The notes: generated by a model not told the origin, from the sequence alone. DNA of 64,000 nucleotides from an uncultured virus (IMG/VR IMGVR_UViG_3300043567_001092) (IMGVR_UViG_3300043567_001092); one strand, 5' to 3'; counted from the stretch's first letter, positions 1 through 64,000 are shown. Numbers and translations are program-made.

Positions 1-1219
1 ACATTTGGAATGCTGATAATATAACCCTGGCATTATTATCCATTAGATACTGGAATTCAGCATCTCTTCCGCCTTGATCCATTTGCTGCCAAGATATTTC
101 ATCTTCTTGGCCAACAGCAAATACTGGAGTTCTCCAACTATTGCTTACAGAATTGATTGATTGCTGAAATTGTAGTCTTGTTCTTTGTAACATTGCTTCA
201 TCGGCAGAATCTGATTTAAAAATTAACATACCCTTAGCAGCACGTCCATTTTGGAAGTAAAGCTTATTATGCATAGTTATGTTAATATGCGTAGTAATGG
301 CATTTAATGCTTGATCAATTGGAGTAAGTGGGTAGCCATTGTGTTCAATATTTGTTGTTGGGTATAAATTGTATACAACTAATTCTTCTTCAGTAAAAGC
401 TTGCACTGGCTTAAGATCGACAACTTGAACATATCTATATTCATCTTTTGTGTATTTTTCTACATCAATTTTTTTGTTTTTTAATTGCTGTAATTGTCTT
501 AAAGCTTCTCTTCTTAAAGATTGGTCTTGTTCTTTTTGTGGCAACATTTTATAAATTGTGCCAGCATCAGCAGCTCTCCATGCATACAATTCTTTTTGAG
601 CAGTCTTTGGGTTTATATGCCAGATAAACTCTGTAGCAAATCTTCCATAAGCAACGCCATCTCTAGTAGATAGTTTTAAGAACTGAGACAAATTCATTCT
701 ATCAGTCTCTTCGTCTAGAGTTCCTTTGCCACAATTCCAGAGCATTTTTTTAACTTTTTCTATTTTTTCTTGAAGTATCTTTTGTTCTTCTGGACTTCTG
801 ACGGCATTTTTGTCCATGTCTTGAACGTCAAAACCATTTGAAAATCTATCAATTCTAGGTCTACCAAAAGAAGATACATGATTTGATCTGATTTGCAAAA
901 TTTGATTAACTAATTCGTCTCCACCTGGGCCTGTAATCTTTTTAATGATTGAATCTGGAGTTAAATTTTGCTTAAGCTTATAGAAACCCATCGCACCTTG
1001 ATAATTTGCGTGAGGATCTACTTCAAAAGCCATTCTTTCAACTTGATTAATACTTTGCTGATTAATTGATTTAACTATTTGACCTAAAATGCCATATGGT
1101 TCATTTTTAGAACCTAAAGCTTCTGCTTCTTCAGCCTTTTTCAATTCAGAAATAGCAACTGGATCAATTGCTATAACTGGCTGGGCTTTCTTTTTTTCGG
1201 TTTTCTTTAAATCAGACAC
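1..1219 (-). CDS. Phage portal protein (runs off window start)
   Basis: Not in the ORF track; translated by hand from GTG at 1219 (GGAG upstream): MSDLKKTEKK...FLKLSTRDGVAYGRFATE...NGYPLTPIDQALNAI...NKLYFQNGRAAKGMLIF...RDAEFQYLMDNNARVILSAFQM. Portal-like motifs, downstream of terminase. Confidence 0.85.
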   Translation of the reverse strand, partial: MSDLKKTEKKKAQPVIAIDPVAISELKKAEEAEALGSKNEPYGILGQIVKSINQQSINQVERMAFEVDPHANYQGAMGFYKLKQNLTPDSIIKKITGPGGDELVNQILQIRSNHVSSFGRPRIDRFSNGFDVQDMDKNAVRSPEEQKILQEKIEKVKKMLWNCGKGTLDEETDRMNLSQFLKLSTRDGVAYGRFATEFIWHINPKTAQKELYAWRAADAGTIYKMLPQKEQDQSLRREALRQLQQLKNKKIDVEKYTKDEYRYVQVVDLKPVQAFTEEELVVYNLYPTTNIEHNGYPLTPIDQALNAITTHINITMHNKLYFQNGRAAKGMLIFKSDSADEAMLQRTRLQFQQSINSVSNSWRTPVFAVGQEDEISWQQMDQGGRDAEFQYLMDNNARVILSAFQM

Positions 1220-1222
1220 AAA

Positions 1223-2197
1223 TTACTCCACTGAGAAGAATTTAATATTGCAATTGTTTACTGACTTATTTACAATTTCACAGCTATAAGAATCGCCCAT
1301 TTTTGATAAATACCCTTTGAGGTATCTGTCGCCAGATTTTAATGGAGTAATTCTGTTTGAGTCATCAGTTGCATCATTAAATCTAACAGAGCATTCTTGA
1401 TCACATTCGATACTAACCATTTTTTTAACAGAAGTATATATAGTGATGCTTGAAGCAACGTAAGTTAGATTGCTTTCTTCTGGGATGGCTTCTGTTGAAA
1501 GAAAGTCGATAGTTGTTGGTGTAGATGAAACAATTTCATAAGTTTTATGAGAAACTGATGAGAAAGTTCCAGAAATTTGCATTTTTTGTCCTGGCCTTAC
1601 TAAATCATCTGCAAAAAATTGAACATCTGATGCTGTAGATGTAGAGATAGTTTCTTGAATTCCTTCAAAAGCTACGCCAGTTTCTCTGATTGCTGAAATT
1701 TTAGTTCCAGAAACACCAATTATTTTCCAAATACCTGAATTAATTGGATTAAATGCATAAGGACCAGCATCATTGAGACCTGGACCTTTAATTCTCATTA
1801 AGTCGCCAACAACAATAGAAGTTAAAGTCGCGCCAGAAAAATCAAACACTGCTAGTGCTGAATTATTAATTGTTACATTGCAAGTATTGATTCCAGAAAC
1901 AGATCTGATTGTTCTAAAGCCAGCTCCAGCAGAAGTTAGTCTGTAAATAGAATCTGTCTGAGAAGCAACAGCAATTGAAACAGTTGACGCTGGTGATAGC
2001 GAAGTTGTTACTGTAGAAGAAAACAGCTTAAAAGATTCGCCTGGCGCAAGAGTTTTTGTGCTACCTTGTGGATTTTTAACAAGAATTGATTCCAATCTTA
2101 ATCTGTTGTCGATATCTCTTTGATATGGAGAATCAGTAACTGCTGGATCGCTGTAGCATAAAATGTGATTAGTTATATTTAATATACTATCGGCCAT
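1223..2197 (-). CDS. Hypothetical beta-rich virion protein
   Basis: 324 aa, Ser/Thr-rich, AGGAG RBS, between terminase and portal, preceded by CCTAATCT motif. Confidence 0.55.
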   Translation of the reverse strand: MADSILNITNHILCYSDPAVTDSPYQRDIDNRLRLESILVKNPQGSTKTLAPGESFKLFSSTVTTSLSPASTVSIAVASQTDSIYRLTSAGAGFRTIRSVSGINTCNVTINNSALAVFDFSGATLTSIVVGDLMRIKGPGLNDAGPYAFNPINSGIWKIIGVSGTKISAIRETGVAFEGIQETISTSTASDVQFFADDLVRPGQKMQISGTFSSVSHKTYEIVSSTPTTIDFLSTEAIPEESNLTYVASSITIYTSVKKMVSIECDQECSVRFNDATDDSNRITPLKSGDRYLKGYLSKMGDSYSCEIVNKSVNNCNIKFFSVE

Positions 2198-2280
2198 GAG
2201 TTTCTCCTGTAATTCTATGTATCTAAAAGATTAGGAAATCTATAGAAATCTAAGTCTTTTTTATATATACCACATTTTTA

Positions 2281-4146
2281 TTAATCTGTATCGTCTGACC
2301 CAAAATCCCATATTATTAGGCCATCTGAAGATTTACCTTTTGATTCAAAACCCTGACCGTCTGTCAATTCTCTAACCTTTTGACTTAGCCAGTCTGGATA
2401 TTGTTTATTATAAATATCTGCTGGTGGAGGTTGCGACGGCGCAGCAGATAGCTTACCTTTGGCTTTGAACATGTTTTGAGCAGCATACCTTAAGGCATCT
2501 GCTATATCTGCAACTTCTGAATCATCTGGCTCTTGTGTTAAATCTCCAAGTGTATCTAATTTAAATGAATGTTCTGCAAACATAGACATAAGAATTTTAG
2601 TTCTTGCGTGTTTAACAACTTTCAACTTGCGAATACCCTTTGCATTTATAATTTGCCCACGAACAGCTTCTATACCGCCCCTAACATCTTTTTTAAAGTC
2701 TGAACAAACCATTCCGTTTTTTCTAAATGTTTTAATAAACATAGGTTCAGCAGTATCAAGATGCCATCTTGTTGGTTTGTACATTGCCTTAATTTTAAGT
2801 GCTAGGTCTAATATCTCGTCGAATTCTAATCCAGGAATAGAGTAGGCATCGACTAGCCACCATTCTTGACTTGGTAACAACGCTGTTACAACAAATGCTT
2901 GGGCATGGGCATGACCCCAGTCGCCGCCAACTTGAAACTTAACTCCAGCTTCAATCATTTTTTGTACCAGATCTTCTATTTCAATATCTTTGTGCATTGT
3001 TGTGCCAGTATATCGCTCCCAAGCTTGTTTCAATGTATACGTATTACCAGATCCGTCATCTTTATCTAAGAACCTTGGGTATACCATACCTTGAGAACTT
3101 GGCTTCCAGCACATTAACTGAGCTTCTGCTAAATCTGGGTCGGTTTTAGCAAACTGACTGATGACGAAATCAATTGGTTTCCACAATCCACCAACATCTT
3201 TCTCACTTCTGTTTGCCAACCGACCCCTGCAAACTGGGGCAAGTTTACAAGTTGCACATCCACCCATCACTGTTATCTCGTCGTAATTCTCTTGTACTTT
3301 TGTTTGTAATCTACCGTATCCTTCTTTATCTAAAGTTTCTAGTGGCAAATTTTTGTTTACATATATAGTTTTATGAGGCAAATCTGGTCTATGTCTTTCT
3401 GGTTGGCATTTTTCTGTGATATCAATTATGTTCCAGCGATACACATTCCAATTATTTTCTACGGCCTTTTCCATTTCTTTACTAAACAGTCCTCCAGGAA
3501 ACTTCATGGTAGAAGTCTTAATTGTTAATGGGTGCTGTCCGTTAAATACACCTGGAATAAATTCTGCTTCTTTAAACGCTCTAATTCCCTCTGCGCTTCT
3601 AATAGTATCTACTTCATCTACGCATAACAAATTTGAATGCGAGCTATTAGCTCCTGTTATAGTAGCAACAACAATTTTCATCCAAGACGAACTACCGTCT
3701 TTGTTTTTAATAGTAATTTCTTTGCTGTTTTGTGTATTTAAAAACATTCCATGGTGTTCTAAGTACGGAGCCATTTTAGTTAAAAAGGTATTTGTATAAC
3801 TTTTTGCTGCTGTAGCTTGCGGAACGATGGCAGCCATGTGACATATTGTGGCTCCAAAGTGAGCCATCAAAATCACGGAAAGTATTGATTCGGTTAAGGT
3901 TTTATAACTTTCTCTTGAAGAAATTGTAATTACAGACGGTGATTTCCAACTTTCATTTTTTCTATACATGTCATATACATCATACATCCATTCAATAGGA
4001 CTAGAATTTGAATCTGGATCTATAGATGAATCTGGTAAATCAAGTCCGAGGAAATTGTGTACCCAATTTTTCAAATGTTCTTTGTCATGAAATTTCACGA
4101 GAAATGTTTTTGCTAAATTTTCATCAAATTTAAAGTCTACACTCAT
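2281..4146 (-). CDS. terL: Terminase large subunit
   Basis: Deviant Walker A (SSRESYKT), Walker B LLCVDEVD, TST coupling motif, RNase H-like nuclease residues (VGGDWG, HLDTAEP, DIADALRYA); near portal. Confidence 0.9.
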   Translation of the reverse strand: MSVDFKFDENLAKTFLVKFHDKEHLKNWVHNFLGLDLPDSSIDPDSNSSPIEWMYDVYDMYRKNESWKSPSVITISSRESYKTLTESILSVILMAHFGATICHMAAIVPQATAAKSYTNTFLTKMAPYLEHHGMFLNTQNSKEITIKNKDGSSSWMKIVVATITGANSSHSNLLCVDEVDTIRSAEGIRAFKEAEFIPGVFNGQHPLTIKTSTMKFPGGLFSKEMEKAVENNWNVYRWNIIDITEKCQPERHRPDLPHKTIYVNKNLPLETLDKEGYGRLQTKVQENYDEITVMGGCATCKLAPVCRGRLANRSEKDVGGLWKPIDFVISQFAKTDPDLAEAQLMCWKPSSQGMVYPRFLDKDDGSGNTYTLKQAWERYTGTTMHKDIEIEDLVQKMIEAGVKFQVGGDWGHAHAQAFVVTALLPSQEWWLVDAYSIPGLEFDEILDLALKIKAMYKPTRWHLDTAEPMFIKTFRKNGMVCSDFKKDVRGGIEAVRGQIINAKGIRKLKVVKHARTKILMSMFAEHSFKLDTLGDLTQEPDDSEVADIADALRYAAQNMFKAKGKLSAAPSQPPPADIYNKQYPDWLSQKVRELTDGQGFESKGKSSDGLIIWDFGSDDTD

Positions 4147-4778
4147 CGTTTTTTAGCCTCTGATAGAATAGCCAATATTTTAGCTGCATCTTCTGATGAT
4201 AGTTCACCATTGCCAGACTTATCCGCATGAACTGAAACATTTATATCTTGCGTATTCGTTATCTCAACTTTAGAGTTTTTATCTTGGCCTGTTATTTTTA
4301 ACAAACCTTCAGTAATCTTTAAGAGGTTTTGAAGAGACCCGATTGCCATTGTTCCCTCTAGATCTTTTTCATCACCTGATTGCAAATATTTTTTAAGTTT
4401 ATCAGATTGCTGTTTTCTTGCAACGGCTAATAAATCTGCATACAATTCTGTTGTTTCAAGTTGTGCTTTAGCAACTTTATCCCTGATTCGTCTTTGAAGC
4501 ATCATTGCGTATGCGTCTTTGTTTTCATCCCAACGGTATTTAATTCTAGCATCAATTATTGCTTCTACCGGAAACGCTTTGTTAAGTCTATGGATTTCTT
4601 CAATTGATGAGCCGTTTAGGAATAATTCAAACATTTTTGCTGCAGATTCTGGAGCTAGTCCTTTTCCGCCATTTGCGATATATCTTTCTAAGTCTATGAT
4701 TTCTTTGGACGTTAAAATACCTGCCGCAAGATCAGCATAATCTCCAGGTCGATATAATTGAAGCCCTTTTTGTTCCAT
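4143..4778 (-). CDS. Putative terminase small subunit
   Basis: 211 aa helical protein with HTH-like segment, overlaps terL start by 4 nt; call mostly positional. Confidence 0.55.
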   Translation of the reverse strand: MEQKGLQLYRPGDYADLAAGILTSKEIIDLERYIANGGKGLAPESAAKMFELFLNGSSIEEIHRLNKAFPVEAIIDARIKYRWDENKDAYAMMLQRRIRDKVAKAQLETTELYADLLAVARKQQSDKLKKYLQSGDEKDLEGTMAIGSLQNLLKITEGLLKITGQDKNSKVEITNTQDINVSVHADKSGNGELSSEDAAKILAILSEAKKR

Positions 4779-4796
4779 AGTATAATATATACCACA

Positions 4797-5126
4797 TTAA
4801 TCTATATCATTTGAATCTATGACCTTTTTTTTGCCAAAATAGACAATTACCCTAGTTTCATTCCACAAAAGAGATTGAGTCCACCTGCAGATGGCTACTA
4901 ACGCCGAATTAAGCTGTTCTTTTGTGAATACATCTCCCTTTTGAGTCTTGCAGCGATATGTGACCGTTTTTGTTTCTATGTCTACATTTGCCTCAGATGA
5001 TTTTACCGATGGAATGAGCAATGGCCATCTTTTTAATTGCAAAGCTTGCGCTTCATGAATTGCGCCAATTCTTACCGTAACGCCTTTTAAATATAGTAAT
5101 TGTTCTCTTACTTTTTGAGAATCCAT
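4797..5126 (-). CDS. Hypothetical protein
   Basis: 109 aa ORF, abuts sbcD, AGGAG upstream. Confidence 0.6.
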   Translation of the reverse strand: MDSQKVREQLLYLKGVTVRIGAIHEAQALQLKRWPLLIPSVKSSEANVDIETKTVTYRCKTQKGDVFTKEQLNSALVAICRWTQSLLWNETRVIVYFGKKKVIDSNDID

Positions 5127-5127
5127 T

Positions 5128-6138
5128 CTACACTCCTTGTTTTAAACTTGGGCAATTTTCGTAAATTTTTCTTAATATTTGTTCTTTGTGATTTTGTAAC
5201 TGGTTCTCTTCAAAGAATCTATTAGAGAACTGACTAAAAGCTTTGCTAATACCATCTGATTCTTTAATATCAATAACTTTCATCTCGTCAGTATACTCTG
5301 TTTTAATTTTAACTGAATCTGGAAGTGTCTTAGATATTTTTTTAATAAAGTCTCTTGTACCTTTTAATTCTACGTAAGTTCTGTTTGATGGCGGCACATC
5401 TGGTATTTCTTGTCCTTCTTCAATAACAACTTTTGTAAATGGTTCAGATACGCTTGATGGTGTTGGAAAGAATTTTCTATTCCCAGAGCTGTACAATGCA
5501 GTTATTCCTTTGACTTCTCCAATATCAGATCTAGTTAAATGCCTAGTTGTTCCTACATAAAGTACTTTGTCAAATTCTTGAGATTTATGTATATGACCAG
5601 ATATAAATTTGATATCAGTTGGGTACTGTGAAAGATCAAATCCATGAGGTGCATAGAAACCATTCTCATACATACAACCTTGAAATTCAGTATGACAAAG
5701 GATTGTTTTGATTCCTTTGGAGTATGCCTCTAAAACTTTTTCTTTAAAAACGTCTTCTTTGCGAATATAACCAATCGCCCCTACTCCGTTTGCTATCTGT
5801 ATAACGTCTTCTTTAATTATATTTATTTGATCATCGTGGGCTCTCATAGCCGATGCTGTTCCATCTTGGTTCATATCGTGATTGCCTTCTAAAGCAAACA
5901 CTTTTACTGATTTGTTCTGGTTAAACTTATTAAATTGTTTTCGCCAAAAATTCATTACCTCTACTCTGGTAACTGCGAAATCGTTATATTGATCTCCCAT
6001 AAACACAACATGAACTTCAGATTCTTTGCTGAAATCATTGGCAATTCCAATAATCCAATCAATAATTTTGGATACTTCTTCAGTGTCCTCTTTTCTTACG
6101 TGCATGTCGCCTATAGGCAATATAACATAATTATCCAA
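5128..6138 (-). CDS. sbcD: SbcD/Mre11-like (T4 gp47-like) nuclease
   Basis: Metallophosphoesterase motifs GDMH, GDQY, GNHD, LCH, SGHIH; SbcC partner at 13848. Confidence 0.88.
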   Translation of the reverse strand: MDNYVILPIGDMHVRKEDTEEVSKIIDWIIGIANDFSKESEVHVVFMGDQYNDFAVTRVEVMNFWRKQFNKFNQNKSVKVFALEGNHDMNQDGTASAMRAHDDQINIIKEDVIQIANGVGAIGYIRKEDVFKEKVLEAYSKGIKTILCHTEFQGCMYENGFYAPHGFDLSQYPTDIKFISGHIHKSQEFDKVLYVGTTRHLTRSDIGEVKGITALYSSGNRKFFPTPSSVSEPFTKVVIEEGQEIPDVPPSNRTYVELKGTRDFIKKISKTLPDSVKIKTEYTDEMKVIDIKESDGISKAFSQFSNRFFEENQLQNHKEQILRKIYENCPSLKQGV

Positions 6139-6418
6139 TTTTATATCCTATTATTTCATTTTCTGGACATAAAACAAAGTTATTTTCTTCAAATGAAAAC
6201 AATGTCTTAGCCCATGGTTTTAAACCAGAATCTCCACGAATAATTACTTTGTCTCCTGGTTTTAAATCTGTCTCACCTAATTTATAGCACATAACAAGTT
6301 CACAGTCAATTAGATTGATACGTTGAGAGATTCTTACTAGACCTCCTGACGTATCCGACTCTATTTTTTTAAATTCTGGTTGCTTAATTGCTAATAAACC
6401 TTTATTTGTACCTAACAT
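6131..6418 (-). CDS. groES: GroES-like co-chaperonin
   Basis: 95 aa; mobile-loop-like TSGGLV, LKPGDKVII and FVLCPENEIIG follow the Cpn10 pattern (SAGGIV / VKVGDxVI / LIMxExDILA). Confidence 0.7.
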   Translation of the reverse strand: MLGTNKGLLAIKQPEFKKIESDTSGGLVRISQRINLIDCELVMCYKLGETDLKPGDKVIIRGDSGLKPWAKTLFSFEENNFVLCPENEIIGYKIG

Positions 6419-6426
6419 ATTGTCTC

Positions 6427-7425
6427 CTAAAACATTTCTTTAATATCGCCAATTTTTAAAAACAATACTTTTTGCTCTAGCGGCGTTAGTGTTTTTAAGA
6501 TTTTTAGTATTTTTAATTTTAAATCATTGTTTTCTATCTCATTTAACAAGTCTAAGCCACTTACTAACTTTTCGCCAAGTGTTAGATTGTTATCGTATTT
6601 TTCATCAATGCTACATACTTGATTTGCTGCTGCATCAATTAAAGATAGATCGTCTGCTGTTGTTCCTGCGAAACTTTCATTAACAAATGATTTTAAGTCT
6701 TCGCCAGAGATATCTGCATCCTTTAATTTTGCCTTCCTAGCTCTATATAGTATTCTTTTGTCTTTAGGCGGTAATTTGACCAAAGTCGCTGAATAATCTT
6801 CTGACATATTTAAAGTCATTCTGCCGATTGCAACAGATCTAAACACTGTTTTATAAGGAGGAACAAAATTATCTATGGCTTCTAATAAACCCCTTGAAGC
6901 ATCTTGTATGAGGTCCATATAATCTACGTGGTGTTCTGAGGTTTTAGACCAAAACAACTTAGCTCTATTAATAGCTAGCGGTAAATTAGTTTCGCAAAGG
7001 CTCTTTCTTAATGAAAGTATTTCTTCGTAAGTATTTTGAAGTTCTTTTTTATGAGGTCCTTCGTAGTTATCTAGGACCCATTTAACAAATAGATAGTTAA
7101 TTCTAAATCTGTGTAGTTTTTTGGCGTCTTTTGATAAAAGTATTGGAAACATCTTTTTAGAAAAAGTATCTTGTCTTTCTCTAAAATAAGGTCTTACAGA
7201 CAATTTGTTTTTCTTTACTTCCAATATATAGTATATAAAATCTTCGTATGTTTTTTCTCCGTGCGAAGTGGACAATAAAGTGGATTTAAATGTTCTTTCT
7301 AGTTTAAATAGTTTGTTAAGGTTCTCTTTTTGAGACTTTCCATTTAAACTATCGCTATCTTTTAGCGCAACATCTAAATCTGCTATAAATTTTTTAAAAA
7401 GTGTAGGCTGTTGTTTCTGTTTCAT
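6427..7425 (-). CDS. Sigma70-family RNA polymerase sigma factor lacking region 4.2
   Basis: Region 2: NLPLAINRAK...YMDLIQDASRGLLEAIDNF...FRSVA; region 3-like SIDEK...TLGE; region 4.1 LTPLEQKVLFLKIG then stop. Start moved from 7524 to ATG 7425, which removes the helicase overlap and follows a promoter motif. Confidence 0.8.
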   Translation of the reverse strand: MKQKQQPTLFKKFIADLDVALKDSDSLNGKSQKENLNKLFKLERTFKSTLLSTSHGEKTYEDFIYYILEVKKNKLSVRPYFRERQDTFSKKMFPILLSKDAKKLHRFRINYLFVKWVLDNYEGPHKKELQNTYEEILSLRKSLCETNLPLAINRAKLFWSKTSEHHVDYMDLIQDASRGLLEAIDNFVPPYKTVFRSVAIGRMTLNMSEDYSATLVKLPPKDKRILYRARKAKLKDADISGEDLKSFVNESFAGTTADDLSLIDAAANQVCSIDEKYDNNLTLGEKLVSGLDLLNEIENNDLKLKILKILKTLTPLEQKVLFLKIGDIKEMF

Positions 7426-7444
7426 AAACACACATACCACATTT

Positions 7445-8932
7445 TTATATCTCTTGTACGTCTCCCAGTTGTTCGTATATACCAATTCGCGTATCACAGT
7501 GCCTTTCCATTGATGGAGAGCCATTTACTTTGAAATCTACTACTATTACGTCTTCTTTTCCTGGTACGATCCTAGTGCCCCTGCCTATAGCTTGTTTTAT
7601 TTTGATTTCTGACATCCCACCCTGTAAATATATTAGACAGCCAGTTGGTCTCAAATCAACTCCAGTAGCAATTGCTGAGGTTCCTATTAATAGTTTTGTT
7701 TCTCCAGAATTGAATCTTTCTATAATAGCTTCATTATCAGGGTCCCAGTATTCTTTTGGCAAGATGTCTCTGAGTTTCGTTCCATCTGCATTTTCTCTAT
7801 TTGAAGCTCCGCCATGGGCAAACTCAAACGGTATTGTTATATAGTTTTTTAATGCAAGGAATTGGCCAAATTCTTCAATTAGTATTACAGTTGGTCTATT
7901 GGCTAAAGTTATAGCTTTATAAGCAAAATCTGCTGCTAGTTTGTTTACATTTGGATTTAAATACAGTTGATTTTGAGTTTCTTTATTTATATCCTTTGCG
8001 CCAGCAAACCCTTTTGATGGAACATTAAATACTTTAAAAAAAGGTCTTGCAAGATATTTTTCTTCTACTAGATCTTTAAAGTCTTTTCTATATACTACTG
8101 GTCCAGTGATTCCTTTTAGGACCATATCTGACCCGTCATTTCTCATTTGAGTTGCAGAAACAAAGAATCTGTATTGAGCATTTTTAAGCGCACCTAGGCA
8201 CACTTTTTCAAAAGTTTCGCTTGGTGTAGTATGGGCTTCGTCGGCTATAAACATTTCTGTTTTACTGAAAAACTCATATTCTTCTGTTCCTGGCTCAATT
8301 CTTGTTAACGCCTGACCTGTTGCTATAGTGAATAGTTTTTTAATTTCTTTCTTTCCGTCACCATATTTACCAACGAATTTTTTACCAAATAAGTGTACCA
8401 TTTCTTCGTATATTTGGTTTGTTATTGTTTTTGCTGGTGTCATTATAACCGTTTGAACTGGAAGTTCTTTGCAGAGAGTAAACAAACATAGAGTTTTTCC
8501 TGCTCCAGTTGGTAATTCTATTGCACCATGGCCAGTTTTGATTAAAGCATCGACTGCAGCTCTTTGATATGTTCTTGGTGGAAACTTAGGGGCATGTTCC
8601 CATGGGATTTGTCTTTTTGGTTCTGGCTTTAATGGAGCCTGTTCTAATTCCCATCCAAATATATTTTGCAAATCTTGCCAAAGACCAGAGTAGGTACATG
8701 GTAACCCATCTTTGTTATAAAATAGTAAAGATCTTGTTTGATTCTTTTTTAATTCTTCTATTCTAGATTCAAATGCTTCTGGATCTTTTTTCTTCCAAAA
8801 TATATTTTGTTTCATTTTTTGAAGTTGATAACCAACGCTTCTGTCTGTAAAAGACAAAAATCTTTTAACTTTATCGGAATCATCTGGGAGAATGATAACT
8901 GCTGGTGAATCGTATCTCATAATGTTGCTCAT
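7445..8932 (-). CDS. Superfamily 2 helicase (UvsW-like)
   Basis: YQ motif, PTGAGKT, DEAH, SAT, TGVD, QAIGRGTR. Confidence 0.9.
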   Translation of the reverse strand: MSNIMRYDSPAVIILPDDSDKVKRFLSFTDRSVGYQLQKMKQNIFWKKKDPEAFESRIEELKKNQTRSLLFYNKDGLPCTYSGLWQDLQNIFGWELEQAPLKPEPKRQIPWEHAPKFPPRTYQRAAVDALIKTGHGAIELPTGAGKTLCLFTLCKELPVQTVIMTPAKTITNQIYEEMVHLFGKKFVGKYGDGKKEIKKLFTIATGQALTRIEPGTEEYEFFSKTEMFIADEAHTTPSETFEKVCLGALKNAQYRFFVSATQMRNDGSDMVLKGITGPVVYRKDFKDLVEEKYLARPFFKVFNVPSKGFAGAKDINKETQNQLYLNPNVNKLAADFAYKAITLANRPTVILIEEFGQFLALKNYITIPFEFAHGGASNRENADGTKLRDILPKEYWDPDNEAIIERFNSGETKLLIGTSAIATGVDLRPTGCLIYLQGGMSEIKIKQAIGRGTRIVPGKEDVIVVDFKVNGSPSMERHCDTRIGIYEQLGDVQEI

Positions 8933-10455
8933 TTATTCTCCTGATCTTTATTATTAAGCAATGTTAAATTAACACTTTTTTCTGCTAATCTTTTAGCATT
9001 TTCTTTTAAAGCTATTGATTCTTTTTCCATCATTTCTTGAATATTACTTATAAGTAATTCTAAAGATTTAACTTCGGTTTTAGACATTTCTCTTTCTTTT
9101 TGTGTAGTTTCTTCTTTTACTATATGTAGAGAAGATTGCTTAGAGTTTCTCTTTTTCTCTATATCTTCTAACATTTTTTTATGAAATTCTAATGCTTCAG
9201 ATACATTTTCGTTTTCTGTGGAAATTCCTTCATCAAGAGGTTTGCCATTTAGTTTGTTAGTAACATTTTGTATTCTTTTGCGTTCATTTTCTATCCAAAG
9301 ATGTTTATTCGCAACTTCGGCTTTTATTAGAACTGGAAGTTTTTCTGTCAAAATATCATTTATAATAGATTCTGCATTTTCCCACAAAATAAACTTATTG
9401 CCAAAGAAGAATGAATCTGGACCAGGGAACCTTCTGGTATAACCAGACACTTGTCTTAATCCACTTGAGTCTAATTGCCAGAAGTTTTCTCCATCATATA
9501 CCTGCATTGGTATCCAATCGTCTTTTTTGTCATAATTTGCAGTTCTTTCTTCATTTTTGAACAATGGGGAATATTCGATGTTAAATGTTTTTTGATATTC
9601 ATTTTTAATGAATTCTTTAATTTTATCTATTTTTTCGTTTACTGTCATAGATGATACTGTGGTTTCAAGTTGTTCAATTCTGTTTTTAGATTGTACATCT
9701 TTATTTTTTGGAGATGTTGCAATTAATCTTTTAAGTACTTCTAGCTGTTTTTTACTGACACCGTTTCCAGATTTTAGTTGAGATATACACGTATCGACCA
9801 TACTTTTATGGAATTGTGACGGTTCTATTTCTTCTAATTCTGTTAATAATTTTGTATTTTCTGTTTCTTTTTCTGGCGCTTCTAATGTAGTTTTTGTGTC
9901 TAATATTGGAATTGTTTTTGTAGATGTCTTTTTTAAACCCTTTTCAATATAAGAAAGTCTTTCTAGTAGGATTGCATCCCTTTGTGCCGAAATGTCTAAA
10001 ATAGAGTTTAAATTTAATGCGTTTATAACACTATCATTAATTGTCATTACATACATTACTCGTTTTATTACATCGTGTCCTTGTTCTAATATTGGAAAAA
10101 CACCTTTTGTAATAGACATGAATGTATATCCCCAGTTAGGACCATCAAACACAACTTTTTTCTTAAATTTCTTTTTTACATTTTTATCGTTAAAGAAAAT
10201 GTCCATTGCAAGTTTTTTAGAGAAAAAGAAAGTAAATTTTTTTTGGGTAAGTGCTGCATTAAGTAGACTGGCAGTCAGGATAGAGTTTACCGAAGTACTT
10301 TTATATCCTCCCTTAAGGACTTCTACCATCATTTCATTTAATTCTTTGTTTTTAGGCAAATGAGTAGTAATATCGGTAAGTTTGCCAATTGATTCATTCC
10401 CTTTTTTATTAACTTTTTCTATTAACTTTGATAAATCATTGAGATCATTTTTCAT
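8929..10455 (-). CDS. Hypothetical Lys-rich protein next to candidate origin
   Basis: 508 aa, GGAG RBS, own TTGCAA-17-TATAAT promoter; no recognisable catalytic motif. Confidence 0.6.
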   Translation of the reverse strand: MKNDLNDLSKLIEKVNKKGNESIGKLTDITTHLPKNKELNEMMVEVLKGGYKSTSVNSILTASLLNAALTQKKFTFFFSKKLAMDIFFNDKNVKKKFKKKVVFDGPNWGYTFMSITKGVFPILEQGHDVIKRVMYVMTINDSVINALNLNSILDISAQRDAILLERLSYIEKGLKKTSTKTIPILDTKTTLEAPEKETENTKLLTELEEIEPSQFHKSMVDTCISQLKSGNGVSKKQLEVLKRLIATSPKNKDVQSKNRIEQLETTVSSMTVNEKIDKIKEFIKNEYQKTFNIEYSPLFKNEERTANYDKKDDWIPMQVYDGENFWQLDSSGLRQVSGYTRRFPGPDSFFFGNKFILWENAESIINDILTEKLPVLIKAEVANKHLWIENERKRIQNVTNKLNGKPLDEGISTENENVSEALEFHKKMLEDIEKKRNSKQSSLHIVKEETTQKEREMSKTEVKSLELLISNIQEMMEKESIALKENAKRLAEKSVNLTLLNNKDQENK

Positions 10456-10475
10456 TTTAGCTCCGATATACTAGA

Positions 10476-10504
10476 ATTATACCACATTATAAATAAATTT
10501 GCAA
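10476..10504 (-). promoter_or_regulatory. Sigma70-type promoter
   Basis: Minus strand TTGCAA-N17-TATAAT with TGTGG extended -10. Confidence 0.7.
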
Positions 10505-10524
10505 ATATTTAGAAAATTTTGAGC

Positions 10525-10574
10525 AACTTTTCAAAAGTTTTCAGAAGTTTTTAAAACTTTTCAGAACTTTTTTA
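10525..10574. repeat. Five tandem 10-bp direct repeats
   Basis: AACTTTTCAA AAGTTTTCAG AAGTTTTTAA AACTTTTCAG AACTTTTTTA. Confidence 0.85.
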
Positions 10575-10640
10575 GGTTCAAAACTGATTATTATTTAATA
10601 AAACTATGCATTTATAAAGGAATTTTAAAATAAAAACTCG

Positions 10641-10697
10641 GTATTGATATTGGTTTTGATATTGATAATGATAATGATATTGATAATGTATTGTATT
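10641..10697. repeat. Degenerate 6-bp tandem repeat (ATAWTG)n
   Basis: gtattg atattg gttttg atattg ataatg ataatg atattg ataatg tattg tatt. Confidence 0.85.
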
Positions 10698-10808
10698 AGA
10701 ATTTTTATTATAATATTATTTTTTTAAAACAGCCAAATCCTCAAATAAATTCAACAGCTCGTTCCGCCGCCGCCAGTTTTTGTAGTATATATCTTAGCAG
10801 GAGGTGTT

Positions 10809-12590
10809 ATGTCTTTATTTCAAGCATCAAAACCAAAATCGGCAGGAAAAGTTACGGTTCCATCCTCAAATCAATTATCTGAGGTAGTGTGTAAAACTCT
10901 TAATCATATGGCACAAATGGCAGGAGCAACTCTTGGTCCCGGCGGTAAACAAGTTTTGATTGAACGCGGTGAAATTGGCATGAAACCAATCTTAACAAAA
11001 GATGGTGTGTCTGTTATTAAATCCCTAGGGTATGATGGCGCGACTCAGCAATTAATCCTTGAGGCTGCTAGAGATGCTGCAATCAGAACTGCTACAGAGG
11101 CAGGAGATGGTACGACTACTGCTACTGTACTTTCTGCTGCAATTACAAATGCTACTGCCCATGTTGTTGCTAATAACCCAAAAGTGTCCCCACAAAAAAT
11201 AGTACGCGAATTACAAAAAATCGTCCCTGTGCTGATCAAGATGATTAGCGATCTTAAGATTGACGTTACTGGAGAGAATTACCAAGAAGTTCTGTTAAAA
11301 GTTGCCACTTTGTCGGCTAATGGTGATACTGAGTTATCTTCAAAAGTACTTGAAGGTTTAGATTTAGTTGGAGATGAAGGCGACCTCACAATAGTTGAAG
11401 GTACTGGAGAGAGCAGATACTCTATCAATAGAATTAACGGTTACACAGTAGATAGAGGTCTTGAGGAATCTTGCAGAAATCTAGCTCAGGGTTTTATTAA
11501 TGACAAATCTGGAACAATGGTAGTACTGGATAATCCGATCTTTATCCTCTATGATGGTGTTATTAATGATTTTGGTCAAATTTTTGATGGACTTAGTAAA
11601 TTAAATGCTACTTTGGAAGCTTCTGGTCGTCCAGATAGAAATGTAGTAGTAGTTGCTCATGGATTCGGCGAAATGGTATTAGGAGACCTTCACCATAACT
11701 GGAATCACCCGAAAGCTCCTCTTAAAGTTTACCCAATGCTAACTCCTGAAAAAGCAATTGCTAATTGGAGAACACAATTTCTTTATGATTTACAGGCATA
11801 CACAGGTGCAACTGTGTTCAATCCAGTTGATAGACCTGTAATAGATATTATACCAGAATCAGTTATTGAATCTAATAGAGCAACTCGCGTAGAAATATCT
11901 AGATTCAAATCAATGGTTTTTGCAAAAGAAGATGTTGATGCTGTAAGCATTCGCGTTGATGAGCTTAAATTTCAAAAAAATGCTCCAGAAAGCGAATATG
12001 AGCTTAATGACTTAAATGTTAGAATCGGTAAGTTAACATCTGGAATTGTTAGACTTGAAATATTTGGCCCTAGCTCTGGCGAAACTAGAGAGAAACGTGA
12101 TAGAGCTGAAGATGCTTGGATGGCATTAAAAGGCGCTACTAAATATGGAGCAGTTCCTGGTGGAGGGTATGTACTTGTAAGACTGGCTGCTGCATTACAA
12201 TTACAAGTAGATAAAATTCCACCGTCTGCTAAAAAATATGCTTATCAAATTCTTGCAGAAGCTTTATTAGAGCCAGTTAAATTATTATATAAAAATTATG
12301 GTTTTAATGATGAAGAAACTACTGAGCAAATATTTAAAATGTTAAATAATGACGATCAAGCATACGACATTTTAGAAGAAATGTGGGTTCCAAAAGAACA
12401 ATTATTAGATAGCGTTCCTGCTGTTAGCGAAGCGATCAGAAATAGTATTTCAATTGCTTCATTGCTCGGTACGTTAGGTGGCATAGTTGCATTTAAACGC
12501 GATTATGATTCTGATAAAGAAGAAGAAAGACTTATTCGCAATTTTGAAGCCTCTATTGGCGAACGTGGTTCTTTAGCTCAAGGAGAATAA
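10809..12590 (+). CDS. groEL: Group I chaperonin GroEL homolog
   Basis: TLGPGG, TKDGVSV, AGDGTTTATVL, SANGD, RAEDA, GAVPGGG, SIASLL; GGAGG RBS; no GGM tail. Confidence 0.95.
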   Translation: MSLFQASKPKSAGKVTVPSSNQLSEVVCKTLNHMAQMAGATLGPGGKQVLIERGEIGMKPILTKDGVSVIKSLGYDGATQQLILEAARDAAIRTATEAGDGTTTATVLSAAITNATAHVVANNPKVSPQKIVRELQKIVPVLIKMISDLKIDVTGENYQEVLLKVATLSANGDTELSSKVLEGLDLVGDEGDLTIVEGTGESRYSINRINGYTVDRGLEESCRNLAQGFINDKSGTMVVLDNPIFILYDGVINDFGQIFDGLSKLNATLEASGRPDRNVVVVAHGFGEMVLGDLHHNWNHPKAPLKVYPMLTPEKAIANWRTQFLYDLQAYTGATVFNPVDRPVIDIIPESVIESNRATRVEISRFKSMVFAKEDVDAVSIRVDELKFQKNAPESEYELNDLNVRIGKLTSGIVRLEIFGPSSGETREKRDRAEDAWMALKGATKYGAVPGGGYVLVRLAAALQLQVDKIPPSAKKYAYQILAEALLEPVKLLYKNYGFNDEETTEQIFKMLNNDDQAYDILEEMWVPKEQLLDSVPAVSEAIRNSISIASLLGTLGGIVAFKRDYDSDKEEERLIRNFEASIGERGSLAQGE

Positions 12591-12591
12591 A

Positions 12592-12867
12592 ATGCCTTGG
12601 TTTACTTACAAATGCAAAGAACATGGAGAGTTCAAGGCATCACTATCTAAAAGAGAGCAGACTCAAAAATGTCCAGAATGTGATAACACTTGTTATTCTG
12701 TGATAAAGTCTGCTTCTATATCTATAGTTGAAAGATTAGATAATGGGGCAATGGCAAGAACAGTTGAAAGATTACACAACATTGAAGATATTATGAACGA
12801 AAGAGCTGATAAACATAGTGCAGAGAATAGTAGCCCAATAGAGGAGTTGGAAAATGAGCAAAATTGA
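12592..12867 (+). CDS. FmdB-like zinc-ribbon protein
   Basis: MPWFTYKCKEHG...CPEC. Confidence 0.7.
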   Translation: MPWFTYKCKEHGEFKASLSKREQTQKCPECDNTCYSVIKSASISIVERLDNGAMARTVERLHNIEDIMNERADKHSAENSSPIEELENEQN

Positions 12868-13879
12868 TGTTGGTTTTGGCATACCGCTTTATATGCAACC
12901 ATATTGGGATGAATCCGGAGAATATTTTCCTCACGCACTAGATAGCGTATTTATCAATGAAGAGCTTAGCTATACTCATGGAGACATTGACGTATCTTTA
13001 GAGAATATAATTAGAATAACACACGAAATGGTCGGTAATGCTGTCACAGAAGGTTCTACTATAGTGGTAGGAAATGGCGCATCTCAAGTAATTTCTTCCG
13101 TAGGGTACGCTTCTAAAGCTTTGGGATATGATGATTTCAGCTTAAACGCACCGTTCTGGGGTAGATTAGAGTTTCTATTGACAGTTGGCCAAAAGGCGTA
13201 TGATTTTACAAATGCTAAACCAAGAAAAACTCCTAAAAAACCAATATTTGATTTTGTAACTAGACCAAATAATCCGGATTCAAGTATGAGAGGGGCGGAT
13301 GAATCCTTCTCGGTTGTTGACATGTGCTATAATTGGCCTCAGTACGTCCCTCAAGTAGAAAAAGGCGATTATGATGTTATGATTTTTAGCCTAGCGAAGG
13401 CTACAGGACATGCTGGAACAAGAATTGGCTGGGCAGTTGTAAAAGATCCAGAAGTTGCAGCAATAATGAAAGATTATATGGAGCTATCAACATGTGGAGT
13501 GTCGGTAGATTCTCAAAGAAAAGCTGATGGAGTCTTCACAAGAATCCTGTCTTTATCAAGATTCTTTAAATCTCCGTTTGATTACGCAAAAGAAGAGCTA
13601 TCATTAAGATGGGAAGTATTTAAAAATGGCGTAAAAGACAATACTGACTTTAAACTACTAAATCAACATGGTATGTTTGCATTTTGTGAATTGTCATCTA
13701 ATGATGAGCCTGTTGGTTTTATGGACAACAAATATGACTTAATAGTTACCCCAGGAAGAAATCTAGGATTGACAAGCGATTCAAATTGCTTTAGAATAAA
13801 TCTTGGATGTTCTGAAGAGAACTTTACCAAAATGATGGGGTCTTTACGTGCAAATAAACCTAGTATCACTGGAAATTGA
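12854..13879 (+). CDS. PLP-dependent aminotransferase, tryptophan aminotransferase (TAA1/TAR)/alliinase family
   Basis: HEMVGNAVTEGSTIVVGNGASQ, PNNPD, DMCYNWPQY, FSLAKATGHAGTRIGWAVVKD (PLP lysine), GVSVDSQ, FRINL. Confidence 0.85.
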   Translation: MSKIDVGFGIPLYMQPYWDESGEYFPHALDSVFINEELSYTHGDIDVSLENIIRITHEMVGNAVTEGSTIVVGNGASQVISSVGYASKALGYDDFSLNAPFWGRLEFLLTVGQKAYDFTNAKPRKTPKKPIFDFVTRPNNPDSSMRGADESFSVVDMCYNWPQYVPQVEKGDYDVMIFSLAKATGHAGTRIGWAVVKDPEVAAIMKDYMELSTCGVSVDSQRKADGVFTRILSLSRFFKSPFDYAKEELSLRWEVFKNGVKDNTDFKLLNQHGMFAFCELSSNDEPVGFMDNKYDLIVTPGRNLGLTSDSNCFRINLGCSEENFTKMMGSLRANKPSITGN

Positions 13880-15557
13880 AGGATTTAGAAGTTTTAGGCA
13901 ATATACAAAGATTGATTTTCCTAAAAACGATTCCTTAGTACTTATTTCAGGTAAATGGAAGGATACTGATGTTTCTTCCGGATCTGGAAAGTCTTCTATA
14001 TTAGAAGCCATTGCATTCTGTCTTGATATTTCAACAGCAAGTGCTACCTCATTAAAAAATTGGGATTCTAAAAAGATGCTAGTCAAACTCACCTTGTCAA
14101 AAGGTGATGATATTATACAAATAACTAGAGATCCAAAGCTTTCTATATCTGTCAATGGTGTTCCTTATGAAGGACTTGTAAAAGGCTCTAAGGAAAGATT
14201 GCAAGAACTATTAGGTGTTAATCCAGATATGCTTAAAACAATGACGTATAGAAAACAACGAGTTGCAGGAAAAATAATAAGATCAACAGATTCACAAATA
14301 AAAGAGTTTTTAACCCAAACCCTTGGTTTAGATGAAATAGAAAATTTTATAGAAGAAAATTCAAAGCTGATTAATACTACCTCTAGATCTTTAGATATCA
14401 TAAGAGCAAATTATGAGTCTGCAACAAAAAATTTATCAAGCAGCAATATATCAGATGAAGAAATTCAATCATTGAAAAACGGCGTTATTGAAGCCGAAAG
14501 TACTTTTGAAAAATATAAAGATGACACTGCTAACAAAAATTTAACTACGGAAATCAATAATTTAACAATTGAATATAAGAAAAGTATTGAAATAAAAAAC
14601 AATGTTGAAAAAGCAAAATATTCTAATGATAATATTAAAAAAACAATTATTAATTTAATAAATGAAATAGAACACCTTTCAAAATCATCTTGCCCAACAT
14701 GCCTTAGAGATTGGCAAGAATCCAAGCAATTGTTAGATATTAAAACAAAAGAAAAAGATGCTTTAATTTTAAAATTTCAAGATAATTTATCATATATCAA
14801 AGATTCAGAATCTGTAATTTCTAATTATTCCAAATTGGAATATAAAATAAATGAGTTAAATAAACAACTTGCGATGATATCAGCTCCAAAAAACATGGCG
14901 TACCAATCATTACTCAATGCTAAGTCAGCTTTATCTATGGGAATGTCAAAAAGAAACTCATATATAGAACTAACAAATAGAGTTTCAGAATTATTTAACG
15001 AAGGCAGAATCAAGCAGCAAGAGTTAGAAGTGTTAGAATCAACTAACAAGCTTCTTGGCAGAACTGGATTTTTAGGCAATATTTTTGATGAAATTTTAGC
15101 CGACATTCAAATAAGAACAAATGATATGCTTTCAAATTTTCCAAATGCAAGTCAATTTACGGTACAAATAAGCTCTACCAAAGAAGTTAAATCAAAGGGC
15201 ACCACAAAAAAAGAAATATCTATTACCATAAATAACAATGGTAACGAAATCGGAATAGATGACTTGTCAGGTGGTCAACAATCTGCTATAGAACTCTGCT
15301 CTGATTTAGCAGCCGCTGAGGTTATAAGAGCAAGATCTGGGTGCGGTTTAGGTTGGATATGCCTAGACGAAGTTATGGACGGCTTAGGCGCTGTTGAAAA
15401 AGAGGCTGCTGTAAATATGATAAGACAGCGAGTTAAGGGCCTAGTATTAATGATTGAGCATTCAACTGAGATTAAAGAATCGTTTAATGAAGTAATAGAA
15501 ATAGAGTTTTCCGGCAAAGAAAGCCGTTTAACTATAACAAATAATGTGGTATATTAG
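13848..15557 (+). CDS. sbcC: SbcC/Rad50-like (T4 gp46-like) SMC ATPase
   Basis: IEGFRSF, Walker A SGSGKSS, coiled coil with CPTC zinc hook, LSGGQ, LDE, IEH. Confidence 0.92.
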   Translation: MQINLVSLEIEGFRSFRQYTKIDFPKNDSLVLISGKWKDTDVSSGSGKSSILEAIAFCLDISTASATSLKNWDSKKMLVKLTLSKGDDIIQITRDPKLSISVNGVPYEGLVKGSKERLQELLGVNPDMLKTMTYRKQRVAGKIIRSTDSQIKEFLTQTLGLDEIENFIEENSKLINTTSRSLDIIRANYESATKNLSSSNISDEEIQSLKNGVIEAESTFEKYKDDTANKNLTTEINNLTIEYKKSIEIKNNVEKAKYSNDNIKKTIINLINEIEHLSKSSCPTCLRDWQESKQLLDIKTKEKDALILKFQDNLSYIKDSESVISNYSKLEYKINELNKQLAMISAPKNMAYQSLLNAKSALSMGMSKRNSYIELTNRVSELFNEGRIKQQELEVLESTNKLLGRTGFLGNIFDEILADIQIRTNDMLSNFPNASQFTVQISSTKEVKSKGTTKKEISITINNNGNEIGIDDLSGGQQSAIELCSDLAAAEVIRARSGCGLGWICLDEVMDGLGAVEKEAAVNMIRQRVKGLVLMIEHSTEIKESFNEVIEIEFSGKESRLTITNNVVY

Positions 15558-15560
15558 GTT

Positions 15561-15992
15561 ATGCAAAATAATAATATTGAATTCAAAGACTATATCCCAG
15601 AAGACGAAATGAGAAACTATTTCTCAATTATCGAAAAAGATAAAGATGTCTCCGTATGCCTTTTAGCAAGTGCAGATGGGGCTGGTTCTTCTGTTTATAT
15701 CGAAACTACAGCAGATAATGAATATATTGAAGGTGTGATTAAAGTGTTCTTAAATGCAACAGATATAAGACGATACGGCAAAACGGTTGCAATAGATGAG
15801 CATGTTGAAAACGATAGAGTTAGAAAATGGGAAATGCCGTACAGTTCATTCCTATCATACATTAAAGAAATCAATGAAAAGCGTATTGCTAAAAACCAAA
15901 AAGGTATTAAAGCAGTAGCAACTATAATCTTAAATAATAAATTAGTTGACATAGATGTAATTTATACACCAGAAAAAAATTTTAGTAACTAA
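15561..15992 (+). CDS. Hypothetical protein
   Basis: 143 aa ORF directly after AATGTGGTATATT motif. Confidence 0.6.
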   Translation: MQNNNIEFKDYIPEDEMRNYFSIIEKDKDVSVCLLASADGAGSSVYIETTADNEYIEGVIKVFLNATDIRRYGKTVAIDEHVENDRVRKWEMPYSSFLSYIKEINEKRIAKNQKGIKAVATIILNNKLVDIDVIYTPEKNFSN

Positions 15993-16003
15993 AAGGAGGA
16001 CTT

Positions 16004-16186
16004 TTGGAAGAATTAAAAATTTTAAGAAGCCAATTTCAAGAACAACTAGATGAAACAGTTAAAAGTATTCAAAATTTAAATCAAAAATTGCAATCCGAAG
16101 GGGAAAAAGTCAACCAACTTAGAGGCGCTTTGTACGCATTGGATGTATTAGCTTCAAAACTTGAACAAGAAAAGAAAGAAGGTTAA
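16004..16186 (+). CDS. Small coiled-coil protein
   Basis: AGGAGG RBS, TTG start, heptad pattern. Confidence 0.6.
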   Translation: MEELKILRSQFQEQLDETVKSIQNLNQKLQSEGEKVNQLRGALYALDVLASKLEQEKKEG

Positions 16187-16188
16187 TT

Positions 16189-16485
16189 ATGGCTAAAAAA
16201 GCAAAAAAGGGCCCAAAAGATTTATACGATAAGGTTAAGGATATTGATCCATATTTTGCGGAAGAAGCATATTCTGCAACAGACGAAAAATTAAATGAAA
16301 AAATGGCTGGTTTTAGCAAAACATTAACTGAGATTGAAGAAGCTAGAGATATGGACGAATCTCTTAAACAATTAAGAGAACAATTAAAAGTTGCTGGTCA
16401 AACATATTCAGAGCCAATTAAGGGCATTAAACTTAAGCGCAAATTGGTATACAAGATTCTTAAAGAGAGAGGCAAAGTACCTTGA
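16189..16485 (+). CDS. Hypothetical coiled-coil protein
   Basis: 98 aa, in operon. Confidence 0.6.
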   Translation: MAKKAKKGPKDLYDKVKDIDPYFAEEAYSATDEKLNEKMAGFSKTLTEIEEARDMDESLKQLREQLKVAGQTYSEPIKGIKLKRKLVYKILKERGKVP

Positions 16486-17075
16486 AAATTTTAGGGTTAG
16501 ATATGGCAACAAAAACTGGGTTTGCTATCATAGAAGATGGCAAACTCACGCACTATGGCCTTCTCAAAGAAGAGAAGGTCAATTTGCCAGATTTGGCTGA
16601 AGACTTCTCATTCCTTAAAAGAGCTATTGGGGCTACGAAACAAATATCTGATCTGATAAAAGAACACAAACCTGATAAAATTTTTATAGAACAAACAAAT
16701 ACTGGCAAATTCAGACAAAGCCAAAAACAACTAGAGATGCTACATTGTTGTTTTTTGCAAGAAATATTAAAGCTTGGCGAACATTATCCAAAAAACGTAT
16801 TCTATGTAGATACCAGCAAATGGAGATCTGTATTAAAAATACGCCTATCTAAAGAACAAAGAGAACACAATAAAAAGGTTAAAAATAGAGTAGCTAAAGG
16901 CAAAATCACAAGCAAGCACTTAGCGGTCCTGTGGGTAAATCAAACTTATGGACTATCGCTTAAACAAAAAGATCACGATATCTGCGATGCAATATGCCTA
17001 TCTTCATTTGGGTTATTAAAATCAAAAGAAGTAAAAAAAGATATAGATTTTGAAGAAATCCTCAAAATCAATTAA
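16482..17075 (+). CDS. ruvC: RuvC-like Holliday junction resolvase
   Basis: ILGLDMATKTG, IFIEQ, HDICDAI acidic residues. Confidence 0.85.
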   Translation: MKILGLDMATKTGFAIIEDGKLTHYGLLKEEKVNLPDLAEDFSFLKRAIGATKQISDLIKEHKPDKIFIEQTNTGKFRQSQKQLEMLHCCFLQEILKLGEHYPKNVFYVDTSKWRSVLKIRLSKEQREHNKKVKNRVAKGKITSKHLAVLWVNQTYGLSLKQKDHDICDAICLSSFGLLKSKEVKKDIDFEEILKIN

Positions 17076-17095
17076 AAAATATAGTATATATCAGT

Positions 17096-17926
17096 ATGAA
17101 TAATTATAACAACTATAACAATAATTTTCTTGATAATGACAGTCAATACACTTCTTCTTCAAATGAAGTGTTTGAAGAAATTTATGAAGAATACGAAGAA
17201 GAAGTTGCAGAAGCAGAGGCCCAAGCGGTTGTCTTATCAGAAGCTTTAAAAAGAATTCAACAAGCAAAGCTGTACGAAGCCTTATTAAATCATCAATTAT
17301 TTTCACCAGGCTCTGCAAGTCCAGAAATTATCAAAATTGTATCTAAAGAATTCAAGGACTTCATCCTGTCTAGACTTGAGAACCTTCTTGGTATTAAATC
17401 TGATAAAACTCAAATTTCATCACAACAAGTATTTAATGATCAAGAAATTAATGCTTTAAAAGCAATTTCTAAAAGATTGATTGAAAAAGATAGCTTGCAA
17501 CAGGTACAAACACAGCAAGTTCAGACAGCTCAGACTCAAACATCTGCTCAAGCAATTTTAACTAATCAAGTTCCAGTAATTACACCAGTGCAGGCACAAC
17601 CGGAAGCTATTTCCGAAGTTCAACAAACTGAACCTAAAAGAGTTATTAAGCGTGTGGTTAAGAAAGTTTCTAAACAACCACAACAAGAGTATGTAGAATC
17701 TGAAAAAACTAGAACACCAAGAGCTAAAACTCAAAATATTGGCGCAGTATCTGGACAAGATCTTGGACAAGTATCTTCTCCAGAAAGACCACCAATGAAA
17801 ATGCCGTCAGCATCTGAAATGGATGCAATAAATGCTAGACAGGCAGATTTCAATTCGTCTAGGTCAAGTGCTACTAATTTAGCTGGATCAAATTTAACAA
17901 GTTTAGTATCAAAATTAACAAAATAA
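17096..17926 (+). CDS. Hypothetical protein, acidic N-terminus and Gln-rich low-complexity region
   Basis: 276 aa ORF. Confidence 0.6.
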   Translation: MNNYNNYNNNFLDNDSQYTSSSNEVFEEIYEEYEEEVAEAEAQAVVLSEALKRIQQAKLYEALLNHQLFSPGSASPEIIKIVSKEFKDFILSRLENLLGIKSDKTQISSQQVFNDQEINALKAISKRLIEKDSLQQVQTQQVQTAQTQTSAQAILTNQVPVITPVQAQPEAISEVQQTEPKRVIKRVVKKVSKQPQQEYVESEKTRTPRAKTQNIGAVSGQDLGQVSSPERPPMKMPSASEMDAINARQADFNSSRSSATNLAGSNLTSLVSKLTK

Positions 17927-17938
17927 CAAGGAGACCCT

Positions 17939-18580
17939 ATGAGTACATTACAAAAATTAGAAGATGCGTTCGCGAAAATTAACGAATTACAAACAAAAAT
18001 TACTCAACTTGAGCAAGAAAATGGACAAACAAAACAAGCTACTCAAAATATTATTAATGCAATTAACTCTATCGTAGAAGGAGTTAACGGTAAAAATAGA
18101 GAATTATCTGAGATGGGAAATGCAACCATTAACAGATTAATGGGATTAGAGCAAGCTCATGCTGCTATCTCAAAAACAATTTCTGCTGTAGTGTCAGAAT
18201 TGTCTGATTCTGGAAATTTAGATCAAAATTCAGTTATGACAAGACTTAGAAAATCTGACGAGGCTGCTGATAAATCTAGAATTGATCAAATGTTGCAATT
18301 AGGAGTTATCGCTGAATCAAATACAGTTAATTCTGACTCTTTAATCACTGTTAGCCAAACTTTTACACCAGAAGGAAAAGAAGCTACAGTTATTGCTGAA
18401 TACAGATCTTATGAACTATCTAGCGAATTATTAGACGAAGCTGCAAGAGAGAAATATGTTGGTAAAAACGTTGGCGATGTAGTAGAAATTGATGTAGATG
18501 GCGGTAAGTTATCAACTACAATTATTGGTTCATATAGCCTTGTAAATCAAGAAAAAACAAGCGAAACAGTAGGCGCCTAA
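17939..18580 (+). CDS. Coiled-coil protein with possible GreA-C/FKBP-like C-terminal domain
   Basis: AAGGAG RBS; N-terminal heptads; C-terminal YVGKNVGDVVEIDVDGGKLSTTII. Confidence 0.45.
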   Translation: MSTLQKLEDAFAKINELQTKITQLEQENGQTKQATQNIINAINSIVEGVNGKNRELSEMGNATINRLMGLEQAHAAISKTISAVVSELSDSGNLDQNSVMTRLRKSDEAADKSRIDQMLQLGVIAESNTVNSDSLITVSQTFTPEGKEATVIAEYRSYELSSELLDEAAREKYVGKNVGDVVEIDVDGGKLSTTIIGSYSLVNQEKTSETVGA

Positions 18581-18597
18581 TTAGATCGGAGGTTCCT

Positions 18598-18963
18598 ATG
18601 GGTCGGAAACCTAACGGCGGAAGAACCGAAAGAATCAGCAGAAGTAAGGATAAGTCGGGCGGCGATGACAAGATTAGAAAATTAAAAATTGAAATCGACG
18701 CCCTTAAAAGAGAGAATTTACAACTAAGAAAGCTTCTAAATAAGACAGAAAATGAAATGGCTCAGTATATTAATCGTTTAGAAGCAAGTAACGATCCTCA
18801 AGCTAACGATGAAGTGGATGATAATATTAAGGGCGATGAACAACATTGTGAAGATTGCGGCAAAGGTTTAATGATTAAGACAACCGAAATAATCATTAGA
18901 GACTCTGTTAAAAAATTTTATACATGTAATGTCTGTGGCCACGGAAAGGTAATTAAAGAATAA
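18598..18963 (+). CDS. Coiled-coil plus zinc-ribbon protein
   Basis: GGAGG RBS; CEDCG...CNVCG. Confidence 0.65.
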   Translation: MGRKPNGGRTERISRSKDKSGGDDKIRKLKIEIDALKRENLQLRKLLNKTENEMAQYINRLEASNDPQANDEVDDNIKGDEQHCEDCGKGLMIKTTEIIIRDSVKKFYTCNVCGHGKVIKE

Positions 18964-19335
18964 ATGTTTTTCTTTGGAGAGAATTCTGAACATTTAAAGG
19001 CAGTAGTCGTGCTGGAGACCTTGAAAGAGGATTTAGCAAGAAGTACGCTATTTCTCTCCAAAGAAGAAGTTTTGATACAAAAAACAAAGTCTTTAATATC
19101 ATTCCTAACAGCAGCATTAGATCATTTGAAACATGAAGCTCAAATAGTTAGCATGAGAGAATATCAAAAAATGAGATATGAGCTAGTCGAAGAGCTTCAA
19201 AGAATGGAACGAATTAAAGAAAGGTCCTATTTCTATAAGCAGCAGATAGTCGACCTGACTGAAAGAATTGATAGACAACGACTACTTATTAGTACCTTAA
19301 AATCTAAGGTTTTGGAGTTTAAACGTGATAGATAA
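18964..19335 (+). CDS. Hypothetical coiled-coil protein
   Basis: 123 aa, abuts upstream stop. Confidence 0.55.
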   Translation: MFFFGENSEHLKAVVVLETLKEDLARSTLFLSKEEVLIQKTKSLISFLTAALDHLKHEAQIVSMREYQKMRYELVEELQRMERIKERSYFYKQQIVDLTERIDRQRLLISTLKSKVLEFKRDR

Positions 19336-19528
19336 AAAAAATGATGTCGATTACATAAATTCACCTAAATACTCCAATTCTTTAAGTCTTTTCTTGAAAG
19401 ACAACCCAAATGGTGTAAAAGATAAAGTTATATGCAGATTACTTGATATTAATCAAGATCAGTTAGAAGACATTTTTAAATCTGCAATGAGCAAATTACG
19501 TCAAAAAATCGTAAATACAAATAAATAA
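19325..19528 (+). CDS. Stand-alone sigma region-4-like HTH protein
   Basis: GGAG + GTG start; VICRLLDINQDQLEDIFKSAMSKLR parallels sigma70 [24 protein letters not shown]. Confidence 0.55.
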   Translation: MIDKKNDVDYINSPKYSNSLSLFLKDNPNGVKDKVICRLLDINQDQLEDIFKSAMSKLRQKIVNTNK

Positions 19529-19539
19529 TTCCAAATTAA

Positions 19540-19569
19540 TTGACAAGACATTAAGAACTATGGTATCCT
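19540..19569 (+). promoter_or_regulatory. Sigma70-type promoter for dnaE
   Basis: TTGACA-N18-TATCCT with TGn. Confidence 0.65.
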
Positions 19570-19587
19570 GTTAAGGCGGAGGTCCTT

Positions 19588-22500
19588 ATGTCTAAATTTA
19601 AACAATTGATTAATTGCCATTCTCACAGCGATTCTTCATTAGATGGTGCTTCCACCGTATCAGATATATTAAAAAGAAATCAAGAACTTGGAGCAACTCA
19701 CACAAGCTTAACTGAACATGGTAATTTAAATTCTGCCATGGATCTGTATACAAAAGCGAAAAAATATGATCAAATCCCAATACTTGGAATGGAAGCTTAT
19801 TTAGTTAACCCATTCCATGAGGAATATGTTCAAATGTACAGAAAAGCTTATCAGCAAGGTGTGTGGAAGCCTAGAATCAAGGATACTAACCTTGAGGCAA
19901 TTGAGAGAGCTATTCAAGCAAAGGCAATGAACCAATACCTCCACATAACTATTCATTTTAAAGATAAGTGGGCATACCAGTATTTTTGCGGCCTTTCTAA
20001 GGCTATGTGGGATAGAGCAATTAAGAAGTTTGATGAATTAAAGCCAATGTTAACCATGGATGAATTGCGAGGAGCAGCAGGGCACATAACAATTGGTTCT
20101 GGGTGTCTTAAAGGTCCTCTTCAGAACTTTTTATTGTCGTCAAAAGATGGAATTATTAAGGCTGATCCAGAAAAATCCCAACAAATGTATAGATGGTTAA
20201 AAGAAATTTCTGGTGAAGACTTTTTTGTTGAAGTTTTTCCACACGAAATAACGTCTACATGGGTAGCACCAGAAAAAGACCACTCTGGAAACATTATTAA
20301 GCAGGGTTATTTTAAACCACATGAGTGTACTTGCGATATGCCTGATGGAGATTTGCAGCATGTGCCAAATCAATTTGTTTTAAATTTAGCAGAACAAAAT
20401 AAAGAAAAAGTACTGATATCCCTTGATAGCCACTTTGCTTATGAGCGCCAAAGAGTTGTCCAAGAAGCAAGATTGGGCCAAGGCGATGAGCAATGGAAAT
20501 TTTCTAACAGCTATCATGTAATGTCTACAGATGAGGCTGCTAATATCTTACAAAAGAAATTAAAAGTTTCAGATAAAAAAATTGAAGAATGGGTTGATAA
20601 CTCGCATGAGTGGGCGTCTAAATTTAATAATTTCAAATTAGAGACATCAAAAGATAGATGGGTTTTAGTCGGAGATAGTGAAAGATTTCTTAGCAAAATG
20701 AAGTCTACAATAGATAAATGGGGCAGGATGGATTGGTCCGACAAACAAATGATGGATCGACTTAAATATGAAATCCAAGTACTTGCCTATAACGGAACAG
20801 TGAACCTTCTGTCATATTTTGAGACCATAGAAGACATATCATCTTTTTGTAAAGAAAATAATGTACTAATGAACGTTAGGGGTAGCGCCTCTGGGTCTTT
20901 GTTACTATACTTAATCGGCGTGAGTGCAGTAAATCCTCTCAAACATGATCTTTCTTTTGCCAGATTCCTAACTGAGGGTCGTATTAACGCAAATTCTATC
21001 CCAGACGTTGATATGGACGTTTCTAATCAAGAGAAAGTAATAGATTACATTAAAAATAAATACGGAGAGTCATATTGCCGCCTCTCAACAGACCTTCTTT
21101 TAAGATTAAAATCATCTATAAAAGATGCAGAAAGAGCAGTTTTTGGAAAAGTTAATCCAGAAACAGAGAAAATGTGTACAAAGTTACCATCTGCTCCACA
21201 AGGAACTGATGATCATTCGTTTGTTTTTGGATACGAAGATTCTGGTAACCATTTACCTGGTTTATTAGAAACAAATCCAGCATTAAATAGCTATGCTGCA
21301 AAAAATCCAACAATTTGGAATACTGTTGTCGAAATGATGGGTATACAAAGATCGAAAAGCAGCCATGCTTGTGGATTATTGATTGCAGACGCGCCTATTA
21401 CAAACTATATTCCAATTATTAAAGTTGGAGACGAATGGGTAACAGCATTCTCTCCAAAAGCTGCAGAGGCTGCTGGATTGGTTAAATTTGACTTACTTGG
21501 CCTTAATACTTTGAGAGACATACAATTAACCGTACAATCAATTAAAGAGCGTACTGGAGAAGTCGTAGATCCATTTAACTTACCTCAAGATCCATTGTGT
21601 TACGAAAAATTCGCACAAGGTATCACAGATGGAGTTTTTCAATTTGACACTCCAACCGTAAGACCATTTTTAATGAAAGTTAAACCACAAGATGTGGAAG
21701 GATTAGCAGCTCTCACAAGCTTATGCAGACCAGGAACCTTAGATGCTCCAAATGGAGATGGAAGAACTCTTGCTGAAGTGTATGTGGCCAGAGCATTGGG
21801 TGAGCCAATAACTTATGTACATAATGATTTAGAGCCAATCTTAAAAAGTACGTATGGAGTTCAATTGTTTCAGGAGCAAACTATTAGAATTTTCCAAGAT
21901 ATTGGCGGAATGACGGATGCTGAGGCAGATGAAGTTCGTCGCGGTATCGGTAAGAAAGATAGAAAAGTTCTTGATAAAGCCTCTTCTATTTTAAGAGAAA
22001 AATGTTTATCTAGAGGCTGGACAGAAGAGCAAGTTAACCTATTAGTTGATCAGATTCTAGCGTCTTCAAATTATGGATTTAATAAAAGCCATGCAATTTC
22101 ATACAGCTATACAGCGTATGCTTGTATGTATTTAAAAACTCATTATAAATTAGACTGGTGGAAAGCTTTATTAACTAATTCAACTAAAGAAGAACTTGCA
22201 ACAAAATTCTGGAAAAGCGTACAAGATTTCACCGATCTCCCAGACATTAATATGTCATCTGATGAATATAAAATTATTGGTGATAGAATTATAACTCCGC
22301 TTTCAATCTTAACTGGCGTCGGCGAAAAGGCTTATGAAGATTTAATTAGGCACAGACCGTATACTTCTTTAGAGCATTTTGTTAGTTGTCATTTTGTAAC
22401 TAAAGAAGAAGATAAAGCCAAAAAATTAGCAAAAAAAGCAAAGCAAGAAACTGGCGAAAGTACAAAATCTGTTAAAAAATCAGCAGTAAATGTCGGAATA

Positions 22501-23328
22501 GTCCATAAAATTATTGCCGCAGGCATTTTGGATTCACTATTTGAACCAGACCTCCTAATTGAAGAGAAGTTATTATCTTTTGAGCGTATGAGGGGTGAAG
22601 TGACTGGTAAAAAAGTGGAAAAAGTTCCAGAAGAATATACTGGTACATCGCAACTTGGAAAGTATTTACTTAAAAAACAACTTATACAAGTATATTCTCA
22701 GGACCTTAGATCAATTGTTCTTCCTAATAGAGGAGGAAAATGTTCTGCTGCGAAAGTCTCTCCAGATTCTGAAATGTGGTACACCCAAGATGGAATTCCC
22801 GTTTTAGATGGAAATCAATTGGAATATTTTAAAAACAAATTTAATCAAGGTGTTCCAACTTACCTACTTGTAAATCAGTTTGACAAGCTTTTGCCGGCAA
22901 ATTCTAATAATGTTAACTTAAGCCAAATCAGCCAAGATGAGAGACGTTTTTATACTGTTGCGTATGTTATTAGCGAAAAATCTTTTCCGTATAAAAATAA
23001 AACAAAATATGCAAATAAGCTTGTTTTGGATATAAACGGGTTCTTCTCGGAAGAAATTTTGTGGCCAACTAGAGTTGATTACAAAGAAAGAGACAGAAAA
23101 GAAGAGCTTGAAGCAAAGCGTATTAGAGATGGCAAACCGCCAAGAGTTTTTACACAAGAAGAAATTGAAATTGAAAAAAGAAAATTATTAGAGCAAGATG
23201 TTGCCCCAATAGGATTCAAAAAACTACCAGTCCTAGCGTCGTTTTACTTGAGTAAACGAGGGGTTGCGCTTGGAAGTATTACTCCGCTAATTAAAGAAGA
23301 AGACTTAGAACGATTCAATATGACTTGA
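19588..23328 (+). CDS. dnaE: DNA polymerase III alpha subunit (family C)
   Basis: PHP domain HSHSDSSLDG/TEHG/LDSH, RGSASGSL, PDVDMD, HACG, KFDLLGL, GVFQF, YGFNKSHA. Confidence 0.96.
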   Translation: MSKFKQLINCHSHSDSSLDGASTVSDILKRNQELGATHTSLTEHGNLNSAMDLYTKAKKYDQIPILGMEAYLVNPFHEEYVQMYRKAYQQGVWKPRIKDTNLEAIERAIQAKAMNQYLHITIHFKDKWAYQYFCGLSKAMWDRAIKKFDELKPMLTMDELRGAAGHITIGSGCLKGPLQNFLLSSKDGIIKADPEKSQQMYRWLKEISGEDFFVEVFPHEITSTWVAPEKDHSGNIIKQGYFKPHECTCDMPDGDLQHVPNQFVLNLAEQNKEKVLISLDSHFAYERQRVVQEARLGQGDEQWKFSNSYHVMSTDEAANILQKKLKVSDKKIEEWVDNSHEWASKFNNFKLETSKDRWVLVGDSERFLSKMKSTIDKWGRMDWSDKQMMDRLKYEIQVLAYNGTVNLLSYFETIEDISSFCKENNVLMNVRGSASGSLLLYLIGVSAVNPLKHDLSFARFLTEGRINANSIPDVDMDVSNQEKVIDYIKNKYGESYCRLSTDLLLRLKSSIKDAERAVFGKVNPETEKMCTKLPSAPQGTDDHSFVFGYEDSGNHLPGLLETNPALNSYAAKNPTIWNTVVEMMGIQRSKSSHACGLLIADAPITNYIPIIKVGDEWVTAFSPKAAEAAGLVKFDLLGLNTLRDIQLTVQSIKERTGEVVDPFNLPQDPLCYEKFAQGITDGVFQFDTPTVRPFLMKVKPQDVEGLAALTSLCRPGTLDAPNGDGRTLAEVYVARALGEPITYVHNDLEPILKSTYGVQLFQEQTIRIFQDIGGMTDAEADEVRRGIGKKDRKVLDKASSILREKCLSRGWTEEQVNLLVDQILASSNYGFNKSHAISYSYTAYACMYLKTHYKLDWWKALLTNSTKEELATKFWKSVQDFTDLPDINMSSDEYKIIGDRIITPLSILTGVGEKAYEDLIRHRPYTSLEHFVSCHFVTKEEDKAKKLAKKAKQETGESTKSVKKSAVNVGIVHKIIAAGILDSLFEPDLLIEEKLLSFERMRGEVTGKKVEKVPEEYTGTSQLGKYLLKKQLIQVYSQDLRSIVLPNRGGKCSAAKVSPDSEMWYTQDGIPVLDGNQLEYFKNKFNQGVPTYLLVNQFDKLLPANSNNVNLSQISQDERRFYTVAYVISEKSFPYKNKTKYANKLVLDINGFFSEEILWPTRVDYKERDRKEELEAKRIRDGKPPRVFTQEEIEIEKRKLLEQDVAPIGFKKLPVLASFYLSKRGVALGSITPLIKEEDLERFNMT

Positions 23329-23372
23329 TTAATAATATTAAATGTGGTATATTTATAACAAAGGAGACTACG

Positions 23373-24122
23373 ATGTTAAAAGATATTTTAAAAAGATTGT
23401 CAGACAAAGAGGCTGAAGCAGCAATTAATCCAGAGGATGTTGACCCACGTGTTAGAGCCGGTGTTGAGGCAATTGTAAGAAATGCTAAAGTAGATCTAGT
23501 GGCTATTGAAAAAGAATACAAAGAAGCCGTTATGAATAATGTAGTTCTTATTGGTGTTTATGGCGATTATTCAAAAGAATTTGTTAACATTGCAGAAGGC
23601 ATGGGCGCTCTAGCTGTGAATTTCACTGAAATCGTAGAAACTTTATCAAACAATTTGTTGTCAGCTCAATTAGGAAATGTGTACACTTCAAATGTACATT
23701 TCGCCTTATTAGGAGAATTGTCTAGAATTCGCTTAAAATATGATATAGTATCTTTACCAACTCCTATAATTAACAATTATAATGATAATGTTTATGATCA
23801 ACCAATTGAAGTTGCTGTACGTAGACTTTTAGAAAAGAATTACGGTTCTAGTTTACAATCAGCAGTTACCAGAAGAGAAATTGGTAGAAAAGCTTTAGAA
23901 GCAAGATTTTCAGGAAAGAAACTTCCAGTCATGGTATATAACCTACTAGAAAGAGTCGATACAAGATTTCTTCCTGACCCATCTGCTGACATTGTTTCAA
24001 ATTCAGTGCCAAATGAAACAGTAGTTAAAAAGAAATTAACAGAGGTTAAAAACCTCTTGAATAAATCCCAAAACAATGGCCAAAGTGCCCAAACAGACGA
24101 GGAGTTAGAAGATGAGCAATAG
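23373..24122 (+). CDS. Hypothetical protein
   Basis: Start moved to ATG 23373 (AAGGAG RBS); TTGATT-17-TATATT promoter at 23325-23353. Confidence 0.6.
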   Translation: MLKDILKRLSDKEAEAAINPEDVDPRVRAGVEAIVRNAKVDLVAIEKEYKEAVMNNVVLIGVYGDYSKEFVNIAEGMGALAVNFTEIVETLSNNLLSAQLGNVYTSNVHFALLGELSRIRLKYDIVSLPTPIINNYNDNVYDQPIEVAVRRLLEKNYGSSLQSAVTRREIGRKALEARFSGKKLPVMVYNLLERVDTRFLPDPSADIVSNSVPNETVVKKKLTEVKNLLNKSQNNGQSAQTDEELEDEQ

Positions 24123-25197
24123 TAATGTTTTAATCGGTAAAAGTAGCTGGGGTAAAGGAAACTTCGGAAATTCAGGAGTAAGTTCTGGATCTTCATGGTT
24201 TTATGTTGAAGACAACAAAGATAATGTGTATAGAGTGTTACCTCCAATCAAAAGCCTTGCTCAAGAAGGAAAGGTGTTGAAATATTACAGAACACACCGT
24301 GGATTTCGTGGATCAGATGGTCGTCAAAAACCATTTATTTGTATTGAACAATCTGATTATAAAACAAAGCTAATTAGAACGCATTGTCCAGTTTGTGATT
24401 TAGTTTCAGAATTAACACAAGAGTTAGAAAAGGCACGTGCAAAAGGTGCAACTCAAGAACAATTAACTGAATTCCGTAACAAAAACATTTTTCCTATCCA
24501 AGTTGAAAGCAAGTACTATTTAAATGTTGTTAATCAAGATGGTAAAATTGGAATTTTGCCAATTGGTTCAAAAATGAAAAATGCCCTTGAAGCTTTAGCA
24601 AAAGAGCAAGAGAAAAAAGGACGCGACATTTCTGGTATGGAAGGTGTTTTCATTAACTTTAAAAAAGCTACACGTTATAAAGGCGACAGAGATGCTGTCC
24701 ATAGCGTAGAGATTTTCATGAGACCAGATAATGATGGATCTTTCAGATATGCAACTCATACAATTACGGCTGAATTTGCAGAAAGAATTGGAAAAGAAGC
24801 TGCAGATTTAAATAACATCTTTAAGTCATTAGATGCTGACCAAATTGCTAGAATTGTTTCTCTTGAAGGAGAAGACAGAGCTGCTTATGTTGATTCATTG
24901 TTCCTCGCTCCAGAGCGTCAAGAGTCTACACAATCAACTGTTCCTGGTGGTAATTTTACTGCAGTTTCACGCGTAGAATCATCAGAAAACGGCGGTTTTA
25001 CAGTTCAGCAACCAACTTTGCCAACTAATTTTTATTCAGGATCTACAACTATGCCAGATAATTCTGGATCTTTCCAAGGAAATCAAAGAGTAAGCACTCC
25101 AGATTTATTTGGAAGTCCTAAAGCTTCATCTGCACCTATTAGCAGTTTGAGTGATGATGATTTCATGGCAATGGTTAAACCTCAAAGCAGAGGTTAA
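24112..25197 (+). CDS. T4 gp32-like single-stranded DNA-binding protein
   Basis: YRVLPP, C...HCPVC, KYYLNVV, acidic/aromatic tail SDDDFM; position before recA. Confidence 0.75.
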   Translation: MSNSNVLIGKSSWGKGNFGNSGVSSGSSWFYVEDNKDNVYRVLPPIKSLAQEGKVLKYYRTHRGFRGSDGRQKPFICIEQSDYKTKLIRTHCPVCDLVSELTQELEKARAKGATQEQLTEFRNKNIFPIQVESKYYLNVVNQDGKIGILPIGSKMKNALEALAKEQEKKGRDISGMEGVFINFKKATRYKGDRDAVHSVEIFMRPDNDGSFRYATHTITAEFAERIGKEAADLNNIFKSLDADQIARIVSLEGEDRAAYVDSLFLAPERQESTQSTVPGGNFTAVSRVESSENGGFTVQQPTLPTNFYSGSTTMPDNSGSFQGNQRVSTPDLFGSPKASSAPISSLSDDDFMAMVKPQSRG

Positions 25198-25198
25198 T

Positions 25199-25750
25199 AT
25201 GTCAAGGACATTAACCGTTCCTAGAGGTGTTGCTGGAAAGCCGCCTCTAGAATTAGAAATGTCCCTAATAGATGATGCTGAGAGTCGCCTTCACGAAGTG
25301 CGGCTCTCTTCTTCTGCTACTTCTAAAGATCTTGAAGGTTTATTTAACGAGGCTGCTAATATGGTAACAAAATATTTAGCATGGGTTAAATACGAACTTT
25401 TGAGAGCTGAAAAAGAGCATGAGCTTAATAGAGCTACTGTTATTTTAGATAAAGCTCCAGAAGAAGCAAAGCGTCTAAAAGATGCTGGTATAAAGCTAAA
25501 TGAAGATATTAGAGAAGCGTTAATTGCTAGAGATGAGGATTGTCAAAAGTCATTAGACGTTTTGAATTCATTGAAAGCAGTTGAGGCGCTACTTCTCGCT
25601 TCATCTCAAACATTTATTAGGGCACACTATAGTGCTAGATCTGTAGCATCAGCAAAAGAAACTGCACCAACACCAAATCTTGGCTATAGCGTAGGCGATC
25701 TTACAGAAAAAGAACAACCCAATTTTATGGGAAAGTCTAATTGGAAATAG
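25199..25750 (+). CDS. Possible UvsY-like recombination mediator
   Basis: All-helical, between SSB and recA, EDIREALIARDED; start moved to ATG 25199 (GAGG RBS). Confidence 0.4.
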   Translation: MSRTLTVPRGVAGKPPLELEMSLIDDAESRLHEVRLSSSATSKDLEGLFNEAANMVTKYLAWVKYELLRAEKEHELNRATVILDKAPEEAKRLKDAGIKLNEDIREALIARDEDCQKSLDVLNSLKAVEALLLASSQTFIRAHYSARSVASAKETAPTPNLGYSVGDLTEKEQPNFMGKSNWK

Positions 25751-25754
25751 AAAT

Positions 25755-25783
25755 TTGACAAGTATACCTTTAAATGGTATGCT
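25755..25783 (+). promoter_or_regulatory. Sigma70-type promoter for recA
   Basis: TTGACA-N17-TATGCT with TGn. Confidence 0.75.
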
Positions 25784-25803
25784 TGTCTTACAAGGAGATT
25801 TTA

Positions 25804-26889
25804 ATGGGCAAATTTTTATCAAAATTACGTAATTTAGAAGGCGCAGTTAAACCAGAAGATGGAGAAGCAGCGTTATTAAATTGTCTTAAAACACCAAGTC
25901 CAAGTGTTAACTGGACTTTTGCTGCTCCTGGAGCCGGAATTCCGTTTGGAACAGGTACTTTACTATATGGTCCTCCCAAATCTGGAAAATCAGTTTTCAT
26001 CTCTTCTATCGTCGGACAATTACATCAAGACGATCCGGAAGCGATAGTTGTTAAATTTGATACAGAGCTTAGAGGTACATTTCAAAATAATTCTCATAAT
26101 TTAGCTAAATTTGGTATTGATCAAGATAGATATATTATGTATGATGCTAATTCACCAGAAATGATTTTTGACAGAATTGAGCATGATATCGCTGCAGCTT
26201 GCCAAGACGGTGAGAAAATTAAAATGATCGTAATCGACTCATTGAGCGGTATTGCAGGTAGACGCTCACTAAATGCAACTTCAGTTAATACACAGCAAAT
26301 TGGGGACCAAGCTGCAACGATCAAAGACGGTCTTGCTAGAATTTTACCAGTAATCAGAAAATATAAAATTGCTCTTGTTTGTACAGCTCATATTCGCGCT
26401 GAAATGGATATTAAAGAGCAAATGAGAGGAAATACTGTTAAAATGCAAGCAAGTTTTGCAACTAAACACGTTTTCGAGTACTTCTGTTCAATTGAACCGA
26501 ATCGTTCTAAGGACGGAAAAGTTAATCTAGCTGGTGAAGAGTTTGTAGATAAAGATATCGTTGATTTTATGGATAAGAGCCAAAAAACAGGCCATAAGAT
26601 TAGATTTAAAGTAGTAGATTCATCGTTTGCTTATTCGGGCAGAACGGCTGAGTTTACCCTTGATTATGCCAACGGGATTGTAAATCAATATGAAGAAATC
26701 TTTACTTTATCAGTTAATATGGGTATCATCGAACGACCTAATAATGTTACTTATAAATACGGCGAAAATACGTATAGAGGTATTGTGGCCATGTTAACAG
26801 CAATTAGAGATAATGAAGGATTGTATAAAGAATTGGAAACAAAAATCATAGAACATGATTTCAATTATCTAAGAAGCCCTAAAAAATAA
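25804..26889 (+). CDS. recA: RecA/UvsX-like recombinase
   Basis: YGPPKSGKS, FDTE, IVIDSL, IGDQA; start at 25804 after AAGGAG. Confidence 0.9.
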   Translation: MGKFLSKLRNLEGAVKPEDGEAALLNCLKTPSPSVNWTFAAPGAGIPFGTGTLLYGPPKSGKSVFISSIVGQLHQDDPEAIVVKFDTELRGTFQNNSHNLAKFGIDQDRYIMYDANSPEMIFDRIEHDIAAACQDGEKIKMIVIDSLSGIAGRRSLNATSVNTQQIGDQAATIKDGLARILPVIRKYKIALVCTAHIRAEMDIKEQMRGNTVKMQASFATKHVFEYFCSIEPNRSKDGKVNLAGEEFVDKDIVDFMDKSQKTGHKIRFKVVDSSFAYSGRTAEFTLDYANGIVNQYEEIFTLSVNMGIIERPNNVTYKYGENTYRGIVAMLTAIRDNEGLYKELETKIIEHDFNYLRSPKK

Positions 26890-26907
26890 TTTTTAATTAA
26901 AAAGGTT

Positions 26908-26937
26908 CTCCTGTGGAAACACTCCACAGGAGTTTTT
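26908..26937 (+). terminator. Intrinsic terminator hairpin containing the HNH gene RBS
   Basis: CTCCTGTGGA-AACAC-TCCACAGGAG-TTTTT immediately followed by ATG 26938. Confidence 0.8.
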
Positions 26938-27636
26938 ATGAAAAATTGTAAAAAATGTAATAATATTTTTGATAAAAGTTTTTTTAATAAAAGCAATCAA
27001 ACAAAAGATGGACTTACTTTTTATTGTAAGTCATGCATTTCTATAAAAAAAGCTGATTATTATATTAGAAATAGAGAAAAAATTAAACAAAAATCTTCAG
27101 AAATAAGCAAAACTGATTACGCAAAAGAAAAAAGAAAAGAAAGAGAATCATCCAAAGAATACAAAGATAGAATGAAAGAATACAGATCTACAGAAGCGTA
27201 TAAAAATAAAATAAAAGAAAGACGCCATTTGATAAGACAATATCAGGCTAAATGTAGATCAAAACTAGAGCAAAAAGAAAAGCGAAGAGCTAGACAGAGG
27301 AAGCGTATAACTAGCGACGTTGATTTTAAACTGGCAAGAAATTTAAGAAAGAGACTGAATATGGCAATTAAAAAGTGTCAAAAATCCGGCTCAACAGTCA
27401 AAGATTTAGGATGTTCTATACCTGAATTAAAATTATATTTAGAATCAAAATTCCAACCAGGTATGTCTTGGGATAATTATGGGCTTTATGGCTGGCATAT
27501 AGACCATATTATACCGTTATCAAGTTTTAATCTCTCAATTAGAGAAGAGTTTCTTAAAGCTTGTAATTATACCAACTTACAACCAATGTGGGCAGTAGAT
27601 AACCTCATTAAAGGGGCTAAAATATATGCGTTATAA
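26938..27636 (+). CDS. Free-standing HNH homing endonuclease
   Basis: N-terminal CKKC...CKSC, basic helical linker, WHIDHIIPLSSF...YTNLQPMWAVDNLIKG. Confidence 0.85.
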   Translation: MKNCKKCNNIFDKSFFNKSNQTKDGLTFYCKSCISIKKADYYIRNREKIKQKSSEISKTDYAKEKRKERESSKEYKDRMKEYRSTEAYKNKIKERRHLIRQYQAKCRSKLEQKEKRRARQRKRITSDVDFKLARNLRKRLNMAIKKCQKSGSTVKDLGCSIPELKLYLESKFQPGMSWDNYGLYGWHIDHIIPLSSFNLSIREEFLKACNYTNLQPMWAVDNLIKGAKIYAL

Positions 27637-28627
27637 GATTATAGATTTCCTGTCTGAAAATGGATTGGAATACAAAGAAAAAAGCAGAACAATTCATACA
27701 GAATGTCCTGTATGTCACAGTAGCGATAAATTCAGTATTCTAAAAGAAAATGGATCTTGTATTTGTTATAGAGGCTCTTGCTCTTTCGGTCGCCAGTGGT
27801 TCCCAAGTTTTGTATCATTGGTATCTGGAATAACAGAAAAAGAAGCAAGAAAAATGCTATATGGAAAAGATGAAAGAATTAAACAAGTAAAATCATCGGA
27901 TTGGCAAATTAAACTTGAGTTAGATGATGAAGAACAGCACAGTGAACCATCTCCATTAGATGGAATACCAACCGTTACGTATCCAGAATGGTTTATGCTA
28001 GATATTGATTCATCGGAATCATCAGATGGCCTTAATTATTTGCTTTCGAGAGGTATTACCCTTGAAATGGCCAAAAAATATGATATTAAATATTCAAAAT
28101 TCTATAGAAGAGTTTACCTTCCAATAAAAATGAATGGCGAAGTATACGGATATCAAGGAAGAGCAATAGATAAAGTTGCTGAAAAAGATAGAATGAGAAA
28201 TAACGAAGGATTCAGACGTGACACTTTTGTCATGTTTGCGGATAATTTAATTGGTGCAGAACATGTTATAATATCTGAAGGCCCTTTTGATGCAATGAAA
28301 TTTGAACAAGTTGGTGGAAGCGTTTCTACACTTGGAAAAGTGGTGACAAATAAGCAGTTGCAGATCATAAAAAATTATGGCATAATGAAAGTGTACCTTG
28401 CCCTGGATGAAGATGCTGCAAGCGAAATTAATGAACTTGGAAACATTTTAAGAAGAGATGGACTAGAAGTTTATCGAATAGAAGTGCCGCAATCTTGCAT
28501 AGATAGATGTGAAAAGCTTGGAAAAAAGGCAGATATTGGCGAATGTACGTTTGAAGAGGCTGCACTGGCATTTAAAAACGCCTACAAGCTAGATAGAATG
28601 AAACTGTTATTACACCTAAGAGGTTAG
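27626..28627 (+). CDS. dnaG: DNA primase (DnaG-type)
   Basis: CPVC...C...C zinc finger, GYQGR, TOPRIM SEGPFDA and LALDED. Confidence 0.9.
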   Translation: MRYKIIDFLSENGLEYKEKSRTIHTECPVCHSSDKFSILKENGSCICYRGSCSFGRQWFPSFVSLVSGITEKEARKMLYGKDERIKQVKSSDWQIKLELDDEEQHSEPSPLDGIPTVTYPEWFMLDIDSSESSDGLNYLLSRGITLEMAKKYDIKYSKFYRRVYLPIKMNGEVYGYQGRAIDKVAEKDRMRNNEGFRRDTFVMFADNLIGAEHVIISEGPFDAMKFEQVGGSVSTLGKVVTNKQLQIIKNYGIMKVYLALDEDAASEINELGNILRRDGLEVYRIEVPQSCIDRCEKLGKKADIGECTFEEAALAFKNAYKLDRMKLLLHLRG

Positions 28628-28628
28628 A

Positions 28629-29321
28629 ATGGTTAAGAAAAACAACGTAAAAGATTCATTTGAATTATGCTACTTAAGATCCAGAGCAGCTAAATCAGCA
28701 TTTGATAAAAAAGATAAGATTAATGTATTGCTGCAGCAGCCATTCTTTGAGAAGGCTGTACAAGTTGCTTCAAAAGAAGTATATCGTAAAGCTGAGAATT
28801 CATTAAATCACTTTGGGTACTTCCTAGAAGACATTAGAAGTATTGCCAGAGTCTATGGTTTACAATTTGCAAATCATGAATTTTCAAATAAAAAGAATTC
28901 TGATCTAACAATTCCTTTAACAAAGTTTATTATTCAAAGATTGAACACATTTATCACGCTTCTTAATAGAAAATTTGAAACAAATGAATTTTCAATATCA
29001 AATACAGACACTTCACTCCTATTGGATATTGTTCCAGATGATTCTTTATCGCCAATAAAGGATGATGATGTAGTTATTTTGGAACCAGTAAAAACTAAAA
29101 ATAGTAAAAAAGAAACAAAAGCTTTAAGTAAAAAGATTCAAAAAAACATAGACTTATATGCACCAAGGTTGGCCGAACTCGCCACATCTAAGCATACTGG
29201 GTACTTTATTAGAAAAAAAGCCAGATCAATTTGTAAAAAATGTGGTATAAATTACTTAGAGATAACTTTGGCCAAAATTAAGAAACATAATTTGGACCCA
29301 AACCAATTTGCATTGAGGTAA
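28629..29321 (+). CDS. Hypothetical basic protein (weak sigma region-2 resemblance)
   Basis: 230 aa between primase and helicase; FGYFLEDIRSIARV...LTKFIIQRL. Confidence 0.5.
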   Translation: MVKKNNVKDSFELCYLRSRAAKSAFDKKDKINVLLQQPFFEKAVQVASKEVYRKAENSLNHFGYFLEDIRSIARVYGLQFANHEFSNKKNSDLTIPLTKFIIQRLNTFITLLNRKFETNEFSISNTDTSLLLDIVPDDSLSPIKDDDVVILEPVKTKNSKKETKALSKKIQKNIDLYAPRLAELATSKHTGYFIRKKARSICKKCGINYLEITLAKIKKHNLDPNQFALR

Positions 29322-29324
29322 GAA

Positions 29325-30968
29325 ATGGCTGACAATAGTTCTAACTATTTTGAAGTTACTGATGCCACGATGCAGGCGGTGCTCGGTCACTGCCTACTCA
29401 ATCAAGCATTTCTAAGAGATTGCGCATCTACACTTCAAAAAGAACATGTAGAAAATCCATTGATTGGAAACCTATATAGTTGGGTTATAGAATATTATAA
29501 GCGCAGAAAAGCTAAACCTTCAGTTCAAGAGGTGGAAGCTTACATTAATACTGAATTTAAATATGATGCGCCAATTCGTAGTAAATACATAAGAATTCTA
29601 GGTGAGTCTGTAGACTTGCATGCAAAAAACTTCAATAGAGATGAGCTTGCATTCCAAGTACATGGGTGGATTAGAGCAAATATCCTTAAAAACTTTATGC
29701 AAAGAGCCGTTAACTCTTTCAATAAAAAAGGATACATTGAAACAGAGAATCAAATTAAAAAGCTCGAAAGAGATCTAAGAGACGCTGAATTTAACAAAGA
29801 AGAACGCGTAGACATGTCTGACATGGCTAACATCGTTAATAGTATGTTAGTTGTAAGAGATAAGGCATGCACTCTTGGACATCCTGAATTTGATGAATTG
29901 ATTCTTGCTGGTGCCTCTAGATTACCAACTGACGTTCTATACAATGAAAATACAATCAAAGGAAGAACTAAGGGTAGTCTAGTAGCTGGGGCACAGACCA
30001 TTATGATGGGTCCATCTAATACTGGTAAAACCACTGCTATGGTTACAATTGCTGTGTCAAACCTGGCTTTCGAGAAGAAAGTTTGTTATATCTCTTGCGA
30101 AGACCCAAAAGAACAAGTTTCAATGAAAATGATGCAAAGCTTCTTTTCAATAACTGCAAAAGAAATTAGTAATACGTCATCAAGAAATTTTGAAGAACAA
30201 AGCGCTCAATGGGCGGAAGTTGCTAATAAATATTTACACTTATTTGAATGGATTAAGCCAGGTAAAATGTATGTAGAAGATGTTATTGCATTAATTGAAG
30301 TTGAGCAAGAAAAACTCGTAGAACGCGGAGAATCTGGATTCGATTTAGTTATAGTAGACTATCCTGGTATCTTAAGCTCTAGAGATTTAAAGGGTACAAA
30401 AGAAGAGTGGACAGAGAAAAGATATATATACTCTCAATTTAGACTCTTGGCAAGAAAGCACTCTTGGCACTCATTAGTACCTATTCAAACCAATAGAGAA
30501 GGTTTTAAAATGAACATGGGCCAAAATTATACATTAGAAATATCTGATGTAGCCCAAGGTTTCGGTATTACAAATGATGCTGATAACGTTATCACTATTA
30601 ATAGAAGTAACGAAGATTATACCGTAATGAGAGTTAGATTCTTTGTAGCTAAAACTAGAACTGCCGAAGCTAGGAGTACATTCATGTCTGAAACTAGATA
30701 TGATTTAAGTAGAACTCACGGTCTTGCCTTTGGTTGCTCTGTGTTATCTGCGTCTGAATTAAAAGATTTAAACGAGCCAGGGTTGTTGGCCACTAGAATT
30801 AAACGCAACATGACGTCTCAAATGCTTGGTGCTAAATCAGATGAGTATACTAAAAATTCAGTTGCGTTTAATATGGCAGATGGTGGACCGCCAATTAAAA
30901 CTGTTATGTCGACTACTAGCTCTAGTTGGAATGTGCCAGTAGACCCACAGGATCTAAAAAGAAATTAA
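29325..30968 (+). CDS. dnaB: Replicative DnaB-like (SF4) helicase
   Basis: GPSNTGKT, YISCE, VIVDYP, QTNR, DADNVITI, KTR. Confidence 0.9.
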   Translation: MADNSSNYFEVTDATMQAVLGHCLLNQAFLRDCASTLQKEHVENPLIGNLYSWVIEYYKRRKAKPSVQEVEAYINTEFKYDAPIRSKYIRILGESVDLHAKNFNRDELAFQVHGWIRANILKNFMQRAVNSFNKKGYIETENQIKKLERDLRDAEFNKEERVDMSDMANIVNSMLVVRDKACTLGHPEFDELILAGASRLPTDVLYNENTIKGRTKGSLVAGAQTIMMGPSNTGKTTAMVTIAVSNLAFEKKVCYISCEDPKEQVSMKMMQSFFSITAKEISNTSSRNFEEQSAQWAEVANKYLHLFEWIKPGKMYVEDVIALIEVEQEKLVERGESGFDLVIVDYPGILSSRDLKGTKEEWTEKRYIYSQFRLLARKHSWHSLVPIQTNREGFKMNMGQNYTLEISDVAQGFGITNDADNVITINRSNEDYTVMRVRFFVAKTRTAEARSTFMSETRYDLSRTHGLAFGCSVLSASELKDLNEPGLLATRIKRNMTSQMLGAKSDEYTKNSVAFNMADGGPPIKTVMSTTSSSWNVPVDPQDLKRN

Positions 30969-31026
30969 AACAAAGCGTATTTTTTAAGCAAAAATGTGGT
31001 ATTAAATAATAAATAAAGGAGTCAAG

Positions 31027-32007
31027 ATGCGTAATTTTCTTAAATCTGTTCACGAGAAGCTCGGTAGTTTCATGTTTGGTGGCCTTAAAATAGGATTGGC
31101 TGTAGCTCTTGTGCTAGCAATTGCCCCAATCATTTCAATTGTTGGAGCTTATGTTTTTGGAACCAAGCAACACCCATCTCAAGTTACAGTTATGATCACA
31201 AACTTCAAACAAACTTCTGGCGGAACTGGCGTTGTAATTAAGCACACACCTACTAAATCTTTAATTTTAACAAACGCCCACGTGTGTGGACTAGTGTCTG
31301 AAAAAGGTGGTTTAGTTAAACAAACTGATAATCATACATATTTTGTTACAGGAACTATGACATCAAAAAATCATGATTTGTGCGTAATCTCTGTGGCGGA
31401 AGATTTAGGTACATCTGTTAAAATTGCTAGTGAACCACCGGAATTGTACAGTGAGGCTACAATTACTGGTCACCCAGCTTTATTACCAAACATTATTTCA
31501 AAAGGTCATTTTGGCGGAAGACAAGTTATTTCAATTATTACCGGAGTTAAACCTTGTACTCAAGACGATTTTAATGGTCAAAATGCACTTCTTTGCATGT
31601 TCTTAGGTGGCCTTCCAATCGTTAAAATGTTCGATTCTCAAGTAGTGTCTGCTACTATCCAAGGTGGATCTTCTGGTTCAGCTGTATTAAATTCTAATGG
31701 AGAATTGTCTGGATTAGTTTTTGCTGGAGCAGGAAATGGATTAAGCTACGCATCAATCGTTCCTTATGAGTATGTAATTGAATTTCTTTATGGAGAGTTT
31801 AGTGAGGCTGGTCTAGTTAAACCACCGGCTGAATTCGTTGCATCTGCCGATAAACAAGAAGAGATTAACCTACCAAAACAAATCACTGGTGATATTATTA
31901 GAAAATGTAAAACATCTGACATTAAAAACCCTAAAATCAAATCAATCTGTAAGCTGCTTCTAAATGATTCAGCATACAGAGAAGAAGATTCAAATGGAAA
32001 TAAATAA
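31027..32007 (+). CDS. Membrane-anchored trypsin-like (S1) serine protease
   Basis: N-terminal hydrophobic helix; GTG, LTNAHV (His), HDLC (Asp), GGSSGS (Ser). Confidence 0.88.
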   Translation: MRNFLKSVHEKLGSFMFGGLKIGLAVALVLAIAPIISIVGAYVFGTKQHPSQVTVMITNFKQTSGGTGVVIKHTPTKSLILTNAHVCGLVSEKGGLVKQTDNHTYFVTGTMTSKNHDLCVISVAEDLGTSVKIASEPPELYSEATITGHPALLPNIISKGHFGGRQVISIITGVKPCTQDDFNGQNALLCMFLGGLPIVKMFDSQVVSATIQGGSSGSAVLNSNGELSGLVFAGAGNGLSYASIVPYEYVIEFLYGEFSEAGLVKPPAEFVASADKQEEINLPKQITGDIIRKCKTSDIKNPKIKSICKLLLNDSAYREEDSNGNK

Positions 32008-32485
32008 AAGAACAGTAGTAATTGTATCCTTGCTCCTAGTATCACTTGGGGCAGGGATCGGCAAATATGCCTCTCCAGAAAAAGTTGTCACAAAAACTGA
32101 AACTATTACTGTTGAAAAAGAAGTTATTAAGTACAAAGAGTCCGGTTCTGAAAACACTAAAGTAGACAAAGTAACAGTTATAGTTGAAGATATTAGTAAA
32201 GATGGGACTATCCACAGAGAGACAGTGCAGGTAGATAAAACTCAAATTGATAAGTTTATCAGTAAAGAGCTTGATAAGAAAAAAGAAACAGATACGACAG
32301 TTGTTACAGAGACAGAAAAAACAAATCAAGCTTTGTGGCATATATCAGCTTTAGCCTCAGTAAAACAAGGAGAAATTCCTTCTTACGGGGCCCTTGTAGA
32401 AAAAAGAGTTTTGGGACCAATTAGCGTTGGGGCATTCGGATTAACAAATAAAACTGCCGGCATTACAATAGGATATTCATTTTAA
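31994..32485 (+). CDS. Signal-anchored envelope protein
   Basis: Hydrophobic N-terminus, charged middle, beta-strand C-terminus ending GITIGYSF; start moved to ATG 31994. Confidence 0.55.
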   Translation: MEINKRTVVIVSLLLVSLGAGIGKYASPEKVVTKTETITVEKEVIKYKESGSENTKVDKVTVIVEDISKDGTIHRETVQVDKTQIDKFISKELDKKKETDTTVVTETEKTNQALWHISALASVKQGEIPSYGALVEKRVLGPISVGAFGLTNKTAGITIGYSF

Positions 32486-32495
32486 GGAATTAGAA

Positions 32496-33419
32496 ATGTT
32501 TGCTAATAAAATTACTTACTGTCTAAATTCAGCCGCTGTGGGAGATCTAGTTGCAGCGGCACCTTCCCTCAAGTGGGCAATCGAAAATTTCCACCACAAA
32601 ACAGATTATCAAGTTGGAATGTACAAAGATTTTAAAGATCTGTTTCCTTTTGTTCCGGAAGAAAAAATAGTGGACATCCAAGGAAGTTATTCAAACGAAT
32701 TCTCGGTTAGGCATCTTAATATGCTTGGAGTCGGTGGCAATGTTTGCAAATTAACTCCGTCACGCATGAAATTAACTCAATATGGAAGTATTGGATTATT
32801 AGGTAGAGTATTACCAGACCATTTAACAAAATATGTCCCACTTCAAGAAGTTGATGTTAGTCATTATGGTGTTGATTTTTCAAAAGCAGTTGTAATTATA
32901 TCTACCTATAGAGATCCACAAAGAACAATAATTGCAAGTGAAATTAAAAAAATAGCAGAATACGTATATTCTAAAGGCTTAATTCCAGTGTATGTTGGAA
33001 AAACTGGAGCTATGAGCATTTGGAAATCACATTTAGCTAAAAGTGACTTTGATTATCCTGGCTTTGGTGTAGATTTAAGAGACAAGACTTCATTTTTAGA
33101 ACTAGCTTCTGTAATGAAAAAGTCTAGAGCTGTTGTTGGTATGGATGGTGGCCCAATACACATTGCCTTTACTACAGATGTAACAGTTGTCTGTGGCTTT
33201 ACTACAGTTAGTCCATCGCTAAGAATACCGTATAGAGGTATAGCTAAAACAATTGCGGTTATCCCTAATATTGCATGCAATTTTTGCGAATCAGATTGGT
33301 CGCTTGATACATGGAATTTCAACAATTGCCCTAGAAAACTTGAATTGCCAGAATGTGTAACGAAAATGACCAGCTCAAAGTTTATTGAAGCATTAGAGCA
33401 ATTAGAAATTTTTAAATGA
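32496..33419 (+). CDS. Glycosyltransferase family 9 (heptosyltransferase-like)
   Basis: AVGDLV, DLRDKTSFLELASVM, VVGMDGGPIHIA, C-terminal CNFC...C...C. Confidence 0.85.
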   Translation: MFANKITYCLNSAAVGDLVAAAPSLKWAIENFHHKTDYQVGMYKDFKDLFPFVPEEKIVDIQGSYSNEFSVRHLNMLGVGGNVCKLTPSRMKLTQYGSIGLLGRVLPDHLTKYVPLQEVDVSHYGVDFSKAVVIISTYRDPQRTIIASEIKKIAEYVYSKGLIPVYVGKTGAMSIWKSHLAKSDFDYPGFGVDLRDKTSFLELASVMKKSRAVVGMDGGPIHIAFTTDVTVVCGFTTVSPSLRIPYRGIAKTIAVIPNIACNFCESDWSLDTWNFNNCPRKLELPECVTKMTSSKFIEALEQLEIFK

Positions 33420-33426
33420 GGTAGTT

Positions 33427-33642
33427 ATGTTTACATATAAGCTAGTAGAAGTTGAATTAGCGCAGATATATATGCAATGCGACCTTATTAAAACGGCGTC
33501 TCATGAAGCGTCAATGGCAGTTAAAGATGGTAAAGACCACATTTGCCAGATTAAAATCAAGGACTTAGAGCAACAATTAAAAGAAGCAAATAAGCTAATT
33601 TCTCAATTACATTCAAAAATAGAGTATCTTAAAAACTCATAA
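33427..33642 (+). CDS. Hypothetical protein
   Basis: GAGG RBS, 71 aa. Confidence 0.55.
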   Translation: MFTYKLVEVELAQIYMQCDLIKTASHEASMAVKDGKDHICQIKIKDLEQQLKEANKLISQLHSKIEYLKNS

Positions 33643-33691
33643 GCTTGCTATTGTACAGTATATATGATAAGATATATATGTAGGAGGATTT

Positions 33692-33988
33692 ATGAGAGTC
33701 AGAGCAATTGTTTGTCCGGCATGCGGCACTGCTATATACTCTGTCGCAAACCATGACTACAATACATGTGATTGTTCATACCCATGTGGCATAGCTGTAG
33801 ATGGTGGACATATTGATAAAGATGGCACTCTCTCCTTTAGAAAAATGGCATATGGAACTGAAATAAATGTAGATGACATTAAAGAAGTAGAAATAAATGT
33901 TGACGCTTCTCCTGCTGAATTGTATAAAGATTGGAATGCATCTCTTAAAACCCCACGTAAATTTGGGAGAATTGTAGGTTACAAATGA
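33692..33988 (+). CDS. Small zinc-binding protein
   Basis: CPACG...HDYNTCDC...AVDGG; AGGAGG RBS; TTGCTA-17-TAAGAT upstream. Confidence 0.65.
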   Translation: MRVRAIVCPACGTAIYSVANHDYNTCDCSYPCGIAVDGGHIDKDGTLSFRKMAYGTEINVDDIKEVEINVDASPAELYKDWNASLKTPRKFGRIVGYK

Positions 33989-34737
33989 TGCGCATTATAT
34001 TAGCAAAAACATTGCTATCTGCCTATTTAGCTTTGCCTGTTAAGGTCGCTGTTATTGATACTGGGTTTGATTCTAGCTCTAAATGGGACTATGTTAATCC
34101 TAAAATATGCAAAAATGGATTTTATGATGCAACAAAATCTGATAAAGCAGAGCAAGTGGAAAGTATAACAGATGCACACTTCCCAGGGCACGGAACGCAC
34201 GTTGCCGGACTTATTGCACAAAATGCAGGTGACTCCAACTACTGTATGGTTATCATGAAGTTCTACGATCCTAAAAAAGCCACTACTTTTGGACCTAGCA
34301 ACCTTTTATTAGAGAGAGCAATAGCAGACCGCGTAGATATAATTAACTTTTCTGCTGGCGGTAACGAATATTCTAAAGAGGAATGCGATTTAGTTAAAAA
34401 GGCATTAGATAATAAAATTATTGTTGTTGCTGCAATGGGCAACAAAGGGCAAGATATCGCCAAACACCCATTTTATCCTGCAAGTTGCGACAAACGAGTG
34501 GTTAAAATAGAAAACGCTACTGCTGACAAAACGAGAGATGTAATGTCTAGCTACAGCTCTGGAAAAGGTGAGCGTATATTTAGCGCAAATGGCGTAAATG
34601 CTATAAGTACGTTACCAAATGGACATTACGGCGCACTTTCTGGAACATCTATGGCCACTGCCATTGTAACTGGTAAAATAACTAAAATAATTAGTCTCAA
34701 AAAGGAACAATTGAGACAGAAATTAAAAAATAATTGA
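33985..34737 (+). CDS. Subtilisin-like (S8) serine protease
   Basis: VAVIDTG, HGTHVAG, IINFS, AAMGN, GTSMAT. Confidence 0.92.
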   Translation: MMRIILAKTLLSAYLALPVKVAVIDTGFDSSSKWDYVNPKICKNGFYDATKSDKAEQVESITDAHFPGHGTHVAGLIAQNAGDSNYCMVIMKFYDPKKATTFGPSNLLLERAIADRVDIINFSAGGNEYSKEECDLVKKALDNKIIVVAAMGNKGQDIAKHPFYPASCDKRVVKIENATADKTRDVMSSYSSGKGERIFSANGVNAISTLPNGHYGALSGTSMATAIVTGKITKIISLKKEQLRQKLKNN

Positions 34738-34743
34738 AAATTG

Positions 34744-34772
34744 TTGACTTCCAAAAGTAACTTTGTTATTCT
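34744..34772 (+). promoter_or_regulatory. Sigma70-type promoter
   Basis: TTGACT-N17-TATTCT with TGn. Confidence 0.7.
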
Positions 34773-34808
34773 TATTTAAGAAGCAAAAAACAAACAATAG
34801 AGGTTAAC

Positions 34809-35072
34809 ATGTCTATTAAAATGATGATTAAAAATCCTGAAACAAAACTTGAATATTACGTTGTAGAAGTATCTGAATTAGGAAAAGTTGTTGGGGTTCC
34901 ATTTGTGACAAACTCTATTGAAGAAATGGCGATACTTGTTGAGCCGTTTGAAATATTCTTGGCTGATCTTGATGATGCTGTTAAGTCTATGAAAGAATAT
35001 GAACATAATACTGCACACTTTGGATCTTTGGGTAGCTTTATGTTTTCTACATATGAAGGACGGGTTTCGTAA
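34809..35072 (+). CDS. Hypothetical protein
   Basis: GAGG RBS, 87 aa. Confidence 0.55.
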   Translation: MSIKMMIKNPETKLEYYVVEVSELGKVVGVPFVTNSIEEMAILVEPFEIFLADLDDAVKSMKEYEHNTAHFGSLGSFMFSTYEGRVS

Positions 35073-35266
35073 TGAAAAAAGAGATTTATGAGGTTTGGAG
35101 AAATACGCCAATTGGCGATTTAACTATGGGCCTATATACTACAATTGAAGAGGCAAATAAGCACAAAGAGAGTTGGAATAAGAAGATTAAAACTTCTATG
35201 GATAAAGCTTTTATATCTAGAAAAGTAATTCTAGAGAAATATGAAGAGGATTCTAATGGAATATGA
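35072..35266 (+). CDS. Hypothetical protein
   Basis: 64 aa, TAATG coupling. Confidence 0.5.
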   Translation: MKKEIYEVWRNTPIGDLTMGLYTTIEEANKHKESWNKKIKTSMDKAFISRKVILEKYEEDSNGI

Positions 35267-35462
35267 ATTTAAAGCTAAAGAACTTGAAAAGAAGATAGAC
35301 GAATTGCAAGACGCCAAATTAGAATTGTTGCAAAAGGTAAAAGAAGCTACCGGCGTAGAAAAAGCCAACTTAATGGATAGATTTCTTGGTTTAAATGAAG
35401 AGCAAGAATTATTAGAATTTGAATTATTAACAGTGCAATCAGAAATATATGGTGACGAATGA
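35256..35462 (+). CDS. Small acidic coiled-coil protein
   Basis: GAGG before ATG 35256. Confidence 0.5.
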   Translation: MEYEFKAKELEKKIDELQDAKLELLQKVKEATGVEKANLMDRFLGLNEEQELLEFELLTVQSEIYGDE

Positions 35463-36736
35463 ATAAGTCCGTTGTTGTTTTAGACACAAATGTTATTTTA
35501 AGCGACTATTCTGTATTAAATAAATTTGATAGAGATGTCTATATACCGCTTTGCGTTATAGAAGAGATGGATCGTTTTAAAAAAGACATGGGCGAAAACG
35601 GTAGGAATGCGCGTCAATTCAGTCGGTCAATTGACTCTCTAAGAGAAAAAGGCAGTTTGGCCACTGGGGTTCAGGTTGATAATAAAAATCATAAAGTATT
35701 TGTTGTAGATTTAACAAATTCTTCATTCTCTACTATGTCAGTAGACAATCAGATTATAGAGACTGCTCAAATCTTGAGTAAAGAATATGATGTAGAAATA
35801 ATTTCTAAAGATATTAATGTTCGTATTAAGTCAGATGTAGCAGGAATCAAAGCTTCAAACTATGAAGCTACTGCAATTGCAAACGACAGTGCATATACTG
35901 GGTATCTGGAACTAGAAGTAGAGCCAGATATGCTAAATTCATTTTACGAAGATGGATATATAGAAATTGATTATCCATTTTTAGCGAATCAATATGTTAT
36001 TATGAGAAGTTTAATCAATTCAAAACATTCGGCACTTGGCAGATATGATAAAAAACTGAAAGCAGTAGTCCAGTTGCTATTCTCAGACGATGTTTGGGGA
36101 ATCAGATCTAAGAATGTTGAGCAAAGTTTTGCAATCGACGCCCTTTTAAATGATGATATTAAACTAGTGTCCTTAGTAGGGATTGCTGGATCAGGAAAAA
36201 CTTTAATTTCAATAGCAGCGGCTTTGTTTAAAACTCTTGATGAAGGTAAATACGATAAAATCTTGGTAAGTAGACCCGTTATTCCAATGGGAAAAGATAT
36301 TGGGTATCTACCTGGCACTTTAGAAGAGAAATTAGCTCCATGGATTCAACCAATCGTAGATAATTTAGAGTTTATTCTAGGTGGGGACAAACACTCTACT
36401 AACAGAGCAAAAGAATTAATTGAGCAAGGTATGATTAAAATTGAGGCTTTGACATATATTAGAGGTCGAAGTATCCCCAATCAGTTCATCCTTATAGATG
36501 AAGCTCAAAATCTATCAGCACATGAAATTCAAACTATCCTAACAAGAGTTGGAGAGGGTACTAAGATTGTTCTTACTGGAGACCCAAACCAAATTGATAG
36601 CCCATATTTAGATGCAACTGATAACGGTCTTGTTCACGCAATCGAAAAATTAAAAGACAATGAAATTGTAGCGAGTGTAACACTCACTAAAGGTGAAAGG
36701 TCAGAATTGGCTGATTTAGCGGCCAAATTTTTATAA
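35459..36736 (+). CDS. phoH: PIN-domain PhoH-family ATPase
   Basis: VLDTNV...EEMD...DNQI...SKDINVR (PIN); GIAGSGKT, IGYLPG, YIRGRS, DEAQN, GDPNQID, RSELA. Confidence 0.93.
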   Translation: MNKSVVVLDTNVILSDYSVLNKFDRDVYIPLCVIEEMDRFKKDMGENGRNARQFSRSIDSLREKGSLATGVQVDNKNHKVFVVDLTNSSFSTMSVDNQIIETAQILSKEYDVEIISKDINVRIKSDVAGIKASNYEATAIANDSAYTGYLELEVEPDMLNSFYEDGYIEIDYPFLANQYVIMRSLINSKHSALGRYDKKLKAVVQLLFSDDVWGIRSKNVEQSFAIDALLNDDIKLVSLVGIAGSGKTLISIAAALFKTLDEGKYDKILVSRPVIPMGKDIGYLPGTLEEKLAPWIQPIVDNLEFILGGDKHSTNRAKELIEQGMIKIEALTYIRGRSIPNQFILIDEAQNLSAHEIQTILTRVGEGTKIVLTGDPNQIDSPYLDATDNGLVHAIEKLKDNEIVASVTLTKGERSELADLAAKFL

Positions 36737-36738
36737 CT

Positions 36739-37320
36739 ATGAAACAGCTTATACTGGATCTAGAATTTAACCAAGGCACCAAGACAATCATAGAGATTGG
36801 TGCCATAGCGTATGATACTAAAAGGGAGTCTATAATAGACACCTTTAATAGATTTATATATACCACGGAAGAAATTCATCCAGACATAACTAAGCTAACC
36901 GGTATAACTAACGAGACTGTTAGTCGAAGCAATTCTTTAATCTATAATTATACAGAGTTAATATCGTTTATAAAACAACATAAATTAGCCAAAGCCCCTA
37001 TTACATGGGGTTCTGGCGATTCCGAAATGCTTTGGAAACAAGCAGATCCTAATTCTAAACTATGGAATGAAAACCCATTAGGAAGAAACAATAAAGACAT
37101 TAAGCAGCTATACCAGTTAATTGCCATGGGGTATGACCTTAACATCAAAGGCTCTCTGGAAGAAGTGCTTAAAAGATTTGGCATTGGTTGGGATTCAACC
37201 TACGGAAATCCACATAACGCATTAGCTGATTGTCATAATACAATCAGAGCATATAATTATATAAGAAAAAATTTCTTTGACAAGCAAAATATTGTCAATG
37301 TTATCGGAGTCCACAAATGA
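36739..37320 (+). CDS. DEDDh 3'-5' exonuclease
   Basis: LDLEFN, IIEIGA, LTGIT, WGSGD, HNALAD. Confidence 0.88.
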   Translation: MKQLILDLEFNQGTKTIIEIGAIAYDTKRESIIDTFNRFIYTTEEIHPDITKLTGITNETVSRSNSLIYNYTELISFIKQHKLAKAPITWGSGDSEMLWKQADPNSKLWNENPLGRNNKDIKQLYQLIAMGYDLNIKGSLEEVLKRFGIGWDSTYGNPHNALADCHNTIRAYNYIRKNFFDKQNIVNVIGVHK

Positions 37321-37526
37321 AACGGTTAGATTATAATATAAAAATTTTAGAATTGATCAGGAAGTGTGCTGAAAAAAATCCAGATTTCAGATTTAATGAA
37401 TTGCTGGCAAAACTTGGAATCTCAAGTGTAGACTACTCTTTCCGCGAAGGTCCGATACATGAAGTAGACTTTTATGAAGATAGTGAGACAACTTTCAATA
37501 AAATTAAACAAGATATAACTATATAG
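37317..37526 (+). CDS. Hypothetical protein
   Basis: 69 aa, NPDFRF...FYEDS. Confidence 0.55.
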   Translation: MKRLDYNIKILELIRKCAEKNPDFRFNELLAKLGISSVDYSFREGPIHEVDFYEDSETTFNKIKQDITI

Positions 37527-37555
37527 TTGACAGTATATGTCAAAAATGCTACGAT
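37527..37555 (+). promoter_or_regulatory. Sigma70-type promoter
   Basis: TTGACA-N17-TACGAT with TGn. Confidence 0.75.
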
Positions 37556-37576
37556 TAAGGTAATCGAGGAGATAAA

Positions 37577-39217
37577 ATGCCTAAATTAAATAAAAACCAC
37601 GGAACAGAAGCTCTAAGAAGTAAATTAATTTTGATATATGCAAACCTTGTAAAATCTGGAATTCTGTTTCCTAAAAGAAGCGATCTTATCGCTGCAGGCT
37701 TGTCTCGCGATTCTATGAGACACCACTTTGGCACAATTGGCAACTTAAGAAAAATTGCAAAAGAAAGACATCCAGACGCATTTAAAAATGAACTTAGCTT
37801 AGACGATTACTTATCTAATTCCAATCTTAAAAAGATACATTCTAGAGTAAAAAAATACAATAAATTTTTTATTACAACTGCGATTGCAGGACAAGCTGTA
37901 CACAAAGATTTTTTAGCATCTATTAACCAATTTTGCAAAATTAATAAAGCTAAATTAATCTTATTACCATCCCATGACCCAGCGCATAATCTTGATTCTG
38001 AAGTTAACTGGATGTTTGATGAAAATATTAAGCACACTGAGTTTGATTACATTTTTGAAGACTTAAGACTTAATAGCAATTTAATGATTAGCGGAATTAG
38101 AGTTACTGCCAAGCAAATTAACCCTGTAACGGGATTGTCTGAATTATCGCAAAAAGAAGGCTCTTGTATCTTTGCATCTCCTAAACAATCTCTTGAGTAC
38201 GATGCTGTTAGTGCTAATCGTTTGCCACACGCACGTATGACTACAGGAGCTATAACTTTACCGAATTACAATACAACTAAAGGCAACTCCCTTAGAACTA
38301 GCTACATTGCAACATTCCAACATGTTATTGGTGGAATTATAGTAGAAATTGCTGATAATAACATTTTCCACTTTACACAAGTACAAGCAGATAAGAACGG
38401 ATCTTTCTGCCATATGGGTAAAGAGTATTCTAAAAACAAGTGCGTACCAGTAAAAGTATCATTTATAATGGGCGACTTACACGCAGGTGAGCATGACATT
38501 AAAGCTCTTAATGCTTGGAAAGAAATTATTAAAGAAGTTAAAGCATACCAAGTAGTATTCCACGATACATTTGATGGTAAATCCATTAGCCACTGGACAG
38601 AACAAGATGCTTTAGTTAGAGCTGAATTAGCTATGTCTGGAGAAAATTCTCTAGAGAACGAACTTAAATTAGTCAGAGATATCTTAGATGACGTATTATC
38701 CATCCCATCTGTTAAAAAAGGTGTAATTGTTAAGTCTAACCACGATGACTTCTTAGATCGTTATCTTAAACGCGGTGGATTCATGAAAGACCCTATTAAC
38801 TTTAAACTTGGTTGCCAATTAGCAGCAGAAGTTGTAAACACGAATAAAGATGTATTAGAGCATGGAATTAACCTTGTAGGCGTTGGTAAACACCATAAAA
38901 AGATAAAGTTCTTAGGTGTAAATGAAGACTATTTAATTGGAGACGTACATGCCGGTGCGCATGGAGATAGATCAAGCAACGGGTCTAAAGGTGCCATTAA
39001 GTCTTTAGCTAAGTCTTTTTCTAAAGGTGTATTCGGACATAGCCATACGCCAGGTATCTTCAAAAAAGCATTTCAAGTTGGAACAACTAGCAAACTAAGA
39101 CAAGGATATAACAAAGGGCCTAGCTCTTGGGTACACTGTAGCGCCTTGGTCTATGATAATGGTCAGGTTCAGCTAATTAACGCTTTAGACGGCAAATGGC
39201 GATCAAATAAAAAATAA
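37577..39217 (+). CDS. Metallophosphoesterase-domain protein, T5 A1-like
   Basis: GDLH, HDTFDG, SNHD, HGD, GHSH motifs; N-half FITTA...HKDFLAS...TTGAIT...GGIIVE resembles T5 A1 (from memory). Confidence 0.7.
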   Translation: MPKLNKNHGTEALRSKLILIYANLVKSGILFPKRSDLIAAGLSRDSMRHHFGTIGNLRKIAKERHPDAFKNELSLDDYLSNSNLKKIHSRVKKYNKFFITTAIAGQAVHKDFLASINQFCKINKAKLILLPSHDPAHNLDSEVNWMFDENIKHTEFDYIFEDLRLNSNLMISGIRVTAKQINPVTGLSELSQKEGSCIFASPKQSLEYDAVSANRLPHARMTTGAITLPNYNTTKGNSLRTSYIATFQHVIGGIIVEIADNNIFHFTQVQADKNGSFCHMGKEYSKNKCVPVKVSFIMGDLHAGEHDIKALNAWKEIIKEVKAYQVVFHDTFDGKSISHWTEQDALVRAELAMSGENSLENELKLVRDILDDVLSIPSVKKGVIVKSNHDDFLDRYLKRGGFMKDPINFKLGCQLAAEVVNTNKDVLEHGINLVGVGKHHKKIKFLGVNEDYLIGDVHAGAHGDRSSNGSKGAIKSLAKSFSKGVFGHSHTPGIFKKAFQVGTTSKLRQGYNKGPSSWVHCSALVYDNGQVQLINALDGKWRSNKK

Positions 39218-39225
39218 GAGATTTT

Positions 39226-39786
39226 ATGAAGTCTATATATTTTATTAAATACTATGACAAAAATGAGCCGAAACCAACTTTTGCAACAGTTGAGTCTGAT
39301 TCTCTATTGGAACGCATGGCCTTACCTGGCTCAAGTGATTTAGTAAAAATTACCGAAATGACTTACGGAATAGATTATAGATTTCTAATAGAAGTTAAAA
39401 ACTCGGTATACAAAGAGAATACTGAGTTCATGTTCCGATATGATAACCATTCAATTATAGATCAATCAAATAATATAGTTAATATAAAAATATTTAGTGG
39501 TATTTATAGAATTTTAAGCCATTTTCACTTCCCATATGCAAACGAATTAACAGGTTCCGTACTTCACACAACTGGAAATACAGTTAATCCTTTATACAAT
39601 CCGGCACCTGCTGTCAATCAAAATACACAATCAAGCTCAAATACCGCACCAAGCCAAGCAAATACGTCCCAATCGACACAAGATGAAGACAAAGGCGATG
39701 ACGGCCACACGCATCAATATTCCACATATGTCGGGTTCATAGATACTTATGACTATTGTGTCATCTGTGGAGAAAGACGCAAATAA
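39226..39786 (+). CDS. Hypothetical protein with C-terminal H/C zinc motif
   Basis: HTHQY...YCVICG after low-complexity linker. Confidence 0.55.
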   Translation: MKSIYFIKYYDKNEPKPTFATVESDSLLERMALPGSSDLVKITEMTYGIDYRFLIEVKNSVYKENTEFMFRYDNHSIIDQSNNIVNIKIFSGIYRILSHFHFPYANELTGSVLHTTGNTVNPLYNPAPAVNQNTQSSSNTAPSQANTSQSTQDEDKGDDGHTHQYSTYVGFIDTYDYCVICGERRK

Positions 39787-39873
39787 TTTGTGGTATTATA
39801 TAGTGTACAAAATACAGAGGTTCTAATTTCAAAACATCTGTAAGTAGACAAAATGCCAGTTGCAGAGGATTTT

Positions 39874-40122
39874 ATGAAAATATATGTTAAATACGACATG
39901 CCTGATGATAAAGAAGATTTTGAATTAGCCCAAAAAGCAGTAAAAATGTCCATCGCCATAGACGATATGTGGAATGAAGTGTTTAGACCGTTTTACAAAC
40001 ATGGCTATAAAAATAAAGAATTGAATGATCTTACTGAAAATGAAGATGTAGCTAAAGCTATAGACCTTTTGGCAGAAATATACAGAGAAGTCTTAAGAGA
40101 TAATGGATTATACGGAGATTAA
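39874..40122 (+). CDS. Hypothetical protein
   Basis: GAGG before ATG 39874. Confidence 0.55.
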   Translation: MKIYVKYDMPDDKEDFELAQKAVKMSIAIDDMWNEVFRPFYKHGYKNKELNDLTENEDVAKAIDLLAEIYREVLRDNGLYGD

Positions 40123-40123
40123 A

Positions 40124-40342
40124 ATGAAAGTATGGAATATTGTTATTTTAAGTTTGTTGCTAGCAATTCTTGGTTCAATGAGCGTAAGTGTGTTGGCAGG
40201 AAAGTTCTTACAAAACCCAATGCCAGTAAGCATGATTCTTTCGTTTATTATTGGATTTAAAGCTAGATCTATTGTTGAAAGTACTGTTGGGTATACTCTC
40301 ACTGAAGCAATGGATGAAGAGCGTAAAAATCACGTTGAATAG
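40124..40342 (+). CDS. Small two-helix membrane protein
   Basis: GGAG before ATG 40124; two hydrophobic segments. Confidence 0.55.
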   Translation: MKVWNIVILSLLLAILGSMSVSVLAGKFLQNPMPVSMILSFIIGFKARSIVESTVGYTLTEAMDEERKNHVE

Positions 40343-40351
40343 AGAGGAAAA

Positions 40352-40456
40352 ATGGGTAAGTATAGAGAAATTAGTTGGATTGAGATTACGATTTGGGGAA
40401 TTCTGGCCTTTTCTGGAGTATTTGCAACACTTTACTTAATAGCGTCTCACAGTTAG
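40352..40456 (+). CDS. 34-aa single-pass membrane peptide
   Basis: Not in ORF track; GAGG RBS; MGKYREISWIEITIWGILAFSGVFATLYLIASHS. Confidence 0.5.
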   Translation: MGKYREISWIEITIWGILAFSGVFATLYLIASHS

Positions 40457-40535
40457 ATGTATCAATTTGAAATAATTAATGAAAAATATTGTTATTTCTA
40501 TCATTTTGTGTTAAAATTATTACATTGGAGATAAC

Positions 40536-40997
40536 ATGAAATATTTACCATTATTATTTCTAGTGTTAGCAGGTTGTGGAAAGTCTTTTGTTAAAGTTTT
40601 AACAATTAATTCCGACTTACAGCCATATTACCAAGATTTTATTAATGATGGTCTGTCTAGAGGTGTAGATCTTACAAAGACTGACAATCTAATATTAGAA
40701 TTTGGTGATCTTCCTCCACATAGATTGGGCGTTTGTACTATTGGTTTTGTTAATAGCAATATGGTTACTCCAGAAGTTACTATTGACAGAAAGTATTGGG
40801 CCATTTCTAGCGAATTAGATAAGCAAACTGTTATACACCATGAATTAGCACATTGCCTTTTGCGCAAAGGACACAATGATTCCGTTAATGCTGATGGCTA
40901 TCCAGTTAGCATTATGAATACATACTCTGTAAGCGAAGAATTTCCAATATATCTATACGAACACTGGGATGAATATTTGGATGAATTGTATAGATAG
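40536..40997 (+). CDS. Lipoprotein zinc metallopeptidase (metzincin-like)
   Basis: Lipobox LAGC; HELAHCLLRKGH; SIM Met-turn. Confidence 0.8.
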   Translation: MKYLPLLFLVLAGCGKSFVKVLTINSDLQPYYQDFINDGLSRGVDLTKTDNLILEFGDLPPHRLGVCTIGFVNSNMVTPEVTIDRKYWAISSELDKQTVIHHELAHCLLRKGHNDSVNADGYPVSIMNTYSVSEEFPIYLYEHWDEYLDELYR

Positions 40998-41006
40998 GAG
41001 GCTTAA

Positions 41007-41216
41007 ATGGAAACATTTTATCTTTCTGATGAAAATAATATTGAATTAGCAATGGAATTAACTGAATTAGATTTTGACGAAATAGAAATTATTGTTGGAA
41101 GGTTTGCCAAAAACTCATGGAGAGCTGGCAAGCTTAGAGGAGAAGTTGTTAATAATTATGGCCGTATTTTTATTAGACATCACTTTACTAAAAAATTACT
41201 TTGGGAAAAAGATTAA
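41007..41216 (+). CDS. Hypothetical protein
   Basis: GGAGG RBS. Confidence 0.55.
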   Translation: METFYLSDENNIELAMELTELDFDEIEIIVGRFAKNSWRAGKLRGEVVNNYGRIFIRHHFTKKLLWEKD

Positions 41217-41228
41217 TTGGGGGATACA

Positions 41229-41444
41229 ATGGAATATATTTTTTTAATAAGCGTTATCATAATTTTAGGCGTCTACATACGATTTTCAAGAAAGAAAATG
41301 GAAATTGAGCTACAAAGATTAGCAATTCTTAGAGAAGAGTCGTTAGCCAGACAAAAGATTTTATTAGACTTTCTAGATCCACAGCCAAAAACACCTAAAA
41401 ATAGAGGATCTTTAACTGTAATTAAGCCAAATACTGAAGAATAG
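41229..41444 (+). CDS. Small membrane-anchored protein
   Basis: N-terminal hydrophobic helix. Confidence 0.5.
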   Translation: MEYIFLISVIIILGVYIRFSRKKMEIELQRLAILREESLARQKILLDFLDPQPKTPKNRGSLTVIKPNTEE

Positions 41445-41454
41445 CTTAAAACGA

Positions 41455-41483
41455 TTGACAACACTGATACTTTTACATATAAT
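41455..41483 (+). promoter_or_regulatory. Consensus sigma70 promoter
   Basis: TTGACA-N17-TATAAT exact. Confidence 0.85.
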
Positions 41484-41503
41484 ATTAATATATGGAGGTT
41501 ACA

Positions 41504-41695
41504 ATGGCACAATCATCTTATGACGTAAATCCAACATTAGTACAAATTTTAGAAATCTCTAACAACATGCAGGATTTCCAAGCTGCCATTAACATGGCTT
41601 TACAATATGAAACTGATCCATCTAAAAGATACGAAATTTTAAAAGCATTGTTCCAAATGAAAATGGATGAAGCTACAAAGCTTATTAAGCACTAG
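41504..41695 (+). CDS. Hypothetical protein
   Basis: GGAGG before ATG 41504. Confidence 0.55.
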   Translation: MAQSSYDVNPTLVQILEISNNMQDFQAAINMALQYETDPSKRYEILKALFQMKMDEATKLIKH

Positions 41696-41703
41696 GAGTT
41701 ATT

Positions 41704-42402
41704 ATGATTAGAAGAGGCGAAAAAGGCATAGTTTGCCAACATGATCCGTTCGATGAAACATATATGGATGGTGGAGATTCTGCTCGCGTAACGGGATTAC
41801 TTGCTATGTCAGGTGAGTCTTTAGATAGATTTCTAGTGGATGATTTTGTTAACGAAGATGGTCTTGGAGTTAGACACCCAACACAAACAAGAAATAATAA
41901 CAATAATCCAAATAATTTTACTAGAGATCAATTGCTGTGCCTAATGGCAGGTTTGAATTCAAGCAAAACTGAATTTTCTGAATCAGCAGCAAAAAAATTA
42001 TTCTATAGTCACGCAAAAAGAGCTTTCTTTTGTCAAAATACACATGACCAAAAAAACGTTAAGAAGCTTTGGTACAAAAGCAGAGATCCTTTGCACCCAG
42101 GTCAAATTGGATTCTTAATTCAAGCAGCTAGAATTAGGTACCTATATCCATTATTAATATTTTGCTACCCATTCTTACTCTTAGAATTACTAGTTAACGT
42201 ATTTGTAACCCCATACAGAGAAAGCAACCAAATCCTCTCTGTAATGAATACATCTGGTAGCTTTTGGATCAAATTATATTGCAAATTGCATCCAAATTGG
42301 AAAAAACCAATAACAGATTATTGGAGTGGGTATCCGTTTAGAGATCAACCTGAAATTGCAGAAATTATAATTAATTATATTGAAACAAGAATCAAGGGTT
42401 AA
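41704..42402 (+). CDS. Hypothetical protein with internal hydrophobic segment
   Basis: AGGAG RBS; DGGDS, VRHP, FTRDQ motifs; converges on the endolysin. Confidence 0.6.
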   Translation: MIRRGEKGIVCQHDPFDETYMDGGDSARVTGLLAMSGESLDRFLVDDFVNEDGLGVRHPTQTRNNNNNPNNFTRDQLLCLMAGLNSSKTEFSESAAKKLFYSHAKRAFFCQNTHDQKNVKKLWYKSRDPLHPGQIGFLIQAARIRYLYPLLIFCYPFLLLELLVNVFVTPYRESNQILSVMNTSGSFWIKLYCKLHPNWKKPITDYWSGYPFRDQPEIAEIIINYIETRIKG

Positions 42403-42808
42403 ACCAAAGAGATGAGCCCTCTTTATACGACCCATATGGCACTATTTGCATGTGGGTCCAGTTCGGTGTAGCATCGAAACTTTCCATCCAAATACCAATC
42501 TTCTTTAACTCGTTAACATTATTTTTACACCATTTATGCAAATCTTGATTTGGAGTGTGAATGTCTACAGCAAATCCATAAAGATGTTTACTTTTCATTG
42601 GTATTTTAGATTTATCGGTAATTCCTTTAGCGGCATATATCTCTAAATGATGCTTCATGCTTCTATATCCAGATGTAACAGTCATTGGCTTACCGTAAGC
42701 AGTTCTAACCATGTTAATTTTTTCCAAAAGCTTTTTGATGTTTTCTTGATGCTCTTTAGGTAGCTCTTCTAATTTATTTCCAGACAATAATTCATTTAAT
42801 GAAATCAT
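42392..42808 (-). CDS. Peptidase M15 endolysin
   Basis: VTSGYRS, SKHLYGFAVDI, WTHMQ (H-D-H zinc ligands). Confidence 0.85.
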   Translation of the reverse strand: MISLNELLSGNKLEELPKEHQENIKKLLEKINMVRTAYGKPMTVTSGYRSMKHHLEIYAAKGITDKSKIPMKSKHLYGFAVDIHTPNQDLHKWCKNNVNELKKIGIWMESFDATPNWTHMQIVPYGSYKEGSSLWFNP

Positions 42809-42819
42809 ACATTACTCCA

Positions 42820-43023
42820 TTAGTAATAGTCATCGTAACCATCACCTTTTTCCGGCTCAGGTTTGTTCTTATTTATATGCAACGGACACCATTCTGAATG
42901 GTATTCTACGGGACAATCTTTACCGTATGTAATATGAACGCCACATTCACATTTTACTTCGTCTTTTTTATTATCATTAACCCAAGGGCTAGTCCACTCA
43001 TTTTGCCAGTCGTATGAATCCAT
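42820..43023 (-). CDS. Small Cys/His-rich protein
   Basis: CECG...HSEWCP. Confidence 0.55.
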   Translation of the reverse strand: MDSYDWQNEWTSPWVNDNKKDEVKCECGVHITYGKDCPVEYHSEWCPLHINKNKPEPEKGDGYDDYY

Positions 43024-43035
43024 GCTTCCCTCAGA

Positions 43036-43404
43036 TTAAATCTTGATAATCTTGTTGATTATGATTGTTCCTCTTAAATCTGGGATATTAAAAGTAGTCG
43101 TTCCATTTCCGTATCCGTAGTATGTACCTATGGCTGAAAAAAGCGAAGAGTATGTAGTTCTAGAAATTTCTTGTCCTGCGCAAATTAAAAAACCAGATGG
43201 TGCAGTTGAGCCTGCAAAATCAAGTAATGTTCCTGATGGTAGCGTATTTCCGCGCTCTCCTGGAGTAATCCATTGCCCATCTTCATAAAGTTTAAATTTA
43301 TTTTCAATTGAATTATAGTAAATATCTCCATCAATTGCAGTCGATGGTGGAGAAGCCTGTGGACGTAAATTTAAGCCGTTCTTAACAACAAGAAAATTGC
43401 GCAT
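43036..43404 (-). CDS. Minimal tail-collar protein with shared N-terminal module
   Basis: GDIYYN module fused to collar (PSGTLLDFAG...GFLICAGQ...SRTTYSSLF...FNIPDLRG). Confidence 0.75.
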   Translation of the reverse strand: MRNFLVVKNGLNLRPQASPPSTAIDGDIYYNSIENKFKLYEDGQWITPGERGNTLPSGTLLDFAGSTAPSGFLICAGQEISRTTYSSLFSAIGTYYGYGNGTTTFNIPDLRGTIIINKIIKI

Positions 43405-43462
43405 TTTTCATTCCCAATCCTGAAAAGTGTTTCTTAACTCATATATTTATCTTATATGAATG

Positions 43463-43472
43463 AGATTAGGCT
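43463..43472 (-). promoter_or_regulatory. Putative late promoter AGCCTAATCT
   Basis: Same 10-mer at 48604-48613 and 60797-60806; variants at 52335-52344 and 2228-2235; all upstream of virion genes. Confidence 0.65.
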
Positions 43473-43529
43473 AATTTTAATAAAAAGTGAATTTTTTTCT
43501 TTAAAAAATATCTTATTTTTAATAGTTTA

Positions 43530-43554
43530 GGACTGTCTAACAATTAGACAGTCC
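43530..43554. terminator. Perfect 11-bp stem-loop after fibre gene
   Basis: GGACTGTCTAA-CAA-TTAGACAGTCC; no clear U-tract on minus strand. Confidence 0.5.
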
Positions 43555-43566
43555 ATGATTTTTATG

Positions 43567-46500
43567 TTAGATTATGAACCAAACAGAACCGTCAGTAACT
43601 AAAGTTTTTGACTCATTTTTAGCACTGATTATTATAGCTCCATCGCTATCAATTGTGCCGCCACTAATAGTAATAGTGTTAGCTGTGCTATCAGTTTTCT
43701 TGATATTGAAAACCTTACCGCTTAAGCCAGTCGGCGACGGAAGAGTAATAGTTTGGCTAGTAGATGTGCAATCACAAACAAGAACATCGTTTGATGATGT
43801 CAATGCATAAGTAGAAGAAGAATTCACTATAACGCTTAGGTAACTAGTTGCGCCACCGCCTACTTGTGATTCTACACCAGCAGAGTTTAAAATATACAAC
43901 TTGTTATCTGATTTAGCGTATATTTTATTAGTTCCTGCTGATGGACTTGTTGGAGTGGTTATTTGAGTTGCAACAATTTCTTTACTTAAAGAAGTTGTCC
44001 CAGTTATTGATACATTTGCTGAAAATGATGCATTTTGATTGTGATCTAATTGTAAAGCTAAAACTCTTCCAGTTGTTCCATTTAGGGTTGTATAAAAACC
44101 CATTTTTGAACCGTTGGCAGAAGATGTCCAGTTTTCAGTTGCAATAGAGTTAATTCCAGAACCAATTGCAGTTGTGTGACTTGCATCTGTAGCCCCAGCA
44201 AATTGGATTACGCCTATTCTAGATCCAGATAACATAGCTGCGCTTGGGTCAGTTTGCAATTGGATTATAGAGCCGCTGCTAGAATTTTGAGTCGTGCTTT
44301 TTTGATTGAATTGAGCTATTGGAACAGTGAAAGTAGTCGAGTGTATGTCAACTGTTGCTGAAGAAACAGAACCTTGTTGATTTATACCTAAACGCTTATT
44401 TGTCTCGTCCCATATTAAATCTAAAGTGTCAATCTCTAAATTACCCAAAGTATCAGTATAAACGATACCTCTTGCAGTATCACTTGCAGATGCTAAGTTA
44501 GTGGCTTTAATGTCTGTAGTCGTAACCGTGCCAGTAAAGGTTGGAGAAGCAAAAGGAACCGGTGTTGTCCAAGAAAGATCCCCAAGTCCATCATTAGTTA
44601 AAGTTTGGCCACTAGCGCCTTGTGCTGCTGGTAATGTTAATGTATATGATGTAACTGATGATGGAGCAGTAAGGGTAACTGTATGTGTTGAAGCATCGTG
44701 TAGTACTACGTTTTTAGTGTGGGTATTTAACCAACCATAATTAGCATCACCTAAACTTTGCGACAAGTTGCCAGCAGGTATTAAATTCTTATGAACAACT
44801 GCTTCTGAAAAACCAGACCAATCAAGAACATTTCCTGATGAATTATATAAAGTACGGCTACCATAATTAACACTTGCTATTCCAGAAGAATCTATCAATG
44901 AACGAGTTCCGAAAAGAATACTACTGACCCCAGACGAATCATATAGCTCCCTAGAAGCCGTATCGAGGATTAAAACATCGCTAGTGTCTTTTAGACTGCT
45001 TGTATATAAATTACCCCAAATTTTTGCCGTACTACCAAGATCGTGTGTATTATTAGCAGATGGAATCAAATCTTGGTTAACAGACGTAGGAGAAGTTAAA
45101 TTGCTTAAAGTAGTATTTGCACCGCTTCCAGAAGGCGTTGCCCAAGAAAGAGTACCAAAACCGTCATTAGTCAGTACTGTAGAAGCTGCCCCTTGAGCTG
45201 GCGGCATTGTTAGACTGTACGGCGTAATTGTAGATGGAGATAAAAGGCTAATAACATTTGATCCAGCATCTACAAATCTGAAAGAAGATGAGTACGTACT
45301 ACCCCAAGGGTTTAAAGATGTTCCCAATGATCTACTAAATGCAGAATCTGGAATAATGTTTTTATAAGAAAAAATTTCAGTTGTACCACTCCATTGTAGC
45401 GATAATGATCCAGCAGAATCATATAAATATCTATTTAACCAATCTAATGAAGTATGATTTGACGCATCCTGTAAATATCTACTTCCCCAGTGTGCAGCAA
45501 TGTCTCCAACACCGTCAACTAAATATCTATTATTCCAATCCAATGACAGATTAGTAGAAGAATCAAATAGTCTATCATTAGATAAATTAATGGCAGTGGT
45601 GTTTGAAGTATTTGAAATAGTGTTAACGTGCAAGCTATTCCATCTAGTTGTGTTGTTACCTAAATTGAGACCAGAAGTTCCAGCGATTAAATCTTGACTA
45701 ACAGCAGTTGGCGAAGTTAAGTTAGAAAGGGCAGTATTGGCTCCAGTTCCAGAAACAGTAGTCCATGAAAGATTACCAGATCCATCGTTAGTCAATACAG
45801 TTGAAACCGCGCCCTGAGTAGAAGGCATTACTAGATTATGCGGTGTAATTGATGACGGAACTGTTATATTAACAGAGTGAGCCGATGCATTAACTAAACT
45901 AACAGTTCCAGTTTTTACGTAATTCCATGGAGATATATTTGTACCAAGATCATTACTAAGCCCAGATATTGGAACAATGTCCTTATTAGATGCAATATAA
46001 CTTATACTTGACCAGTCTAATGAAACGGAACCACTTAAGTCATATATTTTTCTTGCAGACCAATCTAAAGATATATTACCATCTGTTGCAACTAAAGAAT
46101 TGTTGATTACATCAATAGCGGTATTATCTAAAGCATTTTGTATTGACCCAATATATGTCAAATTCCAAGGCTTAGCCAAACTACCTAAATTCATAGATGT
46201 TGTGCTAGGGATTAGATCTTGATTAACAGATGTAGGAGAAGTTAAGTTAGATAAAGATTTATTAGCACCAGTTCCAGCAGGAGTTCCCCAAGAAAGATGC
46301 CCAGTACCATCAGTAGTTAGTACTTCACCGTTAGAACCGTGAGCAGAAGGTAAAGTTAGGGTATAAGCTGTAACAGTAGTTGGTGCAACAATTGAAATCT
46401 CGTGTATTGTTGAATCAAGGAATTTAAGTCCTTTAGTATATACGTTAGTCCACGGAGCAGAATTTGTACCAAGAGTTGGCGTATACCCAGATGCTGGAAT

Positions 46501-48558
46501 AATGTTTTTATAAATAGATAAATCAGATAAGCCTGACCAATCTAATATAATGTCACCGATTGAATTAACTAGTTGTCTTGTGTTCCAATAAAGAGAATAC
46601 GCACCAGTTGAGTCAGATAAATTCCTACTATCCCAGTCTAATGAAGCAGACCCGTCTGTTGCAATTAAAAGATTATTAATTACGTCAATAGCTGTGTTGT
46701 CTAAAGCATTTTGTATAGAACCAATGTAGGCTAAATTCCAAGGTTTAAGTAAGCTTCCTAAATTAATAGAAGTAGTACTAGGAATTAAATCTTGATTAAC
46801 TGAGGTTGGAGAAGTTAAGTTAGATAAAGATTTATTAGCACCAGTACCAGCAGGAGTAGACCAAGTGAGATTTCCTGCACCATCATTAGTTAATACTGTA
46901 GCCGCCGCGCCTTGTGCACCAGGTAAAGTTAAAGTGTGTGATGTAATTGCAGCAGTTCCAGCCGGAGCTGTTAATGTTAAAACATTTCCATCTAAATCAT
47001 TGAAGTTATAATTTGAGCTATATACATTAGCCCAAACCGCATTATCAACAACACTTCCGAGATCAACACCAGTTTGGAGTGGTAATAATTTAGTTTGAAT
47101 ACCAACGCCGTATTGGTTCCAAGATAATGCAATTTGAGTACCAGAATCTTTTAAGTATCTGGTATGAGTTAAACCAGTATCGCTAATATCAATTGCTGCA
47201 GTGTTATCTATTGCAAACAATCTTTTAACGAAAATATTATTCCAATATCTTGCACTTGAACCCATATTTAATGAACTAAGCTGTGGTACCAAATCTTGGT
47301 TAACTGAAGTAGGAGAAGTTAAGTTAGAAAGAGCAGTATTAGCGCCAGTCGTTGCAGGAGTAGTCCAAGAAAGATTGCCAGAACCATCAGAAGTTAACAC
47401 TTGACCAGCGTCACCATCATCGGATGGCAATGTTAATGTAAAATCAGCTGCAAATGTGTCTGGAGCTTTTAAAGTAATTGAATTAGTTGAAGTTGAATCT
47501 ACAAACTTATAATTAAGGCCATAGATAGATTCCCAATATTTTTCAAGACTACCAAAATTTAAAATATTACTTGCCGGAACAAGATCCAAATAAGAAACTA
47601 CGCCAGGGTTAACTGAGTTAGCCCACTCAAGTGCTGTGCCACCTACAGAATCAGTTAAAACCCTAGCAAATGGATTAATAGAATCAACTAGGTAGCTGTC
47701 TCTAATTCTACCTACGTATAAATTGTTCCAAGCCTTTAAGTTAGTGCCTAAATTTTGCAATTGATCATTAAAAGGAATTAAATCTTGATTAATAGAAGTA
47801 GGTAAAGTTAAATTAGATAAACTAGTATTAGCTCCAGTTCCAGAAGGTGTTGTCCAAGAAAGATTGCCAGATATGTCAGTAGTAAGTACTTGGCCGTTTG
47901 ATCCTACAGCAGATGGCATAGTCAAAGTATATGGAGTAGTAGCATCTGCAGCTTTAATGGTTAGTATGCCAGTAGTGGAACCTTTTAATTTTTGGTTATA
48001 AGTCCACGTTTCAAGCCAAGGAGTTAAAGAAGTACCCAAGGTTTTAGTAGTATCAGAAGCAACTAAACTTTGGTTAATAGACGTAGGTGAAGTTAAGTTA
48101 GAAAGAGAAGTATTAGCACCAGAAACTGCTGCAGCCCATTTTAAACCAGTTGCTGTAGTTGAATCAGCAGTTAATACATAATCGTTTAAACCAACAGGTA
48201 ATACAGTTGGTACAGTGGCATTTCTAACGATAATGTCACCTTTAGCAGTCATTAATGATTTTTCTATTTTAGAATTTAATTGATTTTGAATTGAAGATGT
48301 GGCATCTAGATAAGCTAGAACTGTAGAATCAACTGTAGAAGCTTCAATTAATCCAGTAATACTGTTACTTTGTAAGATTTTACCTAAAGTATAAGCTTTT
48401 AATGGATCGCCGTATGTAGTCCATTGATTATCTTGATAAAATTGGAATTTTCCTTGCGTTCCATCAAAATAAATATCACCGTTTAGTGGTGATAATGGAG
48501 CTGAAGTTAAAGATCCTAGAGTTAAACCGTGCCTTACGCCAAAAAAATTGATTGCCAT
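43567..48558 (-). CDS. Long repetitive tail/head fibre protein
   Basis: 1663 aa; seven GANxxLSNLTxPT units, most preceded by VLTxDGxGxLSW; C-terminal TITLP...IKKTD...DGSVWFII domain. Confidence 0.8.
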   Translation of the reverse strand: MAINFFGVRHGLTLGSLTSAPLSPLNGDIYFDGTQGKFQFYQDNQWTTYGDPLKAYTLGKILQSNSITGLIEASTVDSTVLAYLDATSSIQNQLNSKIEKSLMTAKGDIIVRNATVPTVLPVGLNDYVLTADSTTATGLKWAAAVSGANTSLSNLTSPTSINQSLVASDTTKTLGTSLTPWLETWTYNQKLKGSTTGILTIKAADATTPYTLTMPSAVGSNGQVLTTDISGNLSWTTPSGTGANTSLSNLTLPTSINQDLIPFNDQLQNLGTNLKAWNNLYVGRIRDSYLVDSINPFARVLTDSVGGTALEWANSVNPGVVSYLDLVPASNILNFGSLEKYWESIYGLNYKFVDSTSTNSITLKAPDTFAADFTLTLPSDDGDAGQVLTSDGSGNLSWTTPATTGANTALSNLTSPTSVNQDLVPQLSSLNMGSSARYWNNIFVKRLFAIDNTAAIDISDTGLTHTRYLKDSGTQIALSWNQYGVGIQTKLLPLQTGVDLGSVVDNAVWANVYSSNYNFNDLDGNVLTLTAPAGTAAITSHTLTLPGAQGAAATVLTNDGAGNLTWSTPAGTGANKSLSNLTSPTSVNQDLIPSTTSINLGSLLKPWNLAYIGSIQNALDNTAIDVINNLLIATDGSASLDWDSRNLSDSTGAYSLYWNTRQLVNSIGDIILDWSGLSDLSIYKNIIPASGYTPTLGTNSAPWTNVYTKGLKFLDSTIHEISIVAPTTVTAYTLTLPSAHGSNGEVLTTDGTGHLSWGTPAGTGANKSLSNLTSPTSVNQDLIPSTTSMNLGSLAKPWNLTYIGSIQNALDNTAIDVINNSLVATDGNISLDWSARKIYDLSGSVSLDWSSISYIASNKDIVPISGLSNDLGTNISPWNYVKTGTVSLVNASAHSVNITVPSSITPHNLVMPSTQGAVSTVLTNDGSGNLSWTTVSGTGANTALSNLTSPTAVSQDLIAGTSGLNLGNNTTRWNSLHVNTISNTSNTTAINLSNDRLFDSSTNLSLDWNNRYLVDGVGDIAAHWGSRYLQDASNHTSLDWLNRYLYDSAGSLSLQWSGTTEIFSYKNIIPDSAFSRSLGTSLNPWGSTYSSSFRFVDAGSNVISLLSPSTITPYSLTMPPAQGAASTVLTNDGFGTLSWATPSGSGANTTLSNLTSPTSVNQDLIPSANNTHDLGSTAKIWGNLYTSSLKDTSDVLILDTASRELYDSSGVSSILFGTRSLIDSSGIASVNYGSRTLYNSSGNVLDWSGFSEAVVHKNLIPAGNLSQSLGDANYGWLNTHTKNVVLHDASTHTVTLTAPSSVTSYTLTLPAAQGASGQTLTNDGLGDLSWTTPVPFASPTFTGTVTTTDIKATNLASASDTARGIVYTDTLGNLEIDTLDLIWDETNKRLGINQQGSVSSATVDIHSTTFTVPIAQFNQKSTTQNSSSGSIIQLQTDPSAAMLSGSRIGVIQFAGATDASHTTAIGSGINSIATENWTSSANGSKMGFYTTLNGTTGRVLALQLDHNQNASFSANVSITGTTSLSKEIVATQITTPTSPSAGTNKIYAKSDNKLYILNSAGVESQVGGGATSYLSVIVNSSSTYALTSSNDVLVCDCTSTSQTITLPSPTGLSGKVFNIKKTDSTANTITISGGTIDSDGAIIISAKNESKTLVTDGSVWFII

Positions 48559-48613
48559 CTTTGATTCCTACTATCCTCAAAAATTAATATTCTGTTGTAG
48601 ATTAGATTAGGCT

Positions 48614-48646
48614 AAAAAAAAGGGCCCAAGGTTTCCCTTGAGCCCT
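48614..48646 (-). terminator. Intrinsic terminator
   Basis: Minus strand AGGGCTCAAGG-GAAA-CCTTGGGCCCT followed by T-run. Confidence 0.8.
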
Positions 48647-48672
48647 AGATTTAGTTAGATTTTAACTAAAGA

Positions 48673-50823
48673 TTAGTTGCCAATTCTGTCTACAGTAACA
48701 TAATTCTCTGTAGACGAGCCAGTTGTGCTTCTTGTTGCTCCAGAGGTTTGTTTAGCCGTTATGCGGCAACCTTCTCCTGCTAAAAGTCTAATTGTAACAG
48801 TTCCAGATATTCCAGGAAAAGAATTACCTGTTCCAAAAGTATCAATCCTAGACATTTTAGTATCTACAGTCGATGACCCACTAATAGCTATTTTTTCAAG
48901 ACTCATATCCATAGAAAATGCCACTGTATTTGCTAAAGTAACATTTATAATAATACCAGATGAAATTTGATAAATACCAGAAACGGGGGCTACGAATTTC
49001 CATCCGCCGACTGTAGGAGTCACAGCTGAATGGGTATCCCAAGATTTCTGTGCAAAATCAATTCTTGTAGCTATATCATTAGTCATGGATGAAGCAGAAT
49101 TAGAAACATATTTAGCACTTACAGTCTCAGTCGCAGCTATAGTAGCTGGACCTGAAAGTCTTTGGATTTCAAGATGTGACCAAGCAGCAGTTACGGAACC
49201 AGGTTCTAATACAGCAGCGCCTGAATTTTGCCATATTTGAACTTGAATTAAATCTCCAGCAACAAAATTTTGGATAGCGCTTGCATTGATATTTGCTCCG
49301 CTTGTCGTTGTTCCATCATTTGCACCATTACCAATAGATGCACCATTTTTTGAAATCAAAACTTGTTTAGAACCATTAGAAGGACCAAAGAAAAAGCCAC
49401 AGCTAATTGAGTAAGTGCCAGACACAGGTACAACGTAAGCTGGAGCAGTTGTCCAACTTCCAGCACTGTAACCTACACCTGAACGCCAAGCTGAGTGTGT
49501 ATCAACATACGCAGATGTGAAATCAACATAAGTGTATGTTGTGTTCGGCACACTGATTTGAGCGCCAGAAGCTCTAGATAAAGCCACCACACGCGTGTCA
49601 GTATCAGCACTCATCACAGAGTTTGATGACCAGCCGACGATTGGTAACTCAAAACTAAAATCAATTATATCGCCAGAATTATAAGTAAAAGGAGTTGTGT
49701 TAGAAATCGCCGTTTGAACAGCAGGATCGGCACTAGATCCAGCGTCAGAAGTATTTGTAACCGTAGATACTAATTCAATTTTTGCCGATGACTTCACATA
49801 TCTAACAACGCCTAAATAATTATTTACACCTGTGTCGCCAAACCTAACAATTCCACAAAATATTTGATTTGACGATGCAATTGCAGAATCATTAACAGAA
49901 AATCCACTCGGCAAAGATACATATAGTGTTGTAAATGCGGCACTTGCTGCACTAAATGTTATTTGTCCATTAACTTTAATATTTTGCCCGACCTGCATCC
50001 AATATGCTGAAGTAGTAGTGTTAGTAATAGATCCCGTAGCTGTAGATAAAGTCGGCGTATATAATTTTGCATCACTCATTGCTGGACCGTAAGACACGCT
50101 TTGTGGACCGAAGTAGAAACTATCCCATAACATTGCAACAGCACCACTTGTATTAGCAGTAATACAGATGATAGCAACTCTTACAGTAGTAGCGTTACTT
50201 GGAGTTTGGAATGTAGCAGTACATTTTCCTACTCCGCTTCCTTGTACCATGTTGTAAACGCCAGCCGGTTGAATCCAAGCTGAGTTTGCGTTATCATAGA
50301 TATAAACTGCCCAAGTATTTGAACTTGTCCCAGAAAAGTTCATCAAAGAACTTCCAGTAGTTGCAGAGTAAGAGAAACTTACTTGCATTACTTTAGCTTT
50401 ATCTTCAGGAGCAACAGTCATGTTGTTAGAGATAAAACCGTGGCCAGCAGTGATAGTGCCAGATCCGATAGCAGTTTGTAAACTATATCCACCAGCTAAT
50501 GCGCCAGAAGAAGTAGTGTTAAAAGTAGTAATAGAAGCAGCACCTGCAGTGATTGCTCCAGTAGGGATTTTGCTAGTCAATGTAGTATTGAATAATGAGA
50601 ACATTCCTGTTCCATTGCTTTCAAAACCAGCACCAGCAAGGTAATTTTTACCTAAAGCTGGTTCGTTAACTAATTGCCAATAACCAGAAGCTAAATCTGA
50701 TTCAAATACACTTGCAGTGTGAAATGCAATACAAGTGTACATGTTTTTCCCATATTTTGTTGTGTCATTTACTCCGTAAACGATGCCAGCGGCCCATTTA
50801 CTTGTGTCTGGTGTAAAACTCAT
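48673..50823 (-). CDS. Fibre/adhesin with CBM5/12-like N-terminus and two C1q-like domains
   Basis: WAAGIVYGVND...YTCIAFHT...WQ; YVVPVSGTY...AGDLIQV and FVAPVSGIY...LLAGE. Confidence 0.7.
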   Translation of the reverse strand: MSFTPDTSKWAAGIVYGVNDTTKYGKNMYTCIAFHTASVFESDLASGYWQLVNEPALGKNYLAGAGFESNGTGMFSLFNTTLTSKIPTGAITAGAASITTFNTTSSGALAGGYSLQTAIGSGTITAGHGFISNNMTVAPEDKAKVMQVSFSYSATTGSSLMNFSGTSSNTWAVYIYDNANSAWIQPAGVYNMVQGSGVGKCTATFQTPSNATTVRVAIICITANTSGAVAMLWDSFYFGPQSVSYGPAMSDAKLYTPTLSTATGSITNTTTSAYWMQVGQNIKVNGQITFSAASAAFTTLYVSLPSGFSVNDSAIASSNQIFCGIVRFGDTGVNNYLGVVRYVKSSAKIELVSTVTNTSDAGSSADPAVQTAISNTTPFTYNSGDIIDFSFELPIVGWSSNSVMSADTDTRVVALSRASGAQISVPNTTYTYVDFTSAYVDTHSAWRSGVGYSAGSWTTAPAYVVPVSGTYSISCGFFFGPSNGSKQVLISKNGASIGNGANDGTTTSGANINASAIQNFVAGDLIQVQIWQNSGAAVLEPGSVTAAWSHLEIQRLSGPATIAATETVSAKYVSNSASSMTNDIATRIDFAQKSWDTHSAVTPTVGGWKFVAPVSGIYQISSGIIINVTLANTVAFSMDMSLEKIAISGSSTVDTKMSRIDTFGTGNSFPGISGTVTIRLLAGEGCRITAKQTSGATRSTTGSSTENYVTVDRIGN

Positions 50824-50833
50824 AAAAATCTCC

Positions 50834-52276
50834 TTAAATTAAAAACCAGTTAGCCCCGTCAGAGACAAGGGTAATATTTTGATATTGTGTTGTAATAACT
50901 TTGCTAGTAGCGCCATCAATTGTTTGTGCAGCAACAGCAGAAACAGTGATTGCGTTTGCAGTAGCGTCTGTTTTTTTGATGTCTAATTTTTTACCAGTGT
51001 AGCCTACAGCAGTTGGTAAAGTAATAGTAATCGCATTAGCAGCGCCAGAAGCTAAGATAACTCCGTTAGATGCAGTAGCTGTGTAAGTAGCAGCAGTTAC
51101 AGTATCAACAGCAACATTTGAACTTGCGCCAGCAACAGCAGAATCTACATAAGCAGTAGTAGCTTTTCCAGCAACAGCAGCAGTAATAGCAGCATCACGT
51201 GCAGAAGCTTCAGCAGCTACAGCAGTAGTGATTTCACTAAAAGCAGCATTAACAGCAATTTGACGAGAAGAAACTTCAGCATCAACGAGGTTGTAAGTAT
51301 ATGTATGGGCAGTGTTAATAGCATAAGCGCCCATTTCATCAACATAAGTTTTAACAATATATGAAGATGGAACTTTTGCGATTGATGGACTAGGGCCCCC
51401 AGTTAAAGTAAAGGCAACATTGTCTAAATAAGATAAAGGCATTTTAGAACTAGCTAAGCTAGTAATAGCATTATTTAAATTAGTGTCAGCAGCTTCAAAC
51501 GCAGCAACAACTTCGCTCAATGAATCAAGAGAAGTAGGATCAATGTTAGAGAGAACATTGTCGATTTGGCTTTGTAAGCTAGCATCAGCAGCATCTACAT
51601 AAGCAGTAGTAGCTTTACCAGCAACAGCAGCGTCTGCATAAGCTTCAGTAGCTTTTCCAGCAACAGCAGCGTCTACATAAGCTTTAACAGCTTTTTGAGA
51701 AGCAACCTTAACATCTGAATTAGCAACAAAAGTACCATCAGTGTCTAAATAAGAAAGTGGCATTTGAGCAACATCAGAAACATTGCTTAAACTAACCATA
51801 GCTTTAGTTAATGCAGGCATTTGAGTTGATTCAAGTTTACCATCAGCATCTAAAGTAGCAATACCAAGAGCGATACCTTTTTCTGAAGAATCAACTTTAG
51901 CAGCTAAACCTGGAACAGTTGGGGCACTAGCAGTTCCGCCTAAATCACCAGCTAATTGGATTAATCCAAGTGCAGATGCAGTCGCTGGAGAAGCACTGCT
52001 TCCGCCACCGCTAGCTTGACCTGTGTAAGCTGTAGTTTGTTCAGAACCATCTGGGAATACTAGAGCGCCTTGTGCAGTGAAAACACTACCGCTAGAAGAA
52101 GAACTTCCGGCTAACTCTACCCATTGGTTTATTTTGTAAATTTTGACTTTACCATCTGTTGAATCATAATATATATCCCCATTAACTGGTTCAGTTGGGG
52201 CACTTGATTGTGGTTTTAATACTAAGCCTTTATTTAAATAAAGACTTGAACTAATACCAAGAAAACGACGTGACAT
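50834..52276 (-). CDS. Fibre protein (shared N-module, coiled stalk, C-terminal DGxxW domain)
   Basis: GDIYYD module; DPTSLDSLSEV; ITITLP...IKKTD...DGANWFLI. Confidence 0.75.
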   Translation of the reverse strand: MSRRFLGISSSLYLNKGLVLKPQSSAPTEPVNGDIYYDSTDGKVKIYKINQWVELAGSSSSSGSVFTAQGALVFPDGSEQTTAYTGQASGGGSSASPATASALGLIQLAGDLGGTASAPTVPGLAAKVDSSEKGIALGIATLDADGKLESTQMPALTKAMVSLSNVSDVAQMPLSYLDTDGTFVANSDVKVASQKAVKAYVDAAVAGKATEAYADAAVAGKATTAYVDAADASLQSQIDNVLSNIDPTSLDSLSEVVAAFEAADTNLNNAITSLASSKMPLSYLDNVAFTLTGGPSPSIAKVPSSYIVKTYVDEMGAYAINTAHTYTYNLVDAEVSSRQIAVNAAFSEITTAVAAEASARDAAITAAVAGKATTAYVDSAVAGASSNVAVDTVTAATYTATASNGVILASGAANAITITLPTAVGYTGKKLDIKKTDATANAITVSAVAAQTIDGATSKVITTQYQNITLVSDGANWFLI

Positions 52277-52368
52277 TTTATATCTCCTGTTTCATCGTAT
52301 GTTAATATCTGCGCAGTAAAATACTACGCAGTTTAGATTAAGCTAATCTTAACCTGTTTTGTAACTAT

Positions 52369-52713
52369 TTAAATAGTGACAGTTTTTTCAACTCCCACTA
52401 ATACTTCTAACCCAGACATAGACGTGTCTATTTGTGGGTTAATAATGCTCTCCTGCAATTCAAGCCATTGAACCGGAGCATGTCGTAAAATATATTGGTC
52501 AAGCTCTTCTCCAGTTGGAGATGGTGTTTGCCAAATATTAATGTTGTAATCTGTTCTGCAACTTTTTACAGTTCCATCATCATTTTTTTCAACTGTTCCA
52601 TCTGTATATTTAACAGATGACAGCATTTCCTCTGTTAATACATCAGTATAAAATCTGACTATTATAGAATGCTCTGTTGTATCTATTTGTAATATTTTGT
52701 ATTTAATGTTCAT
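52369..52713 (-). CDS. Putative fibre/adhesin accessory or chaperone
   Basis: 114 aa, AAGGAG RBS, directly after the Gly-rich adhesin; positional call. Confidence 0.45.
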   Translation of the reverse strand: MNIKYKILQIDTTEHSIIVRFYTDVLTEEMLSSVKYTDGTVEKNDDGTVKSCRTDYNINIWQTPSPTGEELDQYILRHAPVQWLELQESIINPQIDTSMSGLEVLVGVEKTVTI

Positions 52714-52724
52714 AAAATCTCCTT

Positions 52725-53801
52725 TTATACTTTCGTTCCATTAACTGTGCCTAAATTTAACCATGTTATATTAGAATCGTTTGATACACTGTATCCTCGC
52801 GATCCACTTGCTCCAGTAGCGCCATTGGTTCCGACCAATGTAGTGCCTTTTACGCCGCCAGCTGCTCCGAAACTATTTCCTACCCCAGGTGTAATAGCTA
52901 GGGTCCAAAATGTTCCTCCATCAGTTTTTGTAGAGTATCCACCAACAGTTCCGTTCTCTTCACGATTGCCGCCTCTTCCGCCATTACCATTAAAATAATT
53001 AGTATTAAAATTACTATAATCTCGGCTTCCGCCAGCACCATATGTAAATGAAGATCCGTTTCCGCCAATTAAATTATCTGTAATAGTAGGCTGATTCGCT
53101 GTAGATACGCTATATTGCCACCATCCTGAGTGACCTCCAAGTCCTCCAGTTGATCCGCTTCCGCCGCCTCCGCCGCCTCCGCTAATATAAGTTGTAGATC
53201 CTCCCCCAACAGGTCCATTTCTACCACATGCGCCTCCGCCGCCTCCGCCTCCGCCGCCGGGAGCTGTGGCACCAGTTCCGCCAGCACCGCCAATTCCGCC
53301 AGCTCCGCCAGTAATATTTCCATAATTTTTTAGACATGTAACAATTCTATTAGAATTAGTACCTAAAAATGCAATTCCGCCATCTCCTCCGGCATAACCG
53401 TTACCGCCGTTTGCAGAAAGACCAGATTGCGCAACTCCATTTCCACCAGAAGATCCTGCAGTTGGGCTAAAAGCAACACGGCTTGCATTCCAACCTCCGC
53501 CAATTCCACCAGCTCCACCAGCACCACTAGTGACAGAACCGTTACTTCCGGTACTACCAGTTCGTCCAGTTGCGCCAACAATTGTTCCACTGTTAAGTAT
53601 ATGTATCCATGACGCAGCATTCCAATCAGATCCGACTGTAAATGCTGGCGTACTTATATTCGATGCAGAAACAGTTCCAGTTACAGTTACGTGACAAGCA
53701 ACTGGCTCCTTTAAAGAACCTGCAGCAGTATATAAATTATAATCTGTCGCAGAAGCAACATTTACCACGACTGTTCGTGGTGGTAAAAACATGATAGCCA
53801 T
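52725..53801 (-). CDS. Glycine-rich adhesin, T-even gp38-like
   Basis: ILNSGTIVG...GGDGGIAF...KNYGNITGG, polyglycine runs separated by variable loops. Confidence 0.7.
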   Translation of the reverse strand: MAIMFLPPRTVVVNVASATDYNLYTAAGSLKEPVACHVTVTGTVSASNISTPAFTVGSDWNAASWIHILNSGTIVGATGRTGSTGSNGSVTSGAGGAGGIGGGWNASRVAFSPTAGSSGGNGVAQSGLSANGGNGYAGGDGGIAFLGTNSNRIVTCLKNYGNITGGAGGIGGAGGTGATAPGGGGGGGGGACGRNGPVGGGSTTYISGGGGGGGSGSTGGLGGHSGWWQYSVSTANQPTITDNLIGGNGSSFTYGAGGSRDYSNFNTNYFNGNGGRGGNREENGTVGGYSTKTDGGTFWTLAITPGVGNSFGAAGGVKGTTLVGTNGATGASGSRGYSVSNDSNITWLNLGTVNGTKV

Positions 53802-55444
53802 TACGCAATACCTCTTAAGTAACTTCCGATCAAAATAGATCCATCGTAATAAAAAGAGATCAAGTCTATGCTATTTGCAGAAGTTGATAAAACCGGAACT
53901 GCTCCTGCTGGCCATTTAAACATGCTATCCCAAGTAATCATTCTGCTACCAGTTGAATCTTGGATTACTTTTAATACATAAGTAGCGCCATTTTTAAGAT
54001 TAGTTGGATTTGCCATAGTAGTATTACCAGTTAAAGTAAGAACAGCTCCTCCACCATTATCTGCGTTCCAATTTGTAGTTGCACCAAAAGTTAAATTTTG
54101 AGTAGTCCAAGTTGGATTAGTCAAAGTTGGATTTGGAGTAGAAGATGCAGCAGGAGTTACCCAGCTAGCAGTTGTTCCGTCTGTTTGTAAAACTTTACCA
54201 GAATTAGATGTTTGAGCTGGCAATAATGCATTCAAAGCACCAGCGGCAGTAGTTTGTCCAGTACCACCAGCAGAAATAGCTAGCGTTCCAGTCAATGATG
54301 ATAAAGCAAGTCCAGTAACTGTTCCAGAAAAAGTTGGACTAGAAATAGTTGGACTTGTTAAAGTTTTGTTAGTTAATGTCGCAACTGCGCTATTTTTTGT
54401 AGCATCAGATGTATTGTCTACATTTCCTAAACCAACATCGCTAGCAGAAATTGTAATATTTGAACTTAATACGTGACCGTTTACAGTTGTAGTTTTAGCT
54501 ACTTTAGTATCAGCATAAACTTTAGTAGCTGCTTGAGAAGCAATTTTAATATCTGAATTGGCAGCAAAAGTTGAATCAGTATCTAAATAAGATAAAGGAA
54601 TTTTTGTACTAGCAGCTGTAGATGCAGAACTAGCTAAGCTAGTAATAGCATTATTTAAGTTACTATCAGCAGCTTCAAAAGCAGCAACAACTTCACTTAA
54701 AGAATCAAGAGAAGCAGGATCAGTATTAGAAATAATGTTTGTAATTTGAGTTTGTAAATCAGTAACAGAAGCTGTACGAGAAGTAGCTTCGGCAGCTACA
54801 GCAGCATCTACATAAGCTTCGGTAGTTTTACCAGCTACAGCATCGTCAACATAAATTTTAACAGCAGCTTGAGAAGCAACCTTAACATCTGAATTAGCAG
54901 CAAAAGTGCCGTCAACATCTAAATAAGAAAGTGGCATTTGAGCAACGTTATCAACATTACCAAGACCAACATCTTCTTTTGTTACTGTTGTAGTACCAGC
55001 AGATCCGCCCATTAAATTAATAGCAGCAATTTGAAGATCAACATAAGATTTAACAGCTTTTTGAGAAGGAACTTTAGCATCTGAATTATCAGCTAAATTA
55101 CTATTAGTATCTAAAAAATAAAGAGGCATTTGAGCAACATTAGATACATTACCCAATCCAACCATTGCAGCAGTAATACCAGAAACTGTACCAGTAAAAG
55201 TTGGAGAAGCAAGAGGAGCCTTTAAATCTAAACTAGAATAAATTCCATATAAATCTACAGATGAAGAAGTAGCTCCGAGATCGCTCCATGAACCGTTTTC
55301 ATATTTTTGGAATTTATTTAAAACACTATTGTAATACATATCACCATTCATAGCTGGTGACGGTGCAGTTGCCATTGGTTTAAACGTCAATCCATTAGAT
55401 AGATAGACATTTGAACTTAATGTAAGAAATCTACGTATAGCCAT
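53801..55444 (-). CDS. Tail fibre protein
   Basis: GDMYYN module, VGLGNVDN repeats, TLTNKTLTSPT, C-terminal LTLTGN...QDSTGSR...WPAG...DLISF domain. Confidence 0.8.
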   Translation of the reverse strand: MAIRRFLTLSSNVYLSNGLTFKPMATAPSPAMNGDMYYNSVLNKFQKYENGSWSDLGATSSSVDLYGIYSSLDLKAPLASPTFTGTVSGITAAMVGLGNVSNVAQMPLYFLDTNSNLADNSDAKVPSQKAVKSYVDLQIAAINLMGGSAGTTTVTKEDVGLGNVDNVAQMPLSYLDVDGTFAANSDVKVASQAAVKIYVDDAVAGKTTEAYVDAAVAAEATSRTASVTDLQTQITNIISNTDPASLDSLSEVVAAFEAADSNLNNAITSLASSASTAASTKIPLSYLDTDSTFAANSDIKIASQAATKVYADTKVAKTTTVNGHVLSSNITISASDVGLGNVDNTSDATKNSAVATLTNKTLTSPTISSPTFSGTVTGLALSSLTGTLAISAGGTGQTTAAGALNALLPAQTSNSGKVLQTDGTTASWVTPAASSTPNPTLTNPTWTTQNLTFGATTNWNADNGGGAVLTLTGNTTMANPTNLKNGATYVLKVIQDSTGSRMITWDSMFKWPAGAVPVLSTSANSIDLISFYYDGSILIGSYLRGIA

Positions 55445-55493
55445 TTCGTTTTCCTTTTTAATATCTTGCCTTTATTAGCAAGGTTGTATAATT

Positions 55494-55526
55494 ACAATAA
55501 AGGGACCGAAGAAAATCCTCGGTCCC
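55494..55526 (-). terminator. Probable intrinsic terminator
   Basis: GGGACCGA...TCGGTCCC stem followed by TTTATTGT on minus strand. Confidence 0.65.
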
Positions 55527-55551
55527 ACAATCTAACTATACAGTCAAATTA

Positions 55552-58500
55552 TTAAGCTTTAATTAGCTTAACGTCCATTCTTGCAACAGCAGTAGTAGCA
55601 CCGCTATCATAAGTAACGTTTATGTTTCCACCGCTAACTACAGCAGCAAAAGAGATTCCAGTAGCATCAGTCTCAACGCTCATATCATTGTATGATACCT
55701 CAGAACCGTTTGTAACTACGCGGAATGTTCCAATTACTACTTTACCAGCACTGTCTTTCATTTTGTAAGTAATCTCACAACCTTCAAAAGAAGCAGTACT
55801 GAAAGTTAAATCAGCGATAACTTCGCCAGTTTTTCCAGCAGCAAGGGCGATTGCATCAAAGTACTGTTCTTGAACGAGAGCGCCAGCAGCACCACGTTTA
55901 ACAGTTCCTCTGAACAATGGATCAGCAGCAACCATAGTATCAGCAACGATACCATCAGCGTTAACTTTCAATCCAGCACTAGATGTAGTTAAAGAACTTC
56001 CATCAAGTTTGATTGCAAGTTTATCGCCAGATCCACCTTGTAAACCACCGCTAGAAGACAATGCAGAAGCGTTGATGTGAGCTTCGTCAACAACAACAGA
56101 ATCAACATAACCTTTAGTAGCTGCATCAGAAGAAGCAGTTGGTGTAGCTAAGTTAGTAACTTTGTTTGCGCCCATATCAATAGCGCCAGACATTGTACCG
56201 CCAGCTAAATCAAGTTTAAGAGCAAGAGCATCTTCAACAAGAAGGCCGAGGTCGTCTTTAGCAGCATTTGAAGCGTCGATTTGGCTTTGTAAGCTAGCAT
56301 CAGCAGCAATACGTGCAGATTGCTCAGCAGCATCAGCAGCAATTCTTGCAGATTGCTCAGCATTTAAGCCAGTTTGTAAACTAGACTCAGCAGCAGTTGC
56401 TCTAGTAATTTCTGCATTTAATGCAGTAGAAGCAGCAGTAGAAAGAGTCGTAATAGCACTGTTTAAGTTACCATCAGCAGCTTGGAAAGCATTAACGATT
56501 TCAGTTAATGAATCAAGGGCAGCAGGGTCAGTGTTAGAAACAATACTATCAATTTGTGATTGTAAACCAGAAACTGCAGTTTGTCTTGAAGAAACTTCAG
56601 CAGCTAAATCAGCAGAGATAACTAAGTCAGCAGCTTCACGTGCAGATTGCTCAGCAGCGATTGCAGAAGTTAATACACCTTCAGCAGCAGTAGCTCTAGA
56701 AACCTCAGCGTTAATTGCTGTGTTAAGATTTGCATCAGCAGCAATACGTTGTGATTGTTCAAGTTGAGCAGCAGTCAATCTTAAAGATTGCTCAGCATCA
56801 ATAGCAGCTTGACGAGAAGTGATCTCAGCATTTAATGCATCTGTAAGAGCAGAATCAGCAGCAATACGTGCAGATTCTTCAGCAGAAACAGCAGCTTGTC
56901 TAGATGATACTTCAGCGTTTAATGCAGAAGTTAAAACTCCTTCAGCAGCAGTAGCTCTAGAAATCTCAGCAGCTAGATCAGAAGCAATGTTTGCTTCAGC
57001 AGCACTTGCTCTAGTTACTTCTGCGTTTAATGCGCTAGTAAGAGCAGCATCAGCAGCAATTCTTGCAGATTCTTCAGCAGCAACAGCAGCTTGTCTAGAT
57101 GATACTTCAGCAGCAACAGCAGCAGTAAGAACATCATCAGCAGCGATTCTAGCAGATTGCTCAGCAGAATCAGCAGCCATACGAGCAGATTGCTCTGCAT
57201 TGTCAGCAGCAATTCTTGCAGACTCTTCAGCAGCAACAGCAGCCATGCGAGCAGATTGCTCAGTAGCTACAGCAGCAGTAAGAACACCCTCAGCAGCACC
57301 AGCTCTAGCAATTTCAGCAGCTAAGCTGTTAGAAACAGCAGTAACAGCAGCTTGTCTAGAAGACATTTCAGCGGCATCAGCAGCAATACGTGCAGATTGT
57401 TCAGCAGCTAGATCGCTAGTAAGTTGAGCATCAGCAGCGATTCTAGCAGATTGCTCAGTAGCATCAGCAGCAATTCTTGCAGACTCTTCAGCAGCAACAG
57501 CAGCAACACGAGCAGAAGCTTCAGCAGCAACAGCGTTAGAAGCAGCTAACTCAGCAGCAGCAACAGCAGCTTGACGAGAAGAAACTTCAGCAGATAAATC
57601 AGCAGCAAGAGCAGCATCACCAGCAATACGAGCAGATTGCTCAGCAGCTAAGTTAGAAGCAGCAGAATCAGCTAAAGTAGTAATAGCGCCATTTAAGTTG
57701 CTATCAGCAGCTTGGAATGCACTAACAATTTCAGTTAATGAATCAAGAGCAGTAGGATCAACATTAGAAAGAACATTATCAATTTGAGCTTGTAAAGATT
57801 GCTCAGCAGAAGTAGCTCTAGAAACCTCAGCAGTGATTGCAGAAGTTAAAACACCTTCAGCAGCAGTAGCTCTAGAAACCTCAGCAGCTAAATCAGCAGT
57901 AAGTTGTGCATCAGCAGCAATTCTTGCAGATTGCTCAGCAGCGTCAGCAGCAATACGTGCAGATTGTTCTGCAGCCATTGCATTAGAAGCAGCTAACTCA
58001 GCAGCAGCTACAGCGTTTTGTCTAGAAGTAGCTTCAGCAGAAACTGCAGCTTGTCTAGATGACACTTCAGCATTTAATGCATCTGTAAGAGCAGAATCAG
58101 CAGCAATACGTGCAGATTGCTCAGTAGCATCAGCAGCAGTAAGAACAGCCTCAGCAGCCATTGCTCTAGATTGCTCAGCAGCCTCAGCAGCCATTGCTCT
58201 AGATTGTTCAGTGGCATCAGCAGCAATACGTGCAGAAGCTTCAGCATCTACAGCAGCAATACGTGCAGATTGTTCAAGAGCCTCAGCAGCCATTGCTCTA
58301 GATTGCTCAGCAGATACAGCAGCTTGACGTGAACTAACTTCAGCAGCTAGATCAGCAGTAAGAGTAGCATCAGCAGCAATACGAGCAGATTGCTCAGCAG
58401 CTAAATCAGCAGTAAGTTGAGCATCAGCAGCAATACGTGCAGATTGCTCAGCATTAATAGATACTGTAATACCTTGAGTAGTAGACTGTTGTAATGTAGT

Positions 58501-60744
58501 GATATCAGCAGCAAGAAGAGCTTCAGCAGCCATTGCTCTAGATTGTTCAGCATTAACAGCAGCAACACGAGCAGAAGCTTCAGCAGCAACAGAAGTATCT
58601 GTATAGACTTCAGCAGCATCAATAGCAGCAGCTACAGCGTTTTGTCTAGAAGTAGTTTCAGCAGCATCAGCAGCAATACGAGCAGATTGTTCAGCAGCTA
58701 AATCAGCAGCAAGTTGAGCATCACCAGCAATACGCGCAGATTGCTCAGTAGCTACAGCAGAAGTTAAAACTCCTTCAGCAGCAACAGCTCTAGAAACTTC
58801 AGCAGCTAAATTATTAGAAGCACTATCAGCTAATTGGCTAAGAGTAGTGTTGATACTACCGTCAGCATTTTGGAATGCGCTTACGATTTCAGTTAATGAA
58901 TCGAGAGCAACAGGATCAATATTAGAAACAATATTGTCGATTTGTGATTGTAAAGATTGGTCAGCAGCAATACGAGCAGACGCTTCTGCATCTACAGCAT
59001 TAGTACGTGAACTTGCTTCAGCCGCAATAGCAGCGATGCGAGCAGAAGCTTCAGCAGCTAAATCAGCAGCGATACCAGCTTCAGCAGCAGTTGCTCTAGA
59101 AACTTCAGCATTTAATGCATCAGTAACAACTACATCACCAGCAATTCTTGCAGCTTGTTCAGCAGCAACAGCAGCTTGACGTGCAGATTGCTCAGTAGCT
59201 AGATCAGAAGCAAGTTGTGCATCAGCAGCAATACGAGCAGATTGCTCAGTAGCTAAATCAGCAGCAAGAGCAGCATCACCAGCAATTCTTGCAGATTGTT
59301 CTGCAGAATCAGCAGCAACACGAGCAGATTGCTCAGCAGTTACAGCAGCTTGTCTAGATGATACTTCAGCAGCTAGATCAGCAGTTAATACGCCTTCAGC
59401 AGCAGTTGCTCTAGAAACTTCAGCATTTAATGCACTATTTAAAGTAGCATCGCCAGCAATACGAGCAGATTGTTCAGCGGCATCAGCAGCAATACGAGCA
59501 GATTGCTCAGTAGCTAGATCAGCAGTAAGAGTAGCATCAGCAGCAACGCGAGCAGATTGCTCAGCAGCATCAGCAGCAATACGAGCAGATTCTTCAGCAG
59601 AAACAGCAGCAACACGAGCAGAAGCTTCAGCAGCAACAGAAGTATCTGTATAACCTTCAACAGCATCAATAGCAGCAGCTACAGCAGCTTGACGTGAACT
59701 AACTTCAGCAGCTAAATCAGCAGTAAGTTGTGCATCAGCAGCAATACGTGCAGATTGTTCAGCAGCTAAATCACTAGTAATAGTGTTTTCTGCAGCAACA
59801 CGAGCAGCAGTTTCGTTAGCTAAATTAGTAGCAGCAGCGCCAGCTAAAGTAGTAATAGCACTGTTTAAATTGCCATCAGCAGTTTGGAATGCATCAACGA
59901 TTTCAGTTAACGAATCAAGAGCTGTTGGATCAATGTTAGAGAGAACATTGTCGATTTGGCTTTGTAAGCTAGCGTCAGCAGCAATACGTGCAGATTGTTC
60001 TGCAGTATCAGCAGCAATTCTTGCAGACTCTTCAGCAGAAACAGCAGCAACACGAGCAGAAGCTTCAGCAGATACAGCGGCTTGTCTAGATGATACTTCA
60101 GCAGCTAGATCGCTAGTAAGTTGAGCATCAGCAGCAATACGAGCAGAAGCTTCAGCAGATACAGCAGCTTGACGTGAAGTTAATTCAGCAGCGTCAGCAG
60201 CAATTCTTGCAGACTCTTCAGCAGCAACAGCAGCAACACGAGCAGATTGCTCAGTAGCTACAGCAGCAGTAAGAACATCATCAGCAGCAATACGTGCTGA
60301 TTGTTCAGCAGCAACAGCAGCAGCACGAGCAGTTTGCTCAGCAGCTAAATCGCTAGCAAGTTGTGCGTCAGCAGCAATACGTGCTGATTGTTCAGCAGCA
60401 ACAGCAGCAATACGAGCAGATTGTTCAGTAGCTAAATCGGCTTGAACGCCAGAAATTGCAGTTTGGAAAGCAGCAGCTTGCGAATTTAATGCAGCATCAA
60501 TACCAGCTAAGTGAGATGCAATAACATTTGCATCACTAGCAGTATAGTTAACTCCTTGAGTTAAACTACCTACTGTATAATTAAATACAGCTGAATCAAT
60601 AAGCGTTTTCCATTGACCGCCAGTTCTAATCTTGAAACTATTTGACGTAGTATCAAAATATAACTGTCCGTCAACAGCTTTCGCTGGTGGGTTAGTTAAA
60701 CCGCGGAGTTGTATACCGCCGGAAACTTTTAATAAATTTGACAT
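55552..60744 (-). CDS. Very long Ala-rich coiled-coil fibre
   Basis: 1730 aa; dozens of AEQSARIAADA-type repeats, four DPxALDSLTEIV nodes, DAATKGYVD neck, beta-rich C-terminal domain. Confidence 0.8.
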   Translation of the reverse strand: MSNLLKVSGGIQLRGLTNPPAKAVDGQLYFDTTSNSFKIRTGGQWKTLIDSAVFNYTVGSLTQGVNYTASDANVIASHLAGIDAALNSQAAAFQTAISGVQADLATEQSARIAAVAAEQSARIAADAQLASDLAAEQTARAAAVAAEQSARIAADDVLTAAVATEQSARVAAVAAEESARIAADAAELTSRQAAVSAEASARIAADAQLTSDLAAEVSSRQAAVSAEASARVAAVSAEESARIAADTAEQSARIAADASLQSQIDNVLSNIDPTALDSLTEIVDAFQTADGNLNSAITTLAGAAATNLANETAARVAAENTITSDLAAEQSARIAADAQLTADLAAEVSSRQAAVAAAIDAVEGYTDTSVAAEASARVAAVSAEESARIAADAAEQSARVAADATLTADLATEQSARIAADAAEQSARIAGDATLNSALNAEVSRATAAEGVLTADLAAEVSSRQAAVTAEQSARVAADSAEQSARIAGDAALAADLATEQSARIAADAQLASDLATEQSARQAAVAAEQAARIAGDVVVTDALNAEVSRATAAEAGIAADLAAEASARIAAIAAEASSRTNAVDAEASARIAADQSLQSQIDNIVSNIDPVALDSLTEIVSAFQNADGSINTTLSQLADSASNNLAAEVSRAVAAEGVLTSAVATEQSARIAGDAQLAADLAAEQSARIAADAAETTSRQNAVAAAIDAAEVYTDTSVAAEASARVAAVNAEQSRAMAAEALLAADITTLQQSTTQGITVSINAEQSARIAADAQLTADLAAEQSARIAADATLTADLAAEVSSRQAAVSAEQSRAMAAEALEQSARIAAVDAEASARIAADATEQSRAMAAEAAEQSRAMAAEAVLTAADATEQSARIAADSALTDALNAEVSSRQAAVSAEATSRQNAVAAAELAASNAMAAEQSARIAADAAEQSARIAADAQLTADLAAEVSRATAAEGVLTSAITAEVSRATSAEQSLQAQIDNVLSNVDPTALDSLTEIVSAFQAADSNLNGAITTLADSAASNLAAEQSARIAGDAALAADLSAEVSSRQAAVAAAELAASNAVAAEASARVAAVAAEESARIAADATEQSARIAADAQLTSDLAAEQSARIAADAAEMSSRQAAVTAVSNSLAAEIARAGAAEGVLTAAVATEQSARMAAVAAEESARIAADNAEQSARMAADSAEQSARIAADDVLTAAVAAEVSSRQAAVAAEESARIAADAALTSALNAEVTRASAAEANIASDLAAEISRATAAEGVLTSALNAEVSSRQAAVSAEESARIAADSALTDALNAEITSRQAAIDAEQSLRLTAAQLEQSQRIAADANLNTAINAEVSRATAAEGVLTSAIAAEQSAREAADLVISADLAAEVSSRQTAVSGLQSQIDSIVSNTDPAALDSLTEIVNAFQAADGNLNSAITTLSTAASTALNAEITRATAAESSLQTGLNAEQSARIAADAAEQSARIAADASLQSQIDASNAAKDDLGLLVEDALALKLDLAGGTMSGAIDMGANKVTNLATPTASSDAATKGYVDSVVVDEAHINASALSSSGGLQGGSGDKLAIKLDGSSLTTSSAGLKVNADGIVADTMVAADPLFRGTVKRGAAGALVQEQYFDAIALAAGKTGEVIADLTFSTASFEGCEITYKMKDSAGKVVIGTFRVVTNGSEVSYNDMSVETDATGISFAAVVSGGNINVTYDSGATTAVARMDVKLIKA

Positions 60745-60877
60745 GGTTTTTCCTTTTTTTTTAAGGGGTTTGGTGTATAGAAACTATACACGTAAAAGAT
60801 TAGGCTTTGGCCCAATTGTTAGGATTACCTCCAAACTATAGGCCAAAGTATTGATTTTATTATATTTTTTATGGGTA

Positions 60878-63067
60878 TTATGGTTCCATTAACCAACGAC
60901 GTATGAATATCTTCATGGTAGCGTCATAAGTAGAGTCTGTTGACACATATTGAATTGATACTGTAGAACCGTCATTAATAATATTAAAAATGACGCCGGT
61001 ATCGTTAGTTTCAACATAGTCATCCCAGATTTCTGCTACTGTTTCATTAGAAGCAATTAACATTTCTCCGGTTCTCATGTCTGGACCTCGACGAATACCG
61101 TAATCCACAACTACGTTAGTGTATTCTGCTGCTGCATAAGTAATAATAGTAACTGGATCTGATTGATTGTCTAAAAGAGTAATCGTATCTGATAAAGACA
61201 TTAATTGAAGACCATTTAGATTAATGGCATTATTAACTCCATCCCATTTAAAATGAGAATTTGAAGACAATTGACCAGAGCCATTGAATTGAACTTCGCC
61301 CTGATTACCAGCAGCACCTAAAGTAGGGCTATAGTAAGATGAATAATTAGGCATTCCGCTTGGACCGCCATCAGCATCAGACCATCTTTGAGCAAAGTAT
61401 TTCATTATACCATCTGAACCAGTATCAGTTGTAGAATAGTATAAAGTTATAATGCCGGTATCAATTTCAGCATAAAAACTAACGCCAGTAACTTCAGTAG
61501 ATGAATTATGTTGGGCAACATTGGCAGTTGTTCCGTCTGAAGTTATAGTCAGTTGACCGGCCTCTTTACCAGTTCCTCTAATAATTGAATAAGAAAGAAT
61601 AAAGTTTTCTGAACCAGCAACACTTACGGAGAAAATAATTCCATCTGTATTATTAACAATTTCTGTTGTTTTAACAGATGTTTGTTCCCAAAAATCTACA
61701 GATGTGTCATCAAAATAACGAACAACATCATTAAAAGCAAAGATTGATCCATTGTACATACCGATCTGATTACCAAAAATGTCGCCTTTTTGTATGTATA
61801 TTTGATCACCTTTAGTTGGATTAACTGAATCATTGAAAACACTTTGTATTTCAAAAGAAATAGAGGTTCCAACACCACTTATTTTATAAACGCCTGGATC
61901 AAAATTCAAATTTGGGAATAGTATTAAATCGCCATTCACCATCGCGACATTATCAACAGTATAAGTTGTTCCAGTTGGTATAGCCATTGACAATGGGTCA
62001 TTTGCAGTTATTTGAATCAATCCACCGCTTGTAGTAGAAGATGAACCTCCTGCTGCAGCATTTTGTACAATATCATTTTGTATAATATTAATAATAGTGC
62101 CGCCATCATTGAAAACAAATACTTGTCCTAAGTTAATACCAGTTGGATAGTTTGCTTTAACAGCAGTTGTTATGCCAGTAGCGTCTGTATCAGCTGAAAC
62201 TACTAAAAGTTTTCCATCTATTTCATTAAATGAATTAACAGAATTTGCCGCTAAAGTTACAGAATACCATCGTCCGTAGCCTGGCGCCACAGTAATTAAT
62301 GGAGACATAAAGTTATCGCCAAGCGGAGTAACTCCATCTTCTTTATAGATTTGGCCAGTAAAGAAATTGATTACTGCTCCACTGAAATTTAAAAATTTAT
62401 TTTGGAAAGCCATTCCAAATTCAGTACCATCAATTGATAACTTGTTTACAGCAGTAACGTCTACTAAAGTAGAAGCATCCCTTGCTATTAATCTTAATTG
62501 TCCAGATGAATCTGTTTCAGAAGAAGCACCAATTGCAGCTAGTATTTCTCTGGAAGTTCCTTCGATTGTTTTAGATTGGCCTTCAAATAATACCATTGAC
62601 CCGACATGGAACTCATTACCGCTTTTAAGAGCAACAATAAGAACATCTCTGTCTTGTGGCAATGTAGAAGTTTGTGCAACGGTAACTGGCAATATAGAAC
62701 TTACACCAGTTCTGTCTAAAGTTACATAAGCACAATATCCATCGGCTAGACCAGCAATTGTTTGTGCAGAAATCGTATTTGAAGCCAATGGCCTACCGGG
62801 CAATTGTATAAAAGCATCGTCTGATATAGTTAATTCGTCAACACCAGCAATCCACACTCCGCCTTGAACAAGTTTTGCGTTCTTGTCTTGGAATGCCTCA
62901 GTTTGTGATACAGATAGATCTTCCCAAATAGGAAAAATGTCTGTACAAATTCTTAGTCTATTAAGATCAGTATTAAAATAAATTTCTCCAACTTTTCCAG
63001 TTAATGGATCAGCATTAAGTCGAGGATATAATCTAATAAATTCAAAATTTTTGGTTGGATTTGACAT
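60878..63067 (-). CDS. Virion structural/fibre-associated protein
   Basis: GEIYFN module; AGNQGEVQFN; two copies of a beta domain also ending the 1730-aa fibre. Confidence 0.7.
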   Translation of the reverse strand: MSNPTKNFEFIRLYPRLNADPLTGKVGEIYFNTDLNRLRICTDIFPIWEDLSVSQTEAFQDKNAKLVQGGVWIAGVDELTISDDAFIQLPGRPLASNTISAQTIAGLADGYCAYVTLDRTGVSSILPVTVAQTSTLPQDRDVLIVALKSGNEFHVGSMVLFEGQSKTIEGTSREILAAIGASSETDSSGQLRLIARDASTLVDVTAVNKLSIDGTEFGMAFQNKFLNFSGAVINFFTGQIYKEDGVTPLGDNFMSPLITVAPGYGRWYSVTLAANSVNSFNEIDGKLLVVSADTDATGITTAVKANYPTGINLGQVFVFNDGGTIINIIQNDIVQNAAAGGSSSTTSGGLIQITANDPLSMAIPTGTTYTVDNVAMVNGDLILFPNLNFDPGVYKISGVGTSISFEIQSVFNDSVNPTKGDQIYIQKGDIFGNQIGMYNGSIFAFNDVVRYFDDTSVDFWEQTSVKTTEIVNNTDGIIFSVSVAGSENFILSYSIIRGTGKEAGQLTITSDGTTANVAQHNSSTEVTGVSFYAEIDTGIITLYYSTTDTGSDGIMKYFAQRWSDADGGPSGMPNYSSYYSPTLGAAGNQGEVQFNGSGQLSSNSHFKWDGVNNAINLNGLQLMSLSDTITLLDNQSDPVTIITYAAAEYTNVVVDYGIRRGPDMRTGEMLIASNETVAEIWDDYVETNDTGVIFNIINDGSTVSIQYVSTDSTYDATMKIFIRRWLMEP

Positions 63068-63078
63068 AATATTATCCT

Positions 63079-63756
63079 TTATATTTTAACTATCCACTTT
63101 TGGACTAAGTATGGTTGCATGTTATTGTGTTTGTTTACTGCTGATGCAGGTGTAGAATTGGCCAAATCCCCAGTCAGTGTGTGAGAATGGGCACCGCTTA
63201 TACTGCTTGCTCCGGCATCAGCCTGGCCGCTAGGTGTTGAATAGAAATAATATCCATAATCTGTAGCGCCACTAAAATACCATGACATATCTGTTTTATA
63301 AGATGGATTTAATGAAGTTATATCATTTGATTGTTCTACCGAAAACGTAATAGGGTCAGTGTCTTTCATAAACATATAATGCTTATGTTCACCTGCGTAA
63401 TCTAAAGTAATAGTGCTTGTATTGTGAGAATGAGTTGGATTTCCAATTTCATCAGCAGTTAATTGATGCTTCTCGGCACCATTAAAACTTCCGAGAATTC
63501 TGGTTACAGAACCAGACACTGGGTCAGTGTAAGTACCAGCACCAATTACTGTTCTTCCAATCATGTTAGGAAGATTTGCACCAAATATACTATATAATAG
63601 TGGGTATTGAGCCTGTGTAATCGCAGACCCATCTAATTCTAACCAACCAGATGGAATGGTAGCCATGGACCATACTTTAATAGTTCCAGATGGCTCTAAA
63701 CCTTCGCCTTTTTTTATTGAATGATTATTTGTGGTTAATCCTGATCTTTTTGCCAT
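63079..63756 (-). CDS. Tail-collar domain protein
   Basis: PSGTI...PSGWLELDG...YPLLY...LPNMIGR...HNNMQPYLVQKWIVK. Confidence 0.8.
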   Translation of the reverse strand: MAKRSGLTTNNHSIKKGEGLEPSGTIKVWSMATIPSGWLELDGSAITQAQYPLLYSIFGANLPNMIGRTVIGAGTYTDPVSGSVTRILGSFNGAEKHQLTADEIGNPTHSHNTSTITLDYAGEHKHYMFMKDTDPITFSVEQSNDITSLNPSYKTDMSWYFSGATDYGYYFYSTPSGQADAGASSISGAHSHTLTGDLANSTPASAVNKHNNMQPYLVQKWIVKI

Positions 63757-63757
63757 A

Positions 63758-64000
63758 TTACACCTTTATAATCCATTTTTGTACTATATATGGCTGCATA
63801 TTATTATGCGCAGTTGCTAATTCAGATATGCTTGTAAAAGATAAATCAGTATTAGGACCTGTGTGCGTATGTTGACCAGAACTATTATATCCAGAGCCAA
63901 CAGCATACGATGTTTGTATTCTTGATGGCTCAAGTCCAGTATAAATACCAAGAACTGATGAAAAAGAAACTTTTGAAGCAGCGCCACCAAAAACCATACC
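63758..64000 (-). CDS. Tail-collar family protein, C-terminal part (start beyond window)
   Basis: HTH repeat and HNNMQPYIVQKWIIKV ending, paralogous to 63079-63756. Confidence 0.7.
   Translation of the reverse strand, partial: GMVFGGAASKVSFSSVLGIYTGLEPSRIQTSYAVGSGYNSSGQHTHTGPNTDLSFTSISELATAHNNMQPYIVQKWIIKV

Follow-up and report, generated by a model that had tools for sequence, protein, structure and literature searches.

Few systems are known to use a split sigma factor. In the late transcription of phage T4, gp55 is region-2-like, gp33 binds the beta flap of RNA polymerase, and activation comes from the gp45 sliding clamp. Laboratory constructs of sigma70 truncated before region 4.2 initiate at extended -10 promoters in vitro, although these are artificial and have no partner, whereas the truncation described here is natural and conserved and is accompanied by a conserved 4.2-like protein. 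A review of the T4 system describes gp33 as a sigma4 mimic and gp55 with gp33 as a split sigma (PMC2988020). SigO-RsoA of Bacillus subtilis and Sig7-Sig8 of Tn916 are each described as a pair of separately encoded proteins that associate with RNA polymerase and between them do the work of a sigma, and gp34 and gp33 of Bacillus phage SPO1 as a two-protein late-gene specificity factor (bioRxiv 10.64898/2026.10.01.756105).

The window analyzed here, a 64,000-nucleotide stretch of DNA from an uncultured virus, encodes a truncated sigma and, elsewhere, a small sigma4-like protein. The explanation that we favor, and consider probable, is a two-polypeptide sigma70-type factor whose rebuilt domain 4 would anchor without reading DNA and which would serve -10-only late promoters. 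The 332-aa subunit would supply regions 2 and 3 and two region 4.1 helices, and the small protein would pack in trans on those helices to rebuild a domain-4-like module, as the structural model suggests. This module would probably hold sigma on the polymerase at the beta flap and take no part in reading DNA, and promoter choice would be left to regions 2 and 3 alone. The sequence-only reading had left a choice between a sigma in two parts and a sigma4 mimic that does not bind DNA, and the evidence supports this proposal in that it fits the two combined.

Such a factor would be functionally like T4 gp55/gp33 in placing promoter recognition and a flap-binding module on two polypeptides, in having a flap-side piece that does not read DNA, and in late promoters that consist of a -10-type element only. 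Unlike gp55, which is a minimal region-2 protein, the large piece here comprises regions 2, 3, and 4.1 and amounts to a nearly complete sigma; the cut would fall inside domain 4, again unlike T4, and the small piece, whose homology to 4.2 can be detected, makes direct contact with the large one in the structural model. SigO-RsoA and Sig7-Sig8 resemble the present pair in deriving sigma functions from two separately encoded proteins, but as their source describes them, they are split between regions 2 and 4, the small protein is region 2, both the -10 and -35 elements are read, and the genes are adjacent. In the present pair, 4.1 and 4.2 are separated, the small protein would be a non-reading 4.2, region 2 is on the large subunit, and the two genes are 12 kb apart. 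SPO1 gp34 and gp33 are likewise a two-protein phage late factor, a likeness drawn from their description only. Full-text literature searches found no split between 4.1 and 4.2 with a recognizable 4.2 homologue encoded elsewhere.

The large sigma subunit is encoded at 6427..7425 on the minus strand; these coordinates agree with the sequence-only reading, while the strand is corrected to minus. The longest ORF of the gene spans 6427-7524 (365 aa), but the alignment with homologues begins at the ATG at position 7425, giving 332 aa. By region 2 and its overall fold, the protein is a member of the sigma70 family, with a family-specific N-terminal helical part followed by regions 2 and 3 and the two 4.1 helices. 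It matches PHROG 351, "RNA polymerase sigma factor" (E 1.2e-11), and a 30-homologue profile covers residues 367-564 of Escherichia coli sigma70, ending exactly at ...LTAREAKVLRMRFG. Against the PDB, the profile finds E. coli RpoD at E 5e-8 and, as its best match, another RpoD at 2.5e-8. The AF2 model (pLDDT 89.7), whose last helices span residues 290-312 and 315-325, retrieves sigma A/B/S chains in Foldseek with probability 1.00 and E down to 6e-6. The Pfam Sigma70_r2 score is sub-threshold, at 16.8 bits against a cut-off of 24.

The end point of the protein is the border between regions 4.1 and 4.2. Its C-terminus, ...LKTLTPLEQKVLFLKIGDIKEMF, lies 6 residues past the glycine equivalent to sigma70 G564, the -35-reading helix-turn-helix (HTH) of region 4.2 is missing, and no frame continues sigma into one. 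The stop codon TAG lies within TAGGAG, overlapping the ribosome-binding site of the next gene, and the next ATG is 5 nt downstream, so the 4.2 HTH has no space in any frame. Every one of the 118 aligned homologues likewise ends before region 4.2, leaving only 1-21 residues (median 5) beyond the column equivalent to G564 where sigma70 has 49, and the sigma of the cultured Myxococcus phage Mx1, in which the gene order helicase-sigma-...-SbcD-like is also the same as here, ends at the same point. The early view that this sigma is truncated before region 4.2 is thus borne out, and its foreseen counterevidence, relatives with a full-length sigma, is absent from the aligned homologues; in a family of at least 150 clusters, none of the 120 homologues listed is longer than 368 aa. 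A six-frame search with Pfam Sigma70_r4 found nothing above the cut-off in 5 phage records, of which 4 have a completeness of 96% or more, although 13 of 14 control genomes were above it. Judged from sequence, the truncation is a conserved trait of the family and not an error. The homologues, Mx1, and the overlap of the stop with the ribosome-binding site rule out a sequencing error or frameshift as its cause, and by the same evidence we give a sequencing or assembly error or a pseudogene practically no weight, having found nothing in its favor. Residues E317, K319, and G326 (sigma70 E555, K557, and G564) are invariant or nearly so among the homologues, and this retention of 4.1 residues is what continued packing against an HTH would predict.

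The candidate for the small subunit is a 67-aa protein with a GTG start at 19325..19528 on the plus strand. Near its N-terminus is the conserved motif [KR]I..[DE].DF[IV]..P[KR][YF].NSL, followed by a short helix and then a sigma-4.2-type HTH, and its AF2 model (pLDDT 89.1) has three helices at 20-26, 33-40, and 44-66. The family comprises 477 clusters at 50% identity; among the best 150 of these, the proteins are free-standing and 64-120 aa long except for two of 181 and 218 aa. We rejected these two as fused sigma forms, their extensions not being sigma-like, and a family-alignment search for proteins of 182-2000 aa found no fused form, which is weak evidence.

By profile comparison, the small protein is a remote homologue within the superfamily of sigma region 4.2 and LuxR-type HTHs. 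When a 147-sequence family profile was compared with E. coli RpoD, RpoS, RpoH, and FliA by hhalign, residues 30-66 matched sigma70 570-606 (probability 75%, E 2.4e-5), reproducing the 30-residue alignment with region 4.2 that had been made from the sequence; the possibility raised then, that the small ORF might lack a sigma4 fold, is answered by a fold and profile that are both sigma4-like. The probability stays below 95%, and the alignment is limited to residues 30-66; residues 1-29, which are the best conserved, have nothing to pair with in sigma, so the split would not be a clean cut of an ancestral gene. The ESM Atlas neighbors of the protein include viral clusters of 74-79 aa of which 83% and 63%, respectively, of the members carry Sigma70_r4. 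For the 67-aa protein of the window itself, there is no Pfam match at E<=1, and its model has no Foldseek match in the PDB at E<=0.001; in an exhaustive structural search, the best Z was 3.7, with sigma4 and LuxR-type chains at Z 2.6-3.1 amid unrelated helical proteins, values too low to discriminate between folds.

If the sigma worked alone at extended -10 promoters, as the in vitro activity of sigma70 without region 4.2 would allow, then the 67-aa protein could be an unrelated HTH of the replication module that either regulates the polymerase operon or assists polymerase III alpha as an accessory factor. We think this rather unlikely. In its favor, the best PDB match of the small-family profile is the LuxR-type DNA-binding domain of NarL (E 0.0019), ahead of WhiG region 4 (E 0.016) and FliA (E 0.05), with ComA, sigma28, and RpoE among the further matches. 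The individual members, however, are led by sigma families and not by LuxR: Sigma70_r4 is the commonest Pfam family, found in 26 of 147 members at E<=1 (best 6.8e-5) against 7 for GerE, and the commonest PHROG is likewise "sigma factor" (8/147). A sigma acting alone would also leave its conserved C-terminal 4.1 helices without a packing partner.

Modelling of the pair, part of a check that the sequence-only reading had proposed, places the small protein on exactly these helices. With full-length sigma and the small protein, modelled from alignments of our own making, the complex reached ipSAE values of 0.64, 0.62, and 0.64 while the best of 3 controls scored 0.00; in a benchmark, 116 of 157 solved complexes but only 2 of 215 mismatched pairs attained this mark. 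Partner pLDDT was at least 73 and contact agreement between runs at least 58%. The modelled interface involves only residues 302-330 of sigma, the 4.1 helices, which meet residues 5-8, 11, 20-40, and 47-65 of the small protein, and the hydrophobic core of the latter (I36, L40, L47, I50, and A54) contacts sigma V320 and L323. This supports docking of the small protein on sigma's own 4.1 helices, at the level of a predicted structure, and the specificity of the placement, with all controls at 0.00, speaks against a sigma that works alone. Since intact sigma4 domains have been solved many times, however, the high score may mirror likeness to the sigma4 fold and not real binding.

The same modelled interface would also serve if the small protein bound sigma as a regulator, an anti-sigma or a timing factor, which by capping the 4.1 helices would prevent or postpone assembly of the holoenzyme, by a logic like that of AsiA on sigma70 region 4. 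The acidic surface of the small protein, which would repel DNA, and the location of the two genes in different operons are also compatible with such a role. On the other hand, the small protein matches the missing piece of sigma in both fold and profile, unlike known anti-sigma folds, and the small gene is universal in near-complete genomes (5/5). No other source of region 4 was found in these genomes, so a sigma held in check in this way could not complete a flap-binding domain, and we regard the regulatory role as quite unlikely.

What sets the small protein apart from an ordinary region 4.2 is its recognition helix. The basic and polar residues with which sigma70 reads DNA were compared at R584, R586, R588, and Q589, and they are retained neither in the window's protein, which has Q44, Q46, E48, and D49 at the DNA-reading positions, nor in the family, in which glutamate predominates at the equivalents of R584, R586, and R588. 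Acidic residues make up fractions of 0.37, 0.65, 0.76, and 0.61 at the R584, E585, R586, and R588 positions, so the acidic replacement first noticed in one protein is a feature of the whole family. Because the three arginine positions are mostly glutamate, the rebuilt domain 4 of the two-polypeptide factor would not be expected to read DNA, and such a helix would suit a DNA-binding regulator of the replication operon poorly as well. The small protein is not acidic overall, since by our own count its net charge in the window is approximately +3. K57 and R59, at the positions of sigma70 K597 and R599, are basic in 78-88% of members, and K/R38 in 73%. These basic positions could be taken to mean that the rebuilt domain does read DNA, non-canonically or at an element that escaped detection, and that the pair is a split but otherwise ordinary sigma. 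With glutamate or aspartate mostly replacing R584, R586, and R588, we find this very unlikely, and the promoter analysis below bears on it further.

The sigma gene and the small gene are approximately 12 kb apart on opposite strands, in divergent operons. Co-occurrence in related phages was a further check suggested in the sequence-only reading. Of 20 viral contigs with the sigma gene, 14 also have the small gene, among them all 5 with a completeness of 90% or more, and the 6 contigs without the small gene are fragments of 13-43 kb. Any two core genes within one phage lineage would be expected to occur together. The lineage has genomes of roughly 100-170 kb, including that of Mx1, which carries both genes: the sigma is WNM70309, and the small ORF, of 80 aa and directly before the polymerase III alpha gene, is unannotated in the public record. 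The small gene belongs to the replication operon and lies 59 nt upstream of the gene for DNA polymerase III alpha; its tight linkage is to this gene and not to sigma, at 13 of 14 loci, with overlap in 2. This linkage, together with the distance and strand separating the small gene from sigma, is what would be expected if sigma worked alone and the small protein served the replication module.

For a two-polypeptide factor, the position of the small gene among replication genes instead recalls the link between replication and late transcription in T4. A more tentative idea, and one that we think unlikely, is that the family represents a surviving stage on the way from an ordinary sigma to the gp55/gp33 type of T4. 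The sigma would have been cut inside domain 4, with the DNA-blind 4.2 piece translationally coupled to the replicative polymerase, so that -35-less late promoters would fire only after the replication module is expressed, and the small subunit would perhaps touch the replisome as gp33 touches the T4 clamp. Of the 16 PHROG families matched by small-family members at E<=0.01, none is described as a late-transcription coactivator. If the two-polypeptide reading is true, it would show a route from an ordinary sigma to a T4-like sigma with a flap-binding coactivator, explain a conserved class of -10-only promoters in a widespread, mostly uncultured phage lineage, and provide a natural two-piece sigma for synthetic biology. 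Because the cultured phage Mx1 has both genes, the idea is directly testable.

The promoters that such a factor would serve may be marked by an 11-bp motif, AGCCTAATCTT, which occurs upstream of structural genes on one strand only and is kept in relatives of 31-54% GC. In the window, the candidate late promoter element AGCCTAATCT lies on the minus strand at 43463..43472, 58 nt upstream of a tail-fibre-like gene (43036-43404), at 48604..48613, right after a hairpin and T-run and 45 nt upstream of a 1663-aa ORF (43567-48558), and at 60797..60806, after a hairpin and 52 nt upstream of a 1730-aa ORF (55552-60744). A one-mismatch variant, AGCTTAATCT, is found at 52335..52344 on the same strand, 58 nt upstream of a 480-aa ORF (50834-52276). 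In five relatives, the counts of the exact 10-mer AGCCTAATCT are 5, 11, 5, 6, and 7, all confined to a single strand, and the reversed-pattern control occurs 0 times. A Shine-Dalgarno sequence and start codon follow within 80 nt at 27 of 34 sites, against 5/34 and 4/34 in two controls. The degenerate form ARCYTAATMTT is present in 12 of 13 records, with 74 matches on the dominant strand and 2 on the other. Mx1 has 0 matches to it and only three GCCTAATCT sites; its candidate promoter sites read GGCCTAATCTT, and a motif hunt in this genome turned up no over-represented 9-mer.

When the 34 sites are aligned, the conserved positions are the motif, a following T (85%), and an A 7 nt further (71%). 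No conserved upstream (-35) block is seen from -60 to -1 at these sites in five genomes, the maximum being 0.34 bit, in an analysis that took in only sites with the exact 10-mer. That restriction leaves some room for a rebuilt domain that reads DNA, while the lack of a block counts against one. The motif sits where a -10 and extended -10 element would, which makes it a candidate -10-only late promoter, and we infer that these promoters would be served by the split sigma. A single element without a -35 partner before structural genes fits promoter choice by regions 2 and 3 alone.

The operon that encodes sigma itself appears to be expressed differently. The extended -10 type sequence TGTGGTATA, in the context TGTGGTATAAT, is located at 10478..10486 on the minus strand, where 23 nt separate it from the gene that opens the leftward operon downstream, and is likely the promoter from which sigma is made, presumably by the host holoenzyme. 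The pattern TGTGGTATW has 8 sites in the window against 0.84 expected, a count reached by 0 of 100 shuffles. We rejected it as a promoter of the phage sigma: its enrichment is clear only in the window's own phage (G001, 15 sites vs 6 in the control; the total over seven relatives is 23 vs 8), and it precedes sigma's own operon. As the likely promoter of that operon, it is probably an extended -10 promoter of the host type. The leftward operon begins with a 508-aa ORF (8929-10455), followed by the helicase and sigma, and this ORF has a weak match of its own to a PHROG "sigma factor" (E 0.023).

The large protein is a true sigma factor that stops at the border between regions 4.1 and 4.2. It matches PHROG 351 "RNA polymerase sigma factor" (E = 1.2e-11), and Pfam gives Sigma70_r2 alone, below threshold. 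A profile built from 30 homologues finds RpoD chains in the PDB (best E = 2.5e-8) and spans residues 367-564 of E. coli sigma70, the last of which read ...LTAREAKVLRMRFG, while the AlphaFold model (pLDDT 89.7), with final helices at 290-312 and 315-325, retrieves sigma A, B, and S chains in Foldseek at probability 1.00. The longest ORF covers 6427-7524 on the minus strand, and alignment of homologues places the start at the ATG at 7425, 20 nt after the stop codon of the upstream helicase gene, giving a product of 332 aa with the C-terminus ...LTPLEQKVLFLKIGDIKEMF. The sequence-only reading had described a sigma gene that breaks off before region 4.2 with the ribosome-binding site of the next gene at its stop, and both points hold: the TAG lies within TAGGAG, the next ATG comes 5 nt on, and continuation is impossible in any frame.

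If this early stop were an error, it should not recur, but the same end point is found throughout the family. A search at E <= 1e-3 returned at least 150 proteins, and the 120 matches listed are 237-368 aa long; with the two shortest (237 and 292 aa) excluded, all 118 aligned homologues carry 1-21 residues (median 5) beyond the column equivalent to G564 of sigma70, compared with 49 in sigma70, and this column is G in 111 of them. The sole relative among 50,697 phage records is the sigma of the cultured Myxococcus phage Mx1 (OR576727.2; 35.7% identity, E = 2e-40), which as annotated ends ...LSLFEQKLLAMKGVVL and overlaps the following gene. An error is ruled out by this shared end point, since the truncation is kept between phages of 33% and 55% GC; judged from the aligned sequences, it is a family trait. 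Pfam Sigma70_r4 exceeded its cut-off in none of five relatives' genomes, compared with 13 of 14 control genomes, so that a canonical region 4 is absent from those five. Four homologues (P0099, P0103, P0105, and P0108) have a 14-residue tail past the conserved glycine, [ILF]T[KR]D[DE].LC..L..[KE], which resembles the start of the first helix of the HTH, and in some lineages the break may therefore fall at a slightly different place.

The candidate for the missing piece is the 67-aa product of a GTG-initiated ORF at 19325-19528 on the plus strand. A word-indexed search with this protein found 3 close relatives only, and a profile of 15 homologues harvested by synteny, searched against 1.84 billion representatives, reached 477 clusters at E <= 1e-3, of which 257 also pass E <= 1e-10. 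Among the 150 top-scoring of the 477, lengths fall within 64-120 aa with two exceptions (181 and 218 aa), and the extra N-terminal sequence of these two does not resemble sigma; longer proteins bearing the domain were not found, a negative that counts as weak evidence. The window's protein by itself matched no Pfam family. Over 147 family members, the commonest Pfam match is Sigma70_r4 (26 at E <= 1, best 6.8e-5), with HTH_69 (24), GerE (7), and PhyR_sigma-like (6) also present, and the commonest PHROG annotation is "sigma factor" (8/147). Against PDB sequences, the family profile gave the NarL HTH (E = 0.0019), WhiG region 4 (0.016), and FliA (0.05). When compared profile to profile with the C-terminal 80 residues of E. 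coli RpoD, RpoS, RpoH, and FliA, residues 30-66 correspond to D570-V606 of sigma70 (probability 75%, E = 2.4e-5), which reproduces exactly the alignment with the missing 4.2 that had been drawn from the sequence. Neighbours in the ESM Atlas include viral clusters of 74-79 aa in which 83% and 63% of members carry Sigma70_r4.

The AlphaFold model of the small protein (pLDDT 89.1; helices 20-26, 33-40, and 44-66) had no match in Foldseek. An exhaustive structural aligner gave a best Z of 3.7, with sigma4 chains (3hug, 5fgm, 2h27, 6ono, and 1rp3) and LuxR-type chains at Z 2.6-3.1 amid unrelated helical proteins; the LuxR-type chains 4ldz and 7vim superpose with an rmsd of 1.8-1.9 A over 39-41 residues. 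What distinguishes the family from ordinary region 4.2 is an acidic recognition helix together with an N-terminal motif without sigma counterpart. The replacement of DNA-reading residues, seen earlier in the window's protein alone (Q44, D45, Q46, and E48 at the positions of sigma70 R584, E585, R586, and R588), extends across the family, where the acid fractions at these positions are 0.37, 0.65, 0.76, and 0.61. The N-terminal motif, [KR]I..[DE].DF[IV]..P[KR][YF].NSL, is the most conserved part of the family, and D9, S19, and G30 are kept in 95%, 96%, and 97% of members.

Co-occurrence in related phages is borne out, as the small ORF is present in 14 of 20 viral contigs bearing the sigma, including 5/5 of those at least 90% complete, and the 6 contigs without it are fragments of 13-43 kb. 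This is necessary but weak evidence, because core genes of one lineage co-occur anyway. In the window, the small ORF lies 59 nt upstream of the gene for DNA polymerase III alpha (1246 aa), and in 13 of 14 loci the N-terminus of this polymerase (F[KR]QL.N.H.H) begins between -5 and +89 nt from the small-ORF stop, the two genes overlapping in two loci. The sole exception is L026 (G002:C1:137120-140305), a relative's locus with another gene in between. Mx1 encodes an 80-aa homologue (32% identity, E = 8e-4) directly upstream of its polymerase III alpha gene. It lies at 3959-4201 of our locus L002, approximately 157455-157697 on the complement of OR576727.2, and has no CDS in the public annotation.

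The predicted complex bears on whether the two pieces could form one domain. The prediction used full-length sigma (118-row alignment) alongside the small protein (147-row alignment) and thus presupposed no interface. The pair scored 0.64, 0.62, and 0.64, three controls all scored 0.00, and the score mark is reached by 116 of 157 solved complexes, whereas among 215 mismatched pairs 2 reach it. The pLDDT of the partner never fell below 73, and the runs shared 58% or more of their contacts. On the sigma side, the confident interface is confined to the two 4.1 helices (residues 302-330), and on the other side it comprises the N-terminal segment 5-8 and 11, a short helix and loop at 20-31, and the HTH helices 33-40 and 47-65. 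The tightest pairs join V320 and L323 of sigma (V558 and M561 of sigma70 by profile alignment) with I36, L40, L47, I50, and A54 of the small protein (V576, F580, I587, I590, and A594 by profile-profile alignment), so in the model these contacts correspond to the hydrophobic core that an intact domain 4 has. Since intact sigma4 has been solved many times, the pass shows fold compatibility of the two pieces, not binding. E317, K319, and G326 of sigma (E555, K557, and G564 of sigma70) are invariant or nearly so in the 118 sequences, and these 4.1 residues, together with the missing canonical region 4, fit completion in trans.

Inspection of the intergenic gaps of the window brought out two recurrent motifs. 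The first, TGTGGTATW, has 8 copies where 0.84 would be expected, a count reached by 0/100 shuffles, and all copies (2266, 4788, and 10478 minus; 15545, 23343, 29241, 30995, and 39789 plus) are co-oriented with local genes. One copy, TGTGGTATAAT, precedes the first gene of the sigma operon by 23 nt. For some copies the distance to the start codon is just 8-24 nt, which would make the leaders very short or absent. The motif is clearly enriched in the window's own phage only (15 versus 6 for a reversed-pattern control; 23 versus 8 in total in seven relatives) and is likely a host-type extended -10 promoter class.

The second motif, AGCCTAATCT, has three exact copies and one with a single mismatch. 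All four are minus-strand copies that sit in intergenic gaps, 45-58 nt ahead of tail and structural genes, and two of them come after terminator-like hairpins. Five relatives contain 5, 11, 5, 6, and 7 exact copies of the 10-mer, always on one strand, with none of the reversed control; their sigmas are 47-53% identical to the window's and their genomes range from 31% to 54% GC. Across 34 aligned sites, the only conserved positions are the 10-mer, the T that comes directly after it (85%), and an A located 7 nt past the motif (71%), plausibly the start site; information content stays at or below 0.34 bit throughout -60 to -1. A Shine-Dalgarno sequence and start codon follow within 80 nt at 27/34 sites, compared with 5/34 for the upstream flank and 4/34 for the reverse complement. 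Of 13 records, 12 contain the degenerate form ARCYTAATMTT; the dominant strand holds 74 copies and the opposite strand 2, and reversed controls give 13. Relatives further removed carry the variants ...TAATATT (G011 and G006) or AACTTAATCTT (G007 and G012), and Mx1 has no ARCYTAATMTT and three GCCTAATCT sites only, all on one strand. At one relative's locus (L055, G010:C1:119347-119516), TGTGGTATAAT lies 20 nt downstream of AGCCTAATCTT, both ahead of the same gene, which may be a tandem promoter pair of the two classes. Such exact conservation of a motif between hosts that differ widely in base composition is best accounted for if the phage itself encodes the reader, for which the sigma would be the obvious candidate. 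A sigma whose domain 4 is DNA-blind would require just such a single-element layout without a -35.

The truncation, the free-standing 4.2-like protein with its acidic helix, and the -35-less motif upstream of structural genes are all conserved. In the mechanism that we propose, the small protein would complete domain 4 on the 4.1 helices of sigma, as modelled, and the rebuilt domain would bind the beta flap and fix sigma on the core enzyme, leaving -35 DNA untouched. Regions 2 and 3 would then read AGCCTAATCTT as a -10 plus extended -10, and the resulting holoenzyme would transcribe late genes. We regard this full split-sigma mechanism as on balance probable; the observation behind the sequence-only reading is confirmed, and its interpretation as a two-part sigma or DNA-blind sigma4 mimic is supported computationally.

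T4 late promoters lack a -35 element, and T4 gp55/gp33 is the closest system in function. The present system departs from it in having a large piece that is nearly an entire sigma, a cut that falls within domain 4, and a small piece whose homology to 4.2 can be recognised. In T4, gp33 binds the beta flap tip without DNA recognition as "a sigma4 mimic" and forms "a split sigma" with gp55 (PMC2988020). SigO-RsoA and Tn916 Sig7-Sig8 are split between regions 2 and 4, and both promoter elements are read (bioRxiv 10.64898/2026.10.01.756105). Among the matches listed in full-text searches on Mx1, on split or two-subunit sigmas, and on phage sigmas without region 4, no description of the present arrangement was found; the sole Mx1 paper among them is a review from 2018 (PMC6070905). 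A split sigma of this kind would be widespread in uncultured phages and could be tested in Mx1.

The window is phage DNA of 31-45% GC, and 100% of its sampled 31-letter words are present in G001, a 157.6-kb IMG/VR record (CheckV 98% complete). The sigma and the small ORF belong to two divergent transcription units that both start from a 353-bp gap (10456-10808). The leftward unit holds a 508-aa ORF, the helicase, sigma, a 95-aa ORF, an SbcD-like gene, and the large terminase; the rightward unit holds GroEL-like, SbcC-like, and RuvC-like genes, several small ORFs, the 67-aa ORF, polymerase III alpha, recombinase, primase, and a DnaB-like helicase. By analogy with T4, an attractive reading is that late transcription might be coupled to the expression or activity of the replication module. 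The gap contains tandem repeats of a 10/20-bp unit, AACTTTTCAA (about 4.7 copies, 10508-10572), and of the hexamer TATTGA (9.7 copies, 10642-10697), and is a candidate regulatory or origin region.

Several neighbouring genes deserve mention. Residues 197-290 of the 508-aa ORF (8929-10455), first in the sigma operon, weakly match the C-terminal part of PHROG 1025 "RNA polymerase sigma factor" (E = 0.023). The 95-aa ORF directly after sigma (6131-6418) is GroES-like by eye, with no Pfam or PHROG match, and a GroEL-like chaperonin is encoded at 10809-12590 (PHROG 5725, E = 1e-78). In the structural region, the ORFs at 43567-48558 (1663 aa) and 55552-60744 (1730 aa), neither with a PHROG match at E <= 1e-5, each have a AGCCTAATCT motif upstream. 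A 341-aa ORF (12854-13879) matches Alliinase_C (E = 1e-46) and aminotransferase class I/II, an enzyme unusual in phage.
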